From an uncultured Gammaproteobacteria bacterium (GTDB taxonomy: Bacteria; Patescibacteriota; Patescibacteriia; UBA9570; XYC2-FULL-38-9): 64,000 nt of DNA. The notes under the pieces are model-generated. The model was not told where the DNA came from. It saw only the letters and a list, made by a program, of their open reading frames with translations, and did not search any database. How positions within the stretch are numbered: position 1 is the first letter of the stretch; each line of letters opens with the position of its first letter. The translations under genes were made by a program, and so were the position numbers. The stretch spans positions 13,218 to 77,217 of the forward strand of contig CAZBLE010000001.1 in the NCBI GenBank assembly GCA_964492735.1. The letters are read 5' to 3'. Below are positions 1 to 64,000 of the stretch, one piece after another.

Positions 1-1050
1 CAGAACGGTGCTTGCGCCGTTCCCAAGTTCCGCGCCAGCAACGCCGAGGCGAACGCCAGACACAGAACCAGGAACCGAGAACTGCCGCGCTCCAGTCGCA
101 GCGTCGAACACCGTCATCAACCCGGCGTCACGACCGGTGACAATGGAGTCGAAGCGGGAATCGCCGACCGCGATGCGCCCGCCCGTCAACGGCAGCGTGA
201 AGTACGGGAACCACTCCGGTATTCCCAGGTCATCCGTGATGCCATGGCTGTAAAAGACCGCGCCGTAGCTTTCCAGATCGGTGACGAGGTGGTCGCCGCT
301 CGGGATACCGAAGAAGCCGGCAGTCGACAAGCAGTAGAGCCCGCCGATGCTTGCGTCTGCGTTGGAGTTGCCGATGCAGACCATGTCCGTCTGCGTGCCA
401 TCGATGAGCGTACGCGGGCCGAACTCGATGTCGGCGTAGGCGTTTTCGCCCACACCACCCAGAGTCAACCGCGCCACCGAAGCGGCGTTCTGCACGGCAG
501 AGGCTCCGGTAACGAGTGGGAGGGCATACACCTTCCCAGCCGCGGGTTCGCCTACTGCCCCCTCCGCGTACTGCTCAGCAGAGATGACGACGGTGCCGGT
601 TTCGTCTCGGAGGATCTGGCACTTGATGCCGAGGTGCCCTCCTTCGATGCCCCCGAAGAACTTCGTCGTTGTTCCTTGGGAGCTGGTGCAGGTCAAGGAC
701 CCAGCACCGTTCAGATCCCTGGGAACTCCGGGGGCGGTCTCGTCGTACGCACCGACGCAGGTCCAGTCCGGATTGGTGTCATCTCCCTCAATGGAGCAGG
801 CGACGTAGCCATACTCCGAGCCGCCAGTCGCGGTCGTGACGACGTTGCCGTCGAGGCGGATAGCATCCACCTCCTGAACGAACTGTACGTCAGCGCACGG
901 ATCTGACAGGTCGGTGTCAACCGGTCCAGTCGTGTCCGTGTCGTCCGCGGTCGTGTCAGCCGGGTCCTTGTCGACCTCGCCCGTGCAGGCGACGCCGAAT
1001 CCCAGAGTCAGCGCGACCCACAGCAATGTCAATATGCGAAAGGGATTCAT
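1..1050 (-). CDS. High-GC secreted lipoprotein-like protein, N-terminal 350 codons; the gene runs off the window start
   Basis: Manual translation of the minus strand shows an uninterrupted frame from the ATG at 1048-1050 to position 1. It is absent from the ORF track only because it is truncated. N-terminus MNPFRILTLLWVALTLGFGVACTGE is a signal peptide with a lipobox-like Cys. Gly/Asp/Thr-rich with FG-GAP-like stretches. About 65% GC versus about 42% elsewhere. Confidence 0.6.
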   Translation of the reverse strand, partial: MNPFRILTLLWVALTLGFGVACTGEVDKDPADTTADDTDTTGPVDTDLSDPCADVQFVQEVDAIRLDGNVVTTATGGSEYGYVACSIEGDDTNPDWTCVGAYDETAPGVPRDLNGAGSLTCTSSQGTTTKFFGGIEGGHLGIKCQILRDETGTVVISAEQYAEGAVGEPAAGKVYALPLVTGASAVQNAASVARLTLGGVGENAYADIEFGPRTLIDGTQTDMVCIGNSNADASIGGLYCLSTAGFFGIPSGDHLVTDLESYGAVFYSHGITDDLGIPEWFPYFTLPLTGGRIAVGDSRFDSIVTGRDAGLMTVFDAATGARQFSVPGSVSGVRLGVAGAELGNGASTVL

Positions 1051-1205
1051 CGCAACTCTCCTTGTTTTGCGCTCGCAATTATTACGAGCACTAAAGAGAC
1101 AAGCTCGTCCCTTAGCGCTCACAACAATAACGAAATGAGGTCTAAAATTTGCGGACAGTGTACTGATTTTTGACAAAATGTCAAGTCATAGTACACTCTA
1201 TTCCT

Positions 1206-2147
1206 ATGAAAGCTGACATCAAAACACCCGACCGCCCATACACCATTCTGTTGTTTTATAAATACACAGATATTACTGATCCAGAAGGCTTGCGCGACTC
1301 CCAAAAAACACTCATGGCACAGCTCAATTTGAAAGGCCGCACCCTGATTAGCTCAGAAGGAATCAACGGAACACTTGCCGGGCTCGACGCGGACACAGAA
1401 GCGTATATCGAAGCAATGCACGCTGACCCACGCTTTTCTGATATTTTTTTCAAAAAAGAGTATTATCACAAAAATCCGTTCCCTGGCATTCGTGTCAAAG
1501 TCCGTTCAGAAATTGTCGCATCTGGAAAAGCCAAGGAGTATGACGAAACAATCGTCCCACAAAAACTCAGCCCAAAAGAATTTCACAAAATGATGCAAGA
1601 AGACAATGTTGTTATCCTCGATGCCCGAAACAACTTTGAAGCGCGGATTGGTCGATTTAAAAATGCGATCACCCCAGATATTGATCACTTCCGTGACTTT
1701 CCAGAATGGATGGATGAACACAAAGATATCGTGCGCGGAAAAAAAGTTTTGATGTATTGCAACGGAAACATTCGTTGCGAAAAATCATCGATCTATGTTG
1801 ATTCGCTCAAAGAAGCAGAAGAGGTGTATTCGCTGCAAGATGGCATCGTAAATTACACATCTGAAATTCCAGACGGTTTATGGGAAGGTAGCTTGTATGT
1901 ATTTGACGATCGCACCCAAGTGCAACTGAATGACGACGCACATCACACCGTCATTTCAACGTGTGATTTTTGTGACACTGCCTGCGATACCTATTACAAC
2001 TGCTCAAATGCTGAATGCAATAAAATGGTGATTTTGTGCGACACCTGTGCCGAAGATAGCAACGGTGCATGCAGTAAAGACTGCTCCACAAAACATCGTG
2101 CCGGTATTGTCAAAAAATGGAATATTAAAACACGGCAAGCAGAATAA
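1206..2147 (+). CDS. trhO: tRNA uridine(34) hydroxylase TrhO (rhodanese-related sulfurtransferase, UPF0176/YceA family)
   Basis: N-terminal UPF0176 region, rhodanese domain with YCNGNIRCEK active-site loop, Cys-rich C-terminus. Start chosen at the ATG at 1206 (MKADIKTP), in frame with track ORF 1170..2147. Confidence 0.75.
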   Translation: MKADIKTPDRPYTILLFYKYTDITDPEGLRDSQKTLMAQLNLKGRTLISSEGINGTLAGLDADTEAYIEAMHADPRFSDIFFKKEYYHKNPFPGIRVKVRSEIVASGKAKEYDETIVPQKLSPKEFHKMMQEDNVVILDARNNFEARIGRFKNAITPDIDHFRDFPEWMDEHKDIVRGKKVLMYCNGNIRCEKSSIYVDSLKEAEEVYSLQDGIVNYTSEIPDGLWEGSLYVFDDRTQVQLNDDAHHTVISTCDFCDTACDTYYNCSNAECNKMVILCDTCAEDSNGACSKDCSTKHRAGIVKKWNIKTRQAE

Positions 2148-2175
2148 ATCACACCTGCCGTTACAAACGAAACTG

Positions 2176-2202
2176 AAAGCGGATCTTACTTCCGCTTTTT
2201 TT
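2176..2202. terminator. Rho-independent, probably bidirectional, terminator between convergent genes
   Basis: Hairpin AAAGCGGA-tcttact-TCCGCTTT followed by a T-run. It overlaps the stop of minus gene 2186..2944. Confidence 0.5.
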
Positions 2203-2944
2203 GTACAAAGACAACGAGAGACACGAAAGCAAGCAACGCTGCCGCAAAATAGGCCACTTGGGCAAGCTGTGGAACATCTGCAAATTTCACACCAATGCCG
2301 ACAAATGCCCAAACAAGCACGAGCGTATATGCAATGTCTTTTTCTCGAACCAACATCAACAATCCAAGCACTGTCGCAACTGCAATCATAATTGCAGACC
2401 ACCACATCGGTTCAATCCCAAAACCATTCCAGTTTGCGAGCGTCAATACTGCTGATGCATATGCAATTGTCGCAACACTAATCCAACCAAGGTACACAGA
2501 AAATGGTAACTGCGCGCACCATGCAAATTGCGCGCTCTGGTTCTTTTTTTGTCCGTGCGTTAATTGTGTGTAAATCATCAGCAGCGACACAAGCAGCACC
2601 GCCATCACGATAATCGTCGTATAAAAATATTGATAATGCCACAACAAAATCCAAGCACTATTGGCAACACTCGACAGGACAACCCACCAACTCACTGCAT
2701 TGAGCGCACGATTGGCATACGTTTTTGGCATCAATTGATAGACCGCATACACCGCGAGCAAGAGATAAATCACACCCCAGATTGAAAAAACATACCCAGC
2801 CGGCACAAAATAGATCGCAAATGAATCAGAAATTTCGCCTGTTAATTTTCCATTATATGGAATGATGTTTGCCAATGCATTCATCACAATCATTGCAACA
2901 ATAGAAATTGCAACGACAATACGCTGAAAGAGAGGATTGTTCAT
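2186..2944 (-). CDS. Polytopic tryptophan-rich membrane protein, possibly TspO/MBR-like
   Basis: 252 aa with about 7 predicted TM segments. Motif PAGYVFSIWGVIYLLL resembles the TspO-family PxGW(T)FxIWxxIY motif. The assignment is tentative. Confidence 0.35.
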   Translation of the reverse strand: MNNPLFQRIVVAISIVAMIVMNALANIIPYNGKLTGEISDSFAIYFVPAGYVFSIWGVIYLLLAVYAVYQLMPKTYANRALNAVSWWVVLSSVANSAWILLWHYQYFYTTIIVMAVLLVSLLMIYTQLTHGQKKNQSAQFAWCAQLPFSVYLGWISVATIAYASAVLTLANWNGFGIEPMWWSAIMIAVATVLGLLMLVREKDIAYTLVLVWAFVGIGVKFADVPQLAQVAYFAAALLAFVSLVVFVQKKRK

Positions 2945-3017
2945 ATTTTTTTATTTAATCGCTAATAGAAAAAGTATAGCGGAAATAGATTTTTACACAA
3001 CGTCACTGCGACTGACT

Positions 3018-3048
3018 TGACGTTTTTCTAGTGTGTGATACTCTGTAC
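3018..3048 (+). promoter_or_regulatory. Candidate sigma70-like promoter upstream of the padR-pspC pair
   Basis: TTGACG, a 16-17 nt spacer, then TGTGATACTCT (extended -10-like). Confidence 0.3.
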
Positions 3049-3071
3049 CGTGTAATACCAAGTACTGAAAT

Positions 3072-3425
3072 ATGTCTACATCATCACCCACTCCACAAGA
3101 AGAATATATTGAGAATATTCAATCGCAAATGCGCAAAGGTTTTTTGGAATTTTGCATTTTATTAATTTTGCATGAAGGCGCAATGTACACAACTGACATC
3201 ATGCGCTCTCTGAAATCTGCCAACCTGATTGTTGTAGAAGGAACGCTCTACCCTCTTTTGAATCGGATGCGACGTTCTGGTTTATTAGAATATGAATGGC
3301 AAGAATCCTCTTCTGGTCCACCACGGAAATACTATCGACTGACAGCTGATGGACGCGTGATGTCGCAGCAACTCACCGACACGTGGCACAATCTCAACGA
3401 CACCATTCATCTTTTAGAACAATAA
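3072..3425 (+). CDS. PadR-family transcriptional regulator
   Basis: 117 aa winged-helix protein; GTLYPLLNRMRRSGLLEYEW...RKYYRLTADG is the PadR signature. Confidence 0.8.
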   Translation: MSTSSPTPQEEYIENIQSQMRKGFLEFCILLILHEGAMYTTDIMRSLKSANLIVVEGTLYPLLNRMRRSGLLEYEWQESSSGPPRKYYRLTADGRVMSQQLTDTWHNLNDTIHLLEQ

Positions 3426-3430
3426 CCTGT

Positions 3431-4303
3431 ATGACTATCAAAAAAAGTATCACCATCAACCTTGCACAAACACTCATCACCATCGACGAAGATGCATATG
3501 AAGCGCTGCAAAAATACCTTCATGAGGTTGAGCGTTTTTTTATACAGACAGAAGATTCCAGTGAAATTATTTCTGATATTGAAGCGCGAATTGCTGAAGT
3601 GCTCAAAGAAAAAACAACCAACTCTCACCCATCGATTTCAATTGATGATGTCAATGACGTTATTGCCGCAATGGGAACACCGGATGATTTTGCTGGAACT
3701 ACCGACAATGAAGCGTCGTCATCTCATTCATCAAATGAATCACACACGAAGTCAGAAAAGAACACCCCTCGACGATTATTTCGTGACGCAGACAATGCTG
3801 TTATTGCTGGCGTCTGCTCTGGTATTGGAAATTATTTTGGAACCGACCCTGTCTTTATCCGCATCTTGTTCGTCTTCTTATTTTTTGCATCCGGTGGCAC
3901 CGCATTATTTTTGTACATCTTATTATGGATCGCTATTCCACCTGCAACAACTGTCAGTGAAAAAATGGAAATGAATGGGGAGCCTGTCACGTTAGAAAGC
4001 TTGAAAAACCGCGCGCAACAATTCGCCACGCAAGAACAGATTGCCCAAGCCCAAAAAAATATTGAACGTGGAGCGCGGCAATTTGCGACAGAAGCGCAGC
4101 ACATTGGACGCCGTCTGGGATCTAAAATTGAATATTGGGCAACGCATAGCGGCCGCGTCATTCTGCGCATCCTTGGCATTATCATGAGTGTTCTCGGCAT
4201 CATCTTTCTCAGCTGTTTGATTTGGCTCATTCTCATTGCTATCCGTCCAGACATCACGCATGTACAAATCAACGACGTTGAAACACGGCTCGAGCTTGAA
4301 TAA
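3431..4303 (+). CDS. PspC-domain membrane protein
   Basis: DNAVIAGVCSGIGNYFGTDPVFIRILFVFLFF is the PspC domain, followed by a TM segment and a second TM near the C-terminus. The PadR plus PspC-domain pairing is common. Start at the ATG at 3431. Confidence 0.7.
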   Translation: MTIKKSITINLAQTLITIDEDAYEALQKYLHEVERFFIQTEDSSEIISDIEARIAEVLKEKTTNSHPSISIDDVNDVIAAMGTPDDFAGTTDNEASSSHSSNESHTKSEKNTPRRLFRDADNAVIAGVCSGIGNYFGTDPVFIRILFVFLFFASGGTALFLYILLWIAIPPATTVSEKMEMNGEPVTLESLKNRAQQFATQEQIAQAQKNIERGARQFATEAQHIGRRLGSKIEYWATHSGRVILRILGIIMSVLGIIFLSCLIWLILIAIRPDITHVQINDVETRLELE

Positions 4304-4354
4304 TTACTGATTCGTGCGTATCATAAAAAATAACATTCTATTGATTGATTTTTA

Positions 4355-5422
4355 TTGTTTTTTTATATGAACACACGCAACGAATTTCGCATCCTGCAAA
4401 CCATTAGTTTCTTTATCGTTTTAGCGGCTGTTGGTTGGATTCTCTACACCATGACAGCGCCGTACATCATGAGTCTCTTCTGGGCTGGTGTTGTCGCCGC
4501 TCTGTTTCACCCGCTGTACACGCGCATTCTCCATGTCACAAAACGGCAAGCAGTCAGTAGCCTGCTCACAATGCTGATCATTTTTATCGGCGTCTTGTTA
4601 CCAACAGCCGGCATCATCACACTCGTTGTCCGACAATCAATCAGTACATATGAATACGTCACCAACCCTGCAACCATTGAAGTTGCACAAACTGAAATTG
4701 ACACTATTTTGCATCAACCGCTTGTAGAAAAATACGGATCACAAATCAACGTCAAAGAACGCACTGCGAGTATCGTGAACAGCGTTGCAAAAAATAGCTT
4801 GTCTATTGCACGCCAAGGCTCGATGAGCGCGGTCCAAGGAATTGTGACATTTGCGATTATGCTCTATTGTCTCTTCTTCTTTTTGAAAGACGGCGAAGAA
4901 TGGCTCAAACGCTTCATGGAACTTCTTCCGTTTGGCGATGACAACGAACGTATTCTCTATAAAAAATTCGTCTCCACAGCACGTGCGACACTGAAGGGGA
5001 CATTTTTAATTGGCGTCATTCAAGGAAGTCTCGGCGGCATCTTCTTATTTATTTGCGGTGTACCATCAAGCGCATTCTGGGGATTAATTATGATTTTACT
5101 CTGCATCATTCCAGCTGTTGGTCCAGCACTCGTTCTTGTTCCGGTTGCCATTTTTTTCGCGATCAATGCGCTGTGGTGGAAAGTCGGCGTGATTGTTCTC
5201 GGCATGGTTATCATTGGACTGATCGACAACGTCCTGCGTGGCCCACTGGTTGGCAAAGATTTACAAATGCATCCTGTGATGATTTTATTTGCAACGATTG
5301 GTGGTATTGGCATGTTCGGTATTTCTGGTGTTGTGATTGGACCGATGATCGCAGCCTTCTTCTTTGCACTGATTCAAATGTACGAAGTCAAATATAAAAA
5401 CGATCTCCGTCACGAAGGATAA
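4355..5422 (+). CDS. AI-2E family transporter (PerM/YhhT-like)
   Basis: 355 aa with about 8 TM. C-terminal MHPVMILFATIGGIGMFGISGVVIGPMIAAFF is typical of the AI-2E family. Confidence 0.75.
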   Translation: MFFYMNTRNEFRILQTISFFIVLAAVGWILYTMTAPYIMSLFWAGVVAALFHPLYTRILHVTKRQAVSSLLTMLIIFIGVLLPTAGIITLVVRQSISTYEYVTNPATIEVAQTEIDTILHQPLVEKYGSQINVKERTASIVNSVAKNSLSIARQGSMSAVQGIVTFAIMLYCLFFFLKDGEEWLKRFMELLPFGDDNERILYKKFVSTARATLKGTFLIGVIQGSLGGIFLFICGVPSSAFWGLIMILLCIIPAVGPALVLVPVAIFFAINALWWKVGVIVLGMVIIGLIDNVLRGPLVGKDLQMHPVMILFATIGGIGMFGISGVVIGPMIAAFFFALIQMYEVKYKNDLRHEG

Positions 5423-5423
5423 T

Positions 5424-5456
5424 AAAAACCCCACTCTGAAAATGAGCAGGGTTTTT
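5424..5456. terminator. Bidirectional hairpin terminator between convergent genes
   Basis: AAAAACCC-loop-GGGTTTTT hairpin with flanking A/T runs. Confidence 0.45.
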
Positions 5457-5477
5457 CAGTCCTAGTAAACCGTATGT

Positions 5478-7052
5478 TTATTGATTGACTGGAAAGGCTT
5501 TACGGTTTTGCGCAATAATCGCATACGCACTATTGAGTGACTCTACACTATCTGAGCCAATAGTGTCATACGCATAGCTGCCATCTTTGGCATATGTTTT
5601 CTTCAGGTAACTGAAACCATTTTCATTATTTTTTGAAACACTACCCGCTTCACGTCCTTGAGCAGAGAATGCCATCATCGCCCAGGCCGTTGATGAACTA
5701 TTTGAATCTTGTCCTGCCTCATACCCAAAACCACCGTCTGGATTTTGTGCAGAGCGCAAAAATGCAACTGCTTTTGTATATTTTGTATTCAGTAATTTTT
5801 TATAGTATGCATTTTCTGTGCGGACTTTTGACGCAAACATAATCCATGCTGCAGTTGTATCGACGTCAGAATCTCCAGACACTGCATAGCTGAATCCACC
5901 ATCTGCATTTTGACACGGCAATGAACCGTTTACTGCATCCTTCATATCATCACTTGTTTTTTTCACATCAGCTGCAAGAAGAGCAAGGCCTGCAAAAATA
6001 TCATCATTGCAATAACTGCTACTACCGTATTGATTATTTGATTTTGTTGTTGTTAATCGTTTGATGAAATTAATTTTTCCTGTATTTTTACTATTTTCAC
6101 CAATAGCTTCTAATGCCAAGATATGACGCGCAATTTCACTTGTACCTTCTGCTGAAGTTGGTTGGTATTTTTTCACCGCTGCATTGAGCGCAGCATTTGA
6201 CTCACCGGCTGTTGCAAGTGCCATTGCTGACCACTCTGTTGTTGCCTGACTTTCATCAACAATCCCTTTTTTATTCATCTGCTTTTTGATGTATGCAAGG
6301 CCATTTGCTGATTGCGCAAGACGCTGATCAAAATTCACTGCCTGTCGTTTTGCTTTGACAGCATGGACTGTTACTTTTTTGACTGGCGTTTTTGTATACC
6401 CTGTCGCTGTTGCGTACACAGAAATACGACCAGCTTTATTTCGTGTGAATGTTGCTTTTCCATCTGCGTTGGTTGTTACTGCGGTTTTTCCAAAATACAC
6501 TGTTGCATTACTCATTGGAAGATAGGTTTCTCCAGATTTGTATCGCACAGTCGCAACAATCTCTTTTTCTGTTGTCGGTTGCATTGTATTTACTGTTAAT
6601 TGCAGTGGAGATGTCATGCCATAGTCACCGTACACAAACAATAACTGATCCCCATCTTCTAAATCATACTCTGATGCACCGACCGCTCCCTCAACATCGT
6701 TCACATAATATGTCCAATACTGACTATCTCCAACATATGTATCGATAGAGTTTAAAAATAAACCGAACGAAGAATTTTGAACTGCAAAATCAACATTGTA
6801 TTGTTCGCTCGCTGTTTGCAATGCACACAATGCATTAGCACCCGAAAGAGTGTGCTTCACACTTGCGCTATCTGTCACTGTGCAGTCAGCGTCTGATAGG
6901 TAAATTGTTTTATTCAAAATACTTTTATCTGGAGCTTCAATGCGAATTGTCACACCAGTATAGTTTGCAGCCTGCGCGGGTGTCGCGTTGACTGCGGCAA
7001 CGACCACAACCAGTGTGACGATGCTAGATAATTTTGTGAGGAAGTATTTCAT
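5478..7052 (-). CDS. Secreted protein with an N-terminal DUF4430 domain and alpha/alpha-toroid (prenyltransferase/terpenoid-cyclase-like) repeats
   Basis: Signal peptide MKYFLTKLSSIVTLVVVVAAVNATPAQA. DUF4430-like block (...YWTYYVNDVE...LEDGDQLLFVYG). Repeated (N/Q)xDGGFxY...AWxMxAF motifs as in squalene-cyclase/prenyltransferase beta-subunit repeats. Confidence 0.6.
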   Translation of the reverse strand: MKYFLTKLSSIVTLVVVVAAVNATPAQAANYTGVTIRIEAPDKSILNKTIYLSDADCTVTDSASVKHTLSGANALCALQTASEQYNVDFAVQNSSFGLFLNSIDTYVGDSQYWTYYVNDVEGAVGASEYDLEDGDQLLFVYGDYGMTSPLQLTVNTMQPTTEKEIVATVRYKSGETYLPMSNATVYFGKTAVTTNADGKATFTRNKAGRISVYATATGYTKTPVKKVTVHAVKAKRQAVNFDQRLAQSANGLAYIKKQMNKKGIVDESQATTEWSAMALATAGESNAALNAAVKKYQPTSAEGTSEIARHILALEAIGENSKNTGKINFIKRLTTTKSNNQYGSSSYCNDDIFAGLALLAADVKKTSDDMKDAVNGSLPCQNADGGFSYAVSGDSDVDTTAAWIMFASKVRTENAYYKKLLNTKYTKAVAFLRSAQNPDGGFGYEAGQDSNSSSTAWAMMAFSAQGREAGSVSKNNENGFSYLKKTYAKDGSYAYDTIGSDSVESLNSAYAIIAQNRKAFPVNQ

Positions 7053-7073
7053 AGATCAGTTATTCATTAGTTT

Positions 7074-7772
7074 TTAAAATTCTTTTTCGTACGACCACTG
7101 GACGGTATCACCTTTTTTTAATCGCTTGGTTGTAATCCCAGAAGTCGCTTTTTTCTCATTGACCTTGTAAAACCAATACAATCCTGCGTCTTTGTCTTCC
7201 GTTACACCGTTCAGCGTCGTAACATATGTTCCAAGGCCTGCGAACTGTTTAGTTTTAAAAGAAAATCCTTGAGTTACTGCTGCGTTCATGAGGTCTTGAA
7301 CCGTTGCACCCACGTCGACGTCAACAGAGTAATGTGTAGTGCTGTTTGGCCCCCGGACAGTCAGCACTGCTGTATACGTTTCTTTCTTTGATTCAGTTGG
7401 TGTGGGCGTTTTCTTTGCTTCTGTGGACGGTTCCGAAGGTGTCTTTTTTTCTACAGGAGGCGCAGTTGCTGCAGTGGTTATCGTTTCTTTTACGTCTGTT
7501 GCGGGCTGAGGCTTCTGCTCTTGCACATTTGCGACAGTTTCAGACGACTCATTTGTCGACACTTCATTGGCCGCAGGAGGCGGATCTATGGTCGGTGTGG
7601 CAGCAACATCTGATGGCGCACTAGTATGTATCGTGAGCTCTGGCACAGAATCACTCTCTCGCGTAGTAACATAGGGCATCACAAACACGCCGACGAATGC
7701 AATAAAAACCACCAGCAACCCGATACCGAGAGCAAGGAAAGAAGTTCGTGATAGAAATGGAAATTGTTTCAT
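7074..7772 (-). CDS. Membrane-anchored protein with a Pro/Thr-rich linker and a C-terminal DUF4430 domain
   Basis: Start chosen at MKQFPFLS (ATG at 7770-7772), followed by a TM helix and a PT-rich low-complexity linker. C-terminal ...LYWFYKVNEKKATSGITTKRLKKGDTVQWSYEKEF matches DUF4430. Confidence 0.6.
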   Translation of the reverse strand: MKQFPFLSRTSFLALGIGLLVVFIAFVGVFVMPYVTTRESDSVPELTIHTSAPSDVAATPTIDPPPAANEVSTNESSETVANVQEQKPQPATDVKETITTAATAPPVEKKTPSEPSTEAKKTPTPTESKKETYTAVLTVRGPNSTTHYSVDVDVGATVQDLMNAAVTQGFSFKTKQFAGLGTYVTTLNGVTEDKDAGLYWFYKVNEKKATSGITTKRLKKGDTVQWSYEKEF

Positions 7773-8044
7773 AAAAATAAAATCCGCTAACGAGCGGATA
7801 CAGAAACGGAGGAAACAATAGAAAAATATTGAAACACCCGCGTCTTGCTCGAAACGCATACAAGTGACAAGAGATCTGGCTTACTTTGCAGATGCAAAGC
7901 TTACAGTTGCGGCACAGCTCCGGAATTGCCTGTAATCAGACGCACCGGATTCCCTCGAAAAAAAATTGCAAAAGAAATAAGAGTGAACGCATTGTAGCCT
8001 TGGAGTTGCCCGCTTGTCAAATAGCGCTATTTTTAGTAGATTGA

Positions 8045-8779
8045 GTGCAGTTATACACATCTATTATGATTCATTCTCTTCCTTCACGACTCGCCTTTCT
8101 CTTCGGTTTTTTTCTCACCACAGGCATTATCATGACGATTGGTTTTATTCTTGCGCTCAGTGTTTTTCTCTCTGGCGCATTGCAAAAAAACACAGACGAT
8201 ACGCCATCAACTGTCACGAGCGCGCCTGTTGAAACAGAACAAACAACAAAAATTGACCTCACAACACTCCGTCACACAATCGGCAAAGGTGACTTTACAT
8301 TGATTGAATACACTGATCTTGAGTGTCCATTTTGTAAAAAATTTCATCCAACTGTTGAAGCAGTGATGAAAGACTATGACGGGCGCATGCGTTATTCAAT
8401 GAAACACTTTCCACTGAACATTCATCCGAAAGCACAGAAAGAAGCGCTAGCAGCAGAATGTGCTGGTCAACAAAATCAATTCTTTGAATTTGTTGATGCG
8501 ATTTTTGCAACAACACCAAGTAATAATAAACTGGAGGAGTCCGTTTTGTTTGACACTGCGTCACAACTAGGACTCCAAATGGATCAATTCAAAACCTGTG
8601 TAGAAACCGAGTCTTTTGCACAAGAAGTAGCTGATGATGCTGTTGAGGCTCAAGCCACAGGCGGTACCGGCACACCACACACTATCATTGTTGATAAAGA
8701 CGGAAATATTGTCACTGGCATCCGTGGTGCAGTTTCTGAAAAACAACTACGAGACGCGATTGATTCGATTCTACAATAA
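8045..8779 (+). CDS. DsbA-like thiol:disulfide oxidoreductase (thioredoxin fold), membrane-anchored
   Basis: N-terminal TM segment and a CPFC active site (DLECPFCKKFHP) with a DsbA-like C-terminal region. Confidence 0.7.
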   Translation: MQLYTSIMIHSLPSRLAFLFGFFLTTGIIMTIGFILALSVFLSGALQKNTDDTPSTVTSAPVETEQTTKIDLTTLRHTIGKGDFTLIEYTDLECPFCKKFHPTVEAVMKDYDGRMRYSMKHFPLNIHPKAQKEALAAECAGQQNQFFEFVDAIFATTPSNNKLEESVLFDTASQLGLQMDQFKTCVETESFAQEVADDAVEAQATGGTGTPHTIIVDKDGNIVTGIRGAVSEKQLRDAIDSILQ

Positions 8780-8784
8780 CCCGC

Positions 8785-9615
8785 ATGCTCGCTGTTCCAG
8801 AGTCTGGTGTCTTGCCGGTAAACAAACCAAGTGGAATGAGCTCGCACGATGTTGTGGGTTGGGCACGCCGAGAAACAGGCATTCGAAAAATTGGCCACGC
8901 AGGTACGCTTGATCCTCTTGCTGATGGATTATTGATTTTACTTATTGGGCGTGACGCCACAAAACAACAAGACTCTTTTATGGGTCAACCGAAAATATAT
9001 GAAGGCACTGTCGTTTTTGGCGTATCCTCTGAGTCAGAAGACGCTGAAGGGCCATTACAGTTATCTCCACAAATTGAAGATTTAGGCAGACTCAATGCTG
9101 AAAAAGTTTCTGCGACATTCGAAAAATTCATCGGCACAACTGAACAAGTTCCACCGCTCTATTCAGCAATTCAGGTCGACGGCAAAAGACTCTACAAAGC
9201 CGCTCGGTCTGGAACAGCTTCTGAGATTACAATCCCAACACGAACCATTACAATTGATGCGATTGAGCTCCTGAATTTTACCCGGCTTTCTGTTGATGCA
9301 AATCCAGAAAAAATCACAGAGCTTCTAAAAGCAACTCCTCCAGAGAACCTGAAACACCGCGAACGTTATCAGTGGTACGCAAACCGCAGCCGTGAGATTC
9401 AACAACTCTTACCAACTGCACGAATCCGTGTTCATTGCCAAAAAGGCGTATATATCCGCTCACTTGCTCGTGACCTCGGTGTCGCACTGAACACTGTTGC
9501 CTTTCTCGGCAACCTCACACGTACACACATCGGCGAATATTCATTAGACACTGCTATTACGCCCTCTGCTGAAAAGGTGGGTGGATTTGTATCTACTGAA
9601 TTGATGACACAATGA
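8785..9615 (+). CDS. truB: tRNA pseudouridine(55) synthase
   Basis: GHAGTLDPLADGLLILLIG catalytic-Asp motif; 276 aa. Confidence 0.85.
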   Translation: MLAVPESGVLPVNKPSGMSSHDVVGWARRETGIRKIGHAGTLDPLADGLLILLIGRDATKQQDSFMGQPKIYEGTVVFGVSSESEDAEGPLQLSPQIEDLGRLNAEKVSATFEKFIGTTEQVPPLYSAIQVDGKRLYKAARSGTASEITIPTRTITIDAIELLNFTRLSVDANPEKITELLKATPPENLKHRERYQWYANRSREIQQLLPTARIRVHCQKGVYIRSLARDLGVALNTVAFLGNLTRTHIGEYSLDTAITPSAEKVGGFVSTELMTQ

Positions 9616-9688
9616 ATCCTGTGGTCTAGGCTCGATGAGAATTTTTCGGTGACTACGTTTCGCTACGCTGCAAACGGATCGTGTCTAT

Positions 9689-10258
9689 TTATTTCTTCCA
9701 CGGTGTTTCTACAACACCCGCAGTATGATTCACAAATCGTGCTGCAACAAACAAATAGTCTGACAACCGATTAAAGTATTGGATAATTTCTGGTAATACC
9801 GCCTCTTCTGCGGCAAGACGAATCACTGCCCGCTCAGCACGACGTGCAACAGTCCGAGCGACATGCAACTGAGAGCCAATAATAGTTCCTGATGGTAAAA
9901 TAAAATTCTGCAAAGGTGGTAAATCTGCATCCATCTCGTCAATCCATTGCTCAAGATCTGTTATTGCACTTGCCTCTACTGGTGGCAGCGTCTCAGGAAT
10001 ATTTGTTGGGTCATACGGCGTCGAAAGATGAGAGCCAACTACAAACAATGTCTGCTGAATAGACTCACATTGCAAGACGAGCTGATTGAGTCGTTCTCTC
10101 ATATCTGCTTCTTGTAAGAACGCCAAAGCAAGTCCAATCTGCGCATTTAATTCATCAACTGTTCCGTAACTCTCAATACGCTGGTGGGCTTTTGTAATCC
10201 GCTGCCCACCAAACAAACTTGTCTTTCCCGTATCTCCTGTTTTTGTATAAATTTTCAT
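9689..10258 (-). CDS. PduO-type ATP:cob(I)alamin adenosyltransferase
   Basis: MKIYTKTGDTGKTSLFGGQRI...ESYGTVDELNAQIGLA is the canonical N-terminus. Start moved to the ATG at 10256-10258. Confidence 0.8.
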   Translation of the reverse strand: MKIYTKTGDTGKTSLFGGQRITKAHQRIESYGTVDELNAQIGLALAFLQEADMRERLNQLVLQCESIQQTLFVVGSHLSTPYDPTNIPETLPPVEASAITDLEQWIDEMDADLPPLQNFILPSGTIIGSQLHVARTVARRAERAVIRLAAEEAVLPEIIQYFNRLSDYLFVAARFVNHTAGVVETPWKK

Positions 10259-10279
10259 GTCGACGTTATACCGCAATCC

Positions 10280-12295
10280 TTAATCTAAATCAACAACACG
10301 AATTGCATCATTCAATCGATCCGCAACATAGATCTTACTGCCAACTACCAATGTACCAATTGGGTAATCAAATTTTGCATCATTCATATTGCCATTTTTA
10401 TATCCTCGCTTCACGCTACCACCTGAAATTAACTCAGTGCGTTTTGTTGCAATATTATACTTACGAACCGCCATGTTAATGGAGTCGGTGAAATAAATAT
10501 TTCCAGATGAATCAGTAGACAAGAATGTTGGCCACGCGAGTCGCGCCTCAGATCGAGCCGCACCTTCGGCATACCCTGGAATTTCTTTACGACCAACAAG
10601 TGTTGAAACCCGTTTTGTACCAAGATCCATTTGACGAATCACACGATTGTTGCGATCTGCAATGTAGAGCATTTTGCCTGATGGGCTGAGCGCAAGACCA
10701 ATAGGTGCATCAAACGCAGCGCTTGTTCCAACAGCATCAGAATAACCAGCGCTACCAGTTCCAGCGATTGTTTTTACATCTCCTTTATTACTTCCCGTTA
10801 CCGTCACTTGTCGAATCAAATTATTTCCTGAATCAGCAACATAGAGATACTGCCCATCTTTTGACAGTACACCACCAATTGGACGAGTGAAATACGCGCA
10901 ACCACTTGCGTTGAGATCATATTCATCTTTACATCGTGCACCATCTTGTTTCCCATTTGTGATATTACTACCGTCATTGTAGCGACCAGCACCTGTAAGA
11001 TATGTTGTCTCTCCAGTGTCGACATCAACTTCTTGGATACGATTGTTGTTACGATCTACAACATATAATGACTTACCATCTTTTGAAAGCGACATTGATA
11101 GCGGGTCAGAAAAACGTGCTTTTTCTCCACTCTTCACCTGATCGTCTTTGCCTTTTAAGTAATTGTCGACAACGCTCCCCGCAATAACTTCGGTCTTTTT
11201 ATCTGAAATACGAATTTTACGGATTCGATTACTTTCAGAGAAATAGATCCATTTTTTATCTTTTGACAACACAAGTGCCTTTGGTTGACCAACGAGAACT
11301 GGGTTACTATCTTTCACATTAAACCGAATTTCACCTGCGAATTTTGCATTGATATTAAAATTATCAAGTGAGTACTGTTGTACAATTCCAATGCCCGTCG
11401 CAACAACATAGAGTTTTCCGTTATATGATGTTAAACCTTCTGGGTAATTCACAGACAGCATACTTTCATCAGACGCGACAGTTGAAACAGTACAATCAGG
11501 AAGGTCAATTTTTCGCACAACATCATCAGAGCCATTTCCATCTGACACATACAAATCTTTTCCGACACGATGCACGGCAGTCACATTTTGAAACTGCGCA
11601 CTCGCACAAGAGCCATTTTTCACTGATGCCGCACCAGTTCCAGCAAGAATTGAAACACGTTTTGTGCGCAAATCTACTTGCAACACTTTATGCGCACCGA
11701 TGTCTGCAACATATGCAACGGATGCATCACTTGATAACGCAAATTTTCGTGGTGAATTCAGTGAGCTGGTGATCGTATTGACTCGACCACCGTTAATGTT
11801 CACAGACTTCAATGCATGGTTTAACGTATCAGTAAAATACACTGTACTTCCATAGATCTCAACGGCGTCCGGCCATTTTAAACCAGATGCAATGGTCGTC
11901 ACTTTTCCATCTTTGATTTTTTTAATTTTATTATTCTGTGTGTCCGCAACAACAATGACACCATTCCGTTCAGCAACACCAGACGGCGCAGCAAATTGTG
12001 CATTTGCACGATCACCATTTACATCACCATATGCACCTGTGCCAGCAACACGTTGCACAACGCCATTTTTATCAATTTTGCGAATCGCATTATTCCCAGT
12101 GTCCGCGATATAAAATTCACCATCTTTATTGACCGCAATGTCTTCAGGAAAATCAAAAATAGCTGTTGTACGAAATTTGCCATTCCCCCACATTGGTGTT
12201 CCAACAAATGTTTTCGTATCGCCTTTTGCCGCAAATGCCGAAGCTGGTGCAATAAGGCCAAGCGTGAGCACTGTAAGTAACAATATTTTTTTCAT
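10280..12295 (-). CDS. Secreted NHL-repeat beta-propeller protein
   Basis: Signal peptide MKKILLLTVLTLGLIAPASAFA. About 12 repeats of the (Y/F)(V/I)ADxxNxxIR(K/Q)(I/V) type (NHL). Confidence 0.75.
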   Translation of the reverse strand: MKKILLLTVLTLGLIAPASAFAAKGDTKTFVGTPMWGNGKFRTTAIFDFPEDIAVNKDGEFYIADTGNNAIRKIDKNGVVQRVAGTGAYGDVNGDRANAQFAAPSGVAERNGVIVVADTQNNKIKKIKDGKVTTIASGLKWPDAVEIYGSTVYFTDTLNHALKSVNINGGRVNTITSSLNSPRKFALSSDASVAYVADIGAHKVLQVDLRTKRVSILAGTGAASVKNGSCASAQFQNVTAVHRVGKDLYVSDGNGSDDVVRKIDLPDCTVSTVASDESMLSVNYPEGLTSYNGKLYVVATGIGIVQQYSLDNFNINAKFAGEIRFNVKDSNPVLVGQPKALVLSKDKKWIYFSESNRIRKIRISDKKTEVIAGSVVDNYLKGKDDQVKSGEKARFSDPLSMSLSKDGKSLYVVDRNNNRIQEVDVDTGETTYLTGAGRYNDGSNITNGKQDGARCKDEYDLNASGCAYFTRPIGGVLSKDGQYLYVADSGNNLIRQVTVTGSNKGDVKTIAGTGSAGYSDAVGTSAAFDAPIGLALSPSGKMLYIADRNNRVIRQMDLGTKRVSTLVGRKEIPGYAEGAARSEARLAWPTFLSTDSSGNIYFTDSINMAVRKYNIATKRTELISGGSVKRGYKNGNMNDAKFDYPIGTLVVGSKIYVADRLNDAIRVVDLD

Positions 12296-12325
12296 ATGGT
12301 ATAGGTTATTGAAACCAGTATACCA

Positions 12326-14047
12326 CTATTCACGATCTGGGGGAATTTCTAAATAGTTCACCAAATATTTTGCGAGCTTACCAAATACTGGACTTACAGC
12401 CCCTTCAGCCCATTGCGTTTGTGGTTCATCTAATTTTACTAAAATAACAAACTGCGGATCCTTTAATGGACCAAAACCAATAAACGAACTTTTGTGACGA
12501 TTTTCGTCATAACCACCACGACCATTTGGGATTTGTGCTGTACCGGTTTTGCCACTCATGTAATAACCATCAACGTACGCACTGCGAGTCAATGATTTAT
12601 CAATAACCCCAACCATCATTGTCGCAACAGTGTTTGCTGCTTCTGCGGTAATTGGCTGACTGACCACCTCAGGCTCAACCTGCTCTTGATGTCCATTTGC
12701 ATAGACTACCCGATCAATAATATGCGGCTTCATCATTGTTCCACCATTAGCAATAGCGCCAGCTGCTTGTACCATTTGCAACGGTGTGACTGTCAGTCCT
12801 TGTCCATATGATGTAGTAGCACCGTAAATATCTTTTTTCTTTTTTACAGCAGAAATATCACCAGGGTTTTCTCCGGATAATTCAATGCCTGTTTTCTTGC
12901 CAAAACCAAATGCTGTCACATAATCTTCCCAACGTTCGTGACCGACCTGTTGCTCAACAAATGTTGTTCCCGTGTTCAAAGATTTTTCCAAGACTGTTCG
13001 CATGTCAGTCACTCCATGGCCTTTGCGATCTGAATTACGAATTTCATATTTTCCAATTTTCACAGAACCATTATCTTGATAGGTGGTGTATGGCGTGACT
13101 TTTTTTTCATTCACGCCCGCAGACATGGTGATAATTTTAAAGATGGACCCTGGTTCGTATTGATCAGACACCGCATCATTTAAAAAGATACTTTCATCTT
13201 CAACTTCATTATAGGTATTTGGATCATAATTCGGCACATTACACAGCGCCATAATCGCACCTGTTTTTGGATTCATGACAATGATACTCCCCTTTTTTGC
13301 ATGATGTTTTTCAAAAGCTTCTTGCAAAAATGTACAGGCATTGTATTGAATATTTTTATCGATCGTTAAAATCAATGTATCACCATTTTTTTGCTGTGTG
13401 AGTGCAGAGCCGACCGTGTCTACTTTTGCAACCGTGCCTGCCAATCGATCATTAGCAAACCCTTCGAGGGCATATTGCCCAACGCGTTTTTCATCTACAA
13501 ATCCCATGAATCCTGTAATAGAACTCGCGATGTTTGTTTCCGGGTAATATCGCGCTTCTTCTGGTTTCCAATACAAGCCTTTGATATTTTGTTCATCACG
13601 GATTTTTTTCAACGCATCAACTACTTGCTCAGAAACACCATGTCCAAGCAGCTCATAAATATCATCTTTTTTTGATAGTCGTTCACGCACTGTGTCTTCA
13701 CTGAGATTGAGTAGTGGTGCAATCTGTTTTGCGGTTGCATCAATATCACCTTTGAAACGACTTGGTTCAGCAAAGACATGATACATATCTCGATTAATTG
13801 CGAGCGGTGTAATACCGTCAGTCGTTGTTTTATCTTGTGCGTAAATCTCACCTCGCTTTGGAGTCAGCTCTGTAAGTGATGATTGTTGTGTTTCTGCAAG
13901 TGCTTCATACGAATTATGCTGAATCACTTGTACATACAATAACCGCACCGATAATACACACGCGGATACAATAAAAACACCGGACAGGATTTTCAATCGC
14001 CCACCACTCTCTTGCGATGAACGATTGTCGACTGACCGGCGTACCAT
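12326..14047 (-). CDS. ftsI: Penicillin-binding protein 2/3-type transpeptidase (FtsI-like)
   Basis: N-terminal TM, PBP dimerisation region and transpeptidase motifs SIFK (SxxK), SLN (SxN) and KTGT. It lies in the dcw block next to ftsL, rsmH and mraZ. Confidence 0.85.
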   Translation of the reverse strand: MVRRSVDNRSSQESGGRLKILSGVFIVSACVLSVRLLYVQVIQHNSYEALAETQQSSLTELTPKRGEIYAQDKTTTDGITPLAINRDMYHVFAEPSRFKGDIDATAKQIAPLLNLSEDTVRERLSKKDDIYELLGHGVSEQVVDALKKIRDEQNIKGLYWKPEEARYYPETNIASSITGFMGFVDEKRVGQYALEGFANDRLAGTVAKVDTVGSALTQQKNGDTLILTIDKNIQYNACTFLQEAFEKHHAKKGSIIVMNPKTGAIMALCNVPNYDPNTYNEVEDESIFLNDAVSDQYEPGSIFKIITMSAGVNEKKVTPYTTYQDNGSVKIGKYEIRNSDRKGHGVTDMRTVLEKSLNTGTTFVEQQVGHERWEDYVTAFGFGKKTGIELSGENPGDISAVKKKKDIYGATTSYGQGLTVTPLQMVQAAGAIANGGTMMKPHIIDRVVYANGHQEQVEPEVVSQPITAEAANTVATMMVGVIDKSLTRSAYVDGYYMSGKTGTAQIPNGRGGYDENRHKSSFIGFGPLKDPQFVILVKLDEPQTQWAEGAVSPVFGKLAKYLVNYLEIPPDRE

Positions 14048-14059
14048 ATATAAATAGAA

Positions 14060-14419
14060 TTATTGACCAAGCAATGATGCAACAGCCGTATCTGTTGTGA
14101 CAAATTGAGAAACACCAGCGGAAGTCAACTGTAACTGCTTTGTTTTTTCTTGTGTGTGCGTCATAGAACGCAGCGCTGTTTGTTTCAGTTCCATTTTTTG
14201 ATAGCTATCTTCAAGCGCAACAGATTGTTTTCGTAAATCAGATAATTGAAAATTTGCACTTGTTGAACTGTTCACTAACCATACATACACCACACTTAAT
14301 CCAATGACCGCACCAACCAATGCAACACGAATTATTGTTGTATCAAGCAACTCCATAAAACGTTGGGCCTGTGGAACCTGGTTCATTCGAAGATGCATAA
14401 GTGTAGCGAGTCGTGACAT
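14060..14419 (-). CDS. ftsL: FtsL-like cell-division protein
   Basis: 119 aa with a single TM plus a coiled-coil, positioned between rsmH and ftsI. Confidence 0.6.
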   Translation of the reverse strand: MSRLATLMHLRMNQVPQAQRFMELLDTTIIRVALVGAVIGLSVVYVWLVNSSTSANFQLSDLRKQSVALEDSYQKMELKQTALRSMTHTQEKTKQLQLTSAGVSQFVTTDTAVASLLGQ

Positions 14420-14430
14420 ATATTTTTGTT

Positions 14431-15393
14431 TTAAATTTTTTCGATGATGCGGAGTTTTGCGCTACGAGCGCGTGGGTTAGATGTTATTTCTTCTTCAGTT
14501 GGAATAATGGGCTTCCGTGTAATCTGCTTCCCTATCGCCCGATGATCACAGCGACATTCAGGAATTTCTGGTGGGCAGATACAGTCTGTTGCAAGGTCGC
14601 GGAACGCATGTTTCACAATCCGATCTTCCAATGAATGGAAGGTAATGATCGCCAGACGACCACCTACTTCAAGTCTCTGCATCGCTTCTGGAATAAACTG
14701 CTTGATATGATCAAACTCGTTATTCACTGCAATGCGTAAGGCTTGAAATACAGTTGTTGCTGGATGCACGCGTGACTGACGTCGCTTAGCTGGCGCGGTA
14801 AGGCGCACAACAAGCTCTGCAAGATCACTGACTGTTTCAAAAGGAACGTCTTTTCGGTCTGTCGCAATGGCCTGCGCGAGTTTACGAGCTTGTGGATATT
14901 CTCCATAGTCTCGAAAAATCTGCGCGAGCGTTTCTTCAGATGCAGTGTTAATCAACTCAGCAGCAGTTTTGCCGGTGGTTTGATCAAAGCGCATATCAAG
15001 TGGCCCATTGCCGTGGAACGAAAAGCCCCGTGAAGGATCGTCGATTTGAATGGATGAATATCCAAGATCTGCCAGAATTCCTGTAATCGGACCGTGCTGA
15101 GAAAGCTCATCAGCAAAGTAATTTAGGTTACTGTACGAATCGTGGATGCCAATGAACCGATCGCCAAACTCTGTATGCAACTCTGCTGACGTTGCGTGAA
15201 GTGTCGCGGCGTCGCGGTCGAAACCAATGACAATGCCTCGCGGTGCTGTTCGTTTGAGGATTTCGCGGGTATGCCCTCCTCCACCAAGTGTCGCGTCAAT
15301 AATCGTGACATTTGACGAGAGGTGTAAGCCCTCAAGCGTTTCATGTAAAAAAACTGGTATGTGTTGTTGATTATTCATCTTCACCTTCTTCAA
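14431..15393 (-). CDS. rsmH: 16S rRNA (cytosine1402-N4)-methyltransferase
   Basis: SAM-binding ATLGGGGH motif and ...ITFHSLEDRIVK... conserved MraW block. Confidence 0.9.
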   Translation of the reverse strand: MKKVKMNNQQHIPVFLHETLEGLHLSSNVTIIDATLGGGGHTREILKRTAPRGIVIGFDRDAATLHATSAELHTEFGDRFIGIHDSYSNLNYFADELSQHGPITGILADLGYSSIQIDDPSRGFSFHGNGPLDMRFDQTTGKTAAELINTASEETLAQIFRDYGEYPQARKLAQAIATDRKDVPFETVSDLAELVVRLTAPAKRRQSRVHPATTVFQALRIAVNNEFDHIKQFIPEAMQRLEVGGRLAIITFHSLEDRIVKHAFRDLATDCICPPEIPECRCDHRAIGKQITRKPIIPTEEEITSNPRARSAKLRIIEKI

Positions 15394-15424
15394 AAAAATC
15401 GTGCATATACTTTTTGTTGATTAA

Positions 15425-15856
15425 TTAAACGCCAAGTTCTCCTAATGTTTCAGCAATTTCATTACTTTCTTTTTCAGTCGCAGTCTTGTATTTCTTCCAT
15501 GCCTTGTCATCCCAGATTTCTAAGCGATCAAACAGTCCAGCAACAATCACTTGTTTTTTTGCAGATGCATATTCACGTAAATATTCCGGCAACATAATAC
15601 GACCTTGTTTATCCACTGCAACATCCATTGCTCCAGCAAGCATCAAGCGAGCAAAAGCGCGTGATTTACTTTGTGAGATTGGCAAATTACTCAGTTTTTT
15701 TGCCAATTCATTCCAAACGTTGATTGGATACAGCACGAGACAATGATCAAGTCCACGCGTCACAACAGCCCCTTTTGAAAGGTCACCACGAAATTTCGTC
15801 GGAATCATCATCCGACCTTTTTCGTCGATTGTGTGCTGATATTCGCCAATAAACAT
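15425..15856 (-). CDS. mraZ: Transcriptional regulator MraZ
   Basis: Start at MFIGEYQHTIDEKGRMMIPTKFR (ATG at 15854-15856). Duplicated MraZ/SpoVT-AbrB-like halves. Confidence 0.85.
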   Translation of the reverse strand: MFIGEYQHTIDEKGRMMIPTKFRGDLSKGAVVTRGLDHCLVLYPINVWNELAKKLSNLPISQSKSRAFARLMLAGAMDVAVDKQGRIMLPEYLREYASAKKQVIVAGLFDRLEIWDDKAWKKYKTATEKESNEIAETLGELGV

Positions 15857-16001
15857 AAAATATCTTATTTCCCACTTTCTACCACTTGCAACCATTATAC
15901 ACCACACCACAAAACCTTGCAACCACCAAGTCCCACATCAAAAAAACGCCGACTGTGTATAACATCGGCGCTTTTAGTGTGTGAACTACCTCCAAGGCTC
16001 G

Positions 16002-16394
16002 CTATCCAATTCGTGGATCAGCAGAATATGCAATCGGCACAATAGTTGTCGTTGTTTGCTGCAAGCGCTGTAGGGCAGATTCAAGAGATTCGCCTGACTG
16101 CTGGACAATCGCTGGTAGTTGGTGCGTCATTGCAAGCACATTCACTGTCACGCCTGTTAATCGAGAAACGGTAAAGCGTGATTCAGCTCCCCACTGAACA
16201 ATAATGCCACTCAATGTTTCCACACCTATATCATTAGCCTGCAACAGCTCCGTGAATACTTGCACAAAAGGAACTCCAGCATCTTTTTCCTCAGAAAAGT
16301 CGTAGACACCAAGTTCTCGCACAGTCACGCTGTCGCTTGATACAACGGCAATATGTGCAAGGTCTTTTCCAGAAAAGGTCATATAGAGTATCAT
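16002..16394 (-). CDS. tsaB: Short TsaB/YeaZ-like protein (N-terminal domain only)
   Basis: 130 aa. ...LAHIAVVSSDSVTV... and ...QWGAESRFTVSRLTGVTVNVLAMTHQLP... align to the TsaB GPGSFTGxRIG...A.GLA...P block. Truncated relative to the E. coli protein. Confidence 0.45.
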   Translation of the reverse strand: MILYMTFSGKDLAHIAVVSSDSVTVRELGVYDFSEEKDAGVPFVQVFTELLQANDIGVETLSGIIVQWGAESRFTVSRLTGVTVNVLAMTHQLPAIVQQSGESLESALQRLQQTTTTIVPIAYSADPRIG

Positions 16395-16416
16395 AGAACC
16401 TGATCCTACCTATTTT

Positions 16417-16959
16417 ATGAAACGAATTCAAGCACATATTCCAAATAGCCTCACAATTACTCGATTGATGATCGGCATTATTATTATTCTCTGCGCTATC
16501 ATTCCTGAAATGGCGACACTGCGCTTTGTGCAGATCTTGGGCGTTCTTGGTGTTGTTTCTGATAAACTCGACGGCACACTCGCCCGTTTTTGGAAAACTG
16601 AAAGCGACCTTGGTAAGCGTTTAGAGTCAATTGCCGACCCGCTGTTTGGAGCGAGCTTAGTGATCTATATCTGGCTGCAGATTGGGTTTCCTCCCTATTT
16701 CTTTTTGTGTGCCGCTATCTTACTCTTCATTGGAACTGGTGGCCGCTTGTTAGTGAAATATCTCACCGGCAAATTCTTTTACGAAAAATCTCAAATCACC
16801 CGAATTGGGGTCGGACTGATTTTTATCTTAGTCTTGTGGTATTTATTTGACGGTCCGCAAAAAGAATTCTTCGCGTGGAGCGTGATGGCTTACAGTGTTT
16901 TTTTAACTGCCAATTACGTGCGGATGATGGTAGTATTTATTCGCACGCATCATCGTTAG
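16417..16959 (+). CDS. CDP-alcohol phosphatidyltransferase family protein
   Basis: Polytopic, with DKLDGTLARF...G...ADP matching the CDP-OH_P_transf motif. Confidence 0.7.
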   Translation: MKRIQAHIPNSLTITRLMIGIIIILCAIIPEMATLRFVQILGVLGVVSDKLDGTLARFWKTESDLGKRLESIADPLFGASLVIYIWLQIGFPPYFFLCAAILLFIGTGGRLLVKYLTGKFFYEKSQITRIGVGLIFILVLWYLFDGPQKEFFAWSVMAYSVFLTANYVRMMVVFIRTHHR

Positions 16960-18509
16960 ATTTTTTGTAAATACACAATCAACGTACGGACAGAAAATCC
17001 AGAACCTCCAGCTGGTGTATATGGCAACATTGGTTTTTCAACGATAGCGGGACCTGCAATATCCAAGTGTGCCCATGGCGTTTGTTTGGCGAAGTGTTCT
17101 AAAAATAACGCGCCCATTGCACTACCGGCCCAAATCGTTTTTGGTGAGTTATCTAAATCCGCAACCGGACTTTTCACCATCGCTCGATACTCTTCAGTCA
17201 GTGGCATTCTCCACCATTGTTCACCTGCCTGTTTTCCAGCTGCTTCAAGTTGCTGGTGCAGCTCTTCATTATTCGTAAAGTATGCTGCGACTTCTTGGCC
17301 AAGTGCATAAATTGCAGCACCTGTGAGCGTCGCAACATCAATAACTGCATCTGGTTTAATCGTGTCCACAGTCCATGCAATCGCGTCAGCCAGAACCAAA
17401 CGACCTTCCGCATCTGTATTTGTAATTTCAATAGTTGTGCCGTCATAGGCAGTCACAATATCTCCAGGTCGAGTCGCTTTTCCAGAAATCATATTTTCCG
17501 TCGCCGGAATCACCCCATGTACTTCAACATCTAATTGCAGCTTGGTGATCACAGAAAACAATCCGAGAATGCTGGCAGCGCCTGACATGTCCATGTGCAT
17601 ACCATGCATATAATTTCCTGGCTTGAGCGAGAGCCCCCCAGAATCAAACGTAATCCCCTTCCCGCACAATGCAATGCGCTTGGTTTTTTTGGTTTTATTT
17701 TTTGGCGTGTATTTCAAATGAATAAACTGTGCTTCTTGTTCAGAGCCTGCGGAGACAGACAGTAAAGCACCCATACCGAGACGTTTCATTTCACGCTCAC
17801 CAAAAATCTTAACGGCCACTCCAGGTTGCTTGCCGATTTTTCGAGCAGTATCTGAAAGAACAGTTGGCGTTACATGCACTGCTGGCTCATTAATTAAATC
17901 ACGAGCAGTGATTGTCGCCTCAGCAGTCACTTGTCCGAGAGTAATGCCCTTTTTGCTAGCGGCTTGGTTTTTTGCATCACCAAAAAACGTAATCATCTGT
18001 GGCAGTGACTCGAGCCATTTTTTCTGCTCCACTTTTTTGTATTTATAAAAACGATACGACGCGAGCTGCATGCCCTCTGTAATGGCCTGTGCAATGTCTG
18101 TCACAGTCGCATCTTTGGCGGTTAGCGCTTCAGTCAGCACGGCGATAGTTTTTGGCTTCATTGCAGTGACTGCAATCAGTGCTGCTGCGTATGCGCGACG
18201 CACACCTTCAAGGGTGATTGTATTTTCTGCACCAAGCCCAACAAGTAACACACGCTGTGCAGCGAGCGTTGGCACTTCAAGAAAAAATGTTGCGCCTGCT
18301 CCGCCAGTAAATCCAGTTGTTTTTACTGCCTGTGCAATTGCACCATTCAATATGGTATCAATCTGTTTTGTTGCGGCATTCAGTGTCGGCAGCGCTGCTT
18401 TTTTCGTTGCTGATTTTTTTTCTTCTGCCAAAATCACTGGTATCAATAAAACGTCGCACGTGATTTGAGCGACTGCTGTTTTGGTTGTGTTCTGTGTGTG
18501 GAATTTCAT
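16956..18509 (-). CDS. pepA: Leucyl aminopeptidase (M17 family)
   Basis: NTDAEGRL signature and an M17 catalytic C-terminal domain. Confidence 0.85.
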   Translation of the reverse strand: MKFHTQNTTKTAVAQITCDVLLIPVILAEEKKSATKKAALPTLNAATKQIDTILNGAIAQAVKTTGFTGGAGATFFLEVPTLAAQRVLLVGLGAENTITLEGVRRAYAAALIAVTAMKPKTIAVLTEALTAKDATVTDIAQAITEGMQLASYRFYKYKKVEQKKWLESLPQMITFFGDAKNQAASKKGITLGQVTAEATITARDLINEPAVHVTPTVLSDTARKIGKQPGVAVKIFGEREMKRLGMGALLSVSAGSEQEAQFIHLKYTPKNKTKKTKRIALCGKGITFDSGGLSLKPGNYMHGMHMDMSGAASILGLFSVITKLQLDVEVHGVIPATENMISGKATRPGDIVTAYDGTTIEITNTDAEGRLVLADAIAWTVDTIKPDAVIDVATLTGAAIYALGQEVAAYFTNNEELHQQLEAAGKQAGEQWWRMPLTEEYRAMVKSPVADLDNSPKTIWAGSAMGALFLEHFAKQTPWAHLDIAGPAIVEKPMLPYTPAGGSGFSVRTLIVYLQKI

Positions 18510-19027
18510 GAAATTTCAATCTGATAACGTTGTAAAATATTTTCTATTCTTCCCCAAAAAATAGCGGGTTGTTCGAGCTCTAAGGCAATGGCACTTTCAC
18601 TCGTTGCTGGTTCAAGCAAACCAATTGCTTGAACAACATCCAGCTTATCTAATAAAAGCTGCACACGACCTGCTTCTGTTGGCGGATCTTTCCTGTCTTC
18701 CATCATGTCAGTAATCCCATCCGCGAGCATATCTAGAATCACAGGATCATTACGCAGATATTCAACAACACGCATTGCTGCTTCTGGCAGATCAGATTCA
18801 TGAGAAATTGCGACCGTGTCTGGAATTGTATTCCCACGACGAATTGTAGAAACATCAATTGGATCATCGAGCATTGACGGATCCATTGTGCCGGCATCGT
18901 CCAGCTCTGAAGAATAGGTCGTTGGTGTGCGCATCTCTTCTCGACGAGCCACTGCTTCTTGGCGTCGTGCGTTATCTACCTGCAGTGAACGAGGTCGCTG
19001 TTGTAATGGCTGTATGTGTCCTTCCAT
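18506..19027 (-). CDS. Hypothetical acidic protein
   Basis: 173 aa ORF with a 4-nt overlap with pepA; no recognisable domain. Confidence 0.45.
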   Translation of the reverse strand: MEGHIQPLQQRPRSLQVDNARRQEAVARREEMRTPTTYSSELDDAGTMDPSMLDDPIDVSTIRRGNTIPDTVAISHESDLPEAAMRVVEYLRNDPVILDMLADGITDMMEDRKDPPTEAGRVQLLLDKLDVVQAIGLLEPATSESAIALELEQPAIFWGRIENILQRYQIEIS

Positions 19028-19132
19028 AATACGGAAATGTTAGCATATCTCCTCAAAAAAACAATAACTATTACTGATTGACAAGTGAGTGATTTTTATG
19101 GCATGATCGATGTTCAAATAACTGATTTTTTC

Positions 19133-19885
19133 ATGAAACTTTCGATTATCGACTTACACGCTCAGGCGGACGAAAAAGAAATTCTTAAAGGAATTGATTT
19201 AACTGTTGAGCAAGGTGAGGTCCACGCGATTATGGGACCAAATGGCTCTGGAAAATCAACGCTCTCACAAGTGCTCTTTGGGCATCCTTCCTATGAAGTT
19301 ACCAGTGGTGACATTACCGTAGACGGTGAATCTATTATTGAACTCTCCCCTGACAAACGGTCACACAAAGGATTATTTTTGGCATTTCAATCACCACAAG
19401 CGGTGCCTGGTGTAAATATTGGCACATTCCTCAAACAAGCAATTAATAGTAAACGACGCGCTGCCGATCCGGCATATAAAGGCATGCGAATTCGTGAATA
19501 CCGCGAACTCCTTCAAGGCACAATGGACGAACTCTCAATGGATCGCTCTTTTGCAGATCGCTATATCAACGATGGCTTTTCTGGTGGTGAACGGAAAAAA
19601 ACTGAAATTCTACAGATGGCAATGCTCAAGCCACAGATTATTGTCCTCGATGAAATTGATTCAGGGCTAGATGTTGATGCACTGCGTCTTGTCAGCTCTC
19701 ATATTATGAAGCTCAAGAAAGAATTGAATTTGGGAATTATTATCATTACCCACTACCCTCGTATTTTGACAGAAATTGTACCGGACAAAGTACACGTTTT
19801 ATTAAATGGAAAAATCGTCTCTTCAGGCACCGCAGATTTAGCACAACAGATTGAACAACATGGCTATGACTGGCTACGTATTTGA
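19133..19885 (+). CDS. sufC: Fe-S cluster assembly ATPase SufC
   Basis: Walker A GPNGSGKST, ABC signature FSGGERKK, Walker B IIVLDEIDSG. Start at MKLSIIDLHA. Confidence 0.9.
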   Translation: MKLSIIDLHAQADEKEILKGIDLTVEQGEVHAIMGPNGSGKSTLSQVLFGHPSYEVTSGDITVDGESIIELSPDKRSHKGLFLAFQSPQAVPGVNIGTFLKQAINSKRRAADPAYKGMRIREYRELLQGTMDELSMDRSFADRYINDGFSGGERKKTEILQMAMLKPQIIVLDEIDSGLDVDALRLVSSHIMKLKKELNLGIIIITHYPRILTEIVPDKVHVLLNGKIVSSGTADLAQQIEQHGYDWLRI

Positions 19886-21272
19886 AAATTTAGATCGCGA
19901 TACGTTTGATCATAAAAATACCGCTGACTACACTACTGGAAGTGAACGCGGTGTCAGCGAAGCGCTTGTGCGTCGTATTTCAGCTGATAAAAAAGAACCG
20001 GATTGGATGCTTGCCATTCGGCTTGAGGGCTTACGGCTATGGAATGAAAAGCCATTGCCGACATGGGGACCAGATCTGAGCACTGTCACATTTGATGACA
20101 TTATTTATTATGCGTCACCTGACGATGTGTCTGCGGACAACAAGTCATGGGAAGATGTGCCTGATGATATTAAAAAAACCTTTGATCGTCTCGGCATTCC
20201 AGAGGCAGAGAAAAAAATGCTCGCGGGCGTTGGCGCGCAATACGAAAGTGAAACAGTGTATCATCGACTCAAGGCTGAATGGGAATCCCTTGGAGTTATT
20301 TTTGAAGACATGGATGAAGCAGTAAAAAAACATCCAGAACTCGTGCAAAAATATTTCATGAAATGCGTGCCGCCGAACGATCACAAGTTCGCCGCATTGC
20401 ATGCAGCTGTCTGGAGTGGTGGAACTTTTTTATATGTTCCAAAAGGCATTAAGGTTTCACAACCACTGCAAGCCTATTTTCGAATGAACGCCAAAAACAT
20501 GGGCCAATTTGAGCACACGCTCATTATTATTGAAGACGATGCGCAGGCGCATTACATTGAAGGTTGCTCTGCTCCAAAATATGGCAGTGATTCTTTGCAC
20601 GCTGGATGCGTTGAAGTCTTTGTTGGAAAGAATGCACAGATGCGCTATAGCTCAGTCGAAAATTGGAGTTCAGATACCTATAATTTAAATACAAAACGAG
20701 CGCGGGTTGGCGCAGACAGTCGGATGGAATGGGTTGGTGGAAACTTAGGCTCAGGAGTCACTATGCTCTATCCATGCTCTATTTTGCTTGGTGAGCGTGC
20801 GCATGCCGAACATTTGGGAATCGCGTTTGCGGGCCGCGGCCAATGGCAAGACACTGGCGCGAAGGTCTATCATTCCGCATCTCACACCACGAGTAATATT
20901 GTCATGAAAAGTATTAGTAAAGATGGCGGCACATCGGTCTATCGCGGGTTAGTACAAGTTGCGCCACACGCTCGTGAAATTGTGTCGAATGTAAAATGTG
21001 ATGCCTTGATTTTGGACGGTGATTCTCGGTCAGATACAATCCCCCAAATGAATATCGACAACAATACTGCAACAGTCACACATGAAGCGACAGCTGGAAA
21101 AATCTCTGATGATGCTATTTTCTATTTACGCACCCGTGGACTTTCAGAAGATGAAGCGGTTGCGATGGTAGTGAATGGTTTCATTGAGCCGATTGTAAAA
21201 GAGCTGCCACTAGAATACGCGGTTGAAATGAATCGCTTGATCGAAATGGAAATGGAAGGATCTGTTGGATAA
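19851..21272 (+). CDS. sufB: Fe-S cluster assembly protein SufB
   Basis: 473 aa SufB/SufD-family beta-helix downstream of sufC, with the conserved C-terminal block. Confidence 0.85.
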   Translation: MNNMAMTGYVFENLDRDTFDHKNTADYTTGSERGVSEALVRRISADKKEPDWMLAIRLEGLRLWNEKPLPTWGPDLSTVTFDDIIYYASPDDVSADNKSWEDVPDDIKKTFDRLGIPEAEKKMLAGVGAQYESETVYHRLKAEWESLGVIFEDMDEAVKKHPELVQKYFMKCVPPNDHKFAALHAAVWSGGTFLYVPKGIKVSQPLQAYFRMNAKNMGQFEHTLIIIEDDAQAHYIEGCSAPKYGSDSLHAGCVEVFVGKNAQMRYSSVENWSSDTYNLNTKRARVGADSRMEWVGGNLGSGVTMLYPCSILLGERAHAEHLGIAFAGRGQWQDTGAKVYHSASHTTSNIVMKSISKDGGTSVYRGLVQVAPHAREIVSNVKCDALILDGDSRSDTIPQMNIDNNTATVTHEATAGKISDDAIFYLRTRGLSEDEAVAMVVNGFIEPIVKELPLEYAVEMNRLIEMEMEGSVG

Positions 21273-21927
21273 TAATGATGCTATGCAAACGATACATACA
21301 CACAACTGGAAAATTCGAATCATTGACGAGACCGATAGCCTTGCAGATGAAGTCGTAACTGTCGATGCAGGATTCATGGAGCAGCCGCATAATCTATGTA
21401 CAATCGTTTTTGATGCACCGGAATTTACAACAACTGCGCTGCTTGAAACTGCTGGCGGCGCCATCGAGCATCATGTGCTCTACGTTGCGACAGGCAACAC
21501 ATCAATGTCACTTGCTGTTCGCAGTGTTCATAGCGCACCTGAAACCAGCGCTCGTATGATTATTCATGGTATTGCGCTCGGTACATCACAAGTAAATTTT
21601 ACTGGATCAATTGACATTCAACACGGCGCAACACAAACAGATGGTGAACTACGACATTCTGGAATGATTCTTAGTGAGCGTGCAAAAATCGCAGCACTCC
21701 CCGGTTTTGAAATTCATAGTAATGACGTCAAAGCAGCGCACAGTTCAGCGGTATATTATATTCGACCGGAACAATTATTTTATTTACAGTCTCGCGGAAT
21801 TGATGAACAGGAAGCTCGCCAAATGATTGTTGAAGGATTTTTATTTGAACTCTTACCAGAAATAACAGACGAAGCACAACGCATGGCAATTCAGCAGATG
21901 ATTATTGAGCGAATGAGTGTAGAATAA
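21265..21927 (+). CDS. sufD: Short SufD-like protein (SufBD domain)
   Basis: 220 aa with SufB-like C-terminal repeats, between sufB and sufS. Confidence 0.65.
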   Translation: MDNNDAMQTIHTHNWKIRIIDETDSLADEVVTVDAGFMEQPHNLCTIVFDAPEFTTTALLETAGGAIEHHVLYVATGNTSMSLAVRSVHSAPETSARMIIHGIALGTSQVNFTGSIDIQHGATQTDGELRHSGMILSERAKIAALPGFEIHSNDVKAAHSSAVYYIRPEQLFYLQSRGIDEQEARQMIVEGFLFELLPEITDEAQRMAIQQMIIERMSVE

Positions 21928-21931
21928 CGTT

Positions 21932-23146
21932 ATGGATATGCATACCGATTTTCCAATACTAAACAGCGGCATGATCTATCTTGATAGTGCGGCCAGCAGT
22001 CTCACCCCTACCGTCGTAAGCGACGCGATGACTGAATACTACACACACTATCGTAGCAACGTGCACCGTGGACTCTACGCAACTGCTGAACACGCAACTG
22101 CTGCATACGAAGCCGCACGTGCCAGTGTAGCGCAGTTTGTTGGCGCGCACGCAACTGAAGTTGTATTTACCAGCGGCACAACACTTGCTCTGAATATGGC
22201 CGCGCATATGACTGCAGATTCTTTCGGCGCAGATTGGCAAGCTGGAGATGAAATTCTCATCACATCACTCGCCCATCATTCACTCTATCTCCCGTGGCAA
22301 AAAATTGCCGCTCAGCGCAATCTAAAAATTGTCATGGTGCAACCAAATGCAGATGGCTCACTTGCAGCGGAAGATATTCTTTCACACATAACAGATCGCA
22401 CGAAAGTTGTATTACTCACGCATGTATCAAATGTTACGGGACTTATTCTACCGATTACAGAAATTGCCACAGAGTGTCGCGCGCGCGGAATTATGACGAT
22501 TGTTGACGCAGCTCAGTCAGTTGCGCACGTACCGATTCAGTTTGCAGATCTGGGTGTTGATTTTTTTGCATTTTCTGGACACAAAATGTATGGACCAACT
22601 GGCATTGGTGCACTCATTATTCGCAAAGACTTGCACAGCACACTTGAGCCATGGATTGTTGGCGGCGGAATGGTTGATACTGTTGGTGATACTGATTCTC
22701 GTTGGGCAGAAGCACCGCTGAAATTTGAAGCTGGAACTCCAAACATCGCAGAGGCTGTCGGTCTCGCACGAGCGATTCAATGGATAACAGACAACGGTGG
22801 CATCCACGCATTCGCAAAAAGTGAACACATGCTCTACGCAGCACTGATTGCGGAACTGCAACAAATTCCAGAAGTGCAGATTATCGGCTATTCGAATAAT
22901 CCAGAACATCACACCGGCTGTGTGTCATTTGTAATGAATGGCGTTCATGGGCATGATGTATCAGCGATTTTAGCAGAAAAAGATATTGCTGTGCGGGCCG
23001 GTCACCACTGTTGCCAACCGTTAATGAAACACCTTGGTGTCAGTAGCACAACACGCATAAGTCTTGGGCCATACAACACATTGGATGATATTCATCAGCT
23101 TGCCGTTGCACTCAAAAGCATGAAAAAAATTCTTGGACTCTTTTAA
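21932..23146 (+). CDS. sufS: Cysteine desulfurase, class V aminotransferase (SufS-type)
   Basis: PLP lysine in FFAFSGHKMYGPTGIG; catalytic Cys in RAGHHCCQPLM. Confidence 0.85.
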   Translation: MDMHTDFPILNSGMIYLDSAASSLTPTVVSDAMTEYYTHYRSNVHRGLYATAEHATAAYEAARASVAQFVGAHATEVVFTSGTTLALNMAAHMTADSFGADWQAGDEILITSLAHHSLYLPWQKIAAQRNLKIVMVQPNADGSLAAEDILSHITDRTKVVLLTHVSNVTGLILPITEIATECRARGIMTIVDAAQSVAHVPIQFADLGVDFFAFSGHKMYGPTGIGALIIRKDLHSTLEPWIVGGGMVDTVGDTDSRWAEAPLKFEAGTPNIAEAVGLARAIQWITDNGGIHAFAKSEHMLYAALIAELQQIPEVQIIGYSNNPEHHTGCVSFVMNGVHGHDVSAILAEKDIAVRAGHHCCQPLMKHLGVSSTTRISLGPYNTLDDIHQLAVALKSMKKILGLF

Positions 23147-23153
23147 CACGCCT

Positions 23154-23537
23154 ATGACATCTCTCTATCAAGAAGAAATACTTGAGCACTATCGTCACCC
23201 AGATCATCATGGTCGTCTCACAAAACCGAGCATTACTCGCACAGAGAGAAATTCATCCTGCGGGGATGAGTTAATTTTTGATCTTGCAATCGACAATGGG
23301 GTTGTGACTGACGTTGCATTTGAAGGTGACGGCGGCGCGATTTCTCAAGCAACAGCAAGTATGTTAACCAGTGAGTTAATTGGTCAGCCACTCGATACAA
23401 TCATGAAACTTACAACCGATGATATTGTTGAACTCGTCCATATTCCCCTTGGCCCAACCCGTCTCAAATGCGCACTGCTCTCGCTCCAAGCAGTAACAAC
23501 AGCGATCGCTGAATATCAAAAAGAGTCCGTATCATAA
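23154..23537 (+). CDS. sufU: SufU/IscU-like sulfur acceptor or scaffold
   Basis: ...NSSCGDELIFDLAI..., ...GDGGAISQATASM... and ...RLKCALLSLQA... are the conserved Cys blocks. An alternative start at 23133 is possible. Confidence 0.8.
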   Translation: MTSLYQEEILEHYRHPDHHGRLTKPSITRTERNSSCGDELIFDLAIDNGVVTDVAFEGDGGAISQATASMLTSELIGQPLDTIMKLTTDDIVELVHIPLGPTRLKCALLSLQAVTTAIAEYQKESVS

Positions 23538-23553
23538 CGGACTCTTTTTTTAC
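23521..23553 (+). terminator. Rho-independent terminator of the suf operon
   Basis: GAGTCCGT-atcata-ACGGACTC hairpin overlapping the sufU stop, followed by TTTTTTT. Confidence 0.65.
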
Positions 23554-23577
23554 AGATGTAGATTGTACTATCTGCTA

Positions 23578-24732
23578 TTACGCTTTTTTGCGGTAATCTG
23601 TTTTGTTTGCAAAGACGAGATACAATGAACCAAGTCCAGTTGCAGTCACAAGCAGTGTCACAATCCAGCCAATAAATGGTGTGATGCCAATGAGTGAAAT
23701 AATCGCACTACCGGCAAGATACTGGGTAAATAATCCTTGAAAATGCTCATCAGATTGTGATGGCAAGAGCTTTTGACCGATCCAAATAGACACTGGAATC
23801 GATGACAAGATTAACGCGACACCATAGACAATGAATGTAAAGATACTCAATGGAATGCCGATGAATGTAAATAGCAAGATGAACGCAAGAACTGGAACGC
23901 AGATGAGTACAGCAAAACCAATAGCCAATACATTTCCAGAACGCACTTCAATTTGAGCCACTGAACGCATCATTGGAGCGCTCATGAAATACAGCACAAC
24001 AGCTGCAATAAGTGCAGTCGCGATAAATGAATAGAGCACACCCATAGCAGCGCCAACTACTACTTCTTGCATTGAACGTTCTGATTGAGTTTGTAGTTGT
24101 CTTTCTGTAAACGTCACCTTCTCTTTCATTGCATCATTATTGATCGTTGGTGCATTTGGACCATTTACTGTCATTGCTGTTGCAACAACAGCTTCTTTTC
24201 CAAGGGTTGCGTTTGTTGCCTCTACCGCAACATCCCCGTTAAACACACCGTTGAGTGCAACTTCTTCAGCACTGGCATGCACTGCTTTTTCAACAGTGCC
24301 ATCAATCACAACAGTTGCACCATAGGCATTCACATACCCTTTGATTTTTGCATCCTTTGCAATTTTCACTGTACTTCCCGCCGCAACAACGTTTCCATCA
24401 ACAACACCGGTAATTGTCACAACACTTCCAGCAACACGAACATCGCCATGCACTGTTCCATCAACGGTCACGTCTTGGCCAGCAGCAAAAACATCTCCAC
24501 TAATTTCATTTTTAATCGTCACTGTTGAACCAGCAACATAGAGATCTTTGTCAGTCGCTTCATCCATTGTCACCACGTTTGCAGCGTGAAAATGCATTCC
24601 TGCAACTGAATAGTCCGCTTCTTCAGAGGGTTGCACTGCATCGTCAGATCCAGTCGCATACGCCGCTCCTGGCAGCGCAACCATTAATGCGATCGCAAAG
24701 GCTGCGAGTAATCGCTGTATAGAATAGTTCAT
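23578..24732 (-). CDS. Signal-peptide protein with bactofilin-like beta-helix repeats and a C-terminal polytopic membrane anchor
   Basis: SP MNYSIQRLLAAFAIALMVALPGAAYA. Repeats GDVxAAGxDVTVDGTVHGDVRVAGSVVTITG are bactofilin/DUF342-like. Four or five C-terminal TM segments. Confidence 0.55.
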   Translation of the reverse strand: MNYSIQRLLAAFAIALMVALPGAAYATGSDDAVQPSEEADYSVAGMHFHAANVVTMDEATDKDLYVAGSTVTIKNEISGDVFAAGQDVTVDGTVHGDVRVAGSVVTITGVVDGNVVAAGSTVKIAKDAKIKGYVNAYGATVVIDGTVEKAVHASAEEVALNGVFNGDVAVEATNATLGKEAVVATAMTVNGPNAPTINNDAMKEKVTFTERQLQTQSERSMQEVVVGAAMGVLYSFIATALIAAVVLYFMSAPMMRSVAQIEVRSGNVLAIGFAVLICVPVLAFILLFTFIGIPLSIFTFIVYGVALILSSIPVSIWIGQKLLPSQSDEHFQGLFTQYLAGSAIISLIGITPFIGWIVTLLVTATGLGSLYLVFANKTDYRKKA

Positions 24733-24829
24733 AATATATACTTAAAAATTATTACGCACAGTATAGCATATATTGTATGATTGCTAAAAAATAGCTATAC
24801 TTTTCGCACTAACTGTATAAAATTGCGTT

Positions 24830-25441
24830 ATGGGAATCACAGAACAAGTTATTGAAATTGCGGTCAAAGTCATTGATGCGACCGGTTACCTCGGAGTCAT
24901 GATCATGATGATTGGTGAAAGCATGCTTACACCAATTCCAAGTGAAGCGGTTATGCCGTTTGCAGGATTTTTAATTGCAGACGGAAAAATGAGCTGGATT
25001 GGCGTGATTGTATTTAGTACGCTCGGCAGCATTATTGGATCTGGAATCTCCTACTACATCGGTCGATACTTAGGACAACCGTTTATTACACGGTTTGGAA
25101 AATATTTTTTACTCAACGAAGAGCACTTACATTGGAGTGAGCAGTTTTTTGCGAAATACGGACAAGGTGCGATTTTTGTCAGTCGATTTGTTCCTGTCGT
25201 GCGACACTTTATTTCTATTCCAGCCGGAACAGCAAAAATGCCTTTTGGAAAATTCATGGCGTATACAGCAGCCGGAGCTGCGGGTTGGAACACTATCTTG
25301 ACCTTTGTTGGTTTTAAACTTGGAGAGCACTGGGACACAGTAAAGTCGTACACCCACTATTTAGACATTATCGTCGTAGCAGTACTATTGCTTGCTGCGG
25401 CCTACTTTGTCTACTCACAATTACAAAAACGTCGCGGATAG
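24830..25441 (+). CDS. DedA/VTT-family membrane protein
   Basis: GAIFVSRFVPVVRHFISIPAGTAKMPF is the DedA signature. Confidence 0.75.
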   Translation: MGITEQVIEIAVKVIDATGYLGVMIMMIGESMLTPIPSEAVMPFAGFLIADGKMSWIGVIVFSTLGSIIGSGISYYIGRYLGQPFITRFGKYFLLNEEHLHWSEQFFAKYGQGAIFVSRFVPVVRHFISIPAGTAKMPFGKFMAYTAAGAAGWNTILTFVGFKLGEHWDTVKSYTHYLDIIVVAVLLLAAAYFVYSQLQKRRG

Positions 25442-25495
25442 TCGAAATACGTGTATTGTAAAAAATCTAATGTAACTCGTAGAATCTAAAATACT

Positions 25496-25945
25496 CTACA
25501 TTTCTTTTTTATCTTTGTGTATTAGAAAAAATATTTGGGTTAGTTTTATAGAAATAGCTGCGAGCATACTAATGCCTAGTGCCTGTATTACACTGCCAAA
25601 AAACATTGATGCGGAGATGCTTTGTGTTGGAGCTGATGTGAAAATAAAAATCAAAGCGTCTAAAAACCATTGGAAAGCAAAAGAACACAATCCCATACTT
25701 ACACTAAAAGTAAATATACTCTTTGTATTTAATACAAGCGTATGTATTTTATCCTTAGCTATAACTAAGATAACCGGCACGCAAACCACTATATATATAA
25801 ACGATGAAATGATATAAAAATACTGAAGAGACAGATCTATATATTGTTGAAATAATAGTGGCAGAATTGTTGAAATAACAGCTACGCCAAATAGTGGAGT
25901 AGAAAAAAGAAATACTAATGTATACCATGATTTAGTAAAATTCAT
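25496..25945 (-). CDS. Hypothetical small polytopic membrane protein
   Basis: 149 aa with about 4 TM. Confidence 0.45.
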   Translation of the reverse strand: MNFTKSWYTLVFLFSTPLFGVAVISTILPLLFQQYIDLSLQYFYIISSFIYIVVCVPVILVIAKDKIHTLVLNTKSIFTFSVSMGLCSFAFQWFLDALIFIFTSAPTQSISASMFFGSVIQALGISMLAAISIKLTQIFFLIHKDKKEM

Positions 25946-25989
25946 ATGGATAAAAATAATTTATTTAGATAAAGCAGAAATGCGCAGGT

Positions 25990-26022
25990 GTAAAAATGAG
26001 ATTTCTACACCTGCATTAGCGC
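25990..26022 (-). terminator. Hairpin terminator downstream of high-GC lipoprotein gene 26039..26392
   Basis: GCAGGTGTA-13 nt loop-TACACCTGC, followed on the minus strand by a T-rich run. Confidence 0.5.
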
Positions 26023-26038
26023 GTCTCGTATATGACGA

Positions 26039-26392
26039 CTAGCAGGAGCCGACCTGCAGCCAATAGGAACTGGGCCTATTGACCATCGAGCAATACCAAG
26101 AGCCGCGCCACTCAACCCACATGTAGAGGCGGTGGAAAACGCAGTTGGTGCTGCCAGAGTAGTACAGATAGCAGCTGCCTCGAGGCATGCCGCCGCCCAT
26201 GAACTCGTCGGTGTCGGAGATGCTGCCAGTGTCAGAGGGTTCGTTGACCTCGGACTGCTCCAGACTGACCTCCGGGTACAGGACCGGGTCGTGCTGTTCC
26301 GTACAACCACCGGTGAAGGCGGTGAGAACGAAGGTGAGCAGCAGGTACATGACCTGCCACTTGAGGATGATACGCGACATGGCGCGCTCCAT
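26039..26392 (-). CDS. Small high-GC Cys-rich secreted lipoprotein-like protein (variable cargo 1 of the conserved 5' module)
   Basis: N-terminal 32 aa (MERAMSRIILKWQVMYLLLTFVLTAFTGGCTE) are identical to those of gene 43326..44024; the rest is unrelated. About 60% GC. Confidence 0.6.
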   Translation of the reverse strand: MERAMSRIILKWQVMYLLLTFVLTAFTGGCTEQHDPVLYPEVSLEQSEVNEPSDTGSISDTDEFMGGGMPRGSCYLYYSGSTNCVFHRLYMWVEWRGSWYCSMVNRPSSYWLQVGSC

Positions 26393-26642
26393 TGTACTGC
26401 TCGCTGCGGGTTGTTGCTGGGCTTCGAGTGACGAAACAACAGCAGGTGCAACGAGTCTGAACGAATCTCTTCGCCAGAAGGAAAGGCGCGAGGGTGGACC
26501 CGGGCTTCTTTCTGGAAAGTGATTCGCTGATATTGTGAATGAACTATAGAAGAATCATACGCAAGCCTTCTTGCTTTTGTATATGGCGAAAAAACGCCGT
26601 CTGGGGAAAACTCAAAAAACCCTAAACATTAGATAAAAAAAT
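26299..26642 (-). repeat. Conserved 5' module, copy 1 (promoter-proximal -10 region, ~240-nt 5'UTR and the first ~32 codons)
   Basis: About 344 bp, about 99% identical to 43931..44272 (one substitution and one A-run indel). Weaker similarity continues to about 26690. Confidence 0.9.
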
Positions 26643-26680
26643 CACGTGCGCTGTCAAAAAATCGCCAGAATCGACTTATT

Positions 26681-27712
26681 TTATAGCAAGCTAAAATCAG
26701 CAGCTTTCCGCATCCGGTTCATCAACCCCAGATTTTTTTGTGTTGGAAAGTCTGCATAGATAATAATCGTCTGAATCTCTTGTTTATCAGCATCACGAAA
26801 ATGCGCATATACCGTTTGGTTTAAGAGCGGTTTCCAACGTAAATATGCGGCCGCAGATTTTGCTGGTGGTTTTGCTGAGAGGTACCAGACTGTTCCACCC
26901 TTCTCTGCTCCGCGTGCAAATCCGTGCATTGCCTGTTTTTCATCTGTATACAGCTCTACACGAGCATTTGGCGCATAATGTGCATACTTCATCCCTGGAG
27001 AGCGTGGCGCGCTATCAGTCGTTGCGTCCGCTTCACGCCATCGAGGGATTTTTTTTCCGAGAACGTCAGAAATTTCTTGCGCTGTAATCACACCTGGTCG
27101 CATGATTCGCGGCACACTCCCTGTACAGTCAACAACAGTTGACTCAATACCAACATCACACGAACCACCATCAATAATTCCAGCGATCTTTCCACGAAAA
27201 TCATCAAATACATGGTCAGCGGTTGTTGGACTCGGCTTTCCGCTTAGGTTTGCAGATGGTGCAACAAGTGGTGTTTTGGCGGCACGGATCAAAGATAGTG
27301 CAATAGGGTGTGATGGCATACGCACACAAACGGTTGGCAATCCTGCGGTGACACCATCAGGAACAGTCTCTTGTTTTTCTAAAACGAGCGTGAGTGGTCC
27401 TGGCCAAAAATGATCCATCAGCGTTTTTGCATCTGCAGAAATGTGTTGCGCAATCTGCCCAACTGCTCGCTTGCTTGCGACATGAACAATTAAAGGGTTG
27501 TCTTGCGGGCGGCCTTTTGTCTTGAAGACGGCTCGCACCGCTTTTTTGTTATACATATCAGCCCCAAGGCCGTACACCGTTTCTGTCGGGAACGCAACAA
27601 GACCACCAGCCTGCACCATCGCTGCGGCTGCCTGAATATCTACTCGTTTCTTTCCGTCTAATCGTACTGTATTCATTGATTGAATACTGCCGTAATTAGG
27701 CGATTTCGTCAA
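26681..27712 (-). CDS. L-threonylcarbamoyladenylate synthase (Sua5/YrdC; YrdC plus Sua5 C-terminal domain)
   Basis: ...VAFPTETVYGLGADMYN... YrdC motif; 343 aa long form. Confidence 0.8.
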   Translation of the reverse strand: MTKSPNYGSIQSMNTVRLDGKKRVDIQAAAAMVQAGGLVAFPTETVYGLGADMYNKKAVRAVFKTKGRPQDNPLIVHVASKRAVGQIAQHISADAKTLMDHFWPGPLTLVLEKQETVPDGVTAGLPTVCVRMPSHPIALSLIRAAKTPLVAPSANLSGKPSPTTADHVFDDFRGKIAGIIDGGSCDVGIESTVVDCTGSVPRIMRPGVITAQEISDVLGKKIPRWREADATTDSAPRSPGMKYAHYAPNARVELYTDEKQAMHGFARGAEKGGTVWYLSAKPPAKSAAAYLRWKPLLNQTVYAHFRDADKQEIQTIIIYADFPTQKNLGLMNRMRKAADFSLL

Positions 27713-29244
27713 CGTTTTTGCTTTTTTGTGCTTGGTGCTTTTTTGCGAGTTTGCTGCGTTGGACGATCTTTTTTGCGAATCCGAGTTGGCGTATCTGTTG
27801 TTGCCGGTGCCATTGTTGAAAGTTTTCGTGAGGTTGTTTTGGTTGTCACGTTTTTTTTCATAGGCACCTCAAATTGAAACAACGACCCTTTGCCTTCCCC
27901 TTCAGATTCTGCCCAGATTTTACCACCATGTGCCTCGATAATTTTTTTAGCGATAAAGAGGCCAAGTCCAGAACCATTTGGCTCCACGCGTGCAATGCCA
28001 GAGCCACGCACAAATTTATCAAACAATGCTTTGTCCTCCCCTTTTGGAATTCCTACACCTGTGTCTTGCGACATAAATCGAATCATGCCATTGTCAGACA
28101 CTTTTGCTGAAACAGCGATGGTACCACCTGGTGAATATTTAATAGCATTATCGACAAGGTTTAAGACAACGTCTTTAATTTTATCTGGGTCGACTTCTAC
28201 AGTTGGGAGTTTGGAGCGGTTGTATGTGAGCGTGACCTGTTTCTTTTGTGCCGTTGGCAGCAGTTCAACAATGACGGAATGAATCAGCTCGTCGAATGGC
28301 ACACTCGAATAATTAATCGCGAGTCGACCAGCCTCAATGCGCGTTGCATTTAAAAAAGAATTGACCAGTCGAGTGAGTCGCTGCCCTGCTGTAAACATTT
28401 CTGAAAGGACCTCAGTCTGAGAGTTTGTGATGCGGCCGTAGTCCCCGGAAAGCATCATAGAAAGATATCCCATCATCCCGGCAAGCGGTGTACGCAGTTG
28501 ATGGGAAGCGATCGACATAAACTCTGATTTTGCAACATCGAGATCTTTGAGATGTTTGTTTGCATTTACCAGCTGATCATAAATCAACGCCTTGTCAAGA
28601 GCGATAGTTGTTACTTTCGCAATAGTATCCAGCGACTCTTTTTCATAAGCATCAAGCTTTTCATATGCACGATTCATGATGACATAAAAAACACCGATAG
28701 GCTGCCCCTCAGACTCTAGTGGGTAAATAATACCTGACTGCGGACCGCTGGATTCGGTAAGTTGCGCGAGAATTTCTAATGGCAAAGAGCCTGAAAATAA
28801 ACTAGTAAGTGAACTTGCGGATATTGGCTTATGTGTTGAAAGCACTTTTGAAAAAAGACTTTTTTTTGATCGACGTGTAATTGTTATTTCAGAGTATGCT
28901 TTTTCGATTTTTTGAAATTGTAACTGAAAAGCATCACTGTAATTAATCGCAACAGGAAAAATCTTATTTTGATTTTTTTCAAACAAAAAAATACCAACAA
29001 GGTCAAAGCTTAAATTACTACGAATTGTTTCAACAAATTTACATGCCAAATCCTCACTTGAAAGTGTGAGGTTAGAAATTTCATATAATTGACTGAGCAG
29101 TGACAGTGTCTTATTTTTAACAGCAAGCTCAAAATTACGTTGATATAAGACCTGATTAATACGACCAGAGTCAATAATCTCATCATCTTTTTCCTCCGGC
29201 GGATCTGTTGCAAACGGAATCCACTGACTAAGTTTTCTCCACAT
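27709..29244 (-). CDS. Sensor histidine kinase with an N-terminal GAF-like region
   Basis: H-box MSIASHQLRTPL, N-box LVDNAIKYSP, G-boxes DTGVGIP and GSGLGL. No response regulator in the window. 4-nt overlap with sua5. Confidence 0.8.
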   Translation of the reverse strand: MWRKLSQWIPFATDPPEEKDDEIIDSGRINQVLYQRNFELAVKNKTLSLLSQLYEISNLTLSSEDLACKFVETIRSNLSFDLVGIFLFEKNQNKIFPVAINYSDAFQLQFQKIEKAYSEITITRRSKKSLFSKVLSTHKPISASSLTSLFSGSLPLEILAQLTESSGPQSGIIYPLESEGQPIGVFYVIMNRAYEKLDAYEKESLDTIAKVTTIALDKALIYDQLVNANKHLKDLDVAKSEFMSIASHQLRTPLAGMMGYLSMMLSGDYGRITNSQTEVLSEMFTAGQRLTRLVNSFLNATRIEAGRLAINYSSVPFDELIHSVIVELLPTAQKKQVTLTYNRSKLPTVEVDPDKIKDVVLNLVDNAIKYSPGGTIAVSAKVSDNGMIRFMSQDTGVGIPKGEDKALFDKFVRGSGIARVEPNGSGLGLFIAKKIIEAHGGKIWAESEGEGKGSLFQFEVPMKKNVTTKTTSRKLSTMAPATTDTPTRIRKKDRPTQQTRKKAPSTKKQKR

Positions 29245-29266
29245 GATTTTTAAATTTTGTTTTTAT

Positions 29267-29554
29267 TTACCGAAGCATTTCAGGAATTTGATCCTCTTGT
29301 AATTTTGGCAAAAGATCTTTTACCGCATCTTTACATGCCTCCACAGAAGCTCGGCCAAATAGTCGCTCATATTGTCTGACTAGCCTATTAATCACATCAG
29401 ATTCATTTACATTATTTGTAATTTTTACATTCTTTTCGGACTCGAAGACGGATATTCCATCTACCTTAGCCGCCTCTTCCCATGCCAAAGGACCAATGAT
29501 AAGTTCTTGCTCAAGGATAATTTTTTTTGTTATTTCGAGAGTTAGGTTGGCCAT
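29267..29554 (-). CDS. Hypothetical protein
   Basis: 95 aa ORF in the operon-like minus-strand string. Confidence 0.4.
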   Translation of the reverse strand: MANLTLEITKKIILEQELIIGPLAWEEAAKVDGISVFESEKNVKITNNVNESDVINRLVRQYERLFGRASVEACKDAVKDLLPKLQEDQIPEMLR

Positions 29555-29576
29555 ACTAGTTAATCTATGCAGCAGT

Positions 29577-30383
29577 TTATTTTTTTGATTTTAATTTTAC
29601 CAATGCTCTTTCAATGTAAAGAAGGCCCGCTCCCATTAAAAAATATGATATTGAATAAATAAAATCATTTACACCACCAACATACCAACTATCATTATTC
29701 GTTTGAAATAAAAACATGAAATCAGCAAAGAATTGAGTAGTCAATGCAAATAATAATAGAAGCACTGGAAATCTCATTAATCCTTTGGCATAATTAAAAG
29801 ACAAAAGTAGAATACTAACTGTTAATGCTAGATATATTGACTGTCCTATTGGATAGGCATAATTTAAAATACTGATCAATAATTCAGATTTATCAAAAAT
29901 ATAATTTCTTAAGAAAAATCCATAGACAATACTGAAGGATACTAACGCAACTAAAATAATTAAAAAAATATTTTTAATTTCTTTTAGTTGCCTACCAATA
30001 CCCATTGCGAATCCTAAATATATAGCACCAAAAAAATAAAAAACTATACTGCCAAAGTAACCAATATCTCCTACCGATGGAAAAGCCTCTGTGTCCAATA
30101 TATAAATATAATAAGCATATACAAATTGTCCAAAAAACTGAGAAAACAGGCCTAATGATAAAAAAATAATTGATTTTCCAATGTAACTTTTATAGCCACC
30201 CCATTTAATAGCACTCAATGCTCCTAAAATTGAACCTAGTAATGATAAAATAGGATAAGCAACTGTGTAGAGATTGTTGTGAATTGTGTCAATGTAATTG
30301 TTAGAGTAAATAAATCCCCACCAAATAGAAAGTACTAAAAAAATTAATGACAAGCCAACGTATTTAATGGTATTTGCATTCAT
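29577..30383 (-). CDS. Polytopic membrane protein
   Basis: 268 aa with about 8 TM; 4-nt overlap with the upstream gene. Confidence 0.5.
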   Translation of the reverse strand: MNANTIKYVGLSLIFLVLSIWWGFIYSNNYIDTIHNNLYTVAYPILSLLGSILGALSAIKWGGYKSYIGKSIIFLSLGLFSQFFGQFVYAYYIYILDTEAFPSVGDIGYFGSIVFYFFGAIYLGFAMGIGRQLKEIKNIFLIILVALVSFSIVYGFFLRNYIFDKSELLISILNYAYPIGQSIYLALTVSILLLSFNYAKGLMRFPVLLLLFALTTQFFADFMFLFQTNNDSWYVGGVNDFIYSISYFLMGAGLLYIERALVKLKSKK

Positions 30384-31252
30384 AAGTGTAATTGATATTT
30401 TTTTAGAAAAAACTTTGGCTTTAAAGATTTTTTAAAATACCTCAAACCTTCAATGCCTAAGTCTTGTTCAAAATTAATATATTTAATATTTTTTTCTTGC
30501 AAAATATTCGCTACCGCATTTATTAAATAATGCGCAGAACCTTTATATAAGGTATCAGTTTTTTGAAAATGAAACAATGCATAATCCTGATTTAGGATTT
30601 CATAAAAACAAAATCCAACTATACTACCATCAATAAAAAATCCTAATTCTTCAGTTTTAATATCAATTTCACTTAGATGATAACGAAAATACTCAGTCAT
30701 TGCTTTTTTCTCTTTGATATTAAAATGCTCATTTTTTTTATCAGAAAAAAATTTATCGACTTTTTCTACGTCTACAAAATGAATATCACCTTTATCATAT
30801 TTTGCCAAAAAACGATTTTTCATATTTCTAATAGTAGCCATCTCACTATTTTCTAGTTGAGCAAGTTTTTGAACACTTAAAATATAATCAAAATTATCAT
30901 CATCCAATATGACCGGATATCCCAACCTACTTAATCGTTTCGCTAAGTGTTCTGGGATGTATTTTATTTTTTTATTCGGATAAAACCGGCTTAAAAGATG
31001 CATCAGATAAATAAGATTCTCATCGCTAACTTCTTTTTTTATAATGATAGATACAAAAAAATCATTTGATACATAGTCCTGCATTAGCAAAATTGCACCC
31101 TCATCAAAAAAACATACGCTTGCGTCATTTTTACACCAACTCCATAAGCTAGTAAAATTATGATCGGAGTATGGCGGGTATTCATTTGTAATACTTTCAA
31201 TTTTAGAACGATCAGTTATTTTGATGCTTCTAAAATTTAATTTGATATTCAT
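30380..31252 (-). CDS. Hypothetical protein, possibly DUF2156 (aminoacyl-phosphatidylglycerol-synthase C-domain)-like
   Basis: 290 aa soluble protein translationally coupled to the downstream polytopic membrane protein. The family assignment is from memory of domain size and architecture only. Confidence 0.3.
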   Translation of the reverse strand: MNIKLNFRSIKITDRSKIESITNEYPPYSDHNFTSLWSWCKNDASVCFFDEGAILLMQDYVSNDFFVSIIIKKEVSDENLIYLMHLLSRFYPNKKIKYIPEHLAKRLSRLGYPVILDDDNFDYILSVQKLAQLENSEMATIRNMKNRFLAKYDKGDIHFVDVEKVDKFFSDKKNEHFNIKEKKAMTEYFRYHLSEIDIKTEELGFFIDGSIVGFCFYEILNQDYALFHFQKTDTLYKGSAHYLINAVANILQEKNIKYINFEQDLGIEGLRYFKKSLKPKFFLKKYQLHL

Positions 31253-31263
31253 TTACAGTATTT

Positions 31264-31746
31264 TTATGATTGATATTGATATACCGCCAGACTTATTACT
31301 GAAATAGGTAAGTCAATGCAAACTGTTGCGTGTATATTTTTATCTACAAACGAAGAGTCAAATTTAATTTTCCGACGCTCACACATATCTTGAAGTGTCT
31401 GATCAATTAGCCTAGATACTTTTAAATAAACATCTGACCCACCTTTAGCGTGATGTTCAACAAAAAAACCCTTACCTTCTTCAATTTTATACCACCCAAT
31501 ACCCGCTGCTATATGCTCTTCAATTTTAGAAGTAGTTTCGAATGCCTTGACAACATAAAGTCTTTTTCCAAAATCCTCTTCTGGTGTTATATAATTCTCT
31601 ACTTGTTTTATATTAGAGTTGGGGGGTATGATAGAAGATAGATAAATTAAATTGTAATTTGAAACACCGGCATTAAACAGGGCATCGTCAAAAGAAGAGA
31701 GTTCAGTACTCCCAGTTCCAACTCCTCCAGTAATAATAATATCCAT
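31264..31746 (-). CDS. pdaD: Pyruvoyl-dependent arginine decarboxylase
   Basis: ...FDDALFNAGVSNYNLIYLSSIIPP... matches the PdaD self-cleavage region (cleavage between the two Ser of the SS pair); 160 aa. Confidence 0.7.
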   Translation of the reverse strand: MDIIITGGVGTGSTELSSFDDALFNAGVSNYNLIYLSSIIPPNSNIKQVENYITPEEDFGKRLYVVKAFETTSKIEEHIAAGIGWYKIEEGKGFFVEHHAKGGSDVYLKVSRLIDQTLQDMCERRKIKFDSSFVDKNIHATVCIDLPISVISLAVYQYQS

Positions 31747-31841
31747 ACTATAATACTAGTACTTATATAAAAAACCATTATACAGTATAGCACAAAATAA
31801 AAAAATCTTTATACTTTTTTTTAAACTAATCGCCCAATTTT

Positions 31842-33290
31842 CTAACGGCTATAACGATCTGATTGTATTTTTGTATAATCAACACTCATTTGCCAGCGTA
31901 AAACAATAGGCAGTATCTCTTGACCAAAATCATGAAGTTCTTTCAATTTTTCAATATGCTCACGCTTAAATGGCATATTATTTTTATGCCTGCCAATAAA
32001 AAAAATTCCTAAGGTTGAGTTTATAAAAGGAAGGGTATTTGATTGAACTAAGAATAACATTTTTGCATTCATTTTTTGCATGATTTTGGGCAGCGTCGTA
32101 TGGCTATACTCTTCTTCAATCTTCCCTACTGTTAAAATCATAGGAAGACCTTGCAATTCATCTACAAACTCTGAATCAAATAAATAATATCGATTAGTTT
32201 TCTTTTTTGGAAAAAATTCTACAAATCTACTCATGTGTTTTTGTTGTACATAAACAGAAACTACTGGCGCCTCAACAGCTTCTTGAATCATCCCAGCATA
32301 CTTAAGCAAAAAAGACTCAAGCTCATGGGTTGAATTTAACAAAAAATCTCGCTCAGAAATATATTTTGAAAAATCCAATGTTTCACGCATAAATAAATTA
32401 TTCATCAACTTTGTCACAAATAATGAAAATAAATGAAAGAAAAAAGTAAACACAAAAACTGACAATAGGAAATAGGCAATAATTTCTTTGGTCCCAACTA
32501 TATTACGTAACACAAAAAAATACACGGACGAAACTGCCAAATAGTACATTAGTGTAAACAAGCTAAATAATGTGAGTTGAAAAATTCGTTTTTGTACAAT
32601 GATGCGAATATTAAATAATCGCAAGCGCACAATAGCGTAAAGCATAAATAATCCAAGAACATAAACACTTAACGGCCCATATAATGTACTTACATATTGA
32701 TTAAAAAATACTGGTAGGATGATATTATTCCAAAAACCAAAGAGAAATGTCACAGAAAATCCAGTAGTAATATATCTAAGTTGTGTTCTATAGCGAACAC
32801 TATTGTTTGGATTGCGATATTCTTGAATTAATAAAAAAAGTGTATACCCAAAAAATGCAAACGCATATGGTAAAAATAAGTAGTATACTGGACCGAGATT
32901 TATTTCATCATAATTTGGATTACCATGAATAAAATACGATGCTGTGTAGCTAGTAAACGAAAACGGAAACAATACCCAGGCAATGACATATATGTTTAAT
33001 TCACGAATTTTTGAAATTTCAGTTTTTGTAAAAACGTAAACAAAATGTAAAAATGTTGCCGGAAAAAATATAACAGCCGTTAATGACCAGCGCGATAAAT
33101 AAATCATTAATACTGGGTCTGTGATAAAATGCGCTATTACATGAATACCACTCCATAAAAATAATTGTAGGCAAATAAATGAAAGCAAAATAACCACCTT
33201 ATTAAAAGATCTATAATAAATAACAACTAGAACAATAGCAGATAATAAAAAACAAACTCCAAATAGGCTGATAAGAAAAAATGTGTTCAT
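31842..33290 (-). CDS. Membrane protein: N-terminal ~8-TM domain plus a ~180-aa cytoplasmic C-terminal domain
   Basis: 482 aa; resembles 7TM-receptor-type sensor N-domains but has no kinase motifs. Confidence 0.45.
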   Translation of the reverse strand: MNTFFLISLFGVCFLLSAIVLVVIYYRSFNKVVILLSFICLQLFLWSGIHVIAHFITDPVLMIYLSRWSLTAVIFFPATFLHFVYVFTKTEISKIRELNIYVIAWVLFPFSFTSYTASYFIHGNPNYDEINLGPVYYLFLPYAFAFFGYTLFLLIQEYRNPNNSVRYRTQLRYITTGFSVTFLFGFWNNIILPVFFNQYVSTLYGPLSVYVLGLFMLYAIVRLRLFNIRIIVQKRIFQLTLFSLFTLMYYLAVSSVYFFVLRNIVGTKEIIAYFLLSVFVFTFFFHLFSLFVTKLMNNLFMRETLDFSKYISERDFLLNSTHELESFLLKYAGMIQEAVEAPVVSVYVQQKHMSRFVEFFPKKKTNRYYLFDSEFVDELQGLPMILTVGKIEEEYSHTTLPKIMQKMNAKMLFLVQSNTLPFINSTLGIFFIGRHKNNMPFKREHIEKLKELHDFGQEILPIVLRWQMSVDYTKIQSDRYSR

Positions 33291-33568
33291 ATTTTTGTAA
33301 TCAATGTAAAACTATGCCTATACACCTAGAGTACGAAGAAGTAGAAATACATCTACCCCTTCGACACAGATGCTCCCCGATAAGGGTATTCAATTGTACT
33401 TCTCATAAAACACGCAGCGTCACAATGCGTCAATGATCTAATTTGGCAGATTTTTGACGGCAAAAAATCGCCGAGAAAATACCCCCATAAACATTGATTC
33501 TCCTAAAAAAATAGACAAAAAACGACGGCATTTTTGTGTGGAAAACTTTTTTTCGACAACACGCCCTA

Positions 33569-34339
33569 TTACGCCAATAACTCCAAAAACACCGGCTCGC
33601 TGACAGGCACTCTCCCCAACTGGTATGCAATAACAGATCGAATCAACCCATCAATATCACGCCAAACATCATCCTCTACCCGCAGTCGCAACACATCGTC
33701 AAACGACTGATCTTGCACAAACCGCATTACACGAAGAGTGTCTACCGACATCTCACGCACCTGCTCAATAGAACGACAATTTCCACACTCAACAGCGCGT
33801 AAATCATAATGCAATTTCATCTCACCTTCTGTTGCACTCCCAGCAAATTCAGCCACCTCTCTCTTACACACATGGCAGGCTGATAATTCAAATCGATATC
33901 CGAGATACTCAAAAATCTGCACAATCGCCGCATAAACAGATAATGTATTCACCCGCTGCTGCTGCGACAACATTTCAAAAATTCCAATCACATATTCAAA
34001 TAGCAATGGGTCAACCTCTCGGTCTTCCACTAACCGGTCAATAATCTCTGCGATATACTGCCCTGCTGCCATGTGCGTCAGTGAGGTTCGCAAGCGCTCA
34101 TTACTCATAATCGTATTACTCCCCGCGACAATATCAATCGTCTTGCTTTTCGCAAAGAAAAAATCTGCCACGACAAATGGCTCTAAATGCCCGGCGAGCT
34201 TGCTAGTGATTTTTTTACTTGAAATCGCCCGCGCCGTAATCTTCCCAAAATCGCGCGACAACACGCGGACCATCGTGTCCTTTTCACGATAATCCCACCG
34301 CTTTAAAATCACTCCTTCCGTTTTATATGTCGCGGCCAT
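33569..34339 (-). CDS. recO: DNA repair protein RecO
   Basis: N-terminal OB-fold (...EGVILKRWDYREKDTMVRVLSRDFGKITARA...) and a C4 zinc motif CHVCK...CGNC. Confidence 0.75.
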   Translation of the reverse strand: MAATYKTEGVILKRWDYREKDTMVRVLSRDFGKITARAISSKKITSKLAGHLEPFVVADFFFAKSKTIDIVAGSNTIMSNERLRTSLTHMAAGQYIAEIIDRLVEDREVDPLLFEYVIGIFEMLSQQQRVNTLSVYAAIVQIFEYLGYRFELSACHVCKREVAEFAGSATEGEMKLHYDLRAVECGNCRSIEQVREMSVDTLRVMRFVQDQSFDDVLRLRVEDDVWRDIDGLIRSVIAYQLGRVPVSEPVFLELLA

Positions 34340-34348
34340 ATCCGCAAA

Positions 34349-37300
34349 TTACACAACCTGAATTGCTAGTGTCGTTTCCCCATCATCCAGCTTCAATATG
34401 TTTTCTTGCGATTCATCTGTCAGGATCAATGCAGTCGCGAGTACACTACGCAAATATTCCTCTTTGTAATCTTGAAGCGTTTGTTTCACATCTGCACTAG
34501 TTGTCGCAATAGTGAGTTGCACGCGATCTTGAATGGTCAACTTCATTTGTTTGCGCAACTGATTGGTTTGCCGTGTCAGTTCACGCAGCAAGCCTTCACG
34601 CTTGAGTTCTGGAGTGAGCGTCGCATCAATCGCCATCTCGCTACCAAACAGAATTTCTTTCACATTGAGCTCATCTTTCAAAATTTCAACATACGCCACA
34701 TCTAATACCTCGACAGGAACAGTCGCTGATTGCAATGGTTGGCGCACTTTCATTTTATGCTGCTGGCGAAGCGCGAGCGCGGATTCAATATATTCACGCA
34801 CTTGTGCCATATCAGCGAGCACTTGCGCATCAACGGCAAACGCTTCTGGCCAATCACACAAATGCACAGATTCTGGATCTGCTTCAAGGCGCAATTCCTG
34901 GTAGATTTTTTCTGTGATAAAGGGCGTCACAGGCGCTGCAATTTTCACAAATATTTTCAACACAGTGTAGAGCGTGCGCAATGCCATTTCACGATCAGCC
35001 GCATCTTCTCCTTTGAAACGGTCACGACTGCGACGGACATACCACGTCGACAACTCTTGCACAAAATCTTGTAATGGTGAGGCTGTTTTGCGAATCGTGT
35101 AATTCTCATACGCCGTTGTCACTTCCGCCAAACACACATCAAGCCGCGCCAAAATCCATTTGTCGAGCACATGTGTTACCTCTGCCCCGCTCACTTCTGT
35201 CATCTTCACTTGCTCGCCGGCAAACAATTTGTAAAACGTAAAGACATTCCACAATGTGTTGATTGTTTTCTTGTAAATCTCCGCAACATCATGCTCTGAA
35301 AAATTTACTTTCGCGCCATCCATGATCGGTGAACTGAGCAAATAAAATCGCATCGCATCGACACAATATTTATCAAACATGAGTTGTGGCTCTGGGTAAT
35401 TCTTCTTTGATTTACTCATCTTCTGTCCATCGTCTCCCATCATGGTTCCGGTTGTCACCGCGTGTTTAAACGATGGCTTGTTGAACAATCCAGTCGACAA
35501 CACATGCAAGGTATAAAACCAACCACGTGTCTGCGCAATATATTCAGAAATAAAATCTGCTGGATACCGCGCTTCGAACTTCTCTCTATTTTCAAACGGA
35601 TAATGCTCTGCTGCAAATGGCATTGAACCAGACTCCACCCAGCAATCAAACACTTCTGGAATACGCGTCATGGTTTGTGCGCCACTACACGCGGAACAAT
35701 CCCATTTCACCTCATCAATATATGGACGATGTAAATCAAGCTCGCTCAAATCACGACCGGCTTTTTCTGACAACTCTGCAACGGAGCCAACCACTTCCAA
35801 GTGCTCGCATTCAAGCTCGGAGCATTTCCACACCGGAATCGCTGTTCCCCAAAAACGTGACCGGGAAATATTCCAATCCGGCGCTTGCTCAAGTCCTTTT
35901 CCAAACCGACCTTCTTTCAAATGATCCGGCTTCCAATCAAGCGGTTTATTATTTTCAATCATTTGTGGCTTCAGCTCCTGCACATTAAAGAACCACGCTG
36001 GACCAGCGTAATAATAGAGCGGAGTTTCACAACGCCAACAATGCGGATATGGATGCTTGTATGGTTTCACCTCAAACACAAGCCCGCGTTCTTGCAAGTC
36101 ATCGATGATATCTTGTTCTGCATCTTTAAAAAACTTTCCAGCAACCAATGTTACTTCTGAACGGAAATTTCCTTGCTCGTTCAAAATTTCACCTGTCAGT
36201 AAATTGTGCTCCTGCGCCATTCGAAAATCGTCTTCACCATGGAGCGGCGCCATGTGCACAATGCCGGTTCCTTCGGTCATTTCCACAAAATCGCCCGCGA
36301 ACACTTCAAATGATTTTTTTGCTTGCTCGTCAGATTCTTCTGCGCCATCTAACAGGTATTCATAGAGCGGTGTATATGTTTTTCCAACCAGTGCGCTACC
36401 TTTCACTGTTTCAACAATCTCTGCTCCATCTTGACCGACTTCATCCTTGAGAGAAAATAATTTTATCGCCGCTTGCGCTGAGCAATAAAAATACTCATCT
36501 CCGCGCTGTACTTTCACATACTCTTCTTCTTGGTTCACCACCAACGCAACGTTTCCAGGAAGTGTCCATGGAGTTGTTGTCCAGGCGAGTAAAAATGTGT
36601 TTACTTCTCCCACGACCGGTAACTTCACTGTGATTGACTGGTCGGTCACATTTTTGTATGAGTTATCCATCGCAATTTCAAAATTGGACAACGTGGTTGC
36701 ACAACGTGGGCAATATAATGAAACCCGTCGTCCTTCATATGCCAAATCCTTTTTATACATTTCTGAAAATGCCCACCACACAGATTCCATGTATGAGTTG
36801 TCCATGGTCTTGTACGAGTTTTCAAAATCAACCCATCGACCCATGCGTTTCACAAATTTCCCCCACTCTTTATCATATTTCAACACTGATGCACGACAGG
36901 CATCATTAAACTTATCGATTCCGTACGCTTCAATGTCTTTGCGTGAATTCAAACCAAACTCTTTTTCGATGAGGTTTTCAACCGGCAAGCCATGACAATC
37001 CCAACCCCAGCGGCGTTCCACTTTATAACCTCGCATTGTCCAAAAACGCGGCACAGAATCTTTGACTGTTGACGCGAGCATGTGGCCGTAATGCGGAAGG
37101 CCCGTTGCAAACGGTGGTCCATCATAAAAAACGTACGGCTTGTCAGCTGGACGTTGGTCAATAGATTTTTGAAAGGCATTTGTATTATCCCAAAATTCGA
37201 CTAATTCTTCTTCAAATTGGGCAAATTGGCTTTTATATGATTCGTTGTCTGATGATACAGCTGCCGAATCTGAAGCAGCGTGAGAAAGGTCCTTTTTCAT
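34349..37300 (-). CDS. ileS: Isoleucyl-tRNA synthetase
   Basis: PHYGH (HIGH motif), GWDCHGLPVE, KMSKS, and CP1 editing and anticodon-binding domains. The true start is probably MKKDLSH (ATG at 37298-37300) rather than the track start at 37654. Confidence 0.9.
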   Translation of the reverse strand: MKKDLSHAASDSAAVSSDNESYKSQFAQFEEELVEFWDNTNAFQKSIDQRPADKPYVFYDGPPFATGLPHYGHMLASTVKDSVPRFWTMRGYKVERRWGWDCHGLPVENLIEKEFGLNSRKDIEAYGIDKFNDACRASVLKYDKEWGKFVKRMGRWVDFENSYKTMDNSYMESVWWAFSEMYKKDLAYEGRRVSLYCPRCATTLSNFEIAMDNSYKNVTDQSITVKLPVVGEVNTFLLAWTTTPWTLPGNVALVVNQEEEYVKVQRGDEYFYCSAQAAIKLFSLKDEVGQDGAEIVETVKGSALVGKTYTPLYEYLLDGAEESDEQAKKSFEVFAGDFVEMTEGTGIVHMAPLHGEDDFRMAQEHNLLTGEILNEQGNFRSEVTLVAGKFFKDAEQDIIDDLQERGLVFEVKPYKHPYPHCWRCETPLYYYAGPAWFFNVQELKPQMIENNKPLDWKPDHLKEGRFGKGLEQAPDWNISRSRFWGTAIPVWKCSELECEHLEVVGSVAELSEKAGRDLSELDLHRPYIDEVKWDCSACSGAQTMTRIPEVFDCWVESGSMPFAAEHYPFENREKFEARYPADFISEYIAQTRGWFYTLHVLSTGLFNKPSFKHAVTTGTMMGDDGQKMSKSKKNYPEPQLMFDKYCVDAMRFYLLSSPIMDGAKVNFSEHDVAEIYKKTINTLWNVFTFYKLFAGEQVKMTEVSGAEVTHVLDKWILARLDVCLAEVTTAYENYTIRKTASPLQDFVQELSTWYVRRSRDRFKGEDAADREMALRTLYTVLKIFVKIAAPVTPFITEKIYQELRLEADPESVHLCDWPEAFAVDAQVLADMAQVREYIESALALRQQHKMKVRQPLQSATVPVEVLDVAYVEILKDELNVKEILFGSEMAIDATLTPELKREGLLRELTRQTNQLRKQMKLTIQDRVQLTIATTSADVKQTLQDYKEEYLRSVLATALILTDESQENILKLDDGETTLAIQVV

Positions 37301-37330
37301 AAAAGAGATTGAATTGTTAAAGATTGTTGA

Positions 37331-37359
37331 AGTATATGAGAAAAAGGCTAAAATCGCAA
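37331..37359 (-). promoter_or_regulatory. Candidate sigma70 promoter of ileS
   Basis: Minus strand reads TTGCGA, 17 nt spacer, TATACT, about 30 nt upstream of the proposed ileS start. Confidence 0.4.
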
Positions 37360-37368
37360 GAAAAAGGC

Positions 37369-37397
37369 TTGACAAGAATAGTATTTTATGGTAATTA
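37369..37397 (+). promoter_or_regulatory. Candidate sigma70 promoter driving the high-GC membrane methyltransferase gene
   Basis: TTGACA, 17 nt spacer, TAATTA in low-GC sequence, about 105 nt upstream of the ATG at 37503. Divergent from the ileS promoter. Confidence 0.4.
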
Positions 37398-37502
37398 CTT
37401 GCCCCTGTAAAAACGACTTTTGCTGAAAAGCGAAGCAGTTTTTTGCTCCCTACAACGCGGCAGAAATGCCAAACACGCGGCTCACAGCCGCAACGTGGAG
37501 AC

Positions 37503-38321
37503 CTCATGGTCAACGTCATTTTTACCCTCTGTTTTCTGATCGTCACCACCCCGAGCGTGCTGCGGCGCGCCCTGGTTGCCCGGGCAATCGCCTGGGCCAA
37601 CTTCCGCGACACGATCGGCAGCGTCAAAGGCTGGGCCAGCATGCGCTGGTTCATTAACTACTACAAGATGATGACTCCGCTCGTCGTCTTGGACCTGATG
37701 GCCTACTTCGAGACCTGGAGCTCGACGGCATGGATTTACTTCGCGGCCCATAGCGCGTACTGCCTGGTGTGGCTCGTAAAGGACAACAAATGGCCGCACT
37801 CCAGCTTCAGCGGCTTGATGCTGAACTGGCAAGGCCTTGCCGGCCTGTGGTTCAGCGTCTTGGGCGCCTTCTGGGTCTGCCCGACGCTGCTCATGGCAGG
37901 GCACATCGAGGTTCCGCTTTGGTGGGCGGCGCTGTGCGGCAGCATGACCATAACAGGCGGCGCGATCACGTACGTCGCCGATGGTCACAAGGCGGATCAA
38001 GTTGCAATCGCGCGCGCGAACGGTGAGAAACACCCACTGATCACGAGCGGCCTGTGGCGCCACATCCTTCACCCGAACTACACGGGTGAAATTGTGACCT
38101 ACACAGCACTGTCCGCCTTCCCGCTTCCGTGGGCATTCATTGCCACGGACTGGCGCTGGCAGGTTGCGGCAATTGTGCCGCTGGTGATCATGGTCCAGGT
38201 GTTCTGGAACGCCATGTTCCCGAACATCTGTCGGATCAACCAGCACATGCTGCAAACCCGCGGTGAGCGCTGGACCCAGCACACGCAGCAAGCCTGGCAG
38301 ATCCTGCCGTATATCTGGTAA
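37503..38321 (+). CDS. High-GC polytopic membrane protein of the ICMT / DUF1295 / steroid 5-alpha-reductase-like methyltransferase superfamily
   Basis: ...LITSGLWRHILHPNYTGEIVTY... matches the RHPNYxGE signature. About 62% GC. An alternative start at 37443 is possible. Confidence 0.6.
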   Translation, partial: LMVNVIFTLCFLIVTTPSVLRRALVARAIAWANFRDTIGSVKGWASMRWFINYYKMMTPLVVLDLMAYFETWSSTAWIYFAAHSAYCLVWLVKDNKWPHSSFSGLMLNWQGLAGLWFSVLGAFWVCPTLLMAGHIEVPLWWAALCGSMTITGGAITYVADGHKADQVAIARANGEKHPLITSGLWRHILHPNYTGEIVTYTALSAFPLPWAFIATDWRWQVAAIVPLVIMVQVFWNAMFPNICRINQHMLQTRGERWTQHTQQAWQILPYIW

Positions 38322-38423
38322 AACCAGCTATACGGCAGCACGACAACGGGTCGGAAATAACGTAAGCAGACGGCTTGCAGTATCTTCCGGCCCAACTCCC
38401 CTCCCTTTTTTATATTCAAAACC

Positions 38424-39074
38424 CTACTTCAATTTCATCCACGCAATATTCCGTTCAAGTTTGTCGCCGCGCCGTGCAGAATACAATTTGTCATCTGAAA
38501 ATGTTGACCGCTTCACAACTTCAATATTTTTGAGCGGAATACCAGCGTCAACCAACTGATCCACATTCGCCTGCCACAAATCAACCGTATATTTCTGTTC
38601 CCCGCTGTCATCTTCTGGCAACTCCGCAACCACACTGCGTGGAAATTGACGCGCCACTTCAGCACCAACAATAAAATCTTGCGGGCCAATTGCTGGGCCA
38701 ATGCCAATCATCGTTTTTTGTACACTGATCTGCGCTTCTTTCCGCAACCATTCAATAGACTTGCGCGCAATGCCAAGCGCTGTTCCCCGCCAACCAGCAT
38801 GGATCACCACTGCAATCTTTTTCTGAGAATCATAGAGAAAAATTGGTACACAATCAGCCACCCGCACAGAAATTCCAACACCTGACTCACGGGTCGCTAC
38901 AGCATCAACTCCAGGGATTACATCCGGCAACCGCGGTGAAGTCGCCACTGCCCAAGCAATGCCCGTTTTATGCAACTGCTCCCCTTGCACCAAACCGTCT
39001 GGGATTACATCGCCAATTTCGGTCATTCCATGGGAAAGCTCGGGAAAACGAGATAAGTTTTTAAAATAAATCAT
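38424..39074 (-). CDS. pgeF: Peptidoglycan editing factor PgeF (YfiH/DUF152 laccase-domain protein)
   Basis: ...HGMTEIGDV...VATRESGVGISVRVADCVPIFLYD...VIHAGWRGT... matches the conserved His/Cys/His blocks. Confidence 0.75.
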   Translation of the reverse strand: MIYFKNLSRFPELSHGMTEIGDVIPDGLVQGEQLHKTGIAWAVATSPRLPDVIPGVDAVATRESGVGISVRVADCVPIFLYDSQKKIAVVIHAGWRGTALGIARKSIEWLRKEAQISVQKTMIGIGPAIGPQDFIVGAEVARQFPRSVVAELPEDDSGEQKYTVDLWQANVDQLVDAGIPLKNIEVVKRSTFSDDKLYSARRGDKLERNIAWMKLK

Positions 39075-39131
39075 GCTCGGATTGTGCCATAATTCGACAA
39101 AAAATACCACATTCGTTACTATCTACTCATT

Positions 39132-39716
39132 ATGAATGCATCCTATACAAAGACAGAAAAAATTGCGGCATTGCGCACAGCATTAGACAATCGAACAATT
39201 GCTGACATACGAACAATATTGGCCAGCGATCATGGATGGAGCAAACATGGGACCGTTGGCACTATTATTGACGCATGTATTGAACAAAGCCCGAACATAG
39301 CAGGCTTACCCTTATCTGGTTTTTTACATTGGCTTGCGACTATTCATCTCAGTGATGAGCAAGCTCAAGATCCTGCAGCAAGCGAGCGCCGTCTCAACTA
39401 CACTGGATATATGACAAGCTTTGGCTCTGCTATTACACAAATGGCGGAAGAAAAAGCACACCTCCCAATGCAACCGATGCTTTCCGACTGGAGAGAGGTT
39501 TGCTTTCGCCCTGAGTTGTCTGAAATAGCACAAGATATCTCTACATTGATTCTTGAATTCACCCAAGAACAGATGACAGGCTTTGAAGAAATACAATCAG
39601 AAATAGAAGCGGACACGCTCTTTTTAAAAAGTCACCCCACAATACTCCCTCCTATTGTTCCAAAAATAGAAAACGCAACAAGACCTACTGAGATTCAACG
39701 CCGACCGCTACGATAG
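39132..39716 (+). CDS. Hypothetical protein
   Basis: 194 aa ORF between convergent and divergent neighbours; no domain recognised. Confidence 0.4.
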   Translation: MNASYTKTEKIAALRTALDNRTIADIRTILASDHGWSKHGTVGTIIDACIEQSPNIAGLPLSGFLHWLATIHLSDEQAQDPAASERRLNYTGYMTSFGSAITQMAEEKAHLPMQPMLSDWREVCFRPELSEIAQDISTLILEFTQEQMTGFEEIQSEIEADTLFLKSHPTILPPIVPKIENATRPTEIQRRPLR

Positions 39717-39724
39717 CGGCCATG

Positions 39725-40981
39725 TTACTGCATTGCTGTTTTAAGGTCTTCAACAAATTGTTTGATTTCATCGCGCGTGTGAGTCGCTGCAATTTGCGCA
39801 CGAATTTCGTCGCGACCTTTTGGCACAACTGGGTAGCTAATATTTGTTACTAAATATCCACGATCAAACATCGCCTGAACAAGCGCTTTGGTTTTTAATG
39901 TTTCACCAATCAGAACTGGTTGAATTGGATGATCAGACGGTGCTGCAAGTTCAATGCCAGCTTCTTTCAGCAACTCTTTGAAATAGACAATGTTGTCTTG
40001 TGATTGTTTGAGCAACTGCGTTCCTTCTGCAGAGTCCACAATTTCAACCGCTTTGAGCGCAGCGCCAGCAGTGCCTGGTGAAATAGAATTACTATAAATA
40101 TACGTCGCTGACGATTCACGCAAATAGTCGATGAGTACTTGGTCGCCCACGACATATCCGCCGTCTGCGCCAAACCCTTTTCCGAGTGTACCGACTAGCA
40201 GATCGGCTTTTACTCCTTCAATTTCTTCCACGCCGCGACCAGTTTCGCCGCACGCTGCGACGCCATGACAATCATCAACCACCAAGAGAATACCTTGTTC
40301 ATATGAGGCTTGATGCCTGTCAATCACTGCTTGCATTTGCGCAAGATGCTGATATTCGCCGAGCATTGAAAACACGCCATCGGTGACGATCACGACACGT
40401 TTGTGTTTGCCGGCATATTCTGTCAGCAAACGATCAAGATCTTCAATATTCATGTGATCAAAAATCAGACGGTTATCTTTTGCAAGACCAGAAATACGCA
40501 CACCGTCAATGATACTGCGGTGATTGAGCGCGTCAGAAATCATCAGCACATCTGAATCAATCAATGCATCTTTTGTTAGGCCATTGACCAAACAAAACAA
40601 CACAGCGAGATTGGTCGCAAAGGCTGATGAATACACAATCGCATCTTCACGGCCATGAAATTTCGCTAAAGCTTTTTCAAGATCGCGATGGACTTTAAGT
40701 GACCCTGAAATAAATCGCACTGCCCCCGGCCCTGCGCCATACTGCTCACTTGCTACATGTTCTGCGGCTTTGACTTCTGGGTGATGACGCAATCCTAAAT
40801 AATCATTTGAATTAAAAATGCCATATTCTTTGTTGTCGATCACAGCCTTTGGAAAAGCGTCTTTTGAAAATCCTTCAATAATGCGCTCTCGACGTTTTGT
40901 GATACCGGCCGCATCAATGCGATCAATTTCGGCTTGCAGCATGCTGCGGAATGAATCGTTCATAGAATTATTGAATACCAA
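39725..40981 (-). CDS. kbl: 2-amino-3-ketobutyrate CoA ligase (glycine C-acetyltransferase), class II aminotransferase
   Basis: AONS/Kbl family with PLP-Lys context GTLGKGFG. Adjacent to tdh with a 14-nt overlap. Confidence 0.75.
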   Translation of the reverse strand: MVFNNSMNDSFRSMLQAEIDRIDAAGITKRRERIIEGFSKDAFPKAVIDNKEYGIFNSNDYLGLRHHPEVKAAEHVASEQYGAGPGAVRFISGSLKVHRDLEKALAKFHGREDAIVYSSAFATNLAVLFCLVNGLTKDALIDSDVLMISDALNHRSIIDGVRISGLAKDNRLIFDHMNIEDLDRLLTEYAGKHKRVVIVTDGVFSMLGEYQHLAQMQAVIDRHQASYEQGILLVVDDCHGVAACGETGRGVEEIEGVKADLLVGTLGKGFGADGGYVVGDQVLIDYLRESSATYIYSNSISPGTAGAALKAVEIVDSAEGTQLLKQSQDNIVYFKELLKEAGIELAAPSDHPIQPVLIGETLKTKALVQAMFDRGYLVTNISYPVVPKGRDEIRAQIAATHTRDEIKQFVEDLKTAMQ

Positions 40982-41909
40982 ATTTTTTCTTCAGCTCAGC
41001 AATCATCACTTCCGTCATTTTTGTGAGATCAAACGCATGACTCCAACCCCAATCCTTTCGAGCAGCTGAATCATCAATTGTTTGCGGCCATGAATCAGCG
41101 ATAGCTTGTCGGTGGTCTGGATTATATGTGACGGCAACTGGTAACTGTTTGTTGATTTCTTCTGCGAGTTCCTGCGCAGTAAACGAAATCGCCGCGAGAT
41201 TATAACTTGTGCGGACGGTGAGTGTTTCTGCTGGTGCGTTCATTAAATCAATTGTCGCTTTCACCGCATCATCCATATACATCATCGGCAATTTTGTTTC
41301 TGGTTTCACAAAGCAATCATATTTGCCAGTTTGTAATCCATCATAAAAAATCGCAACAGCAAAATCAGTTGTTCCCCCACCCGGCGGTGTTTTCCAACTA
41401 ATGATTCCAGGATAGCGAACACTACGAACATCAACGCCAAATTTATTAAAATAATATTGGCACAATAATTCACCAGCAACTTTTGTCACGCCATACATTG
41501 TTGATGGCTCAAGCACAGTGTGTTGAGGAGTGTCAACGCGCGGAGTTGTTGGTCCGAAAGCAGCAATAGAGCTTGGCCAAAAAATGCGGAGTTTATATTC
41601 AACTGCTAAATCGAGCACATGGCGCAATGAGTCCATATTGGTGTTCCATGTGAACACTGGATCAACTTCCCCTTTTGCACTCAAAATCGACACCAAGTGA
41701 TAAATCGTATCAATCTTGTGTTCTTCAATAATTGCGCGCATTTGCTCTTTGTCTGTTGCGTCGCATTTAATAGCGATACCATCAAAATCATCGGGTAATG
41801 TGTTGTTATAGCCTGCAATGACATGCTCTTTGCCGAATTGTTGTTGAAGCGCTGGAACGAGCTCTGAGCCGATTTGCCCGAATGCGCCGGTAATGAGGAT
41901 ATTATTCAT
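40968..41909 (-). CDS. tdh: L-threonine 3-dehydrogenase (NAD-dependent epimerase/dehydratase-fold type)
   Basis: ITGAFGQIGSEL Rossmann motif, extended-SDR fold, and operon context with kbl. Confidence 0.7.
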   Translation of the reverse strand: MNNILITGAFGQIGSELVPALQQQFGKEHVIAGYNNTLPDDFDGIAIKCDATDKEQMRAIIEEHKIDTIYHLVSILSAKGEVDPVFTWNTNMDSLRHVLDLAVEYKLRIFWPSSIAAFGPTTPRVDTPQHTVLEPSTMYGVTKVAGELLCQYYFNKFGVDVRSVRYPGIISWKTPPGGGTTDFAVAIFYDGLQTGKYDCFVKPETKLPMMYMDDAVKATIDLMNAPAETLTVRTSYNLAAISFTAQELAEEINKQLPVAVTYNPDHRQAIADSWPQTIDDSAARKDWGWSHAFDLTKMTEVMIAELKKKFGIQ

Positions 41910-41977
41910 GCTCAGACTATAGCATAATGGGATAATTTTAGAAAAATTATGGTTTTAATACCCAAATTATAGTACCA

Positions 41978-42445
41978 CTATACGTTCATGAATTTTTTCT
42001 TCGCAAGGTAAAAATGTATTACTGGAATTGCGATAGCTATACAAACTGTAATAAATGCCGTATGTACAGCCGTAGCAAAAACCACCTGCTTTAATACATC
42101 GCTCGGGATATATGCGAACTTGAAGGAAACAAAATGAATAAACATAATACTCAAAAATATTAACCCCATTACTCCCCCAAGTGTCCAAAATAAATTTTTA
42201 GTGTGTAACAAATGATCTTGTTTCATTATTAATAATTGACGGACAAAATATGGCACGATCAATAAAAGGTAAGATAATAAAAATATTGGAAAAAGATAGA
42301 TAGCGAAATTGAGAAAGTTATTAGGTGTAATAAAAGGCAACGTTTGCATGAACAATGAAAATGCAATCACCGGCAGACTTAGCTGTGTGATCAATTTTTG
42401 TAAATCTTTTAGAGTTTGCATAGGTCTGTAAATTTTTATTGACAC
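41978..42445 (-). CDS. Hypothetical polytopic membrane protein
   Basis: 155 aa with about 4 TM. Confidence 0.45.
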   Translation of the reverse strand: MSIKIYRPMQTLKDLQKLITQLSLPVIAFSLFMQTLPFITPNNFLNFAIYLFPIFLLSYLLLIVPYFVRQLLIMKQDHLLHTKNLFWTLGGVMGLIFLSIMFIHFVSFKFAYIPSDVLKQVVFATAVHTAFITVCIAIAIPVIHFYLAKKKFMNV

Positions 42446-42858
42446 TCTTTATTCAAAATACGTTCACGAATTTTTTGTTCGTCCTGTTCTTCAAAAACAG
42501 TTTTTAAATTTAACTCGTCACTGCGATTTATGCAATATAAGTATACTTGTTTCGTCTCATGAACATAATTCATATAAAATTCACGCTCACTATTTGCATA
42601 CACTATATCACTCTGTCCGTATGGAAGGACTTCAAATGTTGCATTAGGATACTGTTCAAGAAATAATTGAATCACAGGATTATTTTTCATTGCTTGAATG
42701 CGCCTTTCTACCTCTTTATCTTGTTGATAACCGTGAATAAAAAAAGCCAACAAAAGACAAATTAAAATTGCAAGGGCAAAAACTAAAAAGAAAATGAAAC
42801 GTTTATTTGTCATATGTATTATTTTATTTCCCAACCTTGGTAAACCCCCGGCGTACAA
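42436..42858 (-). CDS. Hypothetical N-terminally anchored small protein, paralog of the next gene
   Basis: 140 aa with an N-terminal TM. LEQYPNATFEVLPYGQSDIVYANSE...VYLYCINRSDE parallels FEKQYPGVVKEKLYGRNYVIRYHV...LYLACEGSQ in the next gene. Confidence 0.45.
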   Translation of the reverse strand: MYAGGLPRLGNKIIHMTNKRFIFFLVFALAILICLLLAFFIHGYQQDKEVERRIQAMKNNPVIQLFLEQYPNATFEVLPYGQSDIVYANSEREFYMNYVHETKQVYLYCINRSDELNLKTVFEEQDEQKIRERILNKECQ

Positions 42859-43220
42859 ATAGCTTCCTGCTGAATCATTACTTTAAATTCATCAGGCGTA
42901 ATATTTTTTACTGGCTCACTCTCCAACTGACTGCCTTCACATGCTAGATAGAGACGCTTATATGAATCTGTCGCTAAAGCAAATTCTGAATCTTTTAGTT
43001 GAACATGATAACGAATTACATAATTACGACCATATAACTTTTCCTTTACCACTCCAGGGTACTGTTTTTCAAAAGCTTGAAATATTTCATCTTTCTGCAC
43101 TGTCCTGTAAGCTTGATTTGCTGGTTGATAAAATAAATACCCCCAGACAATGAATGCAAAACATAAAATAATTGCACTGGCTGATACAGCAATAAGAATA
43201 TAGAAGGGGATTTTTTTCAT
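42819..43220 (-). CDS. Hypothetical N-terminally anchored small protein, paralog of the previous gene
   Basis: 133 aa with an N-terminal TM and sequence similarity to 42436..42858. Confidence 0.45.
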   Translation of the reverse strand: MKKIPFYILIAVSASAIILCFAFIVWGYLFYQPANQAYRTVQKDEIFQAFEKQYPGVVKEKLYGRNYVIRYHVQLKDSEFALATDSYKRLYLACEGSQLESEPVKNITPDEFKVMIQQEAICTPGVYQGWEIK

Positions 43221-43261
43221 CGGATAAAAAATATTATTCTGACTTTTGATTAAAAAGAATG

Positions 43262-43307
43262 CTGAGAATTAGCAGTAAATCACTAAGATTACTACTAATT
43301 CTCAGAG
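43262..43307 (-). terminator. Rho-independent terminator of high-GC lipoprotein gene 43326..44024
   Basis: 17-bp stem CTGAGAATTAGCAGTAA/TTACTACTAATTCTCAG with one mismatch, followed on the minus strand by TTTTT. Confidence 0.6.
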
Positions 43308-43325
43308 AAGACCTCGGCCTGAAAG

Positions 43326-44024
43326 CTACCGCATCTGCTTGAGCTGCATGTGCGCCATGTAGGAATCGAGGGACTTCGGCCAACAGGCATAGACACTGTG
43401 CTGTCCGTTGCCGTCGTTCTTGTAGATCTCGACGCCGTAGTGACCCTCCCAGGCCCAGAGGTAGAGGCGAGGCCACCAGTGGGAGGAGTAAGCCTTCAGC
43501 TTGGACTGCTGCCCACGGTAGTCACGGTTCATCCAGAAGCTAACCACCCAATCATCGTTGCCGCACTGTGCCGGCTTCGTGTAGAAGTAGCAGTTGGGCG
43601 ACCAGATGTTGGAGTAGTTTGTTCCTGAATCATAAGGCACTTCACCGAAGCCAATGATGCGACCATCCTTGTAGTGACAGTCCGGCAGGAAGGTCGGCGG
43701 CGGAGCCTTCTGTCCGTCCATGTTGATGATCGTGTCATCGGGATCATCGTGAGGAATACCGAAGTACTCGATCGCGTCGATAAGATCCTGACGCTCCTCA
43801 GCACTCATGCCCTCGACGACCGTGAAGTCATCGACCTTGAGCTGCTCAACGATCTGAACCACCTCGTCGTAGGTCCAGCCGCGGAACTCCTCGGCCTGCT
43901 CAAACGCCTGGCTGTCGATGCTCGACTCCTCCGTACAACCACCGGTGAAGGCGGTGAGGACGAAGGTGAGCAGCAGGTACATGACCTGCCACTTGAGGAT
44001 GATACGCGACATGGCGCGCTCCAT
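43326..44024 (-). CDS. High-GC secreted lipoprotein-like protein (variable cargo 2 of the conserved 5' module)
   Basis: N-terminal 32 aa identical to gene 26039..26392. The mature part (Trp/Tyr-rich, ...WWPRLYLWAWEGHYGVEIYKNDGNG...) is unrelated to it. About 60% GC. Confidence 0.65.
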   Translation of the reverse strand: MERAMSRIILKWQVMYLLLTFVLTAFTGGCTEESSIDSQAFEQAEEFRGWTYDEVVQIVEQLKVDDFTVVEGMSAEERQDLIDAIEYFGIPHDDPDDTIINMDGQKAPPPTFLPDCHYKDGRIIGFGEVPYDSGTNYSNIWSPNCYFYTKPAQCGNDDWVVSFWMNRDYRGQQSKLKAYSSHWWPRLYLWAWEGHYGVEIYKNDGNGQHSVYACWPKSLDSYMAHMQLKQMR

Positions 44025-44272
44025 TGTACTGCTCGCTGCGGGTTGTTGCTGGGCTTCGAGTGACGAAACAACAGCAGGTGCAACGAGTCTGAACGAATCT
44101 CTTCGCCAGAAGGAAAGGCGCGAGGGTGGACCCGGGCTTCTTTCTGGAAAGTGATTCGCTGATATTGTGAATGAACTATAGAAGAATCATACGCAAGCCT
44201 TCTTGCTTTTGTATATGGCGAAAAAACGCCGTCTGGGGAAAACTCAAAAAACCCTAAACATTAGATAAAAAA
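43931..44272 (-). repeat. Conserved 5' module, copy 2
   Basis: About 99% identical to 26299..26642. Sequence further upstream (putative -35 region) diverges between the copies. Confidence 0.9.
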
Positions 44273-44334
44273 TCAATGGCTCATTTTAAAAAGTCGCCAG
44301 AATCGGGGTATTTTGCTACTGTTGTCTATATTGT

Positions 44335-45039
44335 ATGACATCACAGACACCCACAATTTTCACTCTCCCACTCACTGACCTATCTCGTGACGCTATTATT
44401 GCGACAGCCTTAAAACGTAGCGCGGAAGAAAAAAATACCTGGATTGCGACCGTTAATCCAGAAATTTTGTTACATGCACATCGTGACGCTGCGTATCACG
44501 CAACGCTCCAAAAAGCAGACATGCGCGTTGTCGATGGCTTTGGTGCCAAGCTATTTTCTGGCGTGCAACATCGCATCACTGGCGTTGAACTAACAATGAC
44601 ATATCTTTCATATGCCGCAGAACATCAACTGTCTGTATTGTGCATTGTGCGACCAGATGGACTATCAAGCCCTGCAGCAATTCAAGCTACCGTCGCAGAG
44701 CGCTACCCTGGAATCAATCTCACAGTCACAACACCCCAAGATGATTACACATCAATCGCCAAAACACTGAGCCCAAAAATTGTGCTGTGCAGTGTTGGTT
44801 TTCCAAATCAAGAAACAATTCTCGAAGCACTGCAACCACATCTCCATGGAACAGTCAGCATTGGTATCGGCGGAACATTCGACTTTTTACTTGGTGCAAA
44901 AAAACGCGCTCCTCAAATATTTCAAACCCTTGGCATTGAATGGCTCTGGCGACTGATTCAACAACCAACCCGAATCAGCCGCATATTCAATGCAGTCATC
45001 GTCTTCCCGCTCACTGTTTTATTTCGTTCAAAAAAATAA
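44335..45039 (+). CDS. WecB/TagA/CpsF-family glycosyltransferase
   Basis: ...TVNPEILLHAH..., ...VVDGFGAKLFSG... and ...CSVGFPNQETILE... match conserved family blocks. Confidence 0.7.
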   Translation: MTSQTPTIFTLPLTDLSRDAIIATALKRSAEEKNTWIATVNPEILLHAHRDAAYHATLQKADMRVVDGFGAKLFSGVQHRITGVELTMTYLSYAAEHQLSVLCIVRPDGLSSPAAIQATVAERYPGINLTVTTPQDDYTSIAKTLSPKIVLCSVGFPNQETILEALQPHLHGTVSIGIGGTFDFLLGAKKRAPQIFQTLGIEWLWRLIQQPTRISRIFNAVIVFPLTVLFRSKK

Positions 45040-45049
45040 TGCACGTTGT

Positions 45050-46072
45050 ATGAATAAATTATTCCTTGCAATTATAGGCCTCCTACTTCTTGGTGCCGCT
45101 GGATATTGGTGGCTCGCACAATATAACCTTGCGGATGACAGTGTGGTTCATACAGAAGTAAATGCCGTGAAACAAGCTGTTGATCAATATATTCCACTTG
45201 AGAGAGATGATGAACACAAAACACTCTCTGTGAGTTTTGCAACAACAAAACTCAGTGATATTGAACATCATGATCTATTCGAAACACCACTTCCTTCATA
45301 TACTCCTTCAGATACCCTACTTGCTGATGCAGAAAAAATAGAAAATATTTTCACGTTGAATACACCATTGACAGCAACCCGCTATGACCAAAGTTTTGCA
45401 AGCACACCTCTCTACTCGCTTGAAATTCTTAAAGGCGGCACGCGTCATGCACTCTACACAGAAATTGAATCCCGAGTTGATAGCAGTATGCTCTCACCAG
45501 ACAAAACACACGTTTATATAACGAATGCAATAGAAAAAAATAACGCCTGGGTTCAGGTTCATCGCATCATTACTATCGATTCCAAAAAAATAATTGAACT
45601 TCCTGCTATTGACTGTGTTTCAGAAGAAGGATATTGGCAAGGATCGGACAGGCTAATTACCTATGGCGCGACTCCAGAATTAGGTGGTCGGGAATCAACT
45701 CCTGTTTGCGTGTGGTCTGCTGATGGATCTTTGCTCACACGACTGACAGCAGATTTGTATTGGGCAACAGACGCGTCAGCCGCCTATCTCTACGACGCTG
45801 TTGGTATTGTTCCACAAAAACCATCACTGTTATGGATCTATGCACGAAGCGCTGAACATGAATGTTCGCTGTCTGTGTATGACACGGAGACGAAACAACG
45901 TGATGTACAAAAAGTGATCAACGGTGCACTAGACAAAAGTGATGATAACAACAATCGCTGCGCACCAATCCAAATCAATTTTTCTCAATACAACGGAACT
46001 GCGGAAAGTATAACAACAGAATTTGTAGAGGCGGATTCTCCATTGGATGTCATCCGATCGAAAAATGAATAA
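45050..46072 (+). CDS. Hypothetical secreted or anchored protein
   Basis: Start at MNKLFLAIIGLLLLGAAGYWWL (signal/anchor); 340 aa; no domain recognised. Confidence 0.5.
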   Translation: MNKLFLAIIGLLLLGAAGYWWLAQYNLADDSVVHTEVNAVKQAVDQYIPLERDDEHKTLSVSFATTKLSDIEHHDLFETPLPSYTPSDTLLADAEKIENIFTLNTPLTATRYDQSFASTPLYSLEILKGGTRHALYTEIESRVDSSMLSPDKTHVYITNAIEKNNAWVQVHRIITIDSKKIIELPAIDCVSEEGYWQGSDRLITYGATPELGGRESTPVCVWSADGSLLTRLTADLYWATDASAAYLYDAVGIVPQKPSLLWIYARSAEHECSLSVYDTETKQRDVQKVINGALDKSDDNNNRCAPIQINFSQYNGTAESITTEFVEADSPLDVIRSKNE

Positions 46073-46700
46073 CAAAAAAAGGCGGTCTGTGCATCATCCC
46101 CGCAATGCATACCACCTTTGTGAACCGCCGCGCGATCGCGTGCCGGTTCGGTCGCTCCTACCCCCTCCTCTTGCTCTACTCCTCTTTTTTTTGTTTTTGA
46201 AAGTTTTTCGCGCATTGCGGCGCGATAACAAATGCTGCAAACAATTGCACAAGAACCAGCATGGTCGCAAATTTGATCATTCTACCCCCTGTTGGGTGAG
46301 CTTGGCGACACAACCACTGTGCCTGCCATAGAGCGGTATACTCCTCCTGTATAAAAAAACAAGAGGGTCTTATTTTGACCGGTGGATAACTCATTTATTC
46401 CTTTATAATAGACAAAATTTCCCCCTCTTCGTGCAATAGTGTGGTCAGAAAACCCCAACCAAACTCGCACAGATTAGGAAGATATAACCAAGCGGAAACC
46501 CGCTTGCATCCACTGCCATTGCAACGAGCTCGGTTACAATGAACAGCCCAATCAAAATATCAAGCCCCTGAAACAGGGACACCGTCGGGACAATCTCCCG
46601 ACGAGGCTTCACCTCATCGCCACGATCCTCCATGCGCGCCCCCAATGTTTTGTTGCGGGTACAGCCTACTCTCTTTTACAATAGAGAGTCAATATCCTGT

Positions 46701-46997
46701 TTAGAAAAAAGGTGGATAAATAACACCAAATTGAATCAGCGCAAAAAGAACCCCGATTTGCAGGGCAATAATCACAATCAGCGGCAATTGAAATGAGAGC
46801 TTTTTTGTTTTATGTCGAAATTGATTCATGGCGAGCAAAGCTCCAATAGACCCACCGATCAGTGCCAAAAACCACAAGGTTTTTTCCGGGGTACGCCAGC
46901 GGTGTGAATTCGCTTGCGCCTTATCAAGGCCATACGCCAAAAATGTCACAGCGTTGATGATTATGATATAGCCAATAACAATTTGCTCAATAGTCAT
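46701..46997 (-). CDS. DUF1294-domain membrane protein
   Basis: ...YGLDKAQANSHRWRTPEKTLWFLALIGGSIGALLAMNQFRHKTKK... is the DUF1294 signature. Confidence 0.65.
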   Translation of the reverse strand: MTIEQIVIGYIIIINAVTFLAYGLDKAQANSHRWRTPEKTLWFLALIGGSIGALLAMNQFRHKTKKLSFQLPLIVIIALQIGVLFALIQFGVIYPPFF

Positions 46998-48400
46998 ACT
47001 TTTTTTGAGGGAAATAATTCTTCACGCCAGCGACCAGCTTGCATCATATCAAGTGCATCGTTAATGGAATGCGTATGTATATATCGTTGCAATCGGACAT
47101 ACAATCCTGGAGCAAATGCCTCATTGATAGCACGCAGTAGTGCCTTTGTGTGAACTGGCGATGAAACAGTTGTTACTGATTCTTGTCGTGTGTTTTCTGT
47201 ATAGGCTTTCAAAAATAATTCTTCCGGAATCACTTTTTTGAATACTGCGTATAACCCTGTCTCTTCTTTGTGATTTTGATTCAGGGCAATATCTTCAGGA
47301 AATAGCGCATTGTGAATATCTACTGTTATCGCTTCATTTAACCATTCTAAGTCTCGGTTTGGTGTTCCAATAAATGACAAGCCTTCTTTTGTCGACAAGT
47401 AATCTATAACCGCACCTGCCTCAGCTAATGGATCATAAATCAAACCTTCTGGCCCAAACATTTCTGGGTCACTACTTGCCATATCCTCAGTGATCATGCG
47501 ATCAATTTCCACACTATTCTCAACACTGCCGGAAATACGCACAAATGGCCGCTGTCCAGATATGACAGCATGAACCAATTCATGCATCACTGTACTTTTT
47601 TCTTCTTCTAAGGCTCGTGCGCGTGATGGTTCTGTGTCATCAGAAATACCAAGCAACATCGGATTTAAGAAAATCATAATTCTATCTTGATATTGTTGAT
47701 ACGCACCAAAACACATGGTATCACTCAATGGAGCACGCATGAGATCCCCACTATCAAACACCAAAAACTGCAAACGCTCTGCAATCAGCTGTTCGTCAAT
47801 ATCGAGTTGATGTTCACGAACATACGCAACAGCTCGGTTTTGAAATTCTTCCATGTATTGAATAACGCGCTCTTGAAAACGTGCATGTTCAACAGCTATT
47901 TGATCAGCATGTGTAGTCAAAGTCAGCTCTTGTAAATCTTGAGGTAATTGAGCAAAATCATTTTGCATAATCCGTGCGATAGATTGTGGTGAAGCTTTTG
48001 GATCTTTTAACCAGCTTTGCACTACTGGATGTTGCCGCACTTCTTGCGAGCGTAATACGGATAAGAAAAAATTGAACACCAAACTATAATGCTCAGAATA
48101 TTTCCTGCTATTCACTGCATCTATCAAATGTTGAATTTCAGAAAAAATACCTTTATTCAGTACCTCTATCAATAATTCTACACCCTCTACCCTCTCGTTA
48201 GAGGCAGTCTGTAATTGAGCTTTTAATTGCTCAATGTTTTTATGTAAACTTGGAATTGAAGCGCCCAGTATATTATCAGCATACTTTGCTCCATCACGCT
48301 CTGCAATATTCTGCTCTTGTAATAACTCTCGATTACCCTGATACGCGGGATGATCAATTCCAATCGGCTTTTGCTTACGATAACTGTATTCAGTGGACAT
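46994..48400 (-). CDS. Hypothetical protein with an HExxH (zincin-like) motif
   Basis: 468 aa with VMHELVHAV and no signal peptide. 4-nt overlap with the DUF1294 gene. Confidence 0.45.
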   Translation of the reverse strand: MSTEYSYRKQKPIGIDHPAYQGNRELLQEQNIAERDGAKYADNILGASIPSLHKNIEQLKAQLQTASNERVEGVELLIEVLNKGIFSEIQHLIDAVNSRKYSEHYSLVFNFFLSVLRSQEVRQHPVVQSWLKDPKASPQSIARIMQNDFAQLPQDLQELTLTTHADQIAVEHARFQERVIQYMEEFQNRAVAYVREHQLDIDEQLIAERLQFLVFDSGDLMRAPLSDTMCFGAYQQYQDRIMIFLNPMLLGISDDTEPSRARALEEEKSTVMHELVHAVISGQRPFVRISGSVENSVEIDRMITEDMASSDPEMFGPEGLIYDPLAEAGAVIDYLSTKEGLSFIGTPNRDLEWLNEAITVDIHNALFPEDIALNQNHKEETGLYAVFKKVIPEELFLKAYTENTRQESVTTVSSPVHTKALLRAINEAFAPGLYVRLQRYIHTHSINDALDMMQAGRWREELFPSKKV

Positions 48401-48447
48401 GCCTATAGTATAGCAAATATATAGAAGTACTTAAATTATTATGAGAG

Positions 48448-48957
48448 TTGTGTTACGCTCAAGGCATGTTTAAAAGATCATGCGCACACGCTCAATTTAC
48501 GCCCCACCCTATTCCACGCATTGCGAATATTGGAACGAACCTCGGCACTGAATACACCATTGGTCATTGCGCGAAATGCAATGCTCCATTGATTGATGCC
48601 TATGTTGTAGCAACAAACACTCACACAATCACCCCGGTTGATCCACTGGTGATTGAAGGAGCCCTGCAGCAATATGACACGGCAACACGAAATGCGTATG
48701 TAACTGATTGTCTCAATCAAGAATTATCACTCCCGGAATTGGTGCAAAAATATCAGATCTTTCAAGTTGGTGATGTTGTGTACGTTGACTCATGGGATGA
48801 GCTTGTTGGAGGCACGGCGACTATTTCCGGCATCAAAGACGGGATGCTGACATTTATTGATCTCCCTGGATTAGAATATTCCAGCAAAGAACTCTTTGAA
48901 CACCAAGCAGCGCTCCGCGCACATTTCGGCGAACAAAAAGCCCAGTATCAATATTAG
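48448..48957 (+). CDS. Hypothetical protein
   Basis: 169 aa ORF translationally coupled to the next gene (stop/start overlap at 48957). Confidence 0.4.
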   Translation: MCYAQGMFKRSCAHAQFTPHPIPRIANIGTNLGTEYTIGHCAKCNAPLIDAYVVATNTHTITPVDPLVIEGALQQYDTATRNAYVTDCLNQELSLPELVQKYQIFQVGDVVYVDSWDELVGGTATISGIKDGMLTFIDLPGLEYSSKELFEHQAALRAHFGEQKAQYQY

Positions 48958-49781
48958 TGATATTAGACAAAATTGGAGAGACTTATTATCATAGGGCAAT
49001 GAAAGAGCCTGGATTTACACCACAACGACCCACCCAAGAACAACATCGTGAGGGTCATTGGAGCTATGAAGAGCTAAAACGTCGTATTGTTGACACCTAT
49101 ACAGATGGCGAAGGAAATTTGATTCCATTTTCAGAACTCCCAAAAAGCGTAGATATTGGAATTATGGGAACAAAGACACTAGAATGTGTCCGACGTATGA
49201 ATGAAGATCCAGAACACCGAGAACATGGCATGTCGATTGTCTATGACCCCGGCAATCGCAGATTGTTGATACAGAAGGATGATAAAATAACCGTTGGTGA
49301 AAAAAGAGAGATCGCCAATAAACAGACACTATTTCGAACGGGAACGGGTGAAATTTCAGCACTTGCCGGACATATTCATACACACCCAACAATGGATCCA
49401 TTTAGCTTTAAAGATATACTCTCGTTGTTATTTGGAATAAAAATCCGCATCAGAGATACAAAAATCTATCAACCAATGCATCTTTCTATTCTCGGAAATG
49501 TGGATGGCTCTCTTAGTTTATTATTCGCTGGACGTGAGAGTATAGGAAGAGGAGATATTTCCGAGGAATTGATCAAAGCTAAGTATTATGAGCTTGTCAA
49601 GAAGCGTCTGGAGACAATACCAAAAAAACAAAAAATGGGACTCGCGGCAGACTACGCTATTATCGATGCCAGTCATGTGGCTATTGCACAGCTTGCCGAA
49701 GAATTTGGCCTCGGCTATTATCGCGGTAATGAGTCAGGTATCTTGCGACGCTTTCGCGTGAAAAAACCCGCGCAAGAATAA
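48957..49781 (+). CDS. Hypothetical protein with a JAB/MPN-like HxH...S..D motif
   Basis: GHIHTHPTMDPFSFKD approximates the JAMM metalloprotease motif HxHx7Sx2D (spacing off by one). Tentative. Confidence 0.35.
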   Translation: MILDKIGETYYHRAMKEPGFTPQRPTQEQHREGHWSYEELKRRIVDTYTDGEGNLIPFSELPKSVDIGIMGTKTLECVRRMNEDPEHREHGMSIVYDPGNRRLLIQKDDKITVGEKREIANKQTLFRTGTGEISALAGHIHTHPTMDPFSFKDILSLLFGIKIRIRDTKIYQPMHLSILGNVDGSLSLLFAGRESIGRGDISEELIKAKYYELVKKRLETIPKKQKMGLAADYAIIDASHVAIAQLAEEFGLGYYRGNESGILRRFRVKKPAQE

Positions 49782-49853
49782 CTACTCCTCCCCTTCAAAC
49801 TCCTCCATCTCTTTCAGCAGTTTTTTGAATTTGCGAGATGGGTATTGTAGGTG
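49782..49853 (-). repeat. Duplicated dnaJ 3' end, direct repeat copy A (remnant of the last ~23 codons plus a stop)
   Basis: The reverse complement encodes ...YPSRKFKKLLKEMEEFEGEE* ; about 94% identical to the dnaJ terminus at 51178..51249. Confidence 0.8.
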
Positions 49854-49891
49854 TAATAAAAACTAATCACAGTATAGAAAAAAACAGCTGT

Positions 49892-51163
49892 CTATTCTTG
49901 CAATAGATCACTCACAGATGCAGGTAAAGTCTGCGACCAAATCTCTGGATCTTTTGTATAGACCATTGCATCAACACCAAGCTGACTCTTGAATACTGCA
50001 AGTTGTCGCTCCCGGCTCAGATGACGCAAGCCCGGCAATGCGGACAAGCGATCACCATGAATCGAAGCCATGGAACCCAGTCCGAGATCACGAATAATAC
50101 CGGCATATTGTGTGCGTATATTTTTTGCACGATCTGTCATGCCAAGACTCTCAATCACAGATGCAACCAGTGTGACTGTTGACAGTGAAATGATGCCAGC
50201 AAATGGATCAGCCGAATCCTCTTTGCGTTGCCCCTGCATCGCTTGTAACAACTCTGGCGGAACAACTGTTGTGATGTATCCAGTATTTTTGCGGTGTCCA
50301 TCATCTCTCTGCACAATCTCGGTCGCCGCAGAGACAACAACTTCTGCACTTCCAATCCCAAAAGCTCGAAAACGTGAATTCTGTGGCAATACACTTTCAA
50401 CGAGTGCTGACCCTGTCGCATCATAACTCATGAATGGAACAATTCCACCATTCCACATCAACGGTATGTGTGGCATTGCTTTATACAGCTCTATCAAAAT
50501 CGCTGGCGATATTGCAGAAAATGCAATGGACTCTTGAACATCTTGTGTTTCAATATATTTTTGTAACGCACGAACGTGGTCTTGATATTGCGCAGGATTA
50601 GCGCCAAGAGATTTTATTTCAATAATTAAACGATGAGCGTCTTTGTAACGATCAAACTTTTTCAATAACGATTCGAGCGTCAATTGCTGTGGTCGCGCTG
50701 CCTCAATCTGCTCTGGGTCCAATGTATCAATATACGCCTGCCGCGCAAAGAGACCTGAGCCGGACAGAGCTATTGTTGGATCATGTTGTACCCATGGTGT
50801 TCCGGATTTATCAAATCGTACGTCTAATTCTTGTGCCCATCTACCAGCAGCAAAAGCCGTATCGAACGCATGAGCGTCAAAGTGATGTCGATGATCAATT
50901 AAGCCAAATTGCTCTTGAGTTGCGCGTGACCGCTCAACGATATCAAGAGCCGCTTGTATTCTTTCAAACGAGTCGACAATCATGTCTGAAACCTCACCAG
51001 AAAAATACCCAGCTTCGACAATGGCGTCGAGGCGAGACAACGCATCAATCAATTCCGGGCGCTGTTGATATGCTTCAGCTAGTGTTAACAAGTGTGTATC
51101 CTCGGGTGAAACACCAGGAATACGGTCAATGCTCTTTTTTGCTGAAAATGATAGTTCGGTCAT
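49892..51163 (-). CDS. Glycerophosphodiester phosphodiesterase (GDPD)-family protein with an N-terminal extension
   Basis: ...IDHRHHFDAHAFDTAFAAGRWAQELDVRFDKSGTPWVQHDPTI... matches the GDPD HR...E.D(V/I)..T.DG..V..HD block. It is flanked by the dnaJ-3' direct repeats. Confidence 0.55.
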   Translation of the reverse strand: MTELSFSAKKSIDRIPGVSPEDTHLLTLAEAYQQRPELIDALSRLDAIVEAGYFSGEVSDMIVDSFERIQAALDIVERSRATQEQFGLIDHRHHFDAHAFDTAFAAGRWAQELDVRFDKSGTPWVQHDPTIALSGSGLFARQAYIDTLDPEQIEAARPQQLTLESLLKKFDRYKDAHRLIIEIKSLGANPAQYQDHVRALQKYIETQDVQESIAFSAISPAILIELYKAMPHIPLMWNGGIVPFMSYDATGSALVESVLPQNSRFRAFGIGSAEVVVSAATEIVQRDDGHRKNTGYITTVVPPELLQAMQGQRKEDSADPFAGIISLSTVTLVASVIESLGMTDRAKNIRTQYAGIIRDLGLGSMASIHGDRLSALPGLRHLSRERQLAVFKSQLGVDAMVYTKDPEIWSQTLPASVSDLLQE

Positions 51164-51177
51164 CGTATCATTATTCG

Positions 51178-52290
51178 TTATTCCTCCCCTTCAAACTCCT
51201 CCATCTCTTTGAGGAGTTTTTTGAATTTGCGAGATGGGTATTGTGGGACATGAATATTCACTTTCACAAGATGGTCACCACGACCGTGTCCGTGCAACCG
51301 TTGAATGCCTTTTCCACGCAGTCGCAAAATCGTTCCGGCGGTTGTTCCGGCTGGAATTTTTAGATCAACCAATCCGTCCAGTGTTTCAACTTCAATACGA
51401 CCACCGAGGACAGCAGTTGGATATGACACCAACTCTTCCACAACCACATCATCACCTTGGCGTTGAAAATTTTCATGGGACTTCACATGGACCACGACAT
51501 ATAAATCACCGGCTGGTCCACCAAATTGCCCAGCCTCACCTTGGCCGCTCATTCGCATGGTTTGTCCATCTTCAATACCGGCTGGAATATTCAACTCAAG
51601 GGTGGTGTTCTTTTTTTCAATCCCGTTTCCACGACACGTTTTGCACGGTGTCTTCACTGTTTTGCCGCGACCATTACAACTTGAACAGGCAACTTGCGTT
51701 CGAATTTGCCCGAAGACGCTGCGCTGAATCTGGTCAACCACGCCTGAACCTTTACAGGTGTCGCAGGCTTCAATTGGCGTTCCTGGCTCTGCGCCGTTTC
51801 CAGAACAGTGTGAACAGGTCGCCCCTTTATACAGCTCCACTTCTTTTTTGACGCCAAAGGCTGCTTCTTTGAAATCAATCGTCGTGTCCATTTGAATATC
51901 TTGGCCACGCTGCTGCGCGCTCGCACCGCCACGTCTGCGTCCACCGCCAAACAAATCACCAAAAATATCGCCGAGATCAAACTCCACGCCTTGGCCGCCG
52001 AAACCGCCTTGGCCTCCAGCTTGGCGCATAATATCTTCCCAATTCATGCCAGCGCCGCCGCCGAAACCGCCTTGGCCATTCACACCCGCTTCTCCAAATT
52101 GGTCGTAGGCGCTGCGTTTTTGCTTATCTGAAAGGACTTGATACGCCTCATTCACCTCTTTGAATTTCGCTTCATCGCCACCGTCTTTGTCAGGGTGATA
52201 TTTGTGCGCAGCTTTCCGAAACGCCTTTTTAATCTCATCTTCTGAGGCGGTTTTTGAAACTCCTAAAATATTGTAATAATCTTTTGCCAT
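51178..52290 (-). CDS. dnaJ: Molecular chaperone DnaJ
   Basis: J-domain with HPD (KYHPDKD), G/F-rich region and four CxxCxGxG zinc-finger repeats. The last 23 codons make up direct repeat copy B. Confidence 0.9.
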   Translation of the reverse strand: MAKDYYNILGVSKTASEDEIKKAFRKAAHKYHPDKDGGDEAKFKEVNEAYQVLSDKQKRSAYDQFGEAGVNGQGGFGGGAGMNWEDIMRQAGGQGGFGGQGVEFDLGDIFGDLFGGGRRRGGASAQQRGQDIQMDTTIDFKEAAFGVKKEVELYKGATCSHCSGNGAEPGTPIEACDTCKGSGVVDQIQRSVFGQIRTQVACSSCNGRGKTVKTPCKTCRGNGIEKKNTTLELNIPAGIEDGQTMRMSGQGEAGQFGGPAGDLYVVVHVKSHENFQRQGDDVVVEELVSYPTAVLGGRIEVETLDGLVDLKIPAGTTAGTILRLRGKGIQRLHGHGRGDHLVKVNIHVPQYPSRKFKKLLKEMEEFEGEE

Positions 52291-52296
52291 ATCTTC

Positions 52297-52638
52297 TTAT
52301 ACTGTATTAGTTTTTCGCAGTCGTTGCACTATATAAAGAATTCCCCAAACTGGCAATGACCAGATAAATGCGGAAAAAAGAACGAAGGCAGCTAATCCAA
52401 GGACTTGATACACTACTCCTCCAAATCCATAAACACTGGTTAGATATGGATCAACCATAAATGCCCACGCGATTGCTGGGAATGTTATAAACAGCATTGC
52501 TCGAGAAAAAAAAGTTTCACCATTAAATAGATCTTGTCCAAATACATACGACAAAAATAGCACCACGATAAACACCAAGACCCACACGAGATATGTCAGG
52601 ATATATGGATTGACTAGTTTTGTAAGGAAAGATTTCAT
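52297..52638 (-). CDS. Small 3-4-TM membrane protein, paralog 3 of a tandem triplet
   Basis: 113 aa; shares MKxFLxKLVNxYxLTYL...WSLPVWGI motifs with the two upstream genes. Confidence 0.55.
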   Translation of the reverse strand: MKSFLTKLVNPYILTYLVWVLVFIVVLFLSYVFGQDLFNGETFFSRAMLFITFPAIAWAFMVDPYLTSVYGFGGVVYQVLGLAAFVLFSAFIWSLPVWGILYIVQRLRKTNTV

Positions 52639-52647
52639 GAGTGTCTG

Positions 52648-52974
52648 TTATTTATTCTTACTTTTTATTGCATGGATAATTCCCCAAACCGGAAGTGACC
52701 AAACCAATGAACTAAAAACAGTGACGCTCAATGCTTCTTGCGTAAGGTGGACAACGGCAGCATCTTGAAACATACGCTCAATAGCAAATCCGATTACAAA
52801 AAAATATGCGATCGCGGGTATCTCAAAAACCATAAACACCCGATAAATAATATCATTGTCGTATGTTGCTCGTTGTAAGAGCACAATGATAATTGAAAAC
52901 ACAAAGAAAATCAGAAACGTGATGACGTATGGATTTTTGAGCGTCTTGATCATTTTTTGAAAAGTCGTATTCAT
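52648..52974 (-). CDS. Small membrane protein, paralog 2 of the tandem triplet
   Basis: 108 aa; conserved WSLPVWGII block. Confidence 0.55.
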   Translation of the reverse strand: MNTTFQKMIKTLKNPYVITFLIFFVFSIIIVLLQRATYDNDIIYRVFMVFEIPAIAYFFVIGFAIERMFQDAAVVHLTQEALSVTVFSSLVWSLPVWGIIHAIKSKNK

Positions 52975-52983
52975 AGGTGTCTG

Positions 52984-53325
52984 TTATTTTTTATTACTGC
53001 GTTTCCAAGGATTGATTTGCGCAACAAATAACATCCCCCAAATCGGAAGTGACCAAGTAAGTGCTGAAAAAAATGTTGCTAGCACAATACCAATAAGTTG
53101 ATACCACACTGTATTGGAAAACCCTGACATGTATATATCTAATGGCATTGCCAAAAATATTCCGGGCAGCAATATTAACACCAGCGCATTTCCAAATAAA
53201 CTATCTGGGGGCGCATTTTGCCCATCTAATAATTGAGCTAAAAGCACTGCACTCACACACACCAAAAATAATATAAGATACGTTAGCGTATATCGATTGA
53301 CGAGTTTTATAAGGAAAGGTTTCAT
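52984..53325 (-). CDS. Small membrane protein, paralog 1 of the tandem triplet
   Basis: 113 aa; conserved WSLPIWGML block. Confidence 0.55.
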   Translation of the reverse strand: MKPFLIKLVNRYTLTYLILFLVCVSAVLLAQLLDGQNAPPDSLFGNALVLILLPGIFLAMPLDIYMSGFSNTVWYQLIGIVLATFFSALTWSLPIWGMLFVAQINPWKRSNKK

Positions 53326-53356
53326 AGGTGTGTATTATGATTGTTTATTGGCTTGC

Positions 53357-53438
53357 GGGGAAGTAGCTCTCAAAACCCCGTTCGCTTCGCTCTCTGGCAG
53401 CAGAGCTGCTAATTGGTTTTGAGTAGCCACTTTCCCCT
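53357..53438. repeat. Inverted repeat element, copy L; it is itself a long imperfect hairpin
   Basis: GGGGAAGTAGCTCTCAAAACC...GGTTTTGAGTAGCCACTTTCCCC. Its core is about 91% identical to the reverse complement of 54597..54662. Confidence 0.8.
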
Positions 53439-53479
53439 CCGTCTTTACATGTTATTTTTCGCTTTTCGGTAAGTCATGG

Positions 53480-54007
53480 TTATTTTTTTGGCTCAATGCC
53501 TAACTCTAATAAAATACAATCCGCTGAACCTACTTTATTATCCTCCAATTTACATTCAACTTTTTTTATAGAATTGAGTAATTGATTATATTGCACGCCG
53601 TCGATTTTGAGATATTGTGTCTCATCTATTTTAACGGGAACAATCACTTGCCATATTCCAATCATTAAAGCAATTAACGAAATAAAAATAGCGATTAAAG
53701 AGTATTTTTTAGCATCTTGTGCATTTACTCGCGCTAATTTTAATTCATCATATTCAATTAATTTAAAATACCCCTCAAAAGAAATTGCATATCTCCAATC
53801 CAGCATTGGTTTATTCGGATATTGAGTAAGGATTTCCACAACTTCTCGCCTGTCAAATACACTGATTAAATAATTTTCCCATTCTGGAAATTTTTCTAAT
53901 GCTTCTTTTTGTGTAAAACCTGATTTTTGAGACACACAATACCGAAGAAACTGAATCTGAAAATCATTATCGTCGAGGAACTCCTTTGTTCTTTTTCGGT
54001 AGGTCAT
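53480..54007 (-). CDS. Hypothetical cassette protein with a central TM helix
   Basis: 175 aa; about 33% GC; 4-nt overlap with the upstream cassette gene. Confidence 0.5.
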   Translation of the reverse strand: MTYRKRTKEFLDDNDFQIQFLRYCVSQKSGFTQKEALEKFPEWENYLISVFDRREVVEILTQYPNKPMLDWRYAISFEGYFKLIEYDELKLARVNAQDAKKYSLIAIFISLIALMIGIWQVIVPVKIDETQYLKIDGVQYNQLLNSIKKVECKLEDNKVGSADCILLELGIEPKK

Positions 54008-54522
54008 TTTATTTCGGATATTTTTCTTGGAATCTTAATTTTTCCTTTTTGATAAAAATGAAAACTGTACTTATTTAATAATTTCATGGCTTGAAATAAA
54101 TCTTTCGTGTCTCGATTAATTTTTTCTAAAGATGTACTACCTGAGTATTTATCAGCGGTTCCAAATTCAGTATGTGTTTCAGAAAACATAGCCTTTGAAG
54201 CAAGCGTCCAAAACTTTTTATTTACAGTACTATGAACATGATCATTTCGTGTGTTTATAATTTTCTGTAAAGAAGTAATTAATTCATGATTTTTTGGATA
54301 AAACTTTGCAAGATATTTAATTATTTCTTTAGTACTGTGTCCTTGAAGATTGGTTTTTTTATAGTTACGAGCATTTAAATCTTTTATAATCAACTTTTCT
54401 ATTCTAACGTTAATATCATCAGCATGTTCTTTAATACTACTAATAAAAATATTAAAAAACACTTGATAAATAAAATGTGCTTCTAAAAATTCATTTAAAT
54501 TCTGATACTCTTCTTCGTCCAT
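54004..54522 (-). CDS. Hypothetical all-alpha cassette protein; possible HEPN-like Rx4H motif
   Basis: 172 aa. ...INTRNDHVHST... fits the Rx4-6H motif of HEPN domains. Speculative. Confidence 0.45.
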   Translation of the reverse strand: MDEEEYQNLNEFLEAHFIYQVFFNIFISSIKEHADDINVRIEKLIIKDLNARNYKKTNLQGHSTKEIIKYLAKFYPKNHELITSLQKIINTRNDHVHSTVNKKFWTLASKAMFSETHTEFGTADKYSGSTSLEKINRDTKDLFQAMKLLNKYSFHFYQKGKIKIPRKISEIK

Positions 54523-54587
54523 TTAATCGATTATAAGGATATTGACTAAAAATAAAACTAAAAAACTTATATATTTTGTGCGGTGTA

Positions 54588-54670
54588 AGGTGTGGTGTCT
54601 ACTCAAAACCAATTAGCGGCTCTGCCGCCAGCGAGCGAACGCGAGCGGGGTTTTGAGAGACACGCACACC
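54588..54670. repeat. Inverted repeat element, copy R; long hairpin, inverted relative to copy L
   Basis: GGTGTGGTGTCTACTCAAAACC...GGTTTTGAGAGACACGCACACC. Lies 18 nt downstream of the dnaK stop. Confidence 0.8.
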
Positions 54671-54688
54671 TGAAACCATTACACGATG

Positions 54689-56605
54689 TTATTTCTTTTC
54701 TTCGTCTGTCTTCTCTTCAAAATCTGCATCAACAACATCTTCTTTCTTGGCTTCACCTTCAGCTCCGCCTTCTGCTCCAGCAGCTTTTTCTTCTTCCGCT
54801 GCTTTATACAAAATCTCGCCAATCTTTTGCGCTGCTTCAGAGAGCGCTTGAGATGCTGTGTCGATTGCTTCTTTTTCTGACTTGTCGTCTGCAAGCACTT
54901 TCTTCAAGGCTTCCGCTTTTTCCTCAATCGCTTTTTTATCTTCTTCTGGAACTTTGTCGCCAGCATCTTTCACAGCTTTTTCTGTTGAATAGAGCAAGCT
55001 TTCAGCAATGTTGCGCGCTTCGATCAATTCTTTTTTCGCGCGATCTTCATCAGCATGCGCTTCAGCATCTTGTTTCATCTTTTCGATTTCCGCATCTGAC
55101 AAACCGCTGGACGCTTCAATGCGAATAGATTGTTCTTTGCCTGACGCCTTATCAACCGCTTTCACATTCAAGATACCGTTGGCATCAACATCAAAGGTGA
55201 CTTCCACTTGTGGCACGCCACGTGGAGCTGGTGGAATACCGGACAAAATAAATCGTCCGAGTGATTTATTGTCTGCCGCCATTTCACGTTCCCCTTGTGT
55301 GACATGCACTTCAACTTGTGTTTGATTGTCTGCCGCAGTTGAGAAAATTTGTGACTTACTACTTGGAATAGTTGTATTACTTTCAATCAACTTTGTTGCA
55401 ACGCCGCCCAATGTTTCAATTCCGAGGCTGAGAGGGATCACATCCAAAAGCAAAATATCTTTCACATCTTTTTGCAGAACGCCAGCTTGCACAGCAGCAC
55501 CGAGCGCGACCACTTCATCTGGATTCACTGTTGCGTTTGGTTTTTTACCGAAGAACTCTTCCACTTTTGATTGGATTAGTGGCATTCGAGTTTGTCCACC
55601 AACCAAAATAATTTCATTGATCGCTCCCTTATCAACACCTGCAATCTTCAAGGCTTCACGCACTGGTTCGAAGGTGCGAGCAACCAAGTCACTCACCAAT
55701 TCTTCGAGTTTCGCACGAGTCACTTTCATCACCAAATGTTTTGGTCCAGTACTTGGATCGTTGGCGATAAATGGTTCGTTGATTTCTGTGTCAGCTGCTG
55801 ATGACAATTCAATCTTGGCTTTTTCTGCTGCTGATTTCAAGCGTTGCAATGCAAGATTGTCTTGTTTCAAATCAATGCCTTCTTGTTTTTTGAATTCATC
55901 AACAATGTGATTGATTAAGACTTGGTCAAAATCGTCACCACCCAAATGCGTGTCACCATGCGTTGATTTCACTTCAACGGTATCTTCTGATACTTCAAGG
56001 ACAGAAACATCGAATGTGCCGCCACCCAAATCGTATACCAAGATTTTTTCATCTTTCTTTTTATCAAAACCATACGCAAGGGCCGCTGCTGTTGGTTCAT
56101 TGATAATGCGCTTTACATCAAGACCTGCAATTTTTCCGGCATCTTTTGTTGCTTGGCGTTGTGAATCATCAAAATACGCAGGAACAGTAATCACTGCTTC
56201 AGTGATTGTTTCACCGAGCTTTTCTTCTGCATCCGCTTTCAATTTCATCAAAATTTTTGCAGAAATTTCTTGTGGAGTGTATTGCTTTTCTCCCATTTTC
56301 ACCATCACGCGTTCACCGTCTTTGACGATTTCGTATGGCATCAATGACAAATCTTTTTGCACTTCTGCGTCTTCAAACCGGCGACCAATCAAACGCTTCA
56401 CACTAAAGATTGTGTTTTTCGCATTTGTCACGGCTTGGCGTTTTGCACCAACCCCGACTAAAATTTCACCAGTTTTTGTTTCCGCAACAATTGATGGAGT
56501 TGTGCGGTTGCCTTCATTGTTTTCGATCACCTTCGCCGCGCCGCCTTCAAAAATCGCGACACACGAGTTGGTGGTTCCGAGATCGATTCCGAGAATTTTA
56601 CTCAT
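54689..56605 (-). CDS. dnaK: Molecular chaperone DnaK (Hsp70)
   Basis: [34 protein letters not shown] and an EEVD-less acidic C-terminus; 638 aa. Confidence 0.95.
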
Positions 56606-56761
56606 ATATATAATTATTATTAGTTATTTATTGAATGTAAGACTTTCAGATTTGAGTGAAGTTCGAGGAAAAAGTGAGGAGCGTACCGAGGCGTAGGCTG
56701 CCTACGTCGAGGGAGCACCGGAGCTTTTGACAAAGAAATTCACCAAATATGGAAGTCGTAA

Positions 56762-57286
56762 TTATTTAACAACTTTGACTCGCGCCACTTGGATGACTTT
56801 CCCGTTGAGAGTAAATCCAGTGGACACTTCTTCTGCGACTGTACCGGATTTCTGCTTTCCGTCGCCGTCCACTTCTTCGACTGCTTCATGCATTGTGGCG
56901 TCAAACGGTTTTCCGACAGCTGCAATCGGCTCTGCTCCATGCGCTTTTAAAATGTTCATGAAGTTTTGCTGAATGTATTCAATGCCCTTCGCCCACGCAT
57001 TGTCGCGATCCTCTGGCGGAATGCCAGCGAGCGCATATTTGAAATGGTCGACCATCGGCAAGAGCTCTTGGAGGAATTGTTCAGTCGCAAACTTGTTAAT
57101 GTGCTGCAGGCGTTGCTGCGTGTCTTTTTGAAGGTTTTGGTAATCGGCTTGTGACCGCTTCCAGCCTTCTAAGTATTCTGCCGCGCGCTCGGCATCAGTT
57201 TTTTCTTCTGGTGTTGCCTCTTCTGTTTCTGGTGTTTCCGGCGGCGCGTGTTCTTGTTCGTCTTGTGGTGTGTCATTTTTTGTCAT
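56762..57286 (-). CDS. grpE: Nucleotide exchange factor GrpE
   Basis: Coiled-coil N-terminus and a conserved C-terminal beta-domain; sits between hrcA and dnaK. Confidence 0.8.
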   Translation of the reverse strand: MTKNDTPQDEQEHAPPETPETEEATPEEKTDAERAAEYLEGWKRSQADYQNLQKDTQQRLQHINKFATEQFLQELLPMVDHFKYALAGIPPEDRDNAWAKGIEYIQQNFMNILKAHGAEPIAAVGKPFDATMHEAVEEVDGDGKQKSGTVAEEVSTGFTLNGKVIQVARVKVVK

Positions 57287-58011
57287 AAGCGTTTTTGTTG
57301 CTGATTCATAAATTGTTCGAGTGCCTGCAGAATGTTGATGTTGCGGTTATAATCCATCCGCATTGGCCCAAGAATGCCGAAGACCGACTGTCTTCCATCT
57401 TGGTCATATTCAGCAACGATCATGGCGCAATGACGTGACACTGGATTTTTATCTCCAATAAACACCTCAATGTCTTTTTCCATTTTCGATCGCGCGGAAT
57501 CCAAGACACTTTCCATGTCATCAAACATATCAGACACTTCCAGCATCATTTCACGACCATCCACAAATTCTGGCTTGCGGAGCATATTGGCGATTCCAGT
57601 ATAATAAAATTCTTCGCCATCAATACTCATCACGACCATCTCGTCAGTGAGTGACGAAATCGCGCGTGCCATTTGTTTCGCGGTTTGCACGGCGCTGTCT
57701 GGGGCGCTGGTTGCTGCTTCAGACAGTTCGTGATGCTGCCGCTTGGTGAGTGATCGTTTGTGCAGAAAATTGGTAATATAATATTGATACCCCATTTCTG
57801 TTGGGATTCGGCCGGCGGATGTATGCGGCTGCTCAATGTAGCCACCTGTTTCCAGCTCTGCCAAATCGTTACGCAATGTCGCTGGTGAGACGCCAAAGTC
57901 ATGGTCATCAAACAGCTGTTTTGAGCTGACCGGTTTTGCGGTTGCGATATATTGCTCGACAACGGCTTGCAAAATCGATTCTAAACGCTCTGTATTGCCT
58001 AATTGGGTCAT
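57283..58011 (-). CDS. hrcA: Heat-inducible transcription repressor HrcA (short form)
   Basis: N-terminal wHTH (...PVSSKQLFDDHDFGVSPATLRNDLAELE...). 4-nt overlap with grpE. CIRCE lies immediately upstream. Confidence 0.8.
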   Translation of the reverse strand: MTQLGNTERLESILQAVVEQYIATAKPVSSKQLFDDHDFGVSPATLRNDLAELETGGYIEQPHTSAGRIPTEMGYQYYITNFLHKRSLTKRQHHELSEAATSAPDSAVQTAKQMARAISSLTDEMVVMSIDGEEFYYTGIANMLRKPEFVDGREMMLEVSDMFDDMESVLDSARSKMEKDIEVFIGDKNPVSRHCAMIVAEYDQDGRQSVFGILGPMRMDYNRNINILQALEQFMNQQQKRL

Positions 58012-58021
58012 ATATTTTGAA

Positions 58022-58048
58022 TTAGCAGTCTCTTGGTGAGAGTGCTAA
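58022..58048. promoter_or_regulatory. CIRCE operator (HrcA binding site)
   Basis: TTAGCAGTC-N9-GAGTGCTAA against the consensus TTAGCACTC-N9-GAGTGCTAA (1 mismatch), 11-37 nt upstream of the hrcA start. Confidence 0.8.
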
Positions 58049-58060
58049 TTCAGTATGCCA

Positions 58061-58089
58061 AAAAACCCTTGAACGTGTCAAGGGTTTTG
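58061..58089 (-). terminator. Rho-independent terminator of the HAD hydrolase gene
   Basis: 11-bp stem AAAACCCTTGA/TCAAGGGTTTT, followed on the minus strand by TTTTTT. Confidence 0.6.
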
Positions 58090-58105
58090 ATTCTATAGAG
58101 TTATT

Positions 58106-59095
58106 CTACATTTTTTGCGTGGTAAACAGATCAACTACTTGGCCCAAACCACTCAATGCGGCATTCACACCTGCGACTTCAACACCTTGAACATGGAAGG
58201 TATGTTGTGTGCGATGCTCGTTATCTGCTGTTAAGCCTTGTGTATATTTTTTTGTAGAATCTCCAGCATTTTCTGGAACAATCACCACAGGAGAGCCTTC
58301 CATTGCTTTATAATCTCCACTCGAGTCACCGAAGTATATTGCCGCTGGCTCAGAGCCGAGCGCTTCTTCAAGCGCAGCGCGTTTTGTTGTGCCTTTTGCA
58401 AACACATCAATGGCCGTTGGAGATGCAACAATATCAAAGACAGCTGGGTCTACGCCTTGATCTTGCATCCATGTTTTTAATTCTGGAATAAAGTCTTGCG
58501 GCACTCTTCCTGGAATTTGCGGCGGGTTTAAAGTGATGTTCGCTTTTTTTTGTTCCACTCCCCATCCTTGAGCAGCAAATGCAGCTTCTAATGACTCTTT
58601 AATTTGCAACATTCCTGCCTTACTGTCTGGTTGCATTGCTCCAACAAATCGTTCATTTCCTTCTTTATCTGTGATCAAACCACCATGATCTGTAATCATC
58701 CAATCAATACTTCCTTCTGGGAAAAACGCTTGAATCACACGCGATGTAAACACATCACCACGACCAGTATTTACGACAATGCCAAAACCACGCGCTTGCA
58801 AATCAGCAATATGCGCTTTAAATGCAGCAACCTCAGCTGCGTGGCTATCAACATACTCTTCTAATGTTGTTGGAAGCGCGGTTTCAAGACCCACTTCAAT
58901 CAGGGTTCCATCAAGATCAAAAATAAGATAGGGCTTTTTGGCATCTTCTCCAGACTCAGGATTGAGAGTTGTTTCAGAAAACAAATCAAACAAATCTTTT
59001 GTAAATCGGCGAAACTCTTGGTTTTCTGTCTCTGGGTTATTTACCACCTCTTGACCTTGTGTAAAAGCACGAGAGCGTTCATGATTGTTTGCCAT
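58106..59095 (-). CDS. HAD-superfamily hydrolase (Cof/SPP-like IIB)
   Basis: Motif I LIFDLDGTL; C-terminal GDSSGD (motif IV GDxxND-like). Confidence 0.6.
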   Translation of the reverse strand: MANNHERSRAFTQGQEVVNNPETENQEFRRFTKDLFDLFSETTLNPESGEDAKKPYLIFDLDGTLIEVGLETALPTTLEEYVDSHAAEVAAFKAHIADLQARGFGIVVNTGRGDVFTSRVIQAFFPEGSIDWMITDHGGLITDKEGNERFVGAMQPDSKAGMLQIKESLEAAFAAQGWGVEQKKANITLNPPQIPGRVPQDFIPELKTWMQDQGVDPAVFDIVASPTAIDVFAKGTTKRAALEEALGSEPAAIYFGDSSGDYKAMEGSPVVIVPENAGDSTKKYTQGLTADNEHRTQHTFHVQGVEVAGVNAALSGLGQVVDLFTTQKM

Positions 59096-59160
59096 AGAAT
59101 CAGTTTATATAATATATTGCTGAAATTATAGCAGTAAATGACGTATGTGTCGAGTGGTAA

Positions 59161-59712
59161 TTACACGTCTACATCGCTTAGATTGCGCCCTTCTTCTACG
59201 AGTAATTTCTTTTCTGATTTATCCACCTGCGGTGCTGTTGGCAAGATCTGCACATCAATCTTTGGTGTCATGTGATATCGCTGGGCAATATGCTCGGCCG
59301 CAAAATCAGCCATTGTTTGTTGAAGCGAGTTTAGTAGCCCTGCATCAACACCCTTCACATGTGTAAACACCACAACTGTTGCGTCCATTGTTTTTGAGCC
59401 CACCAGTGGAGCATGAAACTGAATTTGCACATCTACCCTGCCTTTGGCTACATCAGTCAAATGATATTCAATCGTTTTTTGTGCGATACCCCACTGATCT
59501 ACTGCTGCTTCTAGCAACAAAAATCCAATACGTTGCTCAACGTGTACTGCATCTGCACCTTCTCCAGCTGTCCATGATTCTACTTGTGGTTCTGCTAATG
59601 ATTCATCGACTACGGTTGGTTCTGGTGGAAGGTGCTCAAATAACAGTGCAGTTGAGAAATGAGTGCGTTCTCGCTCCCCTTCTTGAGTTGGTGTTCTAAA
59701 ATATTCAGACAT
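59161..59712 (-). CDS. Hypothetical protein
   Basis: 183 aa acidic ORF; no domain recognised. Confidence 0.4.
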   Translation of the reverse strand: MSEYFRTPTQEGERERTHFSTALLFEHLPPEPTVVDESLAEPQVESWTAGEGADAVHVEQRIGFLLLEAAVDQWGIAQKTIEYHLTDVAKGRVDVQIQFHAPLVGSKTMDATVVVFTHVKGVDAGLLNSLQQTMADFAAEHIAQRYHMTPKIDVQILPTAPQVDKSEKKLLVEEGRNLSDVDV

Positions 59713-59765
59713 AGAACATCAGCATACGGGAATTTAACCAGATATACAACACAGCTCAACGTGCG

Positions 59766-61556
59766 CTACTCAATATCCTCGACTTCTGGAATATAACCAC
59801 CAGCTTGCAGACTCCATAATTTGTGATACAGACCACCATTCTTCAATAACTCTTCATGTGTTCCCTGCTCTGAGACCACACCCTTGTTAATGACTGCGAT
59901 GTTGTCTGAATGCATAATCGTCGATAAGCGATGTGCGATAATCACCACTGTTCGCTCTTTCATGAGATTCTCGAGCGCTGCTTGAATTTCTTGCTCAGAT
60001 GCTGAATCGAGACTCGATGTCGGCTCATCCAAAATCACAATCGGCGTATCCCGCAACAATGCCCGTGCAATACTAATGCGTTGTTTTTCGCCACCACTGA
60101 GTTTCACACCACGTTCTCCAACCATTGTCTTGTATCCATCCGGCAGCGTCATGATAAATTCATGGATGTGCGCAAGTTTCGCAACTCGTTCAATGTCTTC
60201 TTGACTGGCGTTTTCTTGACCATACGCAATATTGTAGCCAATGGTTTCATTGAACAGCGCGGTTTCTTGCGGCACAATCGACAATTGTTCACGAAGCGAT
60301 AATTGTGTGACATCAACAATAGGTTGACCATCAATCATAATCGATCCAGACTGCGGATCGTAAAACCGATACAGTAATTTGACAATCGTTGACTTCCCGA
60401 CTCCGGATGGACCCACCAACGCAATGCTACTGCGTGGCGCAACCTCGAGGGTTAAACCTTTCATGATCTGTTTTGTGTCAGAATAGCCAAATTCAACGTC
60501 TACAAACGAAATCGCACCGTCAGTCACTTGCAACCGCTCAGCATTCGGAGCATCAATAATTTCTTGACCTTCTTCAAAGTAGGCAAAAAATTTATTCGCA
60601 TCTGTCACACCTTCAATAAACCTGCGAATATTCCATTGCACTTCCCATAAGATTCCAGCCATCACGGTGACATATGACACAATCACCACAACAGTGGATG
60701 CGCTGGTTTGCCCGAGCTGTAAAATAGACAGCAAAATCCACAAAATCGCAGAGACCGCAATTGCCACAATTGTCATTTGAAAACTACCGACAAAAATCCA
60801 ACTGTCCCATTCCTGCAGCTTGCGACGTTTCCATTCAACGCGAGAATCTGCAAACAACCGCGCTTCATTTTCTTCTTGCTGATAATATTTCACAAGCTCC
60901 GCGTTCATGAGCGCATCAATGATTCGCCCGGTTCCTTCATCGTCTGAATCATTGGCTTTCGTGCGCTTTTTTTGGAGAGACAACGACACAACGAGTGTGA
61001 CCGTCATGAAAAAAATCACCATGAAAAAGACAATCGCAGCAAGGCGCGGATCAATCGTCCAAAAGACAATCGTCACACCTGTCACACGAATCACGAGCGG
61101 AATCCAGTTGAACATAATCGCGTCCATAATCGCTTCCAGCGCAGAAATGCCACGCGCAAATTCTTTGCTGAGCGTTCCTGTTTTACGATTACTATGAAAC
61201 CGAAATGACAAGTTGAGTACATGTTGAATGAAATTCTGTGCAGCAGAACTCATTACGTTTACTTGAAAACGATTCACCGTGTAAAACTGCAAGATAAATG
61301 CCGCGACGAGCAAACATTGCACTTGAACATAGAGCTTCAAAGAATCAAGTGCTTGAGCGCGAACCTCAGCCCCATCAATTGCGCCATCGTTAAATGACTG
61401 GAACGATTCAAGGATCTGTTTATAAATTTGTGGCTCAAACAAAATAGACAATTCGCGAACAAGAATCGCGACAAAAAAGAATGCGAACCACCAACGGTTT
61501 GCGAGCCAATATGGAAGCATTCGCTTCAAAATATCAATAATAATTTTTTTATTCAT
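59766..61556 (-). CDS. ABC exporter, fused permease plus ATPase (MsbA/type-I exporter-like)
   Basis: 6-TM N-domain; Walker A GPSGVGKST, signature LSGGEKQR, Walker B IVILDEPTSSLD, H-loop AHRLST. Confidence 0.85.
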   Translation of the reverse strand: MNKKIIIDILKRMLPYWLANRWWFAFFFVAILVRELSILFEPQIYKQILESFQSFNDGAIDGAEVRAQALDSLKLYVQVQCLLVAAFILQFYTVNRFQVNVMSSAAQNFIQHVLNLSFRFHSNRKTGTLSKEFARGISALEAIMDAIMFNWIPLVIRVTGVTIVFWTIDPRLAAIVFFMVIFFMTVTLVVSLSLQKKRTKANDSDDEGTGRIIDALMNAELVKYYQQEENEARLFADSRVEWKRRKLQEWDSWIFVGSFQMTIVAIAVSAILWILLSILQLGQTSASTVVVIVSYVTVMAGILWEVQWNIRRFIEGVTDANKFFAYFEEGQEIIDAPNAERLQVTDGAISFVDVEFGYSDTKQIMKGLTLEVAPRSSIALVGPSGVGKSTIVKLLYRFYDPQSGSIMIDGQPIVDVTQLSLREQLSIVPQETALFNETIGYNIAYGQENASQEDIERVAKLAHIHEFIMTLPDGYKTMVGERGVKLSGGEKQRISIARALLRDTPIVILDEPTSSLDSASEQEIQAALENLMKERTVVIIAHRLSTIMHSDNIAVINKGVVSEQGTHEELLKNGGLYHKLWSLQAGGYIPEVEDIE

Positions 61557-61649
61557 AGAATATATTCAATACAAGAATTCAAGAGATGCAACAAAAAGAG
61601 TTACATTACATTTATAGACGGACAACAGCTAGTCCAAAATCGCGATGGA

Positions 61650-61677
61650 ATAAGAAAAAGTAGGCTATGTGAGCCTA
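61650..61677 (-). terminator. Rho-independent terminator downstream of tRNA-Glu
   Basis: Minus strand: GTAGGCTCACATAGCCTAC hairpin followed by TTTTTCTTATT. Confidence 0.6.
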
Positions 61678-61715
61678 CCGTTTTCTGTGTATGCTGTCAA
61701 ACTCTCTCTCTCTTT

Positions 61716-61790
61716 TGGTACCCGCACGGAGAATCGAACTCCGATTGTCGGAATGAGAATCCGATGTCCTAGCCGTTAGACGATGCGGGC
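61716..61790 (-). tRNA. tRNA-Glu (anticodon CUC), with encoded CCA
   Basis: Minus strand: GCCCGCA-TC-GTCTAACGGCTAGGAC-A-TCGGA-TTCTCAT-TCCGA-CAAT-CGGAG-TTCGATT-CTCCG-TGCGGGT-A-CCA. Cloverleaf with a 7-bp acceptor stem (G.U first pair), U33, anticodon CTC, A37, TTCGATT T-loop. The D-arm closely resembles E. coli tRNA-Glu. Confidence 0.85.
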
Positions 61791-61833
61791 ATGTCTACCG
61801 GCAGCCTATCAAAGCTGGTTTTGCTTGTAAAGA

Positions 61834-62061
61834 TTAGATTGTGAAATCAACGGTCGTTTCTTCTGTTACATTATCGTTTGGCACATTAAAAGAACCTCGT
61901 TCTGATTCTTCTGTTACATCGTCTGGAACACTATCTGGCTCCACTGGTGGTTGTGGCGATGGTGCTTCTAATGGAACCCCTGTATCTGTATCGTCTTTTG
62001 GCTCTGGTGGTTTTGGGGTTCTTGGGTTTTCAATCTTGAGCGGCATTCTTGGTTCTGGCAT
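61834..62061 (-). CDS. Possible small Pro/Asp/Glu-rich disordered protein
   Basis: 75 aa ORF 19 nt downstream of gap. Low complexity; weak support. Confidence 0.25.
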   Translation of the reverse strand: MPEPRMPLKIENPRTPKPPEPKDDTDTGVPLEAPSPQPPVEPDSVPDDVTEESERGSFNVPNDNVTEETTVDFTI

Positions 62062-62079
62062 GTGTATGTAAAAAATTAT

Positions 62080-63108
62080 TTATTTTGATTTTCCAACTAA
62101 GACAGCCTGTTCAACCAAGCGATGTGAATAGCCGAATTCATTATCATACCACGCAATCACTTTCACCATATTCCCTGCAACGACATTGGTCATTTGTAAA
62201 TCAACAATCGATGAATGCTTGTTGCCAATAATATCTGAACTGACGATCGGATCATTGGTCACCGCAAGGATACCTTTCATTCCCGCACTTTCTGACGCTT
62301 TTGTGAGCGCAGCGTTTACTTCTTCGATAGTGACATTTTTTTTGAGCACGGCGGTGATGTCAGAAACTGAACCAACGGGCGTTGGGACGCGCAAAGACAA
62401 ACCATCGAAAATATTTTTTAACTCCGGAACAGTTTCAGCCGTTGCAATCGCAGCGCCTGTTGTTGTTGGAATAATGTTAATCGCAGCAGAGCGAGCACGA
62501 CGTGGATCTTTGTGAATCCCATCAACCAGATTTTGATCAGCAGTATATGAATGGACGGTTGTCATCATCGCTTTTTCAATACCAAATTCTTGCTCGAGCA
62601 CTTTCATGACAGGCGCAATGCAGTTTGTCGTACATGAAGCGTTCGACAACACGCGATCGGCTTCTGGATTTCGCTTATCATCATTCACACCAATGACAAA
62701 TGTTCCAACTGGATCACCATCTTTGGCAGGCGCAGAAATAATCACATTTTTCGCTCCGGCAGTTAAATGCTTACTCGCCCCTTCTTTATTTGTGAAGACA
62801 CCAGTACATTCAAGAACAACGTCTACCTCAAGGTCACCCCATGGCAATTGGGTTGGATCTTTTTCTGCAAACTTCCGCACTTTCACCCCATCGACAATTA
62901 AATGCCCTTCATCACTGGTCACATCGGCATCAAATGTATGGTAAATGGAATCGTATTTCAGGGCTTGCACAGCCATTTCGACAGTGTTCAAATCATTAAT
63001 CCCGACGATTTCAATTTCATCGCGATGATCTTCCCATGCGATTTTAAACGCCATTTTTCCAATTCGTCCAAATCCGTTAATCGCGACGCGTACTTTTTTG
63101 TCAGCCAT
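62080..63108 (-). CDS. gap: Glyceraldehyde-3-phosphate dehydrogenase
   Basis: Start at MADKKVRVAINGFGRIG (ATG at 63106-63108). Active-site ASCTTNC. Confidence 0.9.
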   Translation of the reverse strand: MADKKVRVAINGFGRIGKMAFKIAWEDHRDEIEIVGINDLNTVEMAVQALKYDSIYHTFDADVTSDEGHLIVDGVKVRKFAEKDPTQLPWGDLEVDVVLECTGVFTNKEGASKHLTAGAKNVIISAPAKDGDPVGTFVIGVNDDKRNPEADRVLSNASCTTNCIAPVMKVLEQEFGIEKAMMTTVHSYTADQNLVDGIHKDPRRARSAAINIIPTTTGAAIATAETVPELKNIFDGLSLRVPTPVGSVSDITAVLKKNVTIEEVNAALTKASESAGMKGILAVTNDPIVSSDIIGNKHSSIVDLQMTNVVAGNMVKVIAWYDNEFGYSHRLVEQAVLVGKSK

Positions 63109-63186
63109 ACTATTATTTTTATTAATTGATAAAAGCATTTTATCATATTTTGCGGCTAATTTCAATAGCGTGTACACTATAGAAAC

Positions 63187-63771
63187 ATGGAATTTATTCA
63201 TCTTTTACAAAGTGGGATTGTGACCTATGGCTGGATTGGCCTCTTTTTTGGTGCATTTTTCTTTGGTGAAACGGTGATTATTTCCAGCGCACTGGTTGTT
63301 TTTGCGCAAGGCCTATCTGTTCCAATTGCATTTGGCATTGCTTTTCTCGGCACGATTCTTTCAGACACTGTTTGGTTTTTACTTGGCACATCGGTTGTCC
63401 GCAAACGTCTTGAACGCAACGGGACATGGCAAAAAAATCAGCACTTTATCGCGCGACTCAATACGGTATTTGGTCGCTTCCCGTTTCTGATATTATTGGT
63501 TATTAAATTTTTGTATGGGACACGCATTCTAACAATTGTGTATTTGTCTGTTCGCAAATTACCGCTCTGGCAATTCATTGTGTTTAATGCAGCTGGCACA
63601 GTTTTGTGGCTGAGTGTATTATTCGGATTGTCATATGCAGCAGTGCATGCCGCAATTTCAATTGACGGAACGCTCAGCACGATTCAAATTGTTGTCATGA
63701 GTGCTGTTACTGTCTTTATTGTCGTGAAATTAGTAAACCTATGGATCACCAAACGCTTGGACAACAAGTAA
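63187..63771 (+). CDS. DedA/VTT-family membrane protein (second copy in the window)
   Basis: ...FLILLVIKFLYGTRILTIVYLSV... in a 4-TM VTT-domain architecture. Confidence 0.6.
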   Translation: MEFIHLLQSGIVTYGWIGLFFGAFFFGETVIISSALVVFAQGLSVPIAFGIAFLGTILSDTVWFLLGTSVVRKRLERNGTWQKNQHFIARLNTVFGRFPFLILLVIKFLYGTRILTIVYLSVRKLPLWQFIVFNAAGTVLWLSVLFGLSYAAVHAAISIDGTLSTIQIVVMSAVTVFIVVKLVNLWITKRLDNK

Positions 63772-63774
63772 GCG

Positions 63775-64000
63775 CAATTATCCCGATCTTTAATGAGGGT
63801 GATCGCGCGCGCGCAATTTTAGATGTTGTGACGCGTTTTCCATTTGCGGAAATTATTGTTGTGAACGATGGGTCAACTGACAACACCGCTGATGTTGTGC
63901 GAGAATATCCGAGCGTGCGACTCATTGACCTGCCGGTAAATGGCGGCAAAGGCGCAGCAATGAATCGAGGCGTTTTGGAAGCCGCGAGTGATATCGTCTT
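63775..64000 (+). CDS. Family-2 glycosyltransferase, N-terminal part (runs off the window end)
   Basis: Open frame from the ATG at 63775: ...SAIIPIFNEGDRA...IIVVNDGSTDNT...PVNGGKGAAMNRG... is the GT2 DxD-region signature. Not in the ORF track because it is truncated. Confidence 0.7.

Follow-up and report, generated by a model that had tools for sequence, protein, structure and literature searches.

The window, that is, the whole stretch of 64,000 nt analysed here, carries two paralogous lipoprotein cassettes at two sites. Their common 5' module has probably been homogenised by gene conversion, with no programmed switch involved; the probability of this reading is put at roughly 0.68. Each cassette would consist, in order, of the module, a GC-rich lipoprotein gene, a terminator hairpin and very AT-rich genes of small membrane proteins. 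The module can be regarded as the family's own 5' end, comprising the promoter region, a GC-rich leader with two hairpins, a hairpin over the Shine-Dalgarno (SD) sequence and start, and a lipoprotein signal peptide. Through it both genes would have common transcription, leader-dependent control and export with lipidation.

The module is found at 26298..26640 (copy 1; locus 1, 3' of sua5) and at 43930..44272 (copy 2; locus 2, divergent from wecG). All features of the module and the cassettes given below lie on the minus strand, so that the copies are in direct orientation; they are 17,632 bp apart. A repeat search and an explicit alignment of the window showed that 342 of 343 bases are identical, which bears out an earlier note describing a 5' module about 99% identical on two genes. 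The repeat comprises the candidate promoters, a leader of 150-240 nt, the SD sequence, the start and the signal peptide through the lipobox cysteine. The sole mismatch (26327 T, 43959 C) is synonymous, GTT or GTC for valine. At the 3' edge the alignment ends directly after codon 32 (Cys-Thr-Glu), where the block had been said to end, and BLASTP significance between the two encoded proteins (117 and 232 aa) is confined to the first 33 residues. The 5' edge is a run of seven T in copy 1 and six T in copy 2. Beyond it a spacer of about 20 nt differs between the copies, and upstream of the spacer the 12-nt CGATTCTGGCGA is identical in all 12 positions (26662-26673 and 44294-44305). The 5' extension of copy 1 (26641..26673) thus contains T7, a locus-1-type spacer with a TTGACA -35-like hexamer (26657-26652) and CGATTCTGGCGA; that of copy 2 (44273..44305) contains T6, a locus-2-type spacer and CGATTCTGGCGA. 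Judged by eye, the copy-1 spacer is nearer to that of locus 1 in the relative L007 than to copy 2, and the copy-2 spacer is somewhat like that of locus 2 in the relative L001. A near-copy of the locus-2-type spacer is present at the sua5 locus of two further relatives, L002 and L004. The repeat search of the window found no DNA in common between the module and the third lipoprotein gene (1-1050).

Within the window the module copies are 99.7% identical, as against 80% to the orthologous locus-2 copy of L001 and 74% to the locus-1 copy of L007. The near-identity is far too high for the age of the loci, and the recent recombination proposed earlier therefore stands. Since the module is merely 74-80% identical in relatives, its identity within one genome points to recent gene conversion. 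The pattern is that of concerted evolution: the paralogs within the genome are closer than the orthologs, the tract is bounded, the linkers are locus-specific and so, by eye, are the spacers. Recent non-reciprocal homologous recombination between the copies would account for the 342/343 identity. The conversion tract would stop where the homology of the paralogs stops, on the 3' side at the differing linkers and on the 5' side at the locus-specific promoter spacer. The homology block would also allow the copying of a whole cargo between loci, as well as the loss of a cassette, which would explain why strains differ in the locus-1 lipoprotein.

Locus 1 is indeed variable. L007 has a cargo of the ancestral type. 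In L002 and L004, two separate Logan assemblies of sibling runs with short contigs (SRR8640623 and SRR8640622, respectively), the sua5 3' end is followed by the module with the locus-2-type spacer, a locus-2-type cargo and a 134-aa gene. This cargo is 95% identical to the locus-2 cargo of the window and is a pseudogene with two deletions and one stop; the copy from locus 2 would have overwritten the earlier occupant. A join induced by the repeat is unlikely here because both assemblies share a unique internal deletion. Comparison of strains, which had been suggested as a check, thus reveals cargo swapping and supports the view of the module as a homology block by way of which cargo is exchanged. 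In L006, from the same sample as L001, the cassette has been deleted, and sua5 is followed by a 41-nt remnant of a 125-aa gene of the locus-2 cassette (37/41 identical, E 8e-9) and then by a bactofilin-like gene. Locus 1 is empty in L005. The crossover in L002 and L004 lies 5' of the locus-specific spacer, within or upstream of the 12-nt CGATTCTGGCGA; this is scant homology for RecA-type recombination and counts against the conversion account. Between the window and L001, dS is 0.17 in the C-domain of the locus-2 cargo and 0.24 in the 133-aa gene downstream of it, versus 0.75 in the cargo linker and 0.66-0.79 in three housekeeping genes nearby. The C-domain and the 133-aa gene appear to form a recombination tract between lineages. 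A 29-mer of the module searched against 185,579 species genomes matched one contig, the same as that of L001; two different patterns gave no hits in JGI metagenome contigs and one pattern none in viral contigs. The lineage is thus thinly sampled.

At locus 1 the module opens the gene of a 117-aa predicted lipoprotein (26039..26392; GC3 0.82) with an HDP-type acidic linker and a 45-aa region containing four cysteines. Downstream are a terminator-like hairpin with a 15-bp stem (25983..26015) and the gene of a 149-aa multi-pass membrane protein (25496..25945; GC 30%, no family match). The locus-2 cargo is a 232-aa predicted lipoprotein (43326..44024; GC3 0.80) with a helical N-domain and a Trp/Tyr/Cys-rich C-domain of the pattern CxGYxG..NCYF..QCG.D..SFWM..DYR..YACWP. 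Its gene is followed by a palindromic terminator-like hairpin (43262..43306), whose arms GAGAATTAG...CTAATTCTC are both changed in L001, to GAGGATTA...TAATCCTC, with pairing retained. Each gene accordingly has a hairpin terminator of its own, as had been noted. The locus-2 cassette continues with an N-terminally anchored protein of 133 aa (42819..43220; GC3 0.26), which accompanies the cargo as a conserved partner in L001, L002 and L007, its 125-aa paralog (42436..42813), the 3' end of which persists as the scar downstream of sua5 in L006, and a 155-aa multi-pass membrane protein (41978..42445; GC 32%), the last low-GC gene. The 149-aa and 155-aa membrane proteins have no similarity to each other. 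Neither the cargos nor the third lipoprotein matched anything in Pfam, NCBIfam or the PDB sequences, nor did the 133-, 125-, 149- and 155-aa genes, and a fold search found no match. The structure model of the 232-aa protein was useless when built from 3 sequences (pLDDT 39.7) and moderate when built from 7 (pLDDT 66). TRF detected tandem repeats in neither cargo.

The predicted signal peptide MSRIILKWQVMYLLLTFVLTAFTGG with the lipobox cysteine (codon 26303-26305) occupies 26303..26380 in copy 1 and 43935-44012 in copy 2. Counted from the second ATG, the sequence MSRIILKWQVMYLLLTFVLTAF-TGG-C has R3, K7 and the cysteine at position 26. Applied by hand, a rule of the PROSITE PS51257 type classes it as a lipoprotein signal, with a basic N-region, a hydrophobic core and a cysteine within residues 15-35. 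The T and G at -3 and -2 of the lipobox deviate from the classical [LVI][ASTVI][GAS]C; the distant homologs have LSAC, ASGC, FLAC and VFGC. Neither Lgt nor Lsp is encoded within the 64-kb window, and a DsbA-like protein is encoded at 8045-8779.

The earlier note considered the two cargos unrelated. Over its first 59 residues, which take in the mature linker HDPVLYPEV..., the 117-aa protein has 53% identity to the locus-1 protein of L007 (E 6e-21), and the latter bears a C-terminal domain of the 232-aa type. The HDP-type linker is found at locus 1 in both the window and L007. The L007 protein joins an N-terminal part of the 117-aa type to a C-domain of the 232-aa type, and the two genes of the window are therefore members of a single paralogous family. 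The Cys-rich tail of the 117-aa protein aligns weakly with the 232-aa family (RLYMWVEWRG with RLYLWAWEGH, E 0.04-0.25), and homology is not claimed for it. Word-index search found no homologs of the 117-aa protein. Seven hits came from a profile search across 1.84 billion representatives: P0002, four remote homologs, and P0124 and P0128, which from their sequences are probably spurious. According to the related contigs, the predicted lipoprotein family is restricted to this lineage and seated at two loci, downstream of sua5 and divergent from wecG.

Two candidate promoters can be read in each copy. Candidate P1 has a -10-like TCTAAT at 26628..26633 (44260-44265 in copy 2), which in copy 1 stands 18 nt downstream of TTGACA; the T6/T7 run falls within its spacer. 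In relatives its -10 varies, being TCTAAC in L001 and TTTAAG/TAAGAT in L007. Candidate P2, TATACA-18-TATGAT (26554..26583; 44186-44215 in copy 2), came from a consensus scan in which its 9/12 match was equalled by shuffles and is not above chance; its TATACA is kept in L001 and L007.

The GGCG-TTTTTT-CGCC hairpin of the earlier note is located at 26585..26598 and 44217-44230. It lies within a block of about 40 nt (TTTTCCCCAG..GGCGTTTTTTCGCCATATACAA) that is near-invariant across all relatives; L002 and L004 have GGTG in place of GGCG, with a G-U pair retained. Folding predicts two further hairpins. Leader hairpin 1, CCAGAAAGAAG...CTTCCTTCTGG (26464..26524; 44096-44156 in copy 2), was found in the window and L007; in the latter the 5' arm is changed and the CAGAAG/CTTCTG pairing is retained. 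It contains the second TTCTGGCGA box of the module (26471-26479). Leader hairpin 2 (26400..26455; 44032-44087 in copy 2) has an 8-bp basal stem, an internal loop and stems of 5 bp and 6 bp. Separate folds of the window, L001 and L007 gave the same architecture, and one G-C pair is replaced by A-U in L001, a compensatory change seen over three or four sequences. The GC-rich leader is 90% conserved in L001 and 83% in L007, versus 71% for sua5 DNA. Rfam gave no gathering-score hit in the window and none up to E = 10 on 26250-26750. With conservation of 83-90%, two hairpins and a compensatory pair, the leader is plausibly a cis-regulatory RNA, as had been suggested. Next to the gene, an AUGG-AGCGCG-CCAU hairpin (26378..26392; 44010-44024 in copy 2) spans the first ATG, the GGAG SD sequence (26387-26390) and the second ATG (26378-26380). 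The start had been placed at the first ATG. Translation probably starts at the second (26380 and 44012) because the first is CTG in L007 and GGAG stands 6 nt upstream of the second.

The cargos may belong to a GC-rich class of envelope genes, represented in the window by their own family, by a second lipoprotein and by an ICMT-like membrane protein. GC3 is about 0.8 in this class, versus about 0.35 in housekeeping genes, and codon preference is flipped from AAA/GAA/TTT/TAT to AAG/GAG/TTC/TAC. A tRNA-Glu(CUC) gene lies at 61716-61790 of the window. Family members have a GC3 of 0.74-0.88 in five contexts and 0.53 in the sixth (L014), in host genomes of about 0.2-0.55. Since homologs only 25-36% identical are GC-rich islands too, the trait would be old and maintained. 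A tentative, rather doubtful extension is that the lineage sets apart a class of envelope genes by an opposite codon dialect that is actively maintained, with the module as its control and recombination handle. Active maintenance is suggested by the persistence of the GC-rich state across distant relatives and by the failure to find a high-GC donor. It might proceed through selection, say for mRNA stability or a codon-dependent control of translation, acting with the structured leader, or through GC-biased gene conversion at recombination-prone surface-protein cassettes. Were this so, the case would bear on the roles of biased gene conversion and selection in shaping bacterial base composition. 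Nothing specific on a codon-usage dichotomy in CPR bacteria was found in the literature. A leader common to all GC-rich genes was sought in 15 upstream regions; most of them contain a hairpin in the UTR, but the sequence is common to the near clade only, and the idea of a general leader was dropped.

Programmed variation of the mycoplasma Vsp/Vpma/Vsa type, in which a site-specific recombinase acting at a 5' site moves the expression site among gene bodies, had been proposed by analogy with Vsp/Vlp/Vsa families. A conserved 5' UTR and signal peptide on divergent lipoprotein bodies would fit such a switch, as would the T6/T7 run in the P1 spacer, the L002/L004 crossover at or near the upstream box, and the occurrence of TTCTGGCGA exclusively in the modules, two boxes in each (4 hits in 64 kb, 0.49 expected). 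However, both copies retain the entire promoter-bearing region with both candidate promoters, which means that neither gene is silent. The repeats are direct, at a distance of 17.6 kb, and enclose essential genes such as ileS, which site-specific recombination would delete instead of inverting the segment. Furthermore, two copies are found in 64 kb, a scan of 56 ORFs in the window detected no recombinase family, promoterless silent genes are absent and the cargos are free of tandem repeats. The variation is seen only between strains or species and amounts to an evolutionary turnover of cassettes for surface proteins rather than a programmed switch; as a mechanism the mycoplasma analogy is thus very improbable. 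Still more far-fetched is an assembly artefact with one copy a collapsed or chimeric join, even if a near-exact repeat of 343 bp is longer than short-read k-mers. Both junction contexts recur in independent assemblies, wecG-module-cargo in L001 and sua5-module in L002, L004 and L007. The copies also differ by one substitution, the length of one T-run and the adjacent spacer, and the copy-1 linker matches the L007 locus-1 protein.

The cassettes could also be polymorphic toxins or effectors with immunity, in which a constant secretion N-terminus carries exchangeable C-domains against a host or competitor and the downstream membrane protein protects the producer. The two window genes share a constant N-terminus and differ in the C-terminal part, an AT-rich gene of an N-terminally anchored membrane protein follows every family member examined, and the locus-1 cassette is polymorphic for presence and absence. 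Divergence is low across both the cargo C-domain and the 133-aa gene (dS 0.17 and 0.24 versus about 0.7), as if the two had been transferred together in one tract, and the DsbA-like protein (8045-8779) could oxidise Cys-rich exported proteins. This explanation is nevertheless unlikely: Pfam, NCBIfam and PDB sequence searches and the fold search gave no similarity to toxin, immunity or defence families, and in distant family members the proteins encoded downstream are mutually non-homologous. Only a signal peptide is constant, in place of a delivery domain carrying a recombination motif (VENN, for instance), and a terminator hairpin lies between the cargo and its supposed partner. Recent horizontal acquisition, by which the GC-rich genes and part of the leader would have come from a high-GC donor and been inserted twice, with the repeat as their shared end, is quite improbable. 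It would agree with a GC of 57-63% and GC3 of 0.76-0.82 in a genome of 43% GC, with codon preferences opposite to those of housekeeping genes, with a GC-rich tract that starts inside the non-coding leader about 135 nt before the start codon and with an empty locus 1 in two relatives. But no donor was found: P0002 and the four remote homologs recovered from 1.84 billion representatives are all in low-GC genomes, and homologs with 25-36% identity form GC-rich islands in five contexts. In the 232-aa gene GC3 alone is shifted, GC1 (0.55) and GC2 (0.38) being host-like, and no integrase, transposase or terminal repeats stand beside the cassettes.

Under homogenisation by gene conversion, the window would illustrate a recurring route of surface diversification in small-genome, host-associated bacteria, in which a conserved expression and export module is set on divergent lipoproteins. 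It would be an example beyond mycoplasmas and spirochetes, kept by conversion and not by a switch. By its gene content this uncultured and seldom sampled bacterium would fall in the Patescibacteria/CPR, although the closest MAG bears the label Bdellovibrionales. The window also yields a conserved structured leader of about 150 nt without an Rfam family, a gene class with synonymous sites held GC-rich in an AT-leaning genome, and a lipoprotein domain rich in Cys, Trp and Tyr, so far uncharacterised, whose partner is a small anchored protein.

Among known systems, the 'upstream homology box' families of Borrelia burgdorferi (ospE/ospF/elp = erp), reportedly described by Marconi et al. in 1996, are said to have a conserved upstream region and leader peptide. 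They are paralogous lipoproteins which, like the window genes, combine a conserved upstream regulatory region and leader peptide with divergent mature parts. They are reportedly reshuffled by recombination between paralogs, each copy having its own promoter and being co-regulated, not switched. The Borrelia genes are said to be present in many copies on cp32 plasmids and to have characterised operator-binding proteins, whereas the window genes number two, both chromosomal, and have a long structured GC-rich leader without a known regulator.

Vpma-type systems of Mycoplasma are defined by silent genes alongside a single promoter, with an xer1-type gene next to them and recombination at sites from -1 to -72 (PMC2268961). 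The Vpma/Vsp/Vsa families resemble the window in the near-invariant 5' UTR and lipoprotein signal peptide, the divergent surface lipoproteins and the small genome (PMC2268961). They differ in being clustered multigene loci with one promoter and silent genes, unlike the two dispersed promoter-bearing copies here, and in having an adjacent Xer1/Mbr/HvsR recombinase acting on 5' UTR sites and repetitive mature proteins, neither of which was found in the window (PMC2268961). In the tandem lpl paralogs of Staphylococcus aureus the recombining unit does not coincide with the ORF but takes in the DNA between genes together with a gene's 5' portion (PMC2568036). They are a lipoprotein paralog family with a recombining unit offset from the ORF, as in the window, but arranged as a tandem cluster; here the loci are two and dispersed, and conversion would be limited to the promoter, leader and signal peptide (PMC2568036). 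The 'large G+C-rich genes' (LGR) of Protochlamydia amoebophila encode LRR proteins from genes of 5 kb (PMC2216083). They are likewise lineage-specific GC-rich paralogs in an AT-rich genome, with no homologs elsewhere and with signs of chromosomal relocation; they differ in having no common lipoprotein module, and no claim is made for them of a GC-richness kept across distant relatives (PMC2216083).

Two lipoprotein genes of the window share a near-identical 5' block comprising candidate promoters, leader and signal peptide. The repeat search and alignment placed this module on the minus strand at 26298-26640 (locus 1, downstream of sua5) and 43930-44272 (locus 2, divergent from wecG), 17,632 bp apart, with 342 of 343 positions identical; the duplication reported in an earlier note is thus confirmed. 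The sole mismatch, GTT versus GTC, is synonymous. On the 3' side the block stops immediately behind codon 32 (Cys-Thr-Glu); its 5' limit is a T7 versus T6 run, beyond which approximately 20 nt differ between the copies before a 12/12 identity (CGATTCTGGCGA). The GGCG-T6-CGCC hairpin in the module and the terminator-like hairpin behind each gene are likewise present as the note had claimed. In the L001 contig of a relative, both arms of the terminator following the 232-aa gene are changed and pairing is kept.

The proteins encoded by the two genes (117 and 232 aa) show significant BLASTP similarity to each other only over residues 1-33. Two close homologs of the 232-aa protein were found in a large protein database, P0001 on L001 (80% identity) and P0002 on contig L002 (95%). 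The gene order of window 38.4-44.6 kb is kept on L001 (wecG, module, cargo, 134-aa gene, 125-aa gene, epimerase, aminotransferase, Cu-oxidase_4). The profile search of 1.84 billion representatives added four lipoproteins (P0123, P0125, P0126 and P0127) with the common motif CxGYxG..NCYF..QCG.D..SFW..DYR..YACxP. The bodies of the two window proteins had been described as unrelated, which was not borne out: the signal peptide and acidic linker of the locus-1 protein of L007 (EHDPILQPEVTSEQSEE), a diverged 232-type lipoprotein, are 53% identical over 59 aa (E 6e-21) to the 117-aa protein (QHDPVLYPEVSLEQSEV). By this N-terminal match the 117-aa gene is, judging from sequence, the locus-1 member of the 232-type family. 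Its tail is short and divergent with four Cys, and homology of this tail to the full 232-type domain was not demonstrable by BLASTP and family comparison. The gene is supported as coding, since in-frame GC3 stays at 0.78-0.82 up to its end.

Among 5.8 billion protein clusters, the window Sua5 has only four close relatives (94, 79, 75 and 70% identity), the following matches being at 50%. In the window, sua5 is followed by the module, the 117-aa gene, a 149-aa membrane protein gene, a VTT/DedA-like gene on the opposite strand and a bactofilin-like gene. In L004 and L002, which come from two separate runs (Sua5 94%), it is followed by a module with a locus-2-type spacer, a 232-type pseudogene (deletion from leader to codon 15, TGG-to-TAG stop, 3' deletion) and a 134-aa gene. 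In L005 (79%) nothing is inserted, and the bactofilin-like gene is directly next. L006 (75%), from the same sample as L001, retains between sua5 and the bactofilin-like gene 41 nt left over from the 125-aa gene (1145-1185; 37/41 identical, E 8e-9), which mark a deleted cassette in the L001/L006 genome. The most distant relative, L007 (70%), carries the module, the diverged 232-type gene and a 136-aa homolog of the 133-aa gene. The spacer 5' of the identical block, compared by eye, is nearer to L007 (TTTTTTGGCGGCACAGTTAA) in copy 1 (TTTTTTGACAGCGCACGTGA); that of copy 2 is almost the spacer of L002/L004, with some resemblance to L001.

Because of these states of locus 1 and its spacers across relatives, we conclude that both loci are old, that the near-identity in the window would be a recent conversion tract bounded where paralog homology ends, and that locus 1 of the L002/L004 strain was apparently overwritten from locus 2 and later decayed. 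The sua5-module-cargo junction of L002/L004 would also arise if the 17.6-kb segment were duplicated in tandem or excised as a circle; a simple deletion is unlikely, as ileS would be lost. The preferred reading, to which we give roughly two chances in three, is that two paralogous lipoprotein cassettes evolve in concert in their 5' regulatory and export module, and that cassettes turn over at the sua5 locus. Between the window and L001, dS is 0.66-0.79 for epimerase, aminotransferase and Cu-oxidase_4 and 0.75 for the cargo linker, and falls to 0.17 (dN 0.007) in the cargo C-domain and 0.24 in the adjacent 133-aa gene; dN of the signal peptide is 0.33. This contiguous low-divergence tract spans one GC-rich and one AT-rich gene and is better explained by a recent transfer from one lineage to another than by constraint on codon bias alone. 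A toxin/immunity function of the cargo and its downstream gene fits the gene order, and the co-transfer of cargo and 133-aa gene is compatible with it, but family searches (Pfam, NCBIfam, PDB) and a fold search gave it no support.

The module blocks conserved in the window, L001, L002/L004 and L007 are a 5' TTCTGGCGA followed by a T-rich stretch and a -10-like TCTAAT, a near-invariant block of about 40 nt that surrounds the GGCG-T6-CGCC hairpin and terminates in ATATACAA, and the GC-rich leader. Candidate promoter P1 in copy 1 is TTGACA-18-TCTAAT; the scan also gave P2 (TATACA-18-TATGAT), whose score was no better than chance. The leader is 90% identical to L001 and 83% to L007, compared with 71% for sua5 DNA, and is considered non-coding because of a 2-nt indel within it. 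It folds into two hairpins with modest z-scores (-1.8 to -2.9); hairpin 2 was obtained in separate folds of the window, L001 and L007 sequences and shows one compensatory change from G-C to A-U. A small AUGG/CCAU hairpin is predicted over the GGAG Shine-Dalgarno sequence. Neither the whole window nor the module region matched an Rfam family. The second ATG is the probable start of translation, since L007 has CTG at the position of the first; the N-terminus predicted from it (MSRIILKW...FTGGC) satisfies the PROSITE-type lipoprotein rule, checked by hand. The 9-mer TTCTGGCGA occurs twice per module (26471-26479 and 26662-26670; 44103-44111 and 44294-44302), with one occurrence 5' of the promoter region and the other inside leader hairpin 1, and is absent elsewhere in the 64 kb (4 seen against 0.49 expected). 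L001 and L007 retain the pair; its spacing is 191 bp in the window and, read by eye, about 193 and 219 bp in these two contigs. Another motif, GACGGC[GT]C, occurs in L008 nine times in 12.7 kb (0.31 expected), throughout on the plus strand (3011, 3085, 4096, 5810, 5886, 5903, 11497, 11559, 12571), and in L013 on the minus strand (4099, 4748, 4822, 6338, 6421). Most copies are paired 62-83 nt apart, and the sites checked, including both GC-rich lipoprotein upstream regions, are intergenic. At its hairpin, the module of the window contains AGACGGCG.

The window, with a mean GC of about 43%, contains four GC-rich islands. Four genes have GC3 of 0.76-0.82 versus 0.30-0.48 in the others: a lipoprotein gene (1-1050, minus), the 117-aa gene (26039-26392, minus), an ICMT/DUF1295-like gene (37506-38321, plus) and the 232-aa gene (43326-44024, minus), in which the shift is confined to GC3. 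Their codon preferences are inverted for almost every amino acid. Ordinary translational selection is argued against, since the DnaK and GAPDH genes are unshifted. Family members in L001, L008, L011 and L013 are also GC-rich islands (GC3 0.74-0.88) among neighbours at 0.13-0.55, other GC-rich islands aside, and the gene immediately 3' is often extra AT-rich (0.21-0.30). The L014 member is milder (0.53), and the L007 family gene enters the comparison by its total GC only (57%). Remote GC-rich family proteins are only 25-36% identical to those of the window. The GC-rich state may be considered maintained rather than recently imported, because the search of 1.84 billion representatives found no homolog in a high-GC genome; either selection or biased gene conversion could be the cause. 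The Protochlamydia LGR family is a partial precedent (PMC2216083).

Two codon dialects coexist on the same contigs, mostly envelope genes at GC3 0.74-0.94 versus 0.13-0.55 in others, and recur in divergent relatives (L001 564-1265, 5755-6690, 6835-7149; L008 1-1194, 6001-6687, 11773-12669; L011 5001-5621; L013 500-3088, 5001-5717). Glutamate is encoded by GAA in 76% of cases in background genes and by GAG in 77% in the GC-rich class; a tRNA-Glu with anticodon CUC (61716-61790, minus) reads GAG only. A second variable spot lies beside Cu-oxidase_4. The window version (37443-38420) holds the single ICMT/DUF1295-like gene, and that of L001 (5716-7149) an extra GC-rich 312-aa gene and an ICMT-like gene of undetectable DNA similarity to the window, flanking housekeeping genes being 85-87% identical.

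Inverted repeats of 45 nt (53386-53430/54595-54639, 91% complementary) surround a very AT-rich island of 1.16 kb (25-31% GC), whose two ORFs (175 and 172 aa) lack Pfam matches; this segment could be invertible or mobile. Between the copies of a 69-nt direct repeat (49783-49851/51179-51247, 94% identical) lies a 423-aa gene that matches GDPD weakly. One of these copies forms the 3' end of a dnaJ-like gene (51178-52290), and the region looks like an insertion that duplicated this end. Directly 3' of dnaJ lie three tandem paralogs of about 110 aa, N-terminally anchored (52297-53325, minus; MK.FL.KLVN.Y.LTYL...). A 4-kb AT-rich island (29267-33290, 27-34% GC) between a histidine kinase and recO/ileS encodes an LPG_synthase_C-like protein, a pyruvoyl-dependent arginine decarboxylase and a HisKA_7TM membrane protein.

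A leader 29-mer searched against 185,579 species genomes matched one contig, which is identical to L001 and belongs to a MAG from Lake Mendota with the label 'Bdellovibrionales bacterium'. One distant family member bears a label that disagrees with this one, 'Patescibacteria group bacterium'. The gene content (SUF genes, dnaK-dnaJ region, TagA/WecG-family enzyme, type-2 IleRS, many small membrane ORFans) suggests a small-genome, CPR-like organism.

As a mechanism this belongs to a known type; the points of interest are the leader with its conservation, the lipoprotein family, which is new, and the seemingly maintained codon dichotomy. A variation switch is not demonstrated by the module system. 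Mycoplasma Vpma/Vsp/Vsa systems are defined by one promoter, silent genes, a neighbouring recombinase and 5' UTR sites at which it recombines the DNA (PMC2268961). The parallel with Vsp/Vlp/Vsa drawn in the earlier note holds for the conserved 5' region; within the 64 kb, with 56 ORFs scanned for recombinases, the single promoter, silent genes, adjacent recombinase and 5' UTR sites are not shared, and on this basis the window system falls outside that class. Its closest functional analogs are the UHB lipoprotein families of Borrelia, for which PMC6719511 lists the source paper, and the recombining lpl paralogs of S. aureus (PMC2568036).

Follow-up and report, generated by a model that had tools for sequence, protein, structure and literature searches.

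How does a gene as GC-rich as the one at positions 43315-44150 come to lie in a low-GC bacterial genome, and what could keep it in that state? This region has a GC content of 0.573 versus 0.429 for the entire 64-kb stretch of DNA that we analysed (the window), and a GC content of at least 0.55 is reached by just 2.3% of all 836-nt segments of the stretch. An earlier note on the same DNA rightly described a high-GC gene in a low-GC genome (by our count 57% vs 43%) and suggested that a native expression cassette had captured an exogenous coding segment here, possibly that of a high-GC host or partner. Before origin can be discussed, however, the extent of the compositional anomaly and the nature of the gene have to be defined.

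The GC excess is shared by the coding sequence (43326-44024; 0.574) and the adjoining leader (44025-44150; 0.563), and it is flanked by a GC content of 0.364 upstream (44151-44334) and of 0.287 downstream (43221-43314). In sliding 100-nt windows GC steps up between ~44200 and ~44100 and steps down between ~43350 and ~43250, at a hairpin at 43262-43305, which agrees with the claim that composition jumps inside the 5' leader and returns at the terminator hairpin. Averaged over 14 genes, GC climbs from 0.41 to ~0.50 at -120 nt, amounts to 0.59-0.64 in the coding sequence and drops to 0.35 within 60-90 nt past the stop codon. The excess keeps to the limits of the transcript: it sets in ~120 nt before the start codon and ends with the terminator hairpin. 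A jump of this kind could conceivably also be produced by chimeric assembly, in which high-GC reads were joined onto a low-GC contig, and a break of the Logan contig L001 at the repeat described below would fit with it. However, the same junctions between high and low GC recur in contigs that were assembled independently from other samples (JGI, ENA, NCBI, Logan), namely in L001 (100% identical), L003 (~95%), L002 (~80%; from a Lake Mendota time series) and the syntenic L005, and the leader is conserved across the junction. The segments are thus not chimeric joins, a caveat that the earlier note had raised itself, and we give this explanation practically no credence.

The region holds one lipoprotein gene, intact and monocistronic (gene D; 43326..44024, minus strand; GC 0.57, GC3 0.80), which belongs to a small, lineage-restricted family built of a signal peptide with lipobox, an acidic linker and a Cys-rich beta domain. 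In its 232-aa product the signal peptide closes with the lipobox FTGGC (MSRIILKWQVMYLLLTFVLTAFTGGC, judged by eye) and is followed by an acidic helical linker and a beta domain rich in Cys and aromatic residues; a second ATG at 44012, preceded by GGAG 7 nt upstream, offers an alternative start. In seven out of eight family members, again scored by eye, the hydrophobic segment ends in a Cys that follows G, A or S; the seventh is that of L012, whose lipobox was taken from the ORF translation. The 5' leader (44025..44175, minus strand, 5' limit approximate) is of intermediate to high GC and, in alignments, conserved in L002 and partly in L005; a consensus fold of three sequences contains a few two-sided changes. 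Single-sequence folds predict a leader hairpin at 44106..44146 (minus strand; CAGAAAGAAG...CTTTCCTTCTGG, then GCGAAGAGATTCG). The pattern CAGARR-N6-30-YYTCTGG, which was derived from these leaders, matches nothing in the 64 kb except the two leaders (chance expectation 0.46 matches), and it is also found in the leaders of L002, L005, L012 and L015, which were part of its derivation set. A comparison of the leader with Rfam covariance models gave nothing at gathering thresholds, the best permissive match being LhrC (E = 1.4).

Upstream of the leader lies an AT-rich region, presumably the promoter (44176..44307, minus strand), which is divergent from a WecG/TagA gene at 44335 and carries the elements CCCCAGACGGCG (with GACGGCG at 44227-44233) and TTCTGGCGA (44294-44302). 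Consensus matching around 44200 returned a weak sigma-70-like site at 44215..44186, and inspection of this region by eye revealed no fit to a sigma-28 or ECF-type promoter. GACGGC motifs also occur upstream of family members in L005 and L006 and, inverted, in L012. At the opposite end, GC drops to ~0.3 at the terminator-like, AT-rich hairpin (43262..43305, minus strand), which is conserved in L002. Directly downstream follow three small membrane-anchored genes (41978..43220, minus strand; GC 0.32-0.35, GC3 0.26-0.33) that mark the sharp 3' edge of the GC-rich unit and are absent from L005. We considered a conserved two-gene module composed of a GC-rich lipoprotein and a downstream low-GC membrane protein but rejected it, because the downstream proteins have no demonstrable homology across genomes and are positional partners in L006 and L015 only.

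Gene D is not alone. As the earlier note had noticed, the window contains three further GC-rich genes (1-1053, 26039-26392 and 37506-38321), and together the four display GC3 values of 0.76-0.82 (z = 6.8-7.9 against 50 core genes); for gene D itself, 0.80 contrasts with a core value of 0.375 ± 0.056 (n = 50 genes; z = 7.5). Gene A (1..1053, minus strand; GC 0.63, GC3 0.76) is the 5' part of a lipoprotein gene running off the window, with a weak FG-GAP match; its full product would comprise ~491 aa, since 8 codons at the start are missing from the database copy P0012 (483 aa). Gene B (26039..26392, minus strand; GC 0.59, GC3 0.82) encodes a 117-aa lipoprotein with a Cys-rich mature part and is followed by a terminator hairpin at 25984-26014; together with part of its leader (26039-26525) it has a GC content of 0.58. 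Gene C (37506..38321, plus strand; GC 0.60, GC3 0.82), preceded by a promoter at about 37378-37406 (plus strand; TTGACA-17-TAATTA), encodes a 271-aa DUF1295/ICMT-like integral membrane protein that scores 28.5 bits against Pfam PF06966 (cut-off 20.4) and 22.1 bits against ICMT, which is under the cut-off of 24.

Each of the GC-rich genes constitutes a separate transcription unit, which begins with an AT-rich promoter region and a long leader and closes with a terminator hairpin of its own; hairpins were found downstream of all of them, and those of genes A-D are unrelated in sequence. Their neighbours can show GC3 values as low as 0.21-0.26. Across nine genomes, all of the GC-rich genes with a recognisable start (~16 of ~16, most loci having been reached via one family) encode envelope or secreted proteins, including lipoproteins, M23/LGFP peptidases and DUF1295 and His-box membrane proteins.

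Codon usage is atypical too, in that the synonymous preference of core genes is inverted: in the GC-rich versus the core genes, AAG accounts for 0.86 vs 0.20, TTC for 0.88 vs 0.22, CAG for 0.86 vs 0.30 and CCG for 0.65 vs 0.23. The GC excess is located at synonymous sites. Since DnaK has a GC3 of only 0.36, the GC-ending codons are not those of highly expressed genes. In amino-acid composition, B, C and D resemble the core, with Gly+Ala+Arg+Pro (GARP) at 0.20-0.25 and Phe+Tyr+Met+Ile+Asn+Lys (FYMINK) at 0.22-0.28 as compared with 0.24 and 0.26 in the core; gene A is GARP-rich (0.32).

Genes are usually called horizontally acquired on the strength of atypical GC and codon usage, the standard bioinformatic signal, and in these respects gene D does resemble a genomic island: its contrast is sharp in GC (0.57 vs 0.43) and in codon usage (the GC3 z-score given above), and it belongs to a set of accessory-type envelope genes whose content varies, an extra GC-rich gene being inserted in L002 and other cargo being found in L005. 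Together with the AT-rich promoter and terminator flanks, this contrast would also suit a recent transfer, with a co-occurring high-GC organism as the donor and a native expression cassette as the recipient of the coding segment. In islands of this kind, however, one would not expect orthologues and remote homologues in other low-GC genomes to retain the atypical composition, as those of D do, nor single genes to be set between their own promoter and terminator and to encode proteins of native-like amino-acid composition. Likewise, the patchy presence of a recent island is not what we observe. A D orthologue occupies the syntenic locus in L002 (83% aa identity, dS 0.38, dN/dS 0.23), a decaying copy is present in L003 and a different GC-rich lipoprotein with the same leader in L005, where gene C also has a syntenic orthologue (P0003; dN/dS 0.18). 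Genes D and C are under purifying selection. No integrase, transposase, tRNA target or flanking direct repeats were detected in the flanks of D, where the repeats found are the leader module itself.

The members of the D family in other genomes speak even more directly to the question of origin. They occur at nine independent loci (the window, L002, L006/7/8, L009, L010, L011, L012 and L015/16), and each of them has a GC content of 0.51-0.62 and a GC3 of 0.54-0.88 between flanks of 0.25-0.47. Database searches yielded only two matches in 5.8 billion clusters and nine in 1.84 billion representatives, and all short-protein relatives whose context was fetched sit in low-GC genomes. A metagenome scan with an alignment of the C-terminal domain recovered two true loci plus L013, which is probably a spurious match, and the 1531-aa protein P0005, which lies on a low-GC Bacteroidota-like contig, was discarded as a relative because only a short motif matched. 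The closest contig is labelled Bdellovibrionales and a distant family member Patescibacteria; the genomes carrying the GC-rich genes are probably Patescibacteria (CPR).

No D relative in a high-GC context, and no donor lineage of matching composition with closer D homologues, was encountered in these searches of 5.8 billion clusters and 1.84 billion representatives, a full HMMER scan having found the remote family only; altogether there were no donor homologues among about 15 billion proteins. Searches for carriage of the family on phage, plasmid or viral contigs were negative as well. The donor lineage that the earlier note expected for its high-GC ORFs thus failed to appear, and its proposal that the cargo possibly came from a high-GC host or partner finds no support: nine loci, deep positional orthologues among them, are GC-rich in low-GC genomes, the very outcome that the note had named as speaking against transfer. 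Recent transfer is, in our judgement, very improbable. Because its relatives in low-GC genomes are equally GC-rich, the odd composition of D looks long-kept rather than like fresh foreign DNA.

An older or recurrent import from an unsampled high-GC pool, for example from actinobacterial hosts of an episymbiont, with orthologous replacement at conserved flanks, is harder to dismiss. The preference for GCC, GGC, CCG, CTG and CGC, with C3 exceeding G3, is the usage of ordinary high-GC bacteria, gene A has the GARP-rich composition noted above, and the GC-rich M23 peptidases of L009 and L012 carry LGFP repeats. These repeats are commonest in Actinobacteria, and some members of the class may therefore be of foreign origin. 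Replacement of cargo at the L005 locus, the additional GC-rich gene of L002 and the lower divergence of the D segment relative to the flanking core point in the same direction. On the other hand, none of the family loci examined (the nine and further search matches) lies in a high-GC context, protein searches detected homologues of C and A in near relatives or the source genome itself only, the proteins encoded by B, C and D are not of the high-GC type, and the window is devoid of mobility genes, tRNA targets and shared cassette ends. In addition, L006 and L015 share a gene order (asparaginase, a 184-aa gene, SSB, the family gene and a TM protein) in which the family gene (37% aa identity) has diverged as far as the flanking proteins (36-49%), which fits with co-divergence. 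We therefore regard import as rather unlikely.

We estimate a probability of roughly 60% that the high GC of gene D is inherited, long maintained and common to a class of envelope and secreted genes, whose transcripts are kept GC-rich by a function-linked force. High GC persists in positional orthologues at shallow and very deep divergence and is lost in a pseudogenised copy. This copy, in L003, has acquired a stop codon, lost a conserved Cys and suffered deletions of 136 nt at the 5' and 101 nt at the 3' end, and it shows 16 GC-to-AT versus 3 AT-to-GC changes (binomial p = 0.004; 19 polarised changes on one short-read contig), as opposed to 3 versus 2 in the intact lineage of the window. Between the window and L002 the differences are symmetric (39 GC/AT and 40 AT/GC sites). 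The lower synonymous divergence of D and C (four-fold-site difference p4 of 0.26 and 0.31, as compared with 0.36-0.42 in the core) could reflect synonymous constraint. However, a neighbouring low-GC gene is even less diverged (p4 0.17), so that recent exchange of accessory segments explains these values equally well, and we have down-weighted the NG86 dS as a sign of constraint for the same reason.

Exchange at this locus is suggested by a second line of observations. What the earlier note called a conserved 5'UTR is a direct repeat of a 343-nt module, consisting of the upstream region, the leader and the first 32 codons (the signal peptide plus lipobox) and ending two codons past the lipobox cysteine; its copies at 26298-26640 and 43930-44272, both on the minus strand, are identical at 342 of 343 positions. 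Genes B and D share their signal peptide via this module, and their mature parts are unrelated. At the orthologous locus of L005, a different, unrelated GC-rich lipoprotein follows the same leader as that of D. L003 has a hybrid junction, and for its population (SRR8640623) a tandem duplication between the two module copies is presumed. The cassette-like layout of the GC-rich genes is real; this part of the capture proposal stands, on account of the separate promoter region, leader and terminator and of the duplicated module, whereas an exogenous nature of the cargo finds no support. We infer that cargo is exchanged behind the shared module: mature domains would be swapped by recombination or gene conversion inside the 343 nt, while the promoter region, the structured leader and the signal peptide remain common. 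An integron gene cassette was rejected as a description, because each gene comes with an upstream region and a leader of its own, the hairpins are unrelated, the genes are scattered and no integrase was found among the scanned ORFs.

The arrangement is reminiscent of the Vsp/Vlp expression sites of Mycoplasma and relapsing-fever Borrelia, from which variable surface lipoproteins are made with a shared 5' region and signal peptide. Similarly, B and D combine a near-identical promoter region, leader and signal peptide with unrelated mature domains, and cargo has been exchanged at one locus. There are differences, too: only two module copies lie in 64 kb here, and GC3 inversion is not known as a feature of Vsp/Vlp systems. 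Within these 64 kb, the surroundings of both copies showed no silent archive, invertible promoter, homopolymer or slippage tract or site-specific recombinase.

Recombination at the module also raises the prospect that the GC excess itself stems from GC-biased gene conversion, if surface genes were recombination hot spots (through natural transformation and diversifying selection) in which biased heteroduplex repair raised GC3. Lassalle et al. reportedly attributed, in 2015, the higher GC3 of recombining bacterial genes to such conversion, the effect being a few GC3 points over many genes. As in that case, high GC3 coincides here with signs of recombination: the near-identity of the two module copies, despite divergence of the orthologous signal peptide in L002, implies recent conversion or recombination, L003 has its hybrid junction and L005 its different cargo, and the GC excess extends over the non-coding leader. 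The magnitude is nevertheless of another order, with +40 to +60 GC3 points confined to single sharp-ended transcripts, and we know of no bacterial report of a strand-symmetric process that raises GC3 by 0.4 to 0.6. Moreover, the boundaries at the transcript ends are very sharp, the neighbours rank among the lowest-GC genes, AT-rich upstream DNA lies inside the converted module, and the pseudogenised L003 copy decays towards AT. Gene conversion is thus, in our opinion, distinctly unlikely as the source of the GC content.

Returning to inherited and maintained composition, we propose that a force tied to gene function or expression would counteract the AT-biased mutation of the genome, and judging from these sequence patterns its likeliest form would be selection on the mRNA composition or codon choice of the GC-rich transcripts. 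As GC-ending codons are rare in this genome, they might constitute a “dialect” in which surface and host-interaction proteins are translated slowly or only under certain conditions. Taken further, the surface and host-interaction secretome of episymbiont-type (CPR) bacteria would be encoded in a second dialect of GC- and especially C-ending codons, on monocistronic transcripts with a structured leader, so that expression is tied to cell state, for example to host attachment, and the module would double as a landing pad for cargo swaps. This extended version is speculative and doubtful as a whole. Conceivable coupling routes are tRNA supply (a tRNA scan of the window found tRNA-Glu(CUC) only, 17 kb from D), nucleotide pools salvaged from a GC-rich host, and differential mRNA stability.

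The bldA (tRNA-Leu-UAA)/TTA-codon genes of Streptomyces are a rare-codon regulon based on one codon. Here, too, a functional gene class is written in genome-rare codons, and its translation could follow tRNA supply or the state of the cell; unlike in the bldA regulon, however, the entire synonymous usage is inverted and the leader is also affected. Our literature search brought up no account of an envelope gene class with high GC3 in either Patescibacteria or Bdellovibrionota, the nearest case being a single gene of a low-GC CPR Gracilibacterium. In this predicted extracellular gene, a hypervariable, repeat-rich surface-protein gene of one genome for which translational pausing was discussed, GAC:GAT is 6.2:6.7 versus 0.83:4.79 in the genome (Sieber et al. 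2019, PMC6851277). The Gracilibacterium gene and those described here have in common a surface gene of a low-GC CPR genome with GC-ending codons far above the average, but no conserved gene class, leader module or persistence across genomes was described there.

Taken together, if atypical GC marks an inherited, function-linked gene class in these genomes, as we argue, island predictors would systematically mis-call their surface proteome. The mosaic composition may also harm contig binning, as hinted at by the conflicting Bdellovibrionales and Patescibacteria labels. Finally, should the composition be kept by selection on transcripts, these genes would represent an unusually strong bacterial case of selection at synonymous sites, and GC3 would provide a simple handle for candidate host-interaction genes in uncultivated episymbionts.

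The jump in composition at D, the lipoprotein gene under study, and its recurrence in three further genes were borne out in all particulars. GC content is 57.3% in 43315-44150 against 42.9% for the whole window, and in 100-nt windows it runs at 0.26-0.40 below 43350, 0.55-0.62 across 43300-44150 and 0.34-0.39 above 44150. This interval holds a single minus-strand ORF, D itself (43326-44024, 232 aa), with a GC-rich leader of about 130 nt and an AT-rich hairpin at 43262-43305. Three other genes behave in the same way, with a third-codon-position GC (GC3) of 0.76-0.82: A (1-1053, minus strand), a lipoprotein gene of which the window contains the 5' part and whose full product would be about 491 aa, given that its 483-aa database copy (P0012) begins eight codons in; B (26039-26392, minus strand), which joins the signal peptide of D to a different, 85-aa Cys-rich mature part; and C (37506-38321, plus strand), encoding a DUF1295/ICMT-like membrane protein. 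Core-gene GC3 is 0.375 ± 0.056 (n=50), from which the GC-rich genes stand off by 6.8-7.9 standard deviations. All four stand alone, each preceded by an AT-rich stretch and closed by a terminator hairpin of its own. The same junctions recur in independent contigs from other samples (L001, L002, L003 and L005); they are thus real, and an assembly chimera is extremely improbable. On the strand opposite C, the mechanical 1101-aa IleRS ORF is over-extended 5' into that gene (37301-37654, minus strand); since the L005 orthologue has 982 aa, the real start lies near 37300.

Another class of genes in the window has very low GC (GC3 0.17-0.33). A four-gene island at 29577-33290 (GC 0.27-0.34, GC3 0.20-0.25) encodes an LPG_synthase_C-like protein, a pyruvoyl arginine decarboxylase, a HisKA_7TM protein and one protein without assignment, and with this island and the GC-rich genes the composition of the genome is trimodal. 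The lowest-GC genes in the window, 53480-54007 and 54004-54522 (GC 0.31 and 0.25; no match in Pfam), are bracketed by 45-nt inverted repeats that are 91% complementary (53386-53430 and 54595-54639), and the segment 53386-54639 may be mobile or invertible. A 69-nt direct repeat (94% identical) links the dnaJ 3' end and an intergenic region 1.4 kb away (49783-49851 and 51179-51247). Immediately 3' of D lie two small low-GC membrane-anchored paralogues (42436-42858 and 42819-43220; 27% identity, E = 1e-5), both kept in L002.

Within the coding sequences the GC excess falls on synonymous sites. Usage is inverted between the GC-rich and the core genes for AAG (0.86 vs 0.20), TTC (0.88 vs 0.22), AAC (0.90 vs 0.34), CAG (0.86 vs 0.30) and CCG (0.65 vs 0.23), first and second codon positions are barely shifted, and B, C and D have an amino-acid composition like that of the core; A alone resembles a protein of a high-GC organism. 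GC-ending codons are not those preferred by highly expressed genes here, as DnaK has a GC3 of 0.36. On the sense strand, four-fold sites of the GC-rich class follow the order C (0.44), G (0.30), T (0.16) and A (0.10). In the mean profile of 14 GC-rich genes at six loci, GC starts to climb some 120 nt 5' of the start codon, stands near 0.50 in the leader and at 0.59-0.64 in the coding sequence, and is back at 0.35 by 60-90 nt past the stop; directly adjoining genes have GC3 as low as 0.21-0.26, so that the excess appears bounded by the transcript. The sole tRNA in the 64 kb, tRNA-Glu(CUC) at 61716-61790 (minus strand), reads GAG, a codon used for 28% of Glu residues in core genes and for 77% in GC-rich genes.

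The earlier note had suggested that D and similar genes are exogenous cargo, possibly from a high-GC host or partner, captured into native low-GC expression cassettes. This is not supported: family members are GC-rich in low-GC genomes at nine loci, an outcome which the note had itself listed as a refutation of transfer. When D was searched with HMMER against all 1.84 billion representatives, nine matches came back, five of them lipoproteins of 170-240 aa with the common motifs CSGYWG…YWSPNCY…CG…DD.MVSFWMGPDY, and genomic context was fetched for these five and for two further members that a metagenome scan had turned up. At every one of the nine loci (window, L002, L006/7/8, L009, L010, L011, L012, L015/16) the family member has a GC of 0.51-0.62 and a GC3 of 0.54-0.88, and the flanks a GC of 0.25-0.47. 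L006 and L015 share the gene order asparaginase, 184-aa gene, SSB, family gene and TM protein, with flanking proteins 36-49% and family proteins 37% identical; the GC-rich state thus persisted, or was kept, alongside the genome over very deep divergence. D and C are syntenic in L002 and L005 and under purifying selection (dN/dS 0.23 and 0.18, in a comparison where core-gene dS is 0.6-0.8). Recent transfer is consequently very unlikely. Import from an unsampled high-GC pool followed by orthologous replacement would be a further route, which we consider unlikely: among 5.8 billion protein clusters, nothing matched D, C or A apart from near relatives and the source contig itself, and phage, plasmid and viral collections yielded no relatives.

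What happens to D once it dies bears on how its composition is kept. A strain about 95% identical (L003) carries a D copy with a premature stop, loss of a conserved Cys and deletions of 136 nt (leader and start) and of 101 nt at the 3' end. Polarised in a 580-nt ungapped block with L002 as outgroup, the pseudogene lineage shows 16 GC-to-AT against 3 AT-to-GC changes (p = 0.004; small numbers from one contig), and the intact window lineage 3 and 2. Mutation in this genome is thus AT-biased on the D sequence, a bias visible once the gene is dead, and this decay, albeit in small numbers from one contig, argues for something tied to function that keeps GC up. Between the window and L002, D differs symmetrically (39 sites GC/AT against 40 AT/GC). 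GC-biased gene conversion at recombination hot spots accords poorly with both the pseudogene decay and the sharp, transcript-shaped boundaries, and we regard it as quite unlikely. Four-fold-site divergence is 0.26 for D and 0.31 for C versus 0.36-0.42 for core genes, and 0.17 for an adjoining low-GC gene; the low values of D and C could mark synonymous constraint or, equally, a more recent exchange of the accessory segment.

Exchange is also suggested by the module of promoter region, leader and signal peptide, whose two copies (26298-26640 and 43930-44272) differ at one position in 343, the match ending two codons past the lipobox Cys. They were homogenised recently in this genome, as the orthologous signal peptide of L002 has clearly diverged. 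At the D locus of L005, between the epimerase and WecG genes and without the three low-GC genes found downstream of D in the window, stands an unrelated 235-aa GC-rich lipoprotein gene (12101-12808, minus strand) whose upstream region and leader are still recognisably conserved (CCCCAGACGGCG…GCCATATACA…CCACCCTCGC…TTCTGGCGA…ATTCGTCAGACTCG), and in L002 one more GC-rich gene, for a His-box (desaturase/hydroxylase-like) membrane protein (5755-6690, minus strand), is inserted between the Cu-oxidase_4 gene and the place of C. In L003 (1-1353; Logan SRR8640623) the flank of copy 1, a tsaC-like gene end, is joined to a D-type leader, the decayed D gene and then a 133-aa gene; the junction would fit an unequal crossover between the module copies that left a tandem duplication, or alternatively an erroneous join of short reads.

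The leader can fold into a hairpin whose 5' arm is purine-rich and whose 3' arm, rich in pyrimidines, ends in CTGG. Within the window the pattern CAGARR-N6-30-YYTCTGG is confined to the two leaders (0.46 matches expected by chance), and it is found again in leaders of L002, L005, L012 and L015; arm sequences vary among genomes with pairing retained, and in L009 and L006 similar hairpins followed by CCTGGGGCAAC lie 5' of GC-rich lipoprotein genes. The leader matched no Rfam family. The pattern was drawn from the very sequences in which it is counted here and should be read as a lead, not yet as a result. Near-identical 55-nt hairpins (ACGCAGGGG.AAAG…CTTTGCCTCTGCGT) lie 3' of two different GC-rich lipoprotein genes of L006 (8690-8760 and 14680-14750), both with GACGGCGCT / GACGGCTCT motifs upstream, and may serve the two genes as a common element for regulation or recombination.

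All of the roughly 16 GC-rich genes with a recognisable N-terminus encode envelope or secreted proteins. The fetched loci include an 862-aa secreted M23+LGFP peptidase, a 402-aa M23+LGFP lipoprotein, a 298-aa lipoprotein resembling, by eye, a papain-like Cys peptidase, a membrane-anchored NAD-binding-like protein and the His-box protein of L002. The secreted or lipoprotein M23 peptidases with LGFP repeats, a repeat commonest in Actinobacteria, at L009 943-3531 and L012 2230-3438 (GC3 0.75-0.76, in otherwise low-GC genomes) are candidate cell-wall-attacking effectors. The window itself carries hrcA-grpE-dnaK…dnaJ, sufCBDSU, mraZ-mraW-PBP, WecG/TagA, DUF4430 and PspC. Database labels conflict: a distant D-family member (P0004) is labelled 'Patescibacteria group bacterium' at NCBI, and the closest relative, a 7-kb contig (L004, equal to L002), is filed in a 'Bdellovibrionales bacterium' MAG. 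Patescibacteria is the more likely source, the short contig is possibly mis-binned, and mosaic GC may disturb composition-based binning.

Taken together, we favour, with a probability of about 0.6, the view that D is an inherited, native lipoprotein gene, that its transcript, like those of other envelope genes of the class, would be held GC-rich in these genomes by a force linked to function, with selection acting on codon choice or on the composition of the mRNA as its likeliest form, and that recombination in the shared leader and signal-peptide module would swap cargo. Our literature search found no description of such a class; the nearest published case is one surface-protein gene of a Gracilibacterium in which GAC codons are in excess (PMC6851277). 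We rate the class as a variation on known compositional heterogeneity, of practical weight because island callers based on GC or codon usage, and possibly contig binning, would be misled. That it may constitute a second codon 'dialect' regulating the host-interaction secretome is a tentative and rather doubtful extension.

Follow-up and report, generated by a model that had tools for sequence, protein, structure and literature searches.

A probable single-gene insertion carrying a GDPD-like gene at the 3′-end of dnaJ in an uncultured Kerfeldbacteria-like bacterium

We observed that the last codons of dnaJ are present twice in the window (the whole 64,000-nt stretch of DNA analysed here, from an uncultured Kerfeldbacteria-like bacterium), once on either side of a single gene for a GDPD-like protein. 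The region 49782–51249 is probably a 1,396-bp single-gene accessory cassette, made of the GDPD-like gene (the cargo) and one dnaJ tail, that entered at the dnaJ 3′-end by a Campbell-type event. Since the same site is empty in close relatives, this small insertion at the end of dnaJ appears to be real and horizontally exchanged. The features of the locus are as follows; L002 is the close relative used in most of the comparisons.

51178..52290, minus strand: dnaJ, 370 aa, the target gene, recognized by its translation and by synteny with Kerfeldbacteria loci
51178..51249, minus strand: tail copy B (attL-like), comprising the final 23 codons and the TAA stop of dnaJ, the copy in use by dnaJ
51164..51177, minus strand: 14-nt spacer that separates the dnaJ stop from the start of the cargo, with the mini-ORF ATG-xxx-CGA-TGA
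49892..51163, minus strand: cargo gene, 423 aa, predicted divergent GDPD fold (PLC-like phosphodiesterase TIM barrel)
49854..49891, minus strand: 38-nt spacer of the module, separating the orphan tail from the cargo stop, 95% identical to L002 (35/37)
49782..49853, minus strand: orphan tail copy A (attR-like), a copy of the dnaJ 3′-end with a TAG stop and no start codon
46994..49781: lineage-specific block with ORFs 48957..49781 (plus strand, 274 aa), 48448..48957 (plus strand, 169 aa) and 46994..48400 (minus strand, 468 aa)
46701..46997, minus strand: DUF1294 gene, conserved right-hand flank (Pfam DUF1294, E-value 8e-26)
attL junction: dnaJ body - tail - CGAATAATGATACGATG
attR junction: ..TTTTTATTACAC - tail - TTATTCTTGCG

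The target, dnaJ, is the final conserved gene of an hrcA-grpE-dnaK-...-dnaJ cluster; the Pfam domains DnaJ, DnaJ_CXXCXGXG and DnaJ_C were available, precomputed, for an identical protein (P0046). Gene content of the dnaK–dnaJ spacer varies among relatives. Paralogous small genes adjoin dnaJ at 52297–53325, a sign that local duplication happens here.

The original prediction, made from the sequence of the window, was that att-like repeats duplicating the dnaJ 3′-end bracket a gene of the GDPD family. The repeats were confirmed by a repeat finder and by alignment: the direct repeat pair 49783–49851 / 51179–51247 is 69 nt long with four mismatches (65/69 identical, 94%), has a start-to-start spacing of 1396 nt, ends on its right edge exactly at the stop codon and brackets one 423-aa gene. 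Sub-blocks of the repeat, of 26 and 23 nt, are confined to the two tail sites in the 64-kb window, and 100 shuffles gave 0 matches. Copy B is the genuine dnaJ terminus, as predicted, being the end of the 370-aa ORF 51178..52290. For copy A the predicted stop and four substitutions were found, while the number of residues identical to DnaJ is 21 rather than the 23 claimed. The translation of copy A ends in ..HLQYPSRKFKKLLKEMEEFEGEE*, with 21 residues and the stop as in DnaJ; on their flanks the next residue is L, not P, and the preceding one is H, not V. Silent changes account for three of the four substitutions (CTC CTC -> CTG CTG, GAA -> GAG, TAA -> TAG), and the non-silent one, P -> L, is located at the repeat boundary. 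An in-frame stop codon lies 5 codons upstream of copy A. Its TAG (49782–49784) abuts the TAA (49779–49781) of the convergent ORF 48957..49781, again in agreement with the prediction. Counted from mismatch positions, the longest exact run common to both copies is ∼30 nt.

A perfect 9-bp inverted repeat, AAACTCCTC-N9-GAGGAGTTT, lies in the dnaJ tail. A further inverted repeat of 9 nt, with GCAAGAATA located at the stop of the cargo and TATTCTTGC after the orphan, is not kept in L002 and was treated as a chance occurrence. The RNA fold of the tail was no better than that of shuffles (z from −1.0 to −1.25), the tail had no Rfam matches and no terminator-like sites were found at the locus; a role of the tail as an RNA or as a terminator was rejected. 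Tandem accretion of tails was rejected as well, given that in the window and in L002 no candidate for a third, degenerate tail on the distal side of the variable blocks rose above shuffle level.

Scans of genomes and metagenomes with DnaJ produced one close relative, L002, and the empty sites were found through a listing of the 90% DnaJ cluster. The compared sources were SRR12487046 (L001), DRR236214 (L166) and SRR6231170 (L002), together with assemblies including GCA_964632705.1 and GCA_964608475.1; every sequence is a metagenome assembly (a MAG or a Logan contig), and L166 may be a strain chimera. The module is present in three lineages, those of the window, L166 and L002, with identical architecture in the latter two. 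An empty site, to be expected in relatives if an insertion had occurred, was observed in L168 (GCA_964632705.1) and in L167, each unoccupied and with a single tail. In L168 the tail continues, within ∼8 nt, into the sequence found past the orphan tail of L002, while upstream of the tail the two differ, with dnaJ body in L168 versus the cargo 3′ spacer in L002. L167 has one dnaJ tail and no GDPD-like gene after it (a scaffold gap of 10 Ns is present ∼235 nt past its dnaJ). In the four-way attL/attB alignment divergence starts immediately past the stop codon. Empty-site and occupied relatives differ by precisely one tail plus cargo.

The distribution of occupied and empty sites is patchy. Identities in the dnaJ body are 89.5% for the window and L168, 88.2% for L002 and L167 and 86.3% for the window and L002; thus, by this measure, the occupied genomes are not mutual closest relatives. 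The empty alleles carry private tail codons, TCA or CAG, where every occupied tail has GAG, which argues against their being products of recent deletion in any of the occupied alleles sampled. The orphan copy A resembles the real dnaJ tail of unoccupied L167 in sequence and in its TAG stop. Variable positions are arranged as a mosaic among the four tail copies, TAC/TAT being common to copies within a genome and TAA/TAG being common to orthologous copies between genomes; a single simple crossover does not explain this pattern, which needs gene conversion or different crossover points. No further duplications of the dnaJ tail were seen in 157 other dnaJ loci (79 + 78), and nothing thus points to a larger family of elements with this site as their target.

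We compared divergence of the module with that of its surroundings. Between the window and L002 the dS value is 0.14 for the cargo, as against 0.69 for the dnaJ body and 0.67 and 0.60 for other core genes; at four-fold sites 22 of 190 positions differ in the cargo versus 201 of 512 in four core genes (Fisher p 2e-13). At synonymous sites the module thus appears to be ∼5 times younger than the flanking dnaJ and the other core genes. For the same pair a maximum-likelihood change point in third-position divergence was placed at 51265/51262 (2-lnL interval 51373–51161, delta lnL 32), i.e. at the left edge of the repeat, and tail copy B falls within the low-divergence block. The 38-nt spacer and the orphan tail together are ∼10% different, a value that matches the four-fold rate of the cargo and is far under core neutral divergence; the spacer, therefore, belongs to the young block. 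The differences seen in the orphan copies are nearly all silent, as expected of a recently working dnaJ end, and, along with the ∼10% divergence, this suggests that the orphan copies are young. In the comparison of the window with L166 the low-divergence block begins ∼35 nt upstream of the repeat, which favours, at least there, ordinary homologous recombination in dnaJ over a precise site-specific crossover.

With empty sites on the one hand and a dS ∼5 times below that of core genes on the other, sequence comparison presents the cassette as a presence/absence polymorphism among close lineages, one that appears to have passed between them after they diverged. The original prediction had named relatives with the same gene order and both repeat copies as evidence against an insertion; such relatives do exist (L002 and L166). 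Still, the insertion reading stands, because other relatives are empty and the divergence of the module is discordant with that of its flanks.

The same observations bear on the possibility, also raised at the outset, that the second tail was left over from a tandem duplication affecting the 3′ region of dnaJ and has nothing to do with the arrival of the GDPD-like gene. Tandem duplication can create direct repeats of a gene end, and the small paralogues mentioned above show that the region does duplicate locally. However, only the 69–72-nt tail is doubled, with no second cargo copy in any locus and no further dnaJ sequence. Such a history needs a doubling of the tail plus cargo unit and then a loss of the second cargo copy with its breakpoint precisely at the stop codon. 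Given the empty sites, which differ by just the tail and cargo, and the discordance in age between cargo and dnaJ, we regard this explanation as largely refuted on sequence grounds and very improbable.

A more serious competitor, though in our view an unlikely one, is that the gene is an old resident. One insertion with tail duplication would have occurred in the common ancestor, L167 and L168 would have lost the gene by tail–tail recombination, and the low divergence between the window and L002 would reflect later replacement of alleles by homologous recombination. Recombination across the 69-bp direct repeats would yield exactly the empty-site structure that we saw. Homologous recombination is frequent at the locus (the window and L168 are 97% identical in hrcA-grpE but 88.5% identical in dnaJ, and L166 is itself mosaic), and the TAC/TAT codons common to both copies of a genome suggest gene conversion between copies. 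Several observations, however, are hard to reconcile with this history. Neutral DNA separated since the split of the core genes (dS 0.6–0.7) would be far more decayed than the orphan tail and the 38-nt spacer, at ∼10% divergence, are. Replacement of alleles needs a right-hand crossover, yet homology stops at the orphan stop codon, and the private codons TCA and CAG of the empty alleles occur in no occupied tail.

It is also conceivable, if highly unlikely, that the arrangement is an assembly artefact, a chimera at strain level joined through 70 nt of common sequence. All sequences come from metagenome assemblies, and several contigs terminate at the dnaJ tail or close to it: L001 begins within dnaJ, the P0166 contig ends 2 nt after it and L168 171 nt after it. 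Against this, the order tail-cargo-orphan-downstream was assembled independently four times (window, L001, L166, L002), in three samples and by different pipelines; moreover, the two copies differ at four sites, and their longest shared run of ∼30 nt is too short to be collapsed in ordinary assemblies.

Returning to the cassette, we infer the act of integration from its products. Entry would have been one reciprocal recombination of Campbell type within approximately the last 23 codons of dnaJ. A separate copy of these codons would have come along with the new DNA, keeping DnaJ full-length (copy B, TAA), and the original end, now displaced, would persist as an orphan that is not translated (copy A, TAG). 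The predicted circle junction is ..TTTTTATTACAC - tail - CGAATAATGATACGATG and the predicted empty site is dnaJ body - tail - TTATTCTTGCG. As the cassette encodes no recombinase, the exchange could have been the work of a site-specific recombinase with its gene at another place, or of homologous recombination by the host on the 69–72 bp of identity, for example once DNA had been taken up and circularised. A length of 69 bp is short for efficient RecA-dependent integration, and 69–72 bp is near the lower limit for RecA-dependent recombination.

Traces of a dedicated recombinase were sought in several ways. No Pfam matches to integrases, recombinases or transposases were found in the cassette or in the 68 window ORFs scanned, and no recombinase was found on the L167 and L168 contigs. 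The absence of an integrase from the enclosed element had been correctly predicted, its sole ORF being the GDPD-like gene, and a recombinase targeting dnaJ, which it had proposed to look for elsewhere on the contig, has no counterpart among those 68 ORFs. The repeat had no match in viral contigs, and a literature search for elements targeting the dnaJ 3′-end returned nothing specific.

One could speculate that the cassette is an element which needs no recombinase of its own, a single gene with its own copy of the last ∼23 codons of an essential and highly conserved chaperone gene. This short identity would serve as a handle for entry into and exit from diverged Patescibacteria chromosomes through host homologous recombination after DNA uptake, with the target restored each time and transcription borrowed from the heat-shock cluster. 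The orphan tail would then act as the right-hand homology arm as well, so that the cassette could be carried into genomes whose downstream DNA is unrelated. We offer this only as a tentative possibility, with the balance of probability against it.

Although similarity of the cargo product to known proteins is low, several lines of evidence characterize it as GDPD-like, as had been predicted. Its score against Pfam GDPD (PF03009) is 21.2 bits, under the threshold of 23.6; at the level of the family 10 of 19 relatives have GDPD matches with E-values up to 0.01 (best 5e-7), and a profile search of PDB sequences produced 1o1z with E-value 5e-8. The AF2 model has a pLDDT of 87.3 and a pTM of 0.89; with this model the top 28 Foldseek matches in PDB were all GDPDs (best E-value 5e-10, probability 1.0), with non-GDPD folds lower down. 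We thus characterize the product, from the modelled structure, as a predicted divergent GDPD-fold phosphodiesterase. It shares with solved GDPDs the TIM-barrel fold and the aligned motifs G..ELD(V)R.D.DG...SH(D) and E.K, residues E112, D114, H127, E182 and K184 being (near-)invariant in the family and aligning to GDPD motifs. It differs from them in being only ∼12–16% identical, in scoring below the gathering score and in having an extra N-terminal helical region of ∼85 aa. The N-terminal HR, which belongs with E..D, H-D and E.K to the catalytic and metal-binding residues of GDPDs, is present in the cargo (DHRHH), but the family consensus reads KRW.

Purifying selection is indicated by a dN/dS of 0.25 against L002, and this, with the confident GDPD fold, identifies the cargo as a real gene. 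Its start is located 14 nt past the dnaJ stop, with no room for a promoter in the spacer, and no promoter-like sites were found on the minus strand in 49500–51400; most likely, then, the cargo would be expressed together with the heat-shock gene cluster, as its final cistron. The TGA of the mini-ORF in this spacer overlaps the ATG of the cargo; the mini-ORF is kept in the window, L166 and L002 and may play a role in translational coupling.

The cargo family is rare. A word-indexed search returned the query protein alone and its profile version one more protein, while an exhaustive HMMER search revealed the family, with 40 representatives in 1.84 billion. Homologues in L162–L165 are located away from dnaJ and have no flanking repeats; therefore, the family is not a marker of a mobile element. 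PHROG and PADLOC had no match to the cargo.

Downstream of the orphan tail, homology between the window and L002 ends exactly after the orphan stop and resumes at ∼47000. The block 46994..49781 is also present in L166, whereas unrelated genes occupy this place in L002/L168 and, again, in L167; the gap between tail and DUF1294 is filled by three unrelated gene sets. We characterized the block as variable filler outside the cassette; Pfam, PHROG and PADLOC had no match in it except HU_inhibitor, far below threshold. With three unrelated gene sets in front of DUF1294 and a variable dnaK–dnaJ spacer, the dnaK–dnaJ neighbourhood does look like the insertion hotspot it was predicted to be. The DUF1294 gene itself, suspected of belonging to an accessory block, turned out to be a conserved flank with orthologues in L002 (5102..5416) and L167 (8861..9145).

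At sequence level the locus is a clean case of a gene gained and lost, with occupied and empty alleles, exact boundaries, a contrast in molecular clock that speaks for transfer between lineages and no element-encoded recombinase. If host recombination through a 70-bp copy of a conserved gene end is the true route, single genes could spread by it with minimal means, and integrase-based island finders would miss such cassettes. If, instead, a recombinase acts in trans, the dnaJ tail with its 9-bp inverted repeat defines its target site. Mobile DNA in the Candidate Phyla Radiation (Patescibacteria) is poorly described, and bacteria of this group, with their tiny genomes, are believed to rely on uptake of DNA and on recombination.

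Among known systems, Campbell-type single crossover, as used with laboratory suicide vectors, gives the same order of target, homology, insert, homology and downstream DNA, is reversible through recombination between the repeats and requires no dedicated recombinase; here it would call for a circle with a dnaJ tail and the cargo. To our knowledge, such integration has rarely been documented as a natural route of gene gain. Integron cassettes likewise consist of one ORF without a detectable promoter and one recombination site, are expressed from an upstream promoter (as predicted here) and have their recombinase outside the cassette. The dnaJ repeat, however, is coding DNA rather than an attC hairpin, the cassette is single with no array and an IntI-type integrase was not found in the window. 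CIMEs (cis-mobilizable elements), which are among the integrase-less, att-flanked remnants of islands, have been described at the 3′-end of fda in Streptococcus thermophilus. They too are bounded by att-type direct repeats where a housekeeping gene ends, lack recombination genes and can in principle be excised or mobilised in trans; they are recognized, though, through related integrase-bearing ICEs that use the same att in the same species, while no such partner was seen here in the window, the relatives' contigs or the 157 other dnaJ loci.

Further parallels are integrative elements at the 3′-ends of protein-coding genes. The element e14 and phage 21 insert in the 3′-end of E. coli icd and bring a replacement end, and Tn5801-like islands target the 3′-end of guaA. 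We know of no cognate integrase for the dnaJ-tail cassette. Similar insertion, at trmE, is described for SGI1 in PMC8409611, and Tn5801-like islands are the subject of PMC4844618. These elements are 10–100 kb long with a tyrosine or serine integrase beside one att site, whereas the dnaJ cassette has 1.4 kb, one gene of metabolic type with no promoter-like site found for it, and no recombinase. What they have in common is attL/attR repeats that duplicate the last codons of the target, an intact ORF, a displaced end with mostly silent changes, a single-copy empty site in relatives and element divergence discordant with the flanks; in these respects the dnaJ cassette is a small variation on known 3′-end insertions.

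The window comes from a Kerfeldbacteria-like bacterium within the Patescibacteria. We observed in the window a direct repeat of 69 nt (49783-49851 and 51179-51247; 65 of 69 nt identical; start-to-start spacing 1396 nt), and its second copy, copy B, is the 3' end of dnaJ, in agreement with the original prediction that the repeats duplicate this gene end. Sub-blocks of 26 and 23 nt are unique to these two places in 64 kb; 100 shuffles gave no match. The elements are as follows (L002 and L166 are loci of relatives).

51178-52290, minus strand: dnaJ (370 aa), copy B being its 3' end
51164-51177 (L002 2517-2529; L166 237-250): three-codon mini-ORF in the spacer between dnaJ and the cargo gene, its TGA overlapping the cargo ATG
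Between the copies: 14-nt spacer, 423-aa ORF 49892-51163 (the cargo) and 38-nt spacer, nothing further

Copy A, the orphan tail, translates as ..HLQYPSRKFKKLLKEMEEFEGEE* and has no start codon. It had been described as encoding the same 23 C-terminal residues plus a stop, with about four substitutions; the stop and the four substitutions stand, but the residues identical to DnaJ number 21. Only one of the four substitutions alters the translation, a P to L replacement at the left edge of the repeat; the other three are silent. The stop codon of copy A (49782-49784) does abut that of the convergent ORF 48957-49781, as had been noted.

In L002 (CALKUP010000007.1; DnaJ 93% identical) dnaJ is likewise followed by the cargo and then the orphan tail, and the locus is collinear with window positions 52638-49781 at 90% identity. 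A third sample gave L166, a Logan contig of 2.2 kb on which the cargo and the two tails are present and the gene downstream is of the window type, and an independent assembly (L001, SRR12487046) has the same structure, with proteins in the region 100% identical to those of the window. That the structure is an assembly artefact is thus highly improbable, since four assemblies, made from three samples, agree on it.

Relatives with identical order and both repeats, which the original prediction had named as counting against insertion, therefore exist (L002 and L166), yet in others the site is empty, as was to be looked for. The 90% DnaJ cluster held three further proteins. In L168 (GCA_964632705.1) dnaJ has a single tail; the DNA located 3' of the orphan tail in L002 recurs there within ∼8 nt of the dnaJ stop and includes the start of an orthologue of the 216-aa gene of L002, while 5' of the tail L168 has the dnaJ body and the L002 orphan has the cargo 3' spacer. 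The two loci relate as attB to attL/attR and differ by exactly one tail plus cargo. In L167 (GCA_964608475.1) dnaJ also has a single tail, with a TAG stop, followed by different DNA and by DUF1294 ∼1.4 kb later; a 10-N scaffold gap lies ∼235 nt after this stop (about 7680), within the variable region. Among 79 dnaJ loci from genomes and 78 from metagenomes, no further tail duplication was detected.

The cargo has diverged far less than its neighbors.

Divergence between the window and L002 (dS by NG86)
Third-codon-position identity: cargo 90.8%; dnaJ 69.3%; other core genes 71-72%
Four-fold sites differing: cargo 22/190; dnaJ body 65/150; other core genes 47/132, 73/195, 16/35
dS: cargo 0.14; dnaJ body 0.69; other core genes 0.67, 0.60
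dN/dS: cargo 0.25; dnaJ body 0.07; other core genes 0.03-0.04

With the four core genes pooled, 201 of 512 four-fold sites differ (Fisher p 2e-13 versus cargo), and the module is younger than its flanks; the dN/dS of 0.25 shows the cargo to be a functional gene. By maximum likelihood, third-position divergence changes at 51265/51262, 6-16 nt from the repeat's left edge (2-lnL interval 51373-51161; delta lnL 32). The 38-nt spacer and orphan tail are only ∼10% diverged, which equals the neutral rate of the cargo and is far below expectation for neutral DNA of core age, and homology between the window and L002 ends exactly after the orphan's TAG. An origin of the orphan tail as a remnant of tandem dnaJ duplication, contradicted both by the empty sites and by this age discordance, is very unlikely. 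An old insertion followed by precise losses and allele replacement deserves somewhat more credit, though it is still improbable, since neither the youth of orphan and spacer nor the missing right-hand homology fits it well.

Judged by dnaJ-body identity (window-L168 89.5%, L002-L167 88.2%, window-L002 86.3%), the occupied genomes are not mutual nearest relatives. Since the two empty alleles have private tail codons (TCA, CAG; GAG in all six occupied-genome tails), they did not arise by recent deletion from the sampled occupied alleles. The stop is TAG in both orphans, as in the working dnaJ of L167, and TAA in both attached tails; this fits an orphan that is the displaced host end and an attached tail brought by the cassette.

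Pfam gave a below-threshold GDPD match for the cargo protein (21.2 bits versus 23.6, E 3.6e-4). Its family is rare: when 1.84 billion representatives were searched exhaustively with HMMER, 40 proteins reached E<=1e-3, the best being 31-39% identical to the cargo protein. We take the cargo to be a predicted, divergent phosphodiesterase of GDPD fold that has an additional helical region at its N-terminus, because Pfam detects GDPD in 10 of 19 family members (PI-PLC-X in 4), the family profile matches solved GDPDs (1o1z at 5e-8, 2pz0 at 4e-7) with ELDvR..DG...sH and E.K motifs aligned, AlphaFold, run with the family alignment, yields a confident model (pLDDT 87.3, pTM 0.89), and Foldseek places only GDPDs among the top 28 PDB matches of this model (3l12 at 5e-10, followed by 7e0v, 4r7o, 2pz0 and others); further down the list there are a few matches to other folds (a beta-glucanase, phage spike domains). 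Homologues in other genomes reside in unrelated housekeeping contexts with neither dnaJ nor flanking repeats around them; therefore, the family itself is no marker of mobile elements. Opposite the cargo and dnaJ tail there are plus-strand ORFs 50689-51363 (224 aa) and 50070-50426 (118 aa), both open in L002 too, probably chance products of low divergence.

The cargo starts 14 nt past the dnaJ stop and no promoter-like site was found on the minus strand, so the cargo should be read through from dnaJ. The mini-ORF, preceded by GGGGAGGAA at the dnaJ tail end, is kept as ATG-xxx-CGA-TGA (xxx = ATA, ATG or ACA) in the window, L166 and L002; this conservation and the overlap with the cargo ATG suggest that it may be a translational coupling device, one also workable in a circular cassette form.

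The gap from the dnaJ or orphan tail to DUF1294 is filled with three mutually unrelated gene sets, one in the window and L166, another in L002 and L168, the third in L167.

Variable gap: window 46994-49781; L002 3912-5104; L167 7447-8860

It runs precisely from the stop codon to the start of DUF1294; the gene sets gave no Pfam match above threshold and no PHROG or PADLOC match. Gene content of the dnaK-dnaJ spacer also varies among the window, L167 and L168. The suggested insertion hotspot around dnaJ is borne out by both observations, but DUF1294, proposed as accessory, turned out to be conserved flank. The 274-aa protein of the window's gap set has an H-x-H...S-x-x-D motif that appears to resemble JAB/MPN. 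Directly upstream of dnaJ there are three tandem small paralogous ORFs (52297-53325; 113, 108 and 113 aa; without a Pfam family above threshold); in this place relatives have two or three small ORFs (L167 5212-6333; L168 4941-5963) with other neighbors, and thus the spacer is fluid. Between dnaK and these paralogues, a 45-nt inverted repeat (91%; 53386-53430 and 54595-54639) encloses a 1.16-kb AT-rich segment (25-32% GC) with ORFs 53480-54007 and 54004-54522. Each arm lies within a ∼90-nt self-complementary element, GGGGAAAGTGGCTACTCAAAACC...GGGGTTTTGAGAGCTACTTCCCC (53344-53450, 54595-54659), present once in L002 (609-715) and without a counterpart in Rfam; an unknown structured RNA, or an operator, may have been duplicated here around a second insertion. 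Elsewhere, a 377-nt direct repeat (26298-26673 and 43930-44305; 97.3% identical, 17.6 kb apart) spans the 5' end and upstream of ORF 43326-44024 and a non-annotated region near 26005-26522.

We found no integrase, recombinase or transposase domains in the cassette, in the 68 window ORFs scanned or in the L167 and L168 contigs. A recombinase acting in trans may move the cassette; the tail has a perfect 9-bp inverted repeat, AAACTCCTC-N9-GAGGAGTTT, which the orphan copies of the window and L166 do not keep intact and which is a mere consequence of codons for K-L-L...E-E-F. We lean towards host homologous recombination, because recombination appears to be frequent. Between the window (54587-58058) and L168 (169-3317), in a comparison that also took in L167 1-3388, identity is 97.3% in hrcA-grpE, 92-95% in dnaK and 88.5% in dnaJ, which indicates frequent homologous exchange among lineages or strain-chimeric assemblies; L166 alternates between window-like and L002-like stretches, its low-divergence block beginning ∼35 nt upstream of the repeat, and variable sites within the tails are likewise mosaic. 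Host recombination could act by Campbell-type integration of a circularised fragment via the 69-72-bp identity, or by double crossover, dnaJ serving as left arm and the tail as right arm.

The initial observation is confirmed, and its reading as an att-like insertion is supported: the dnaJ 3' end bears a small cassette of one gene and no integrase, which is polymorphic and has been passed horizontally between close Kerfeldbacteria-like lineages. The cassette belongs neither to integrase-bearing elements nor to integron cassettes and is at most a candidate CIME; in its working it resembles an island flanked by att sites or an insertion of Campbell type.
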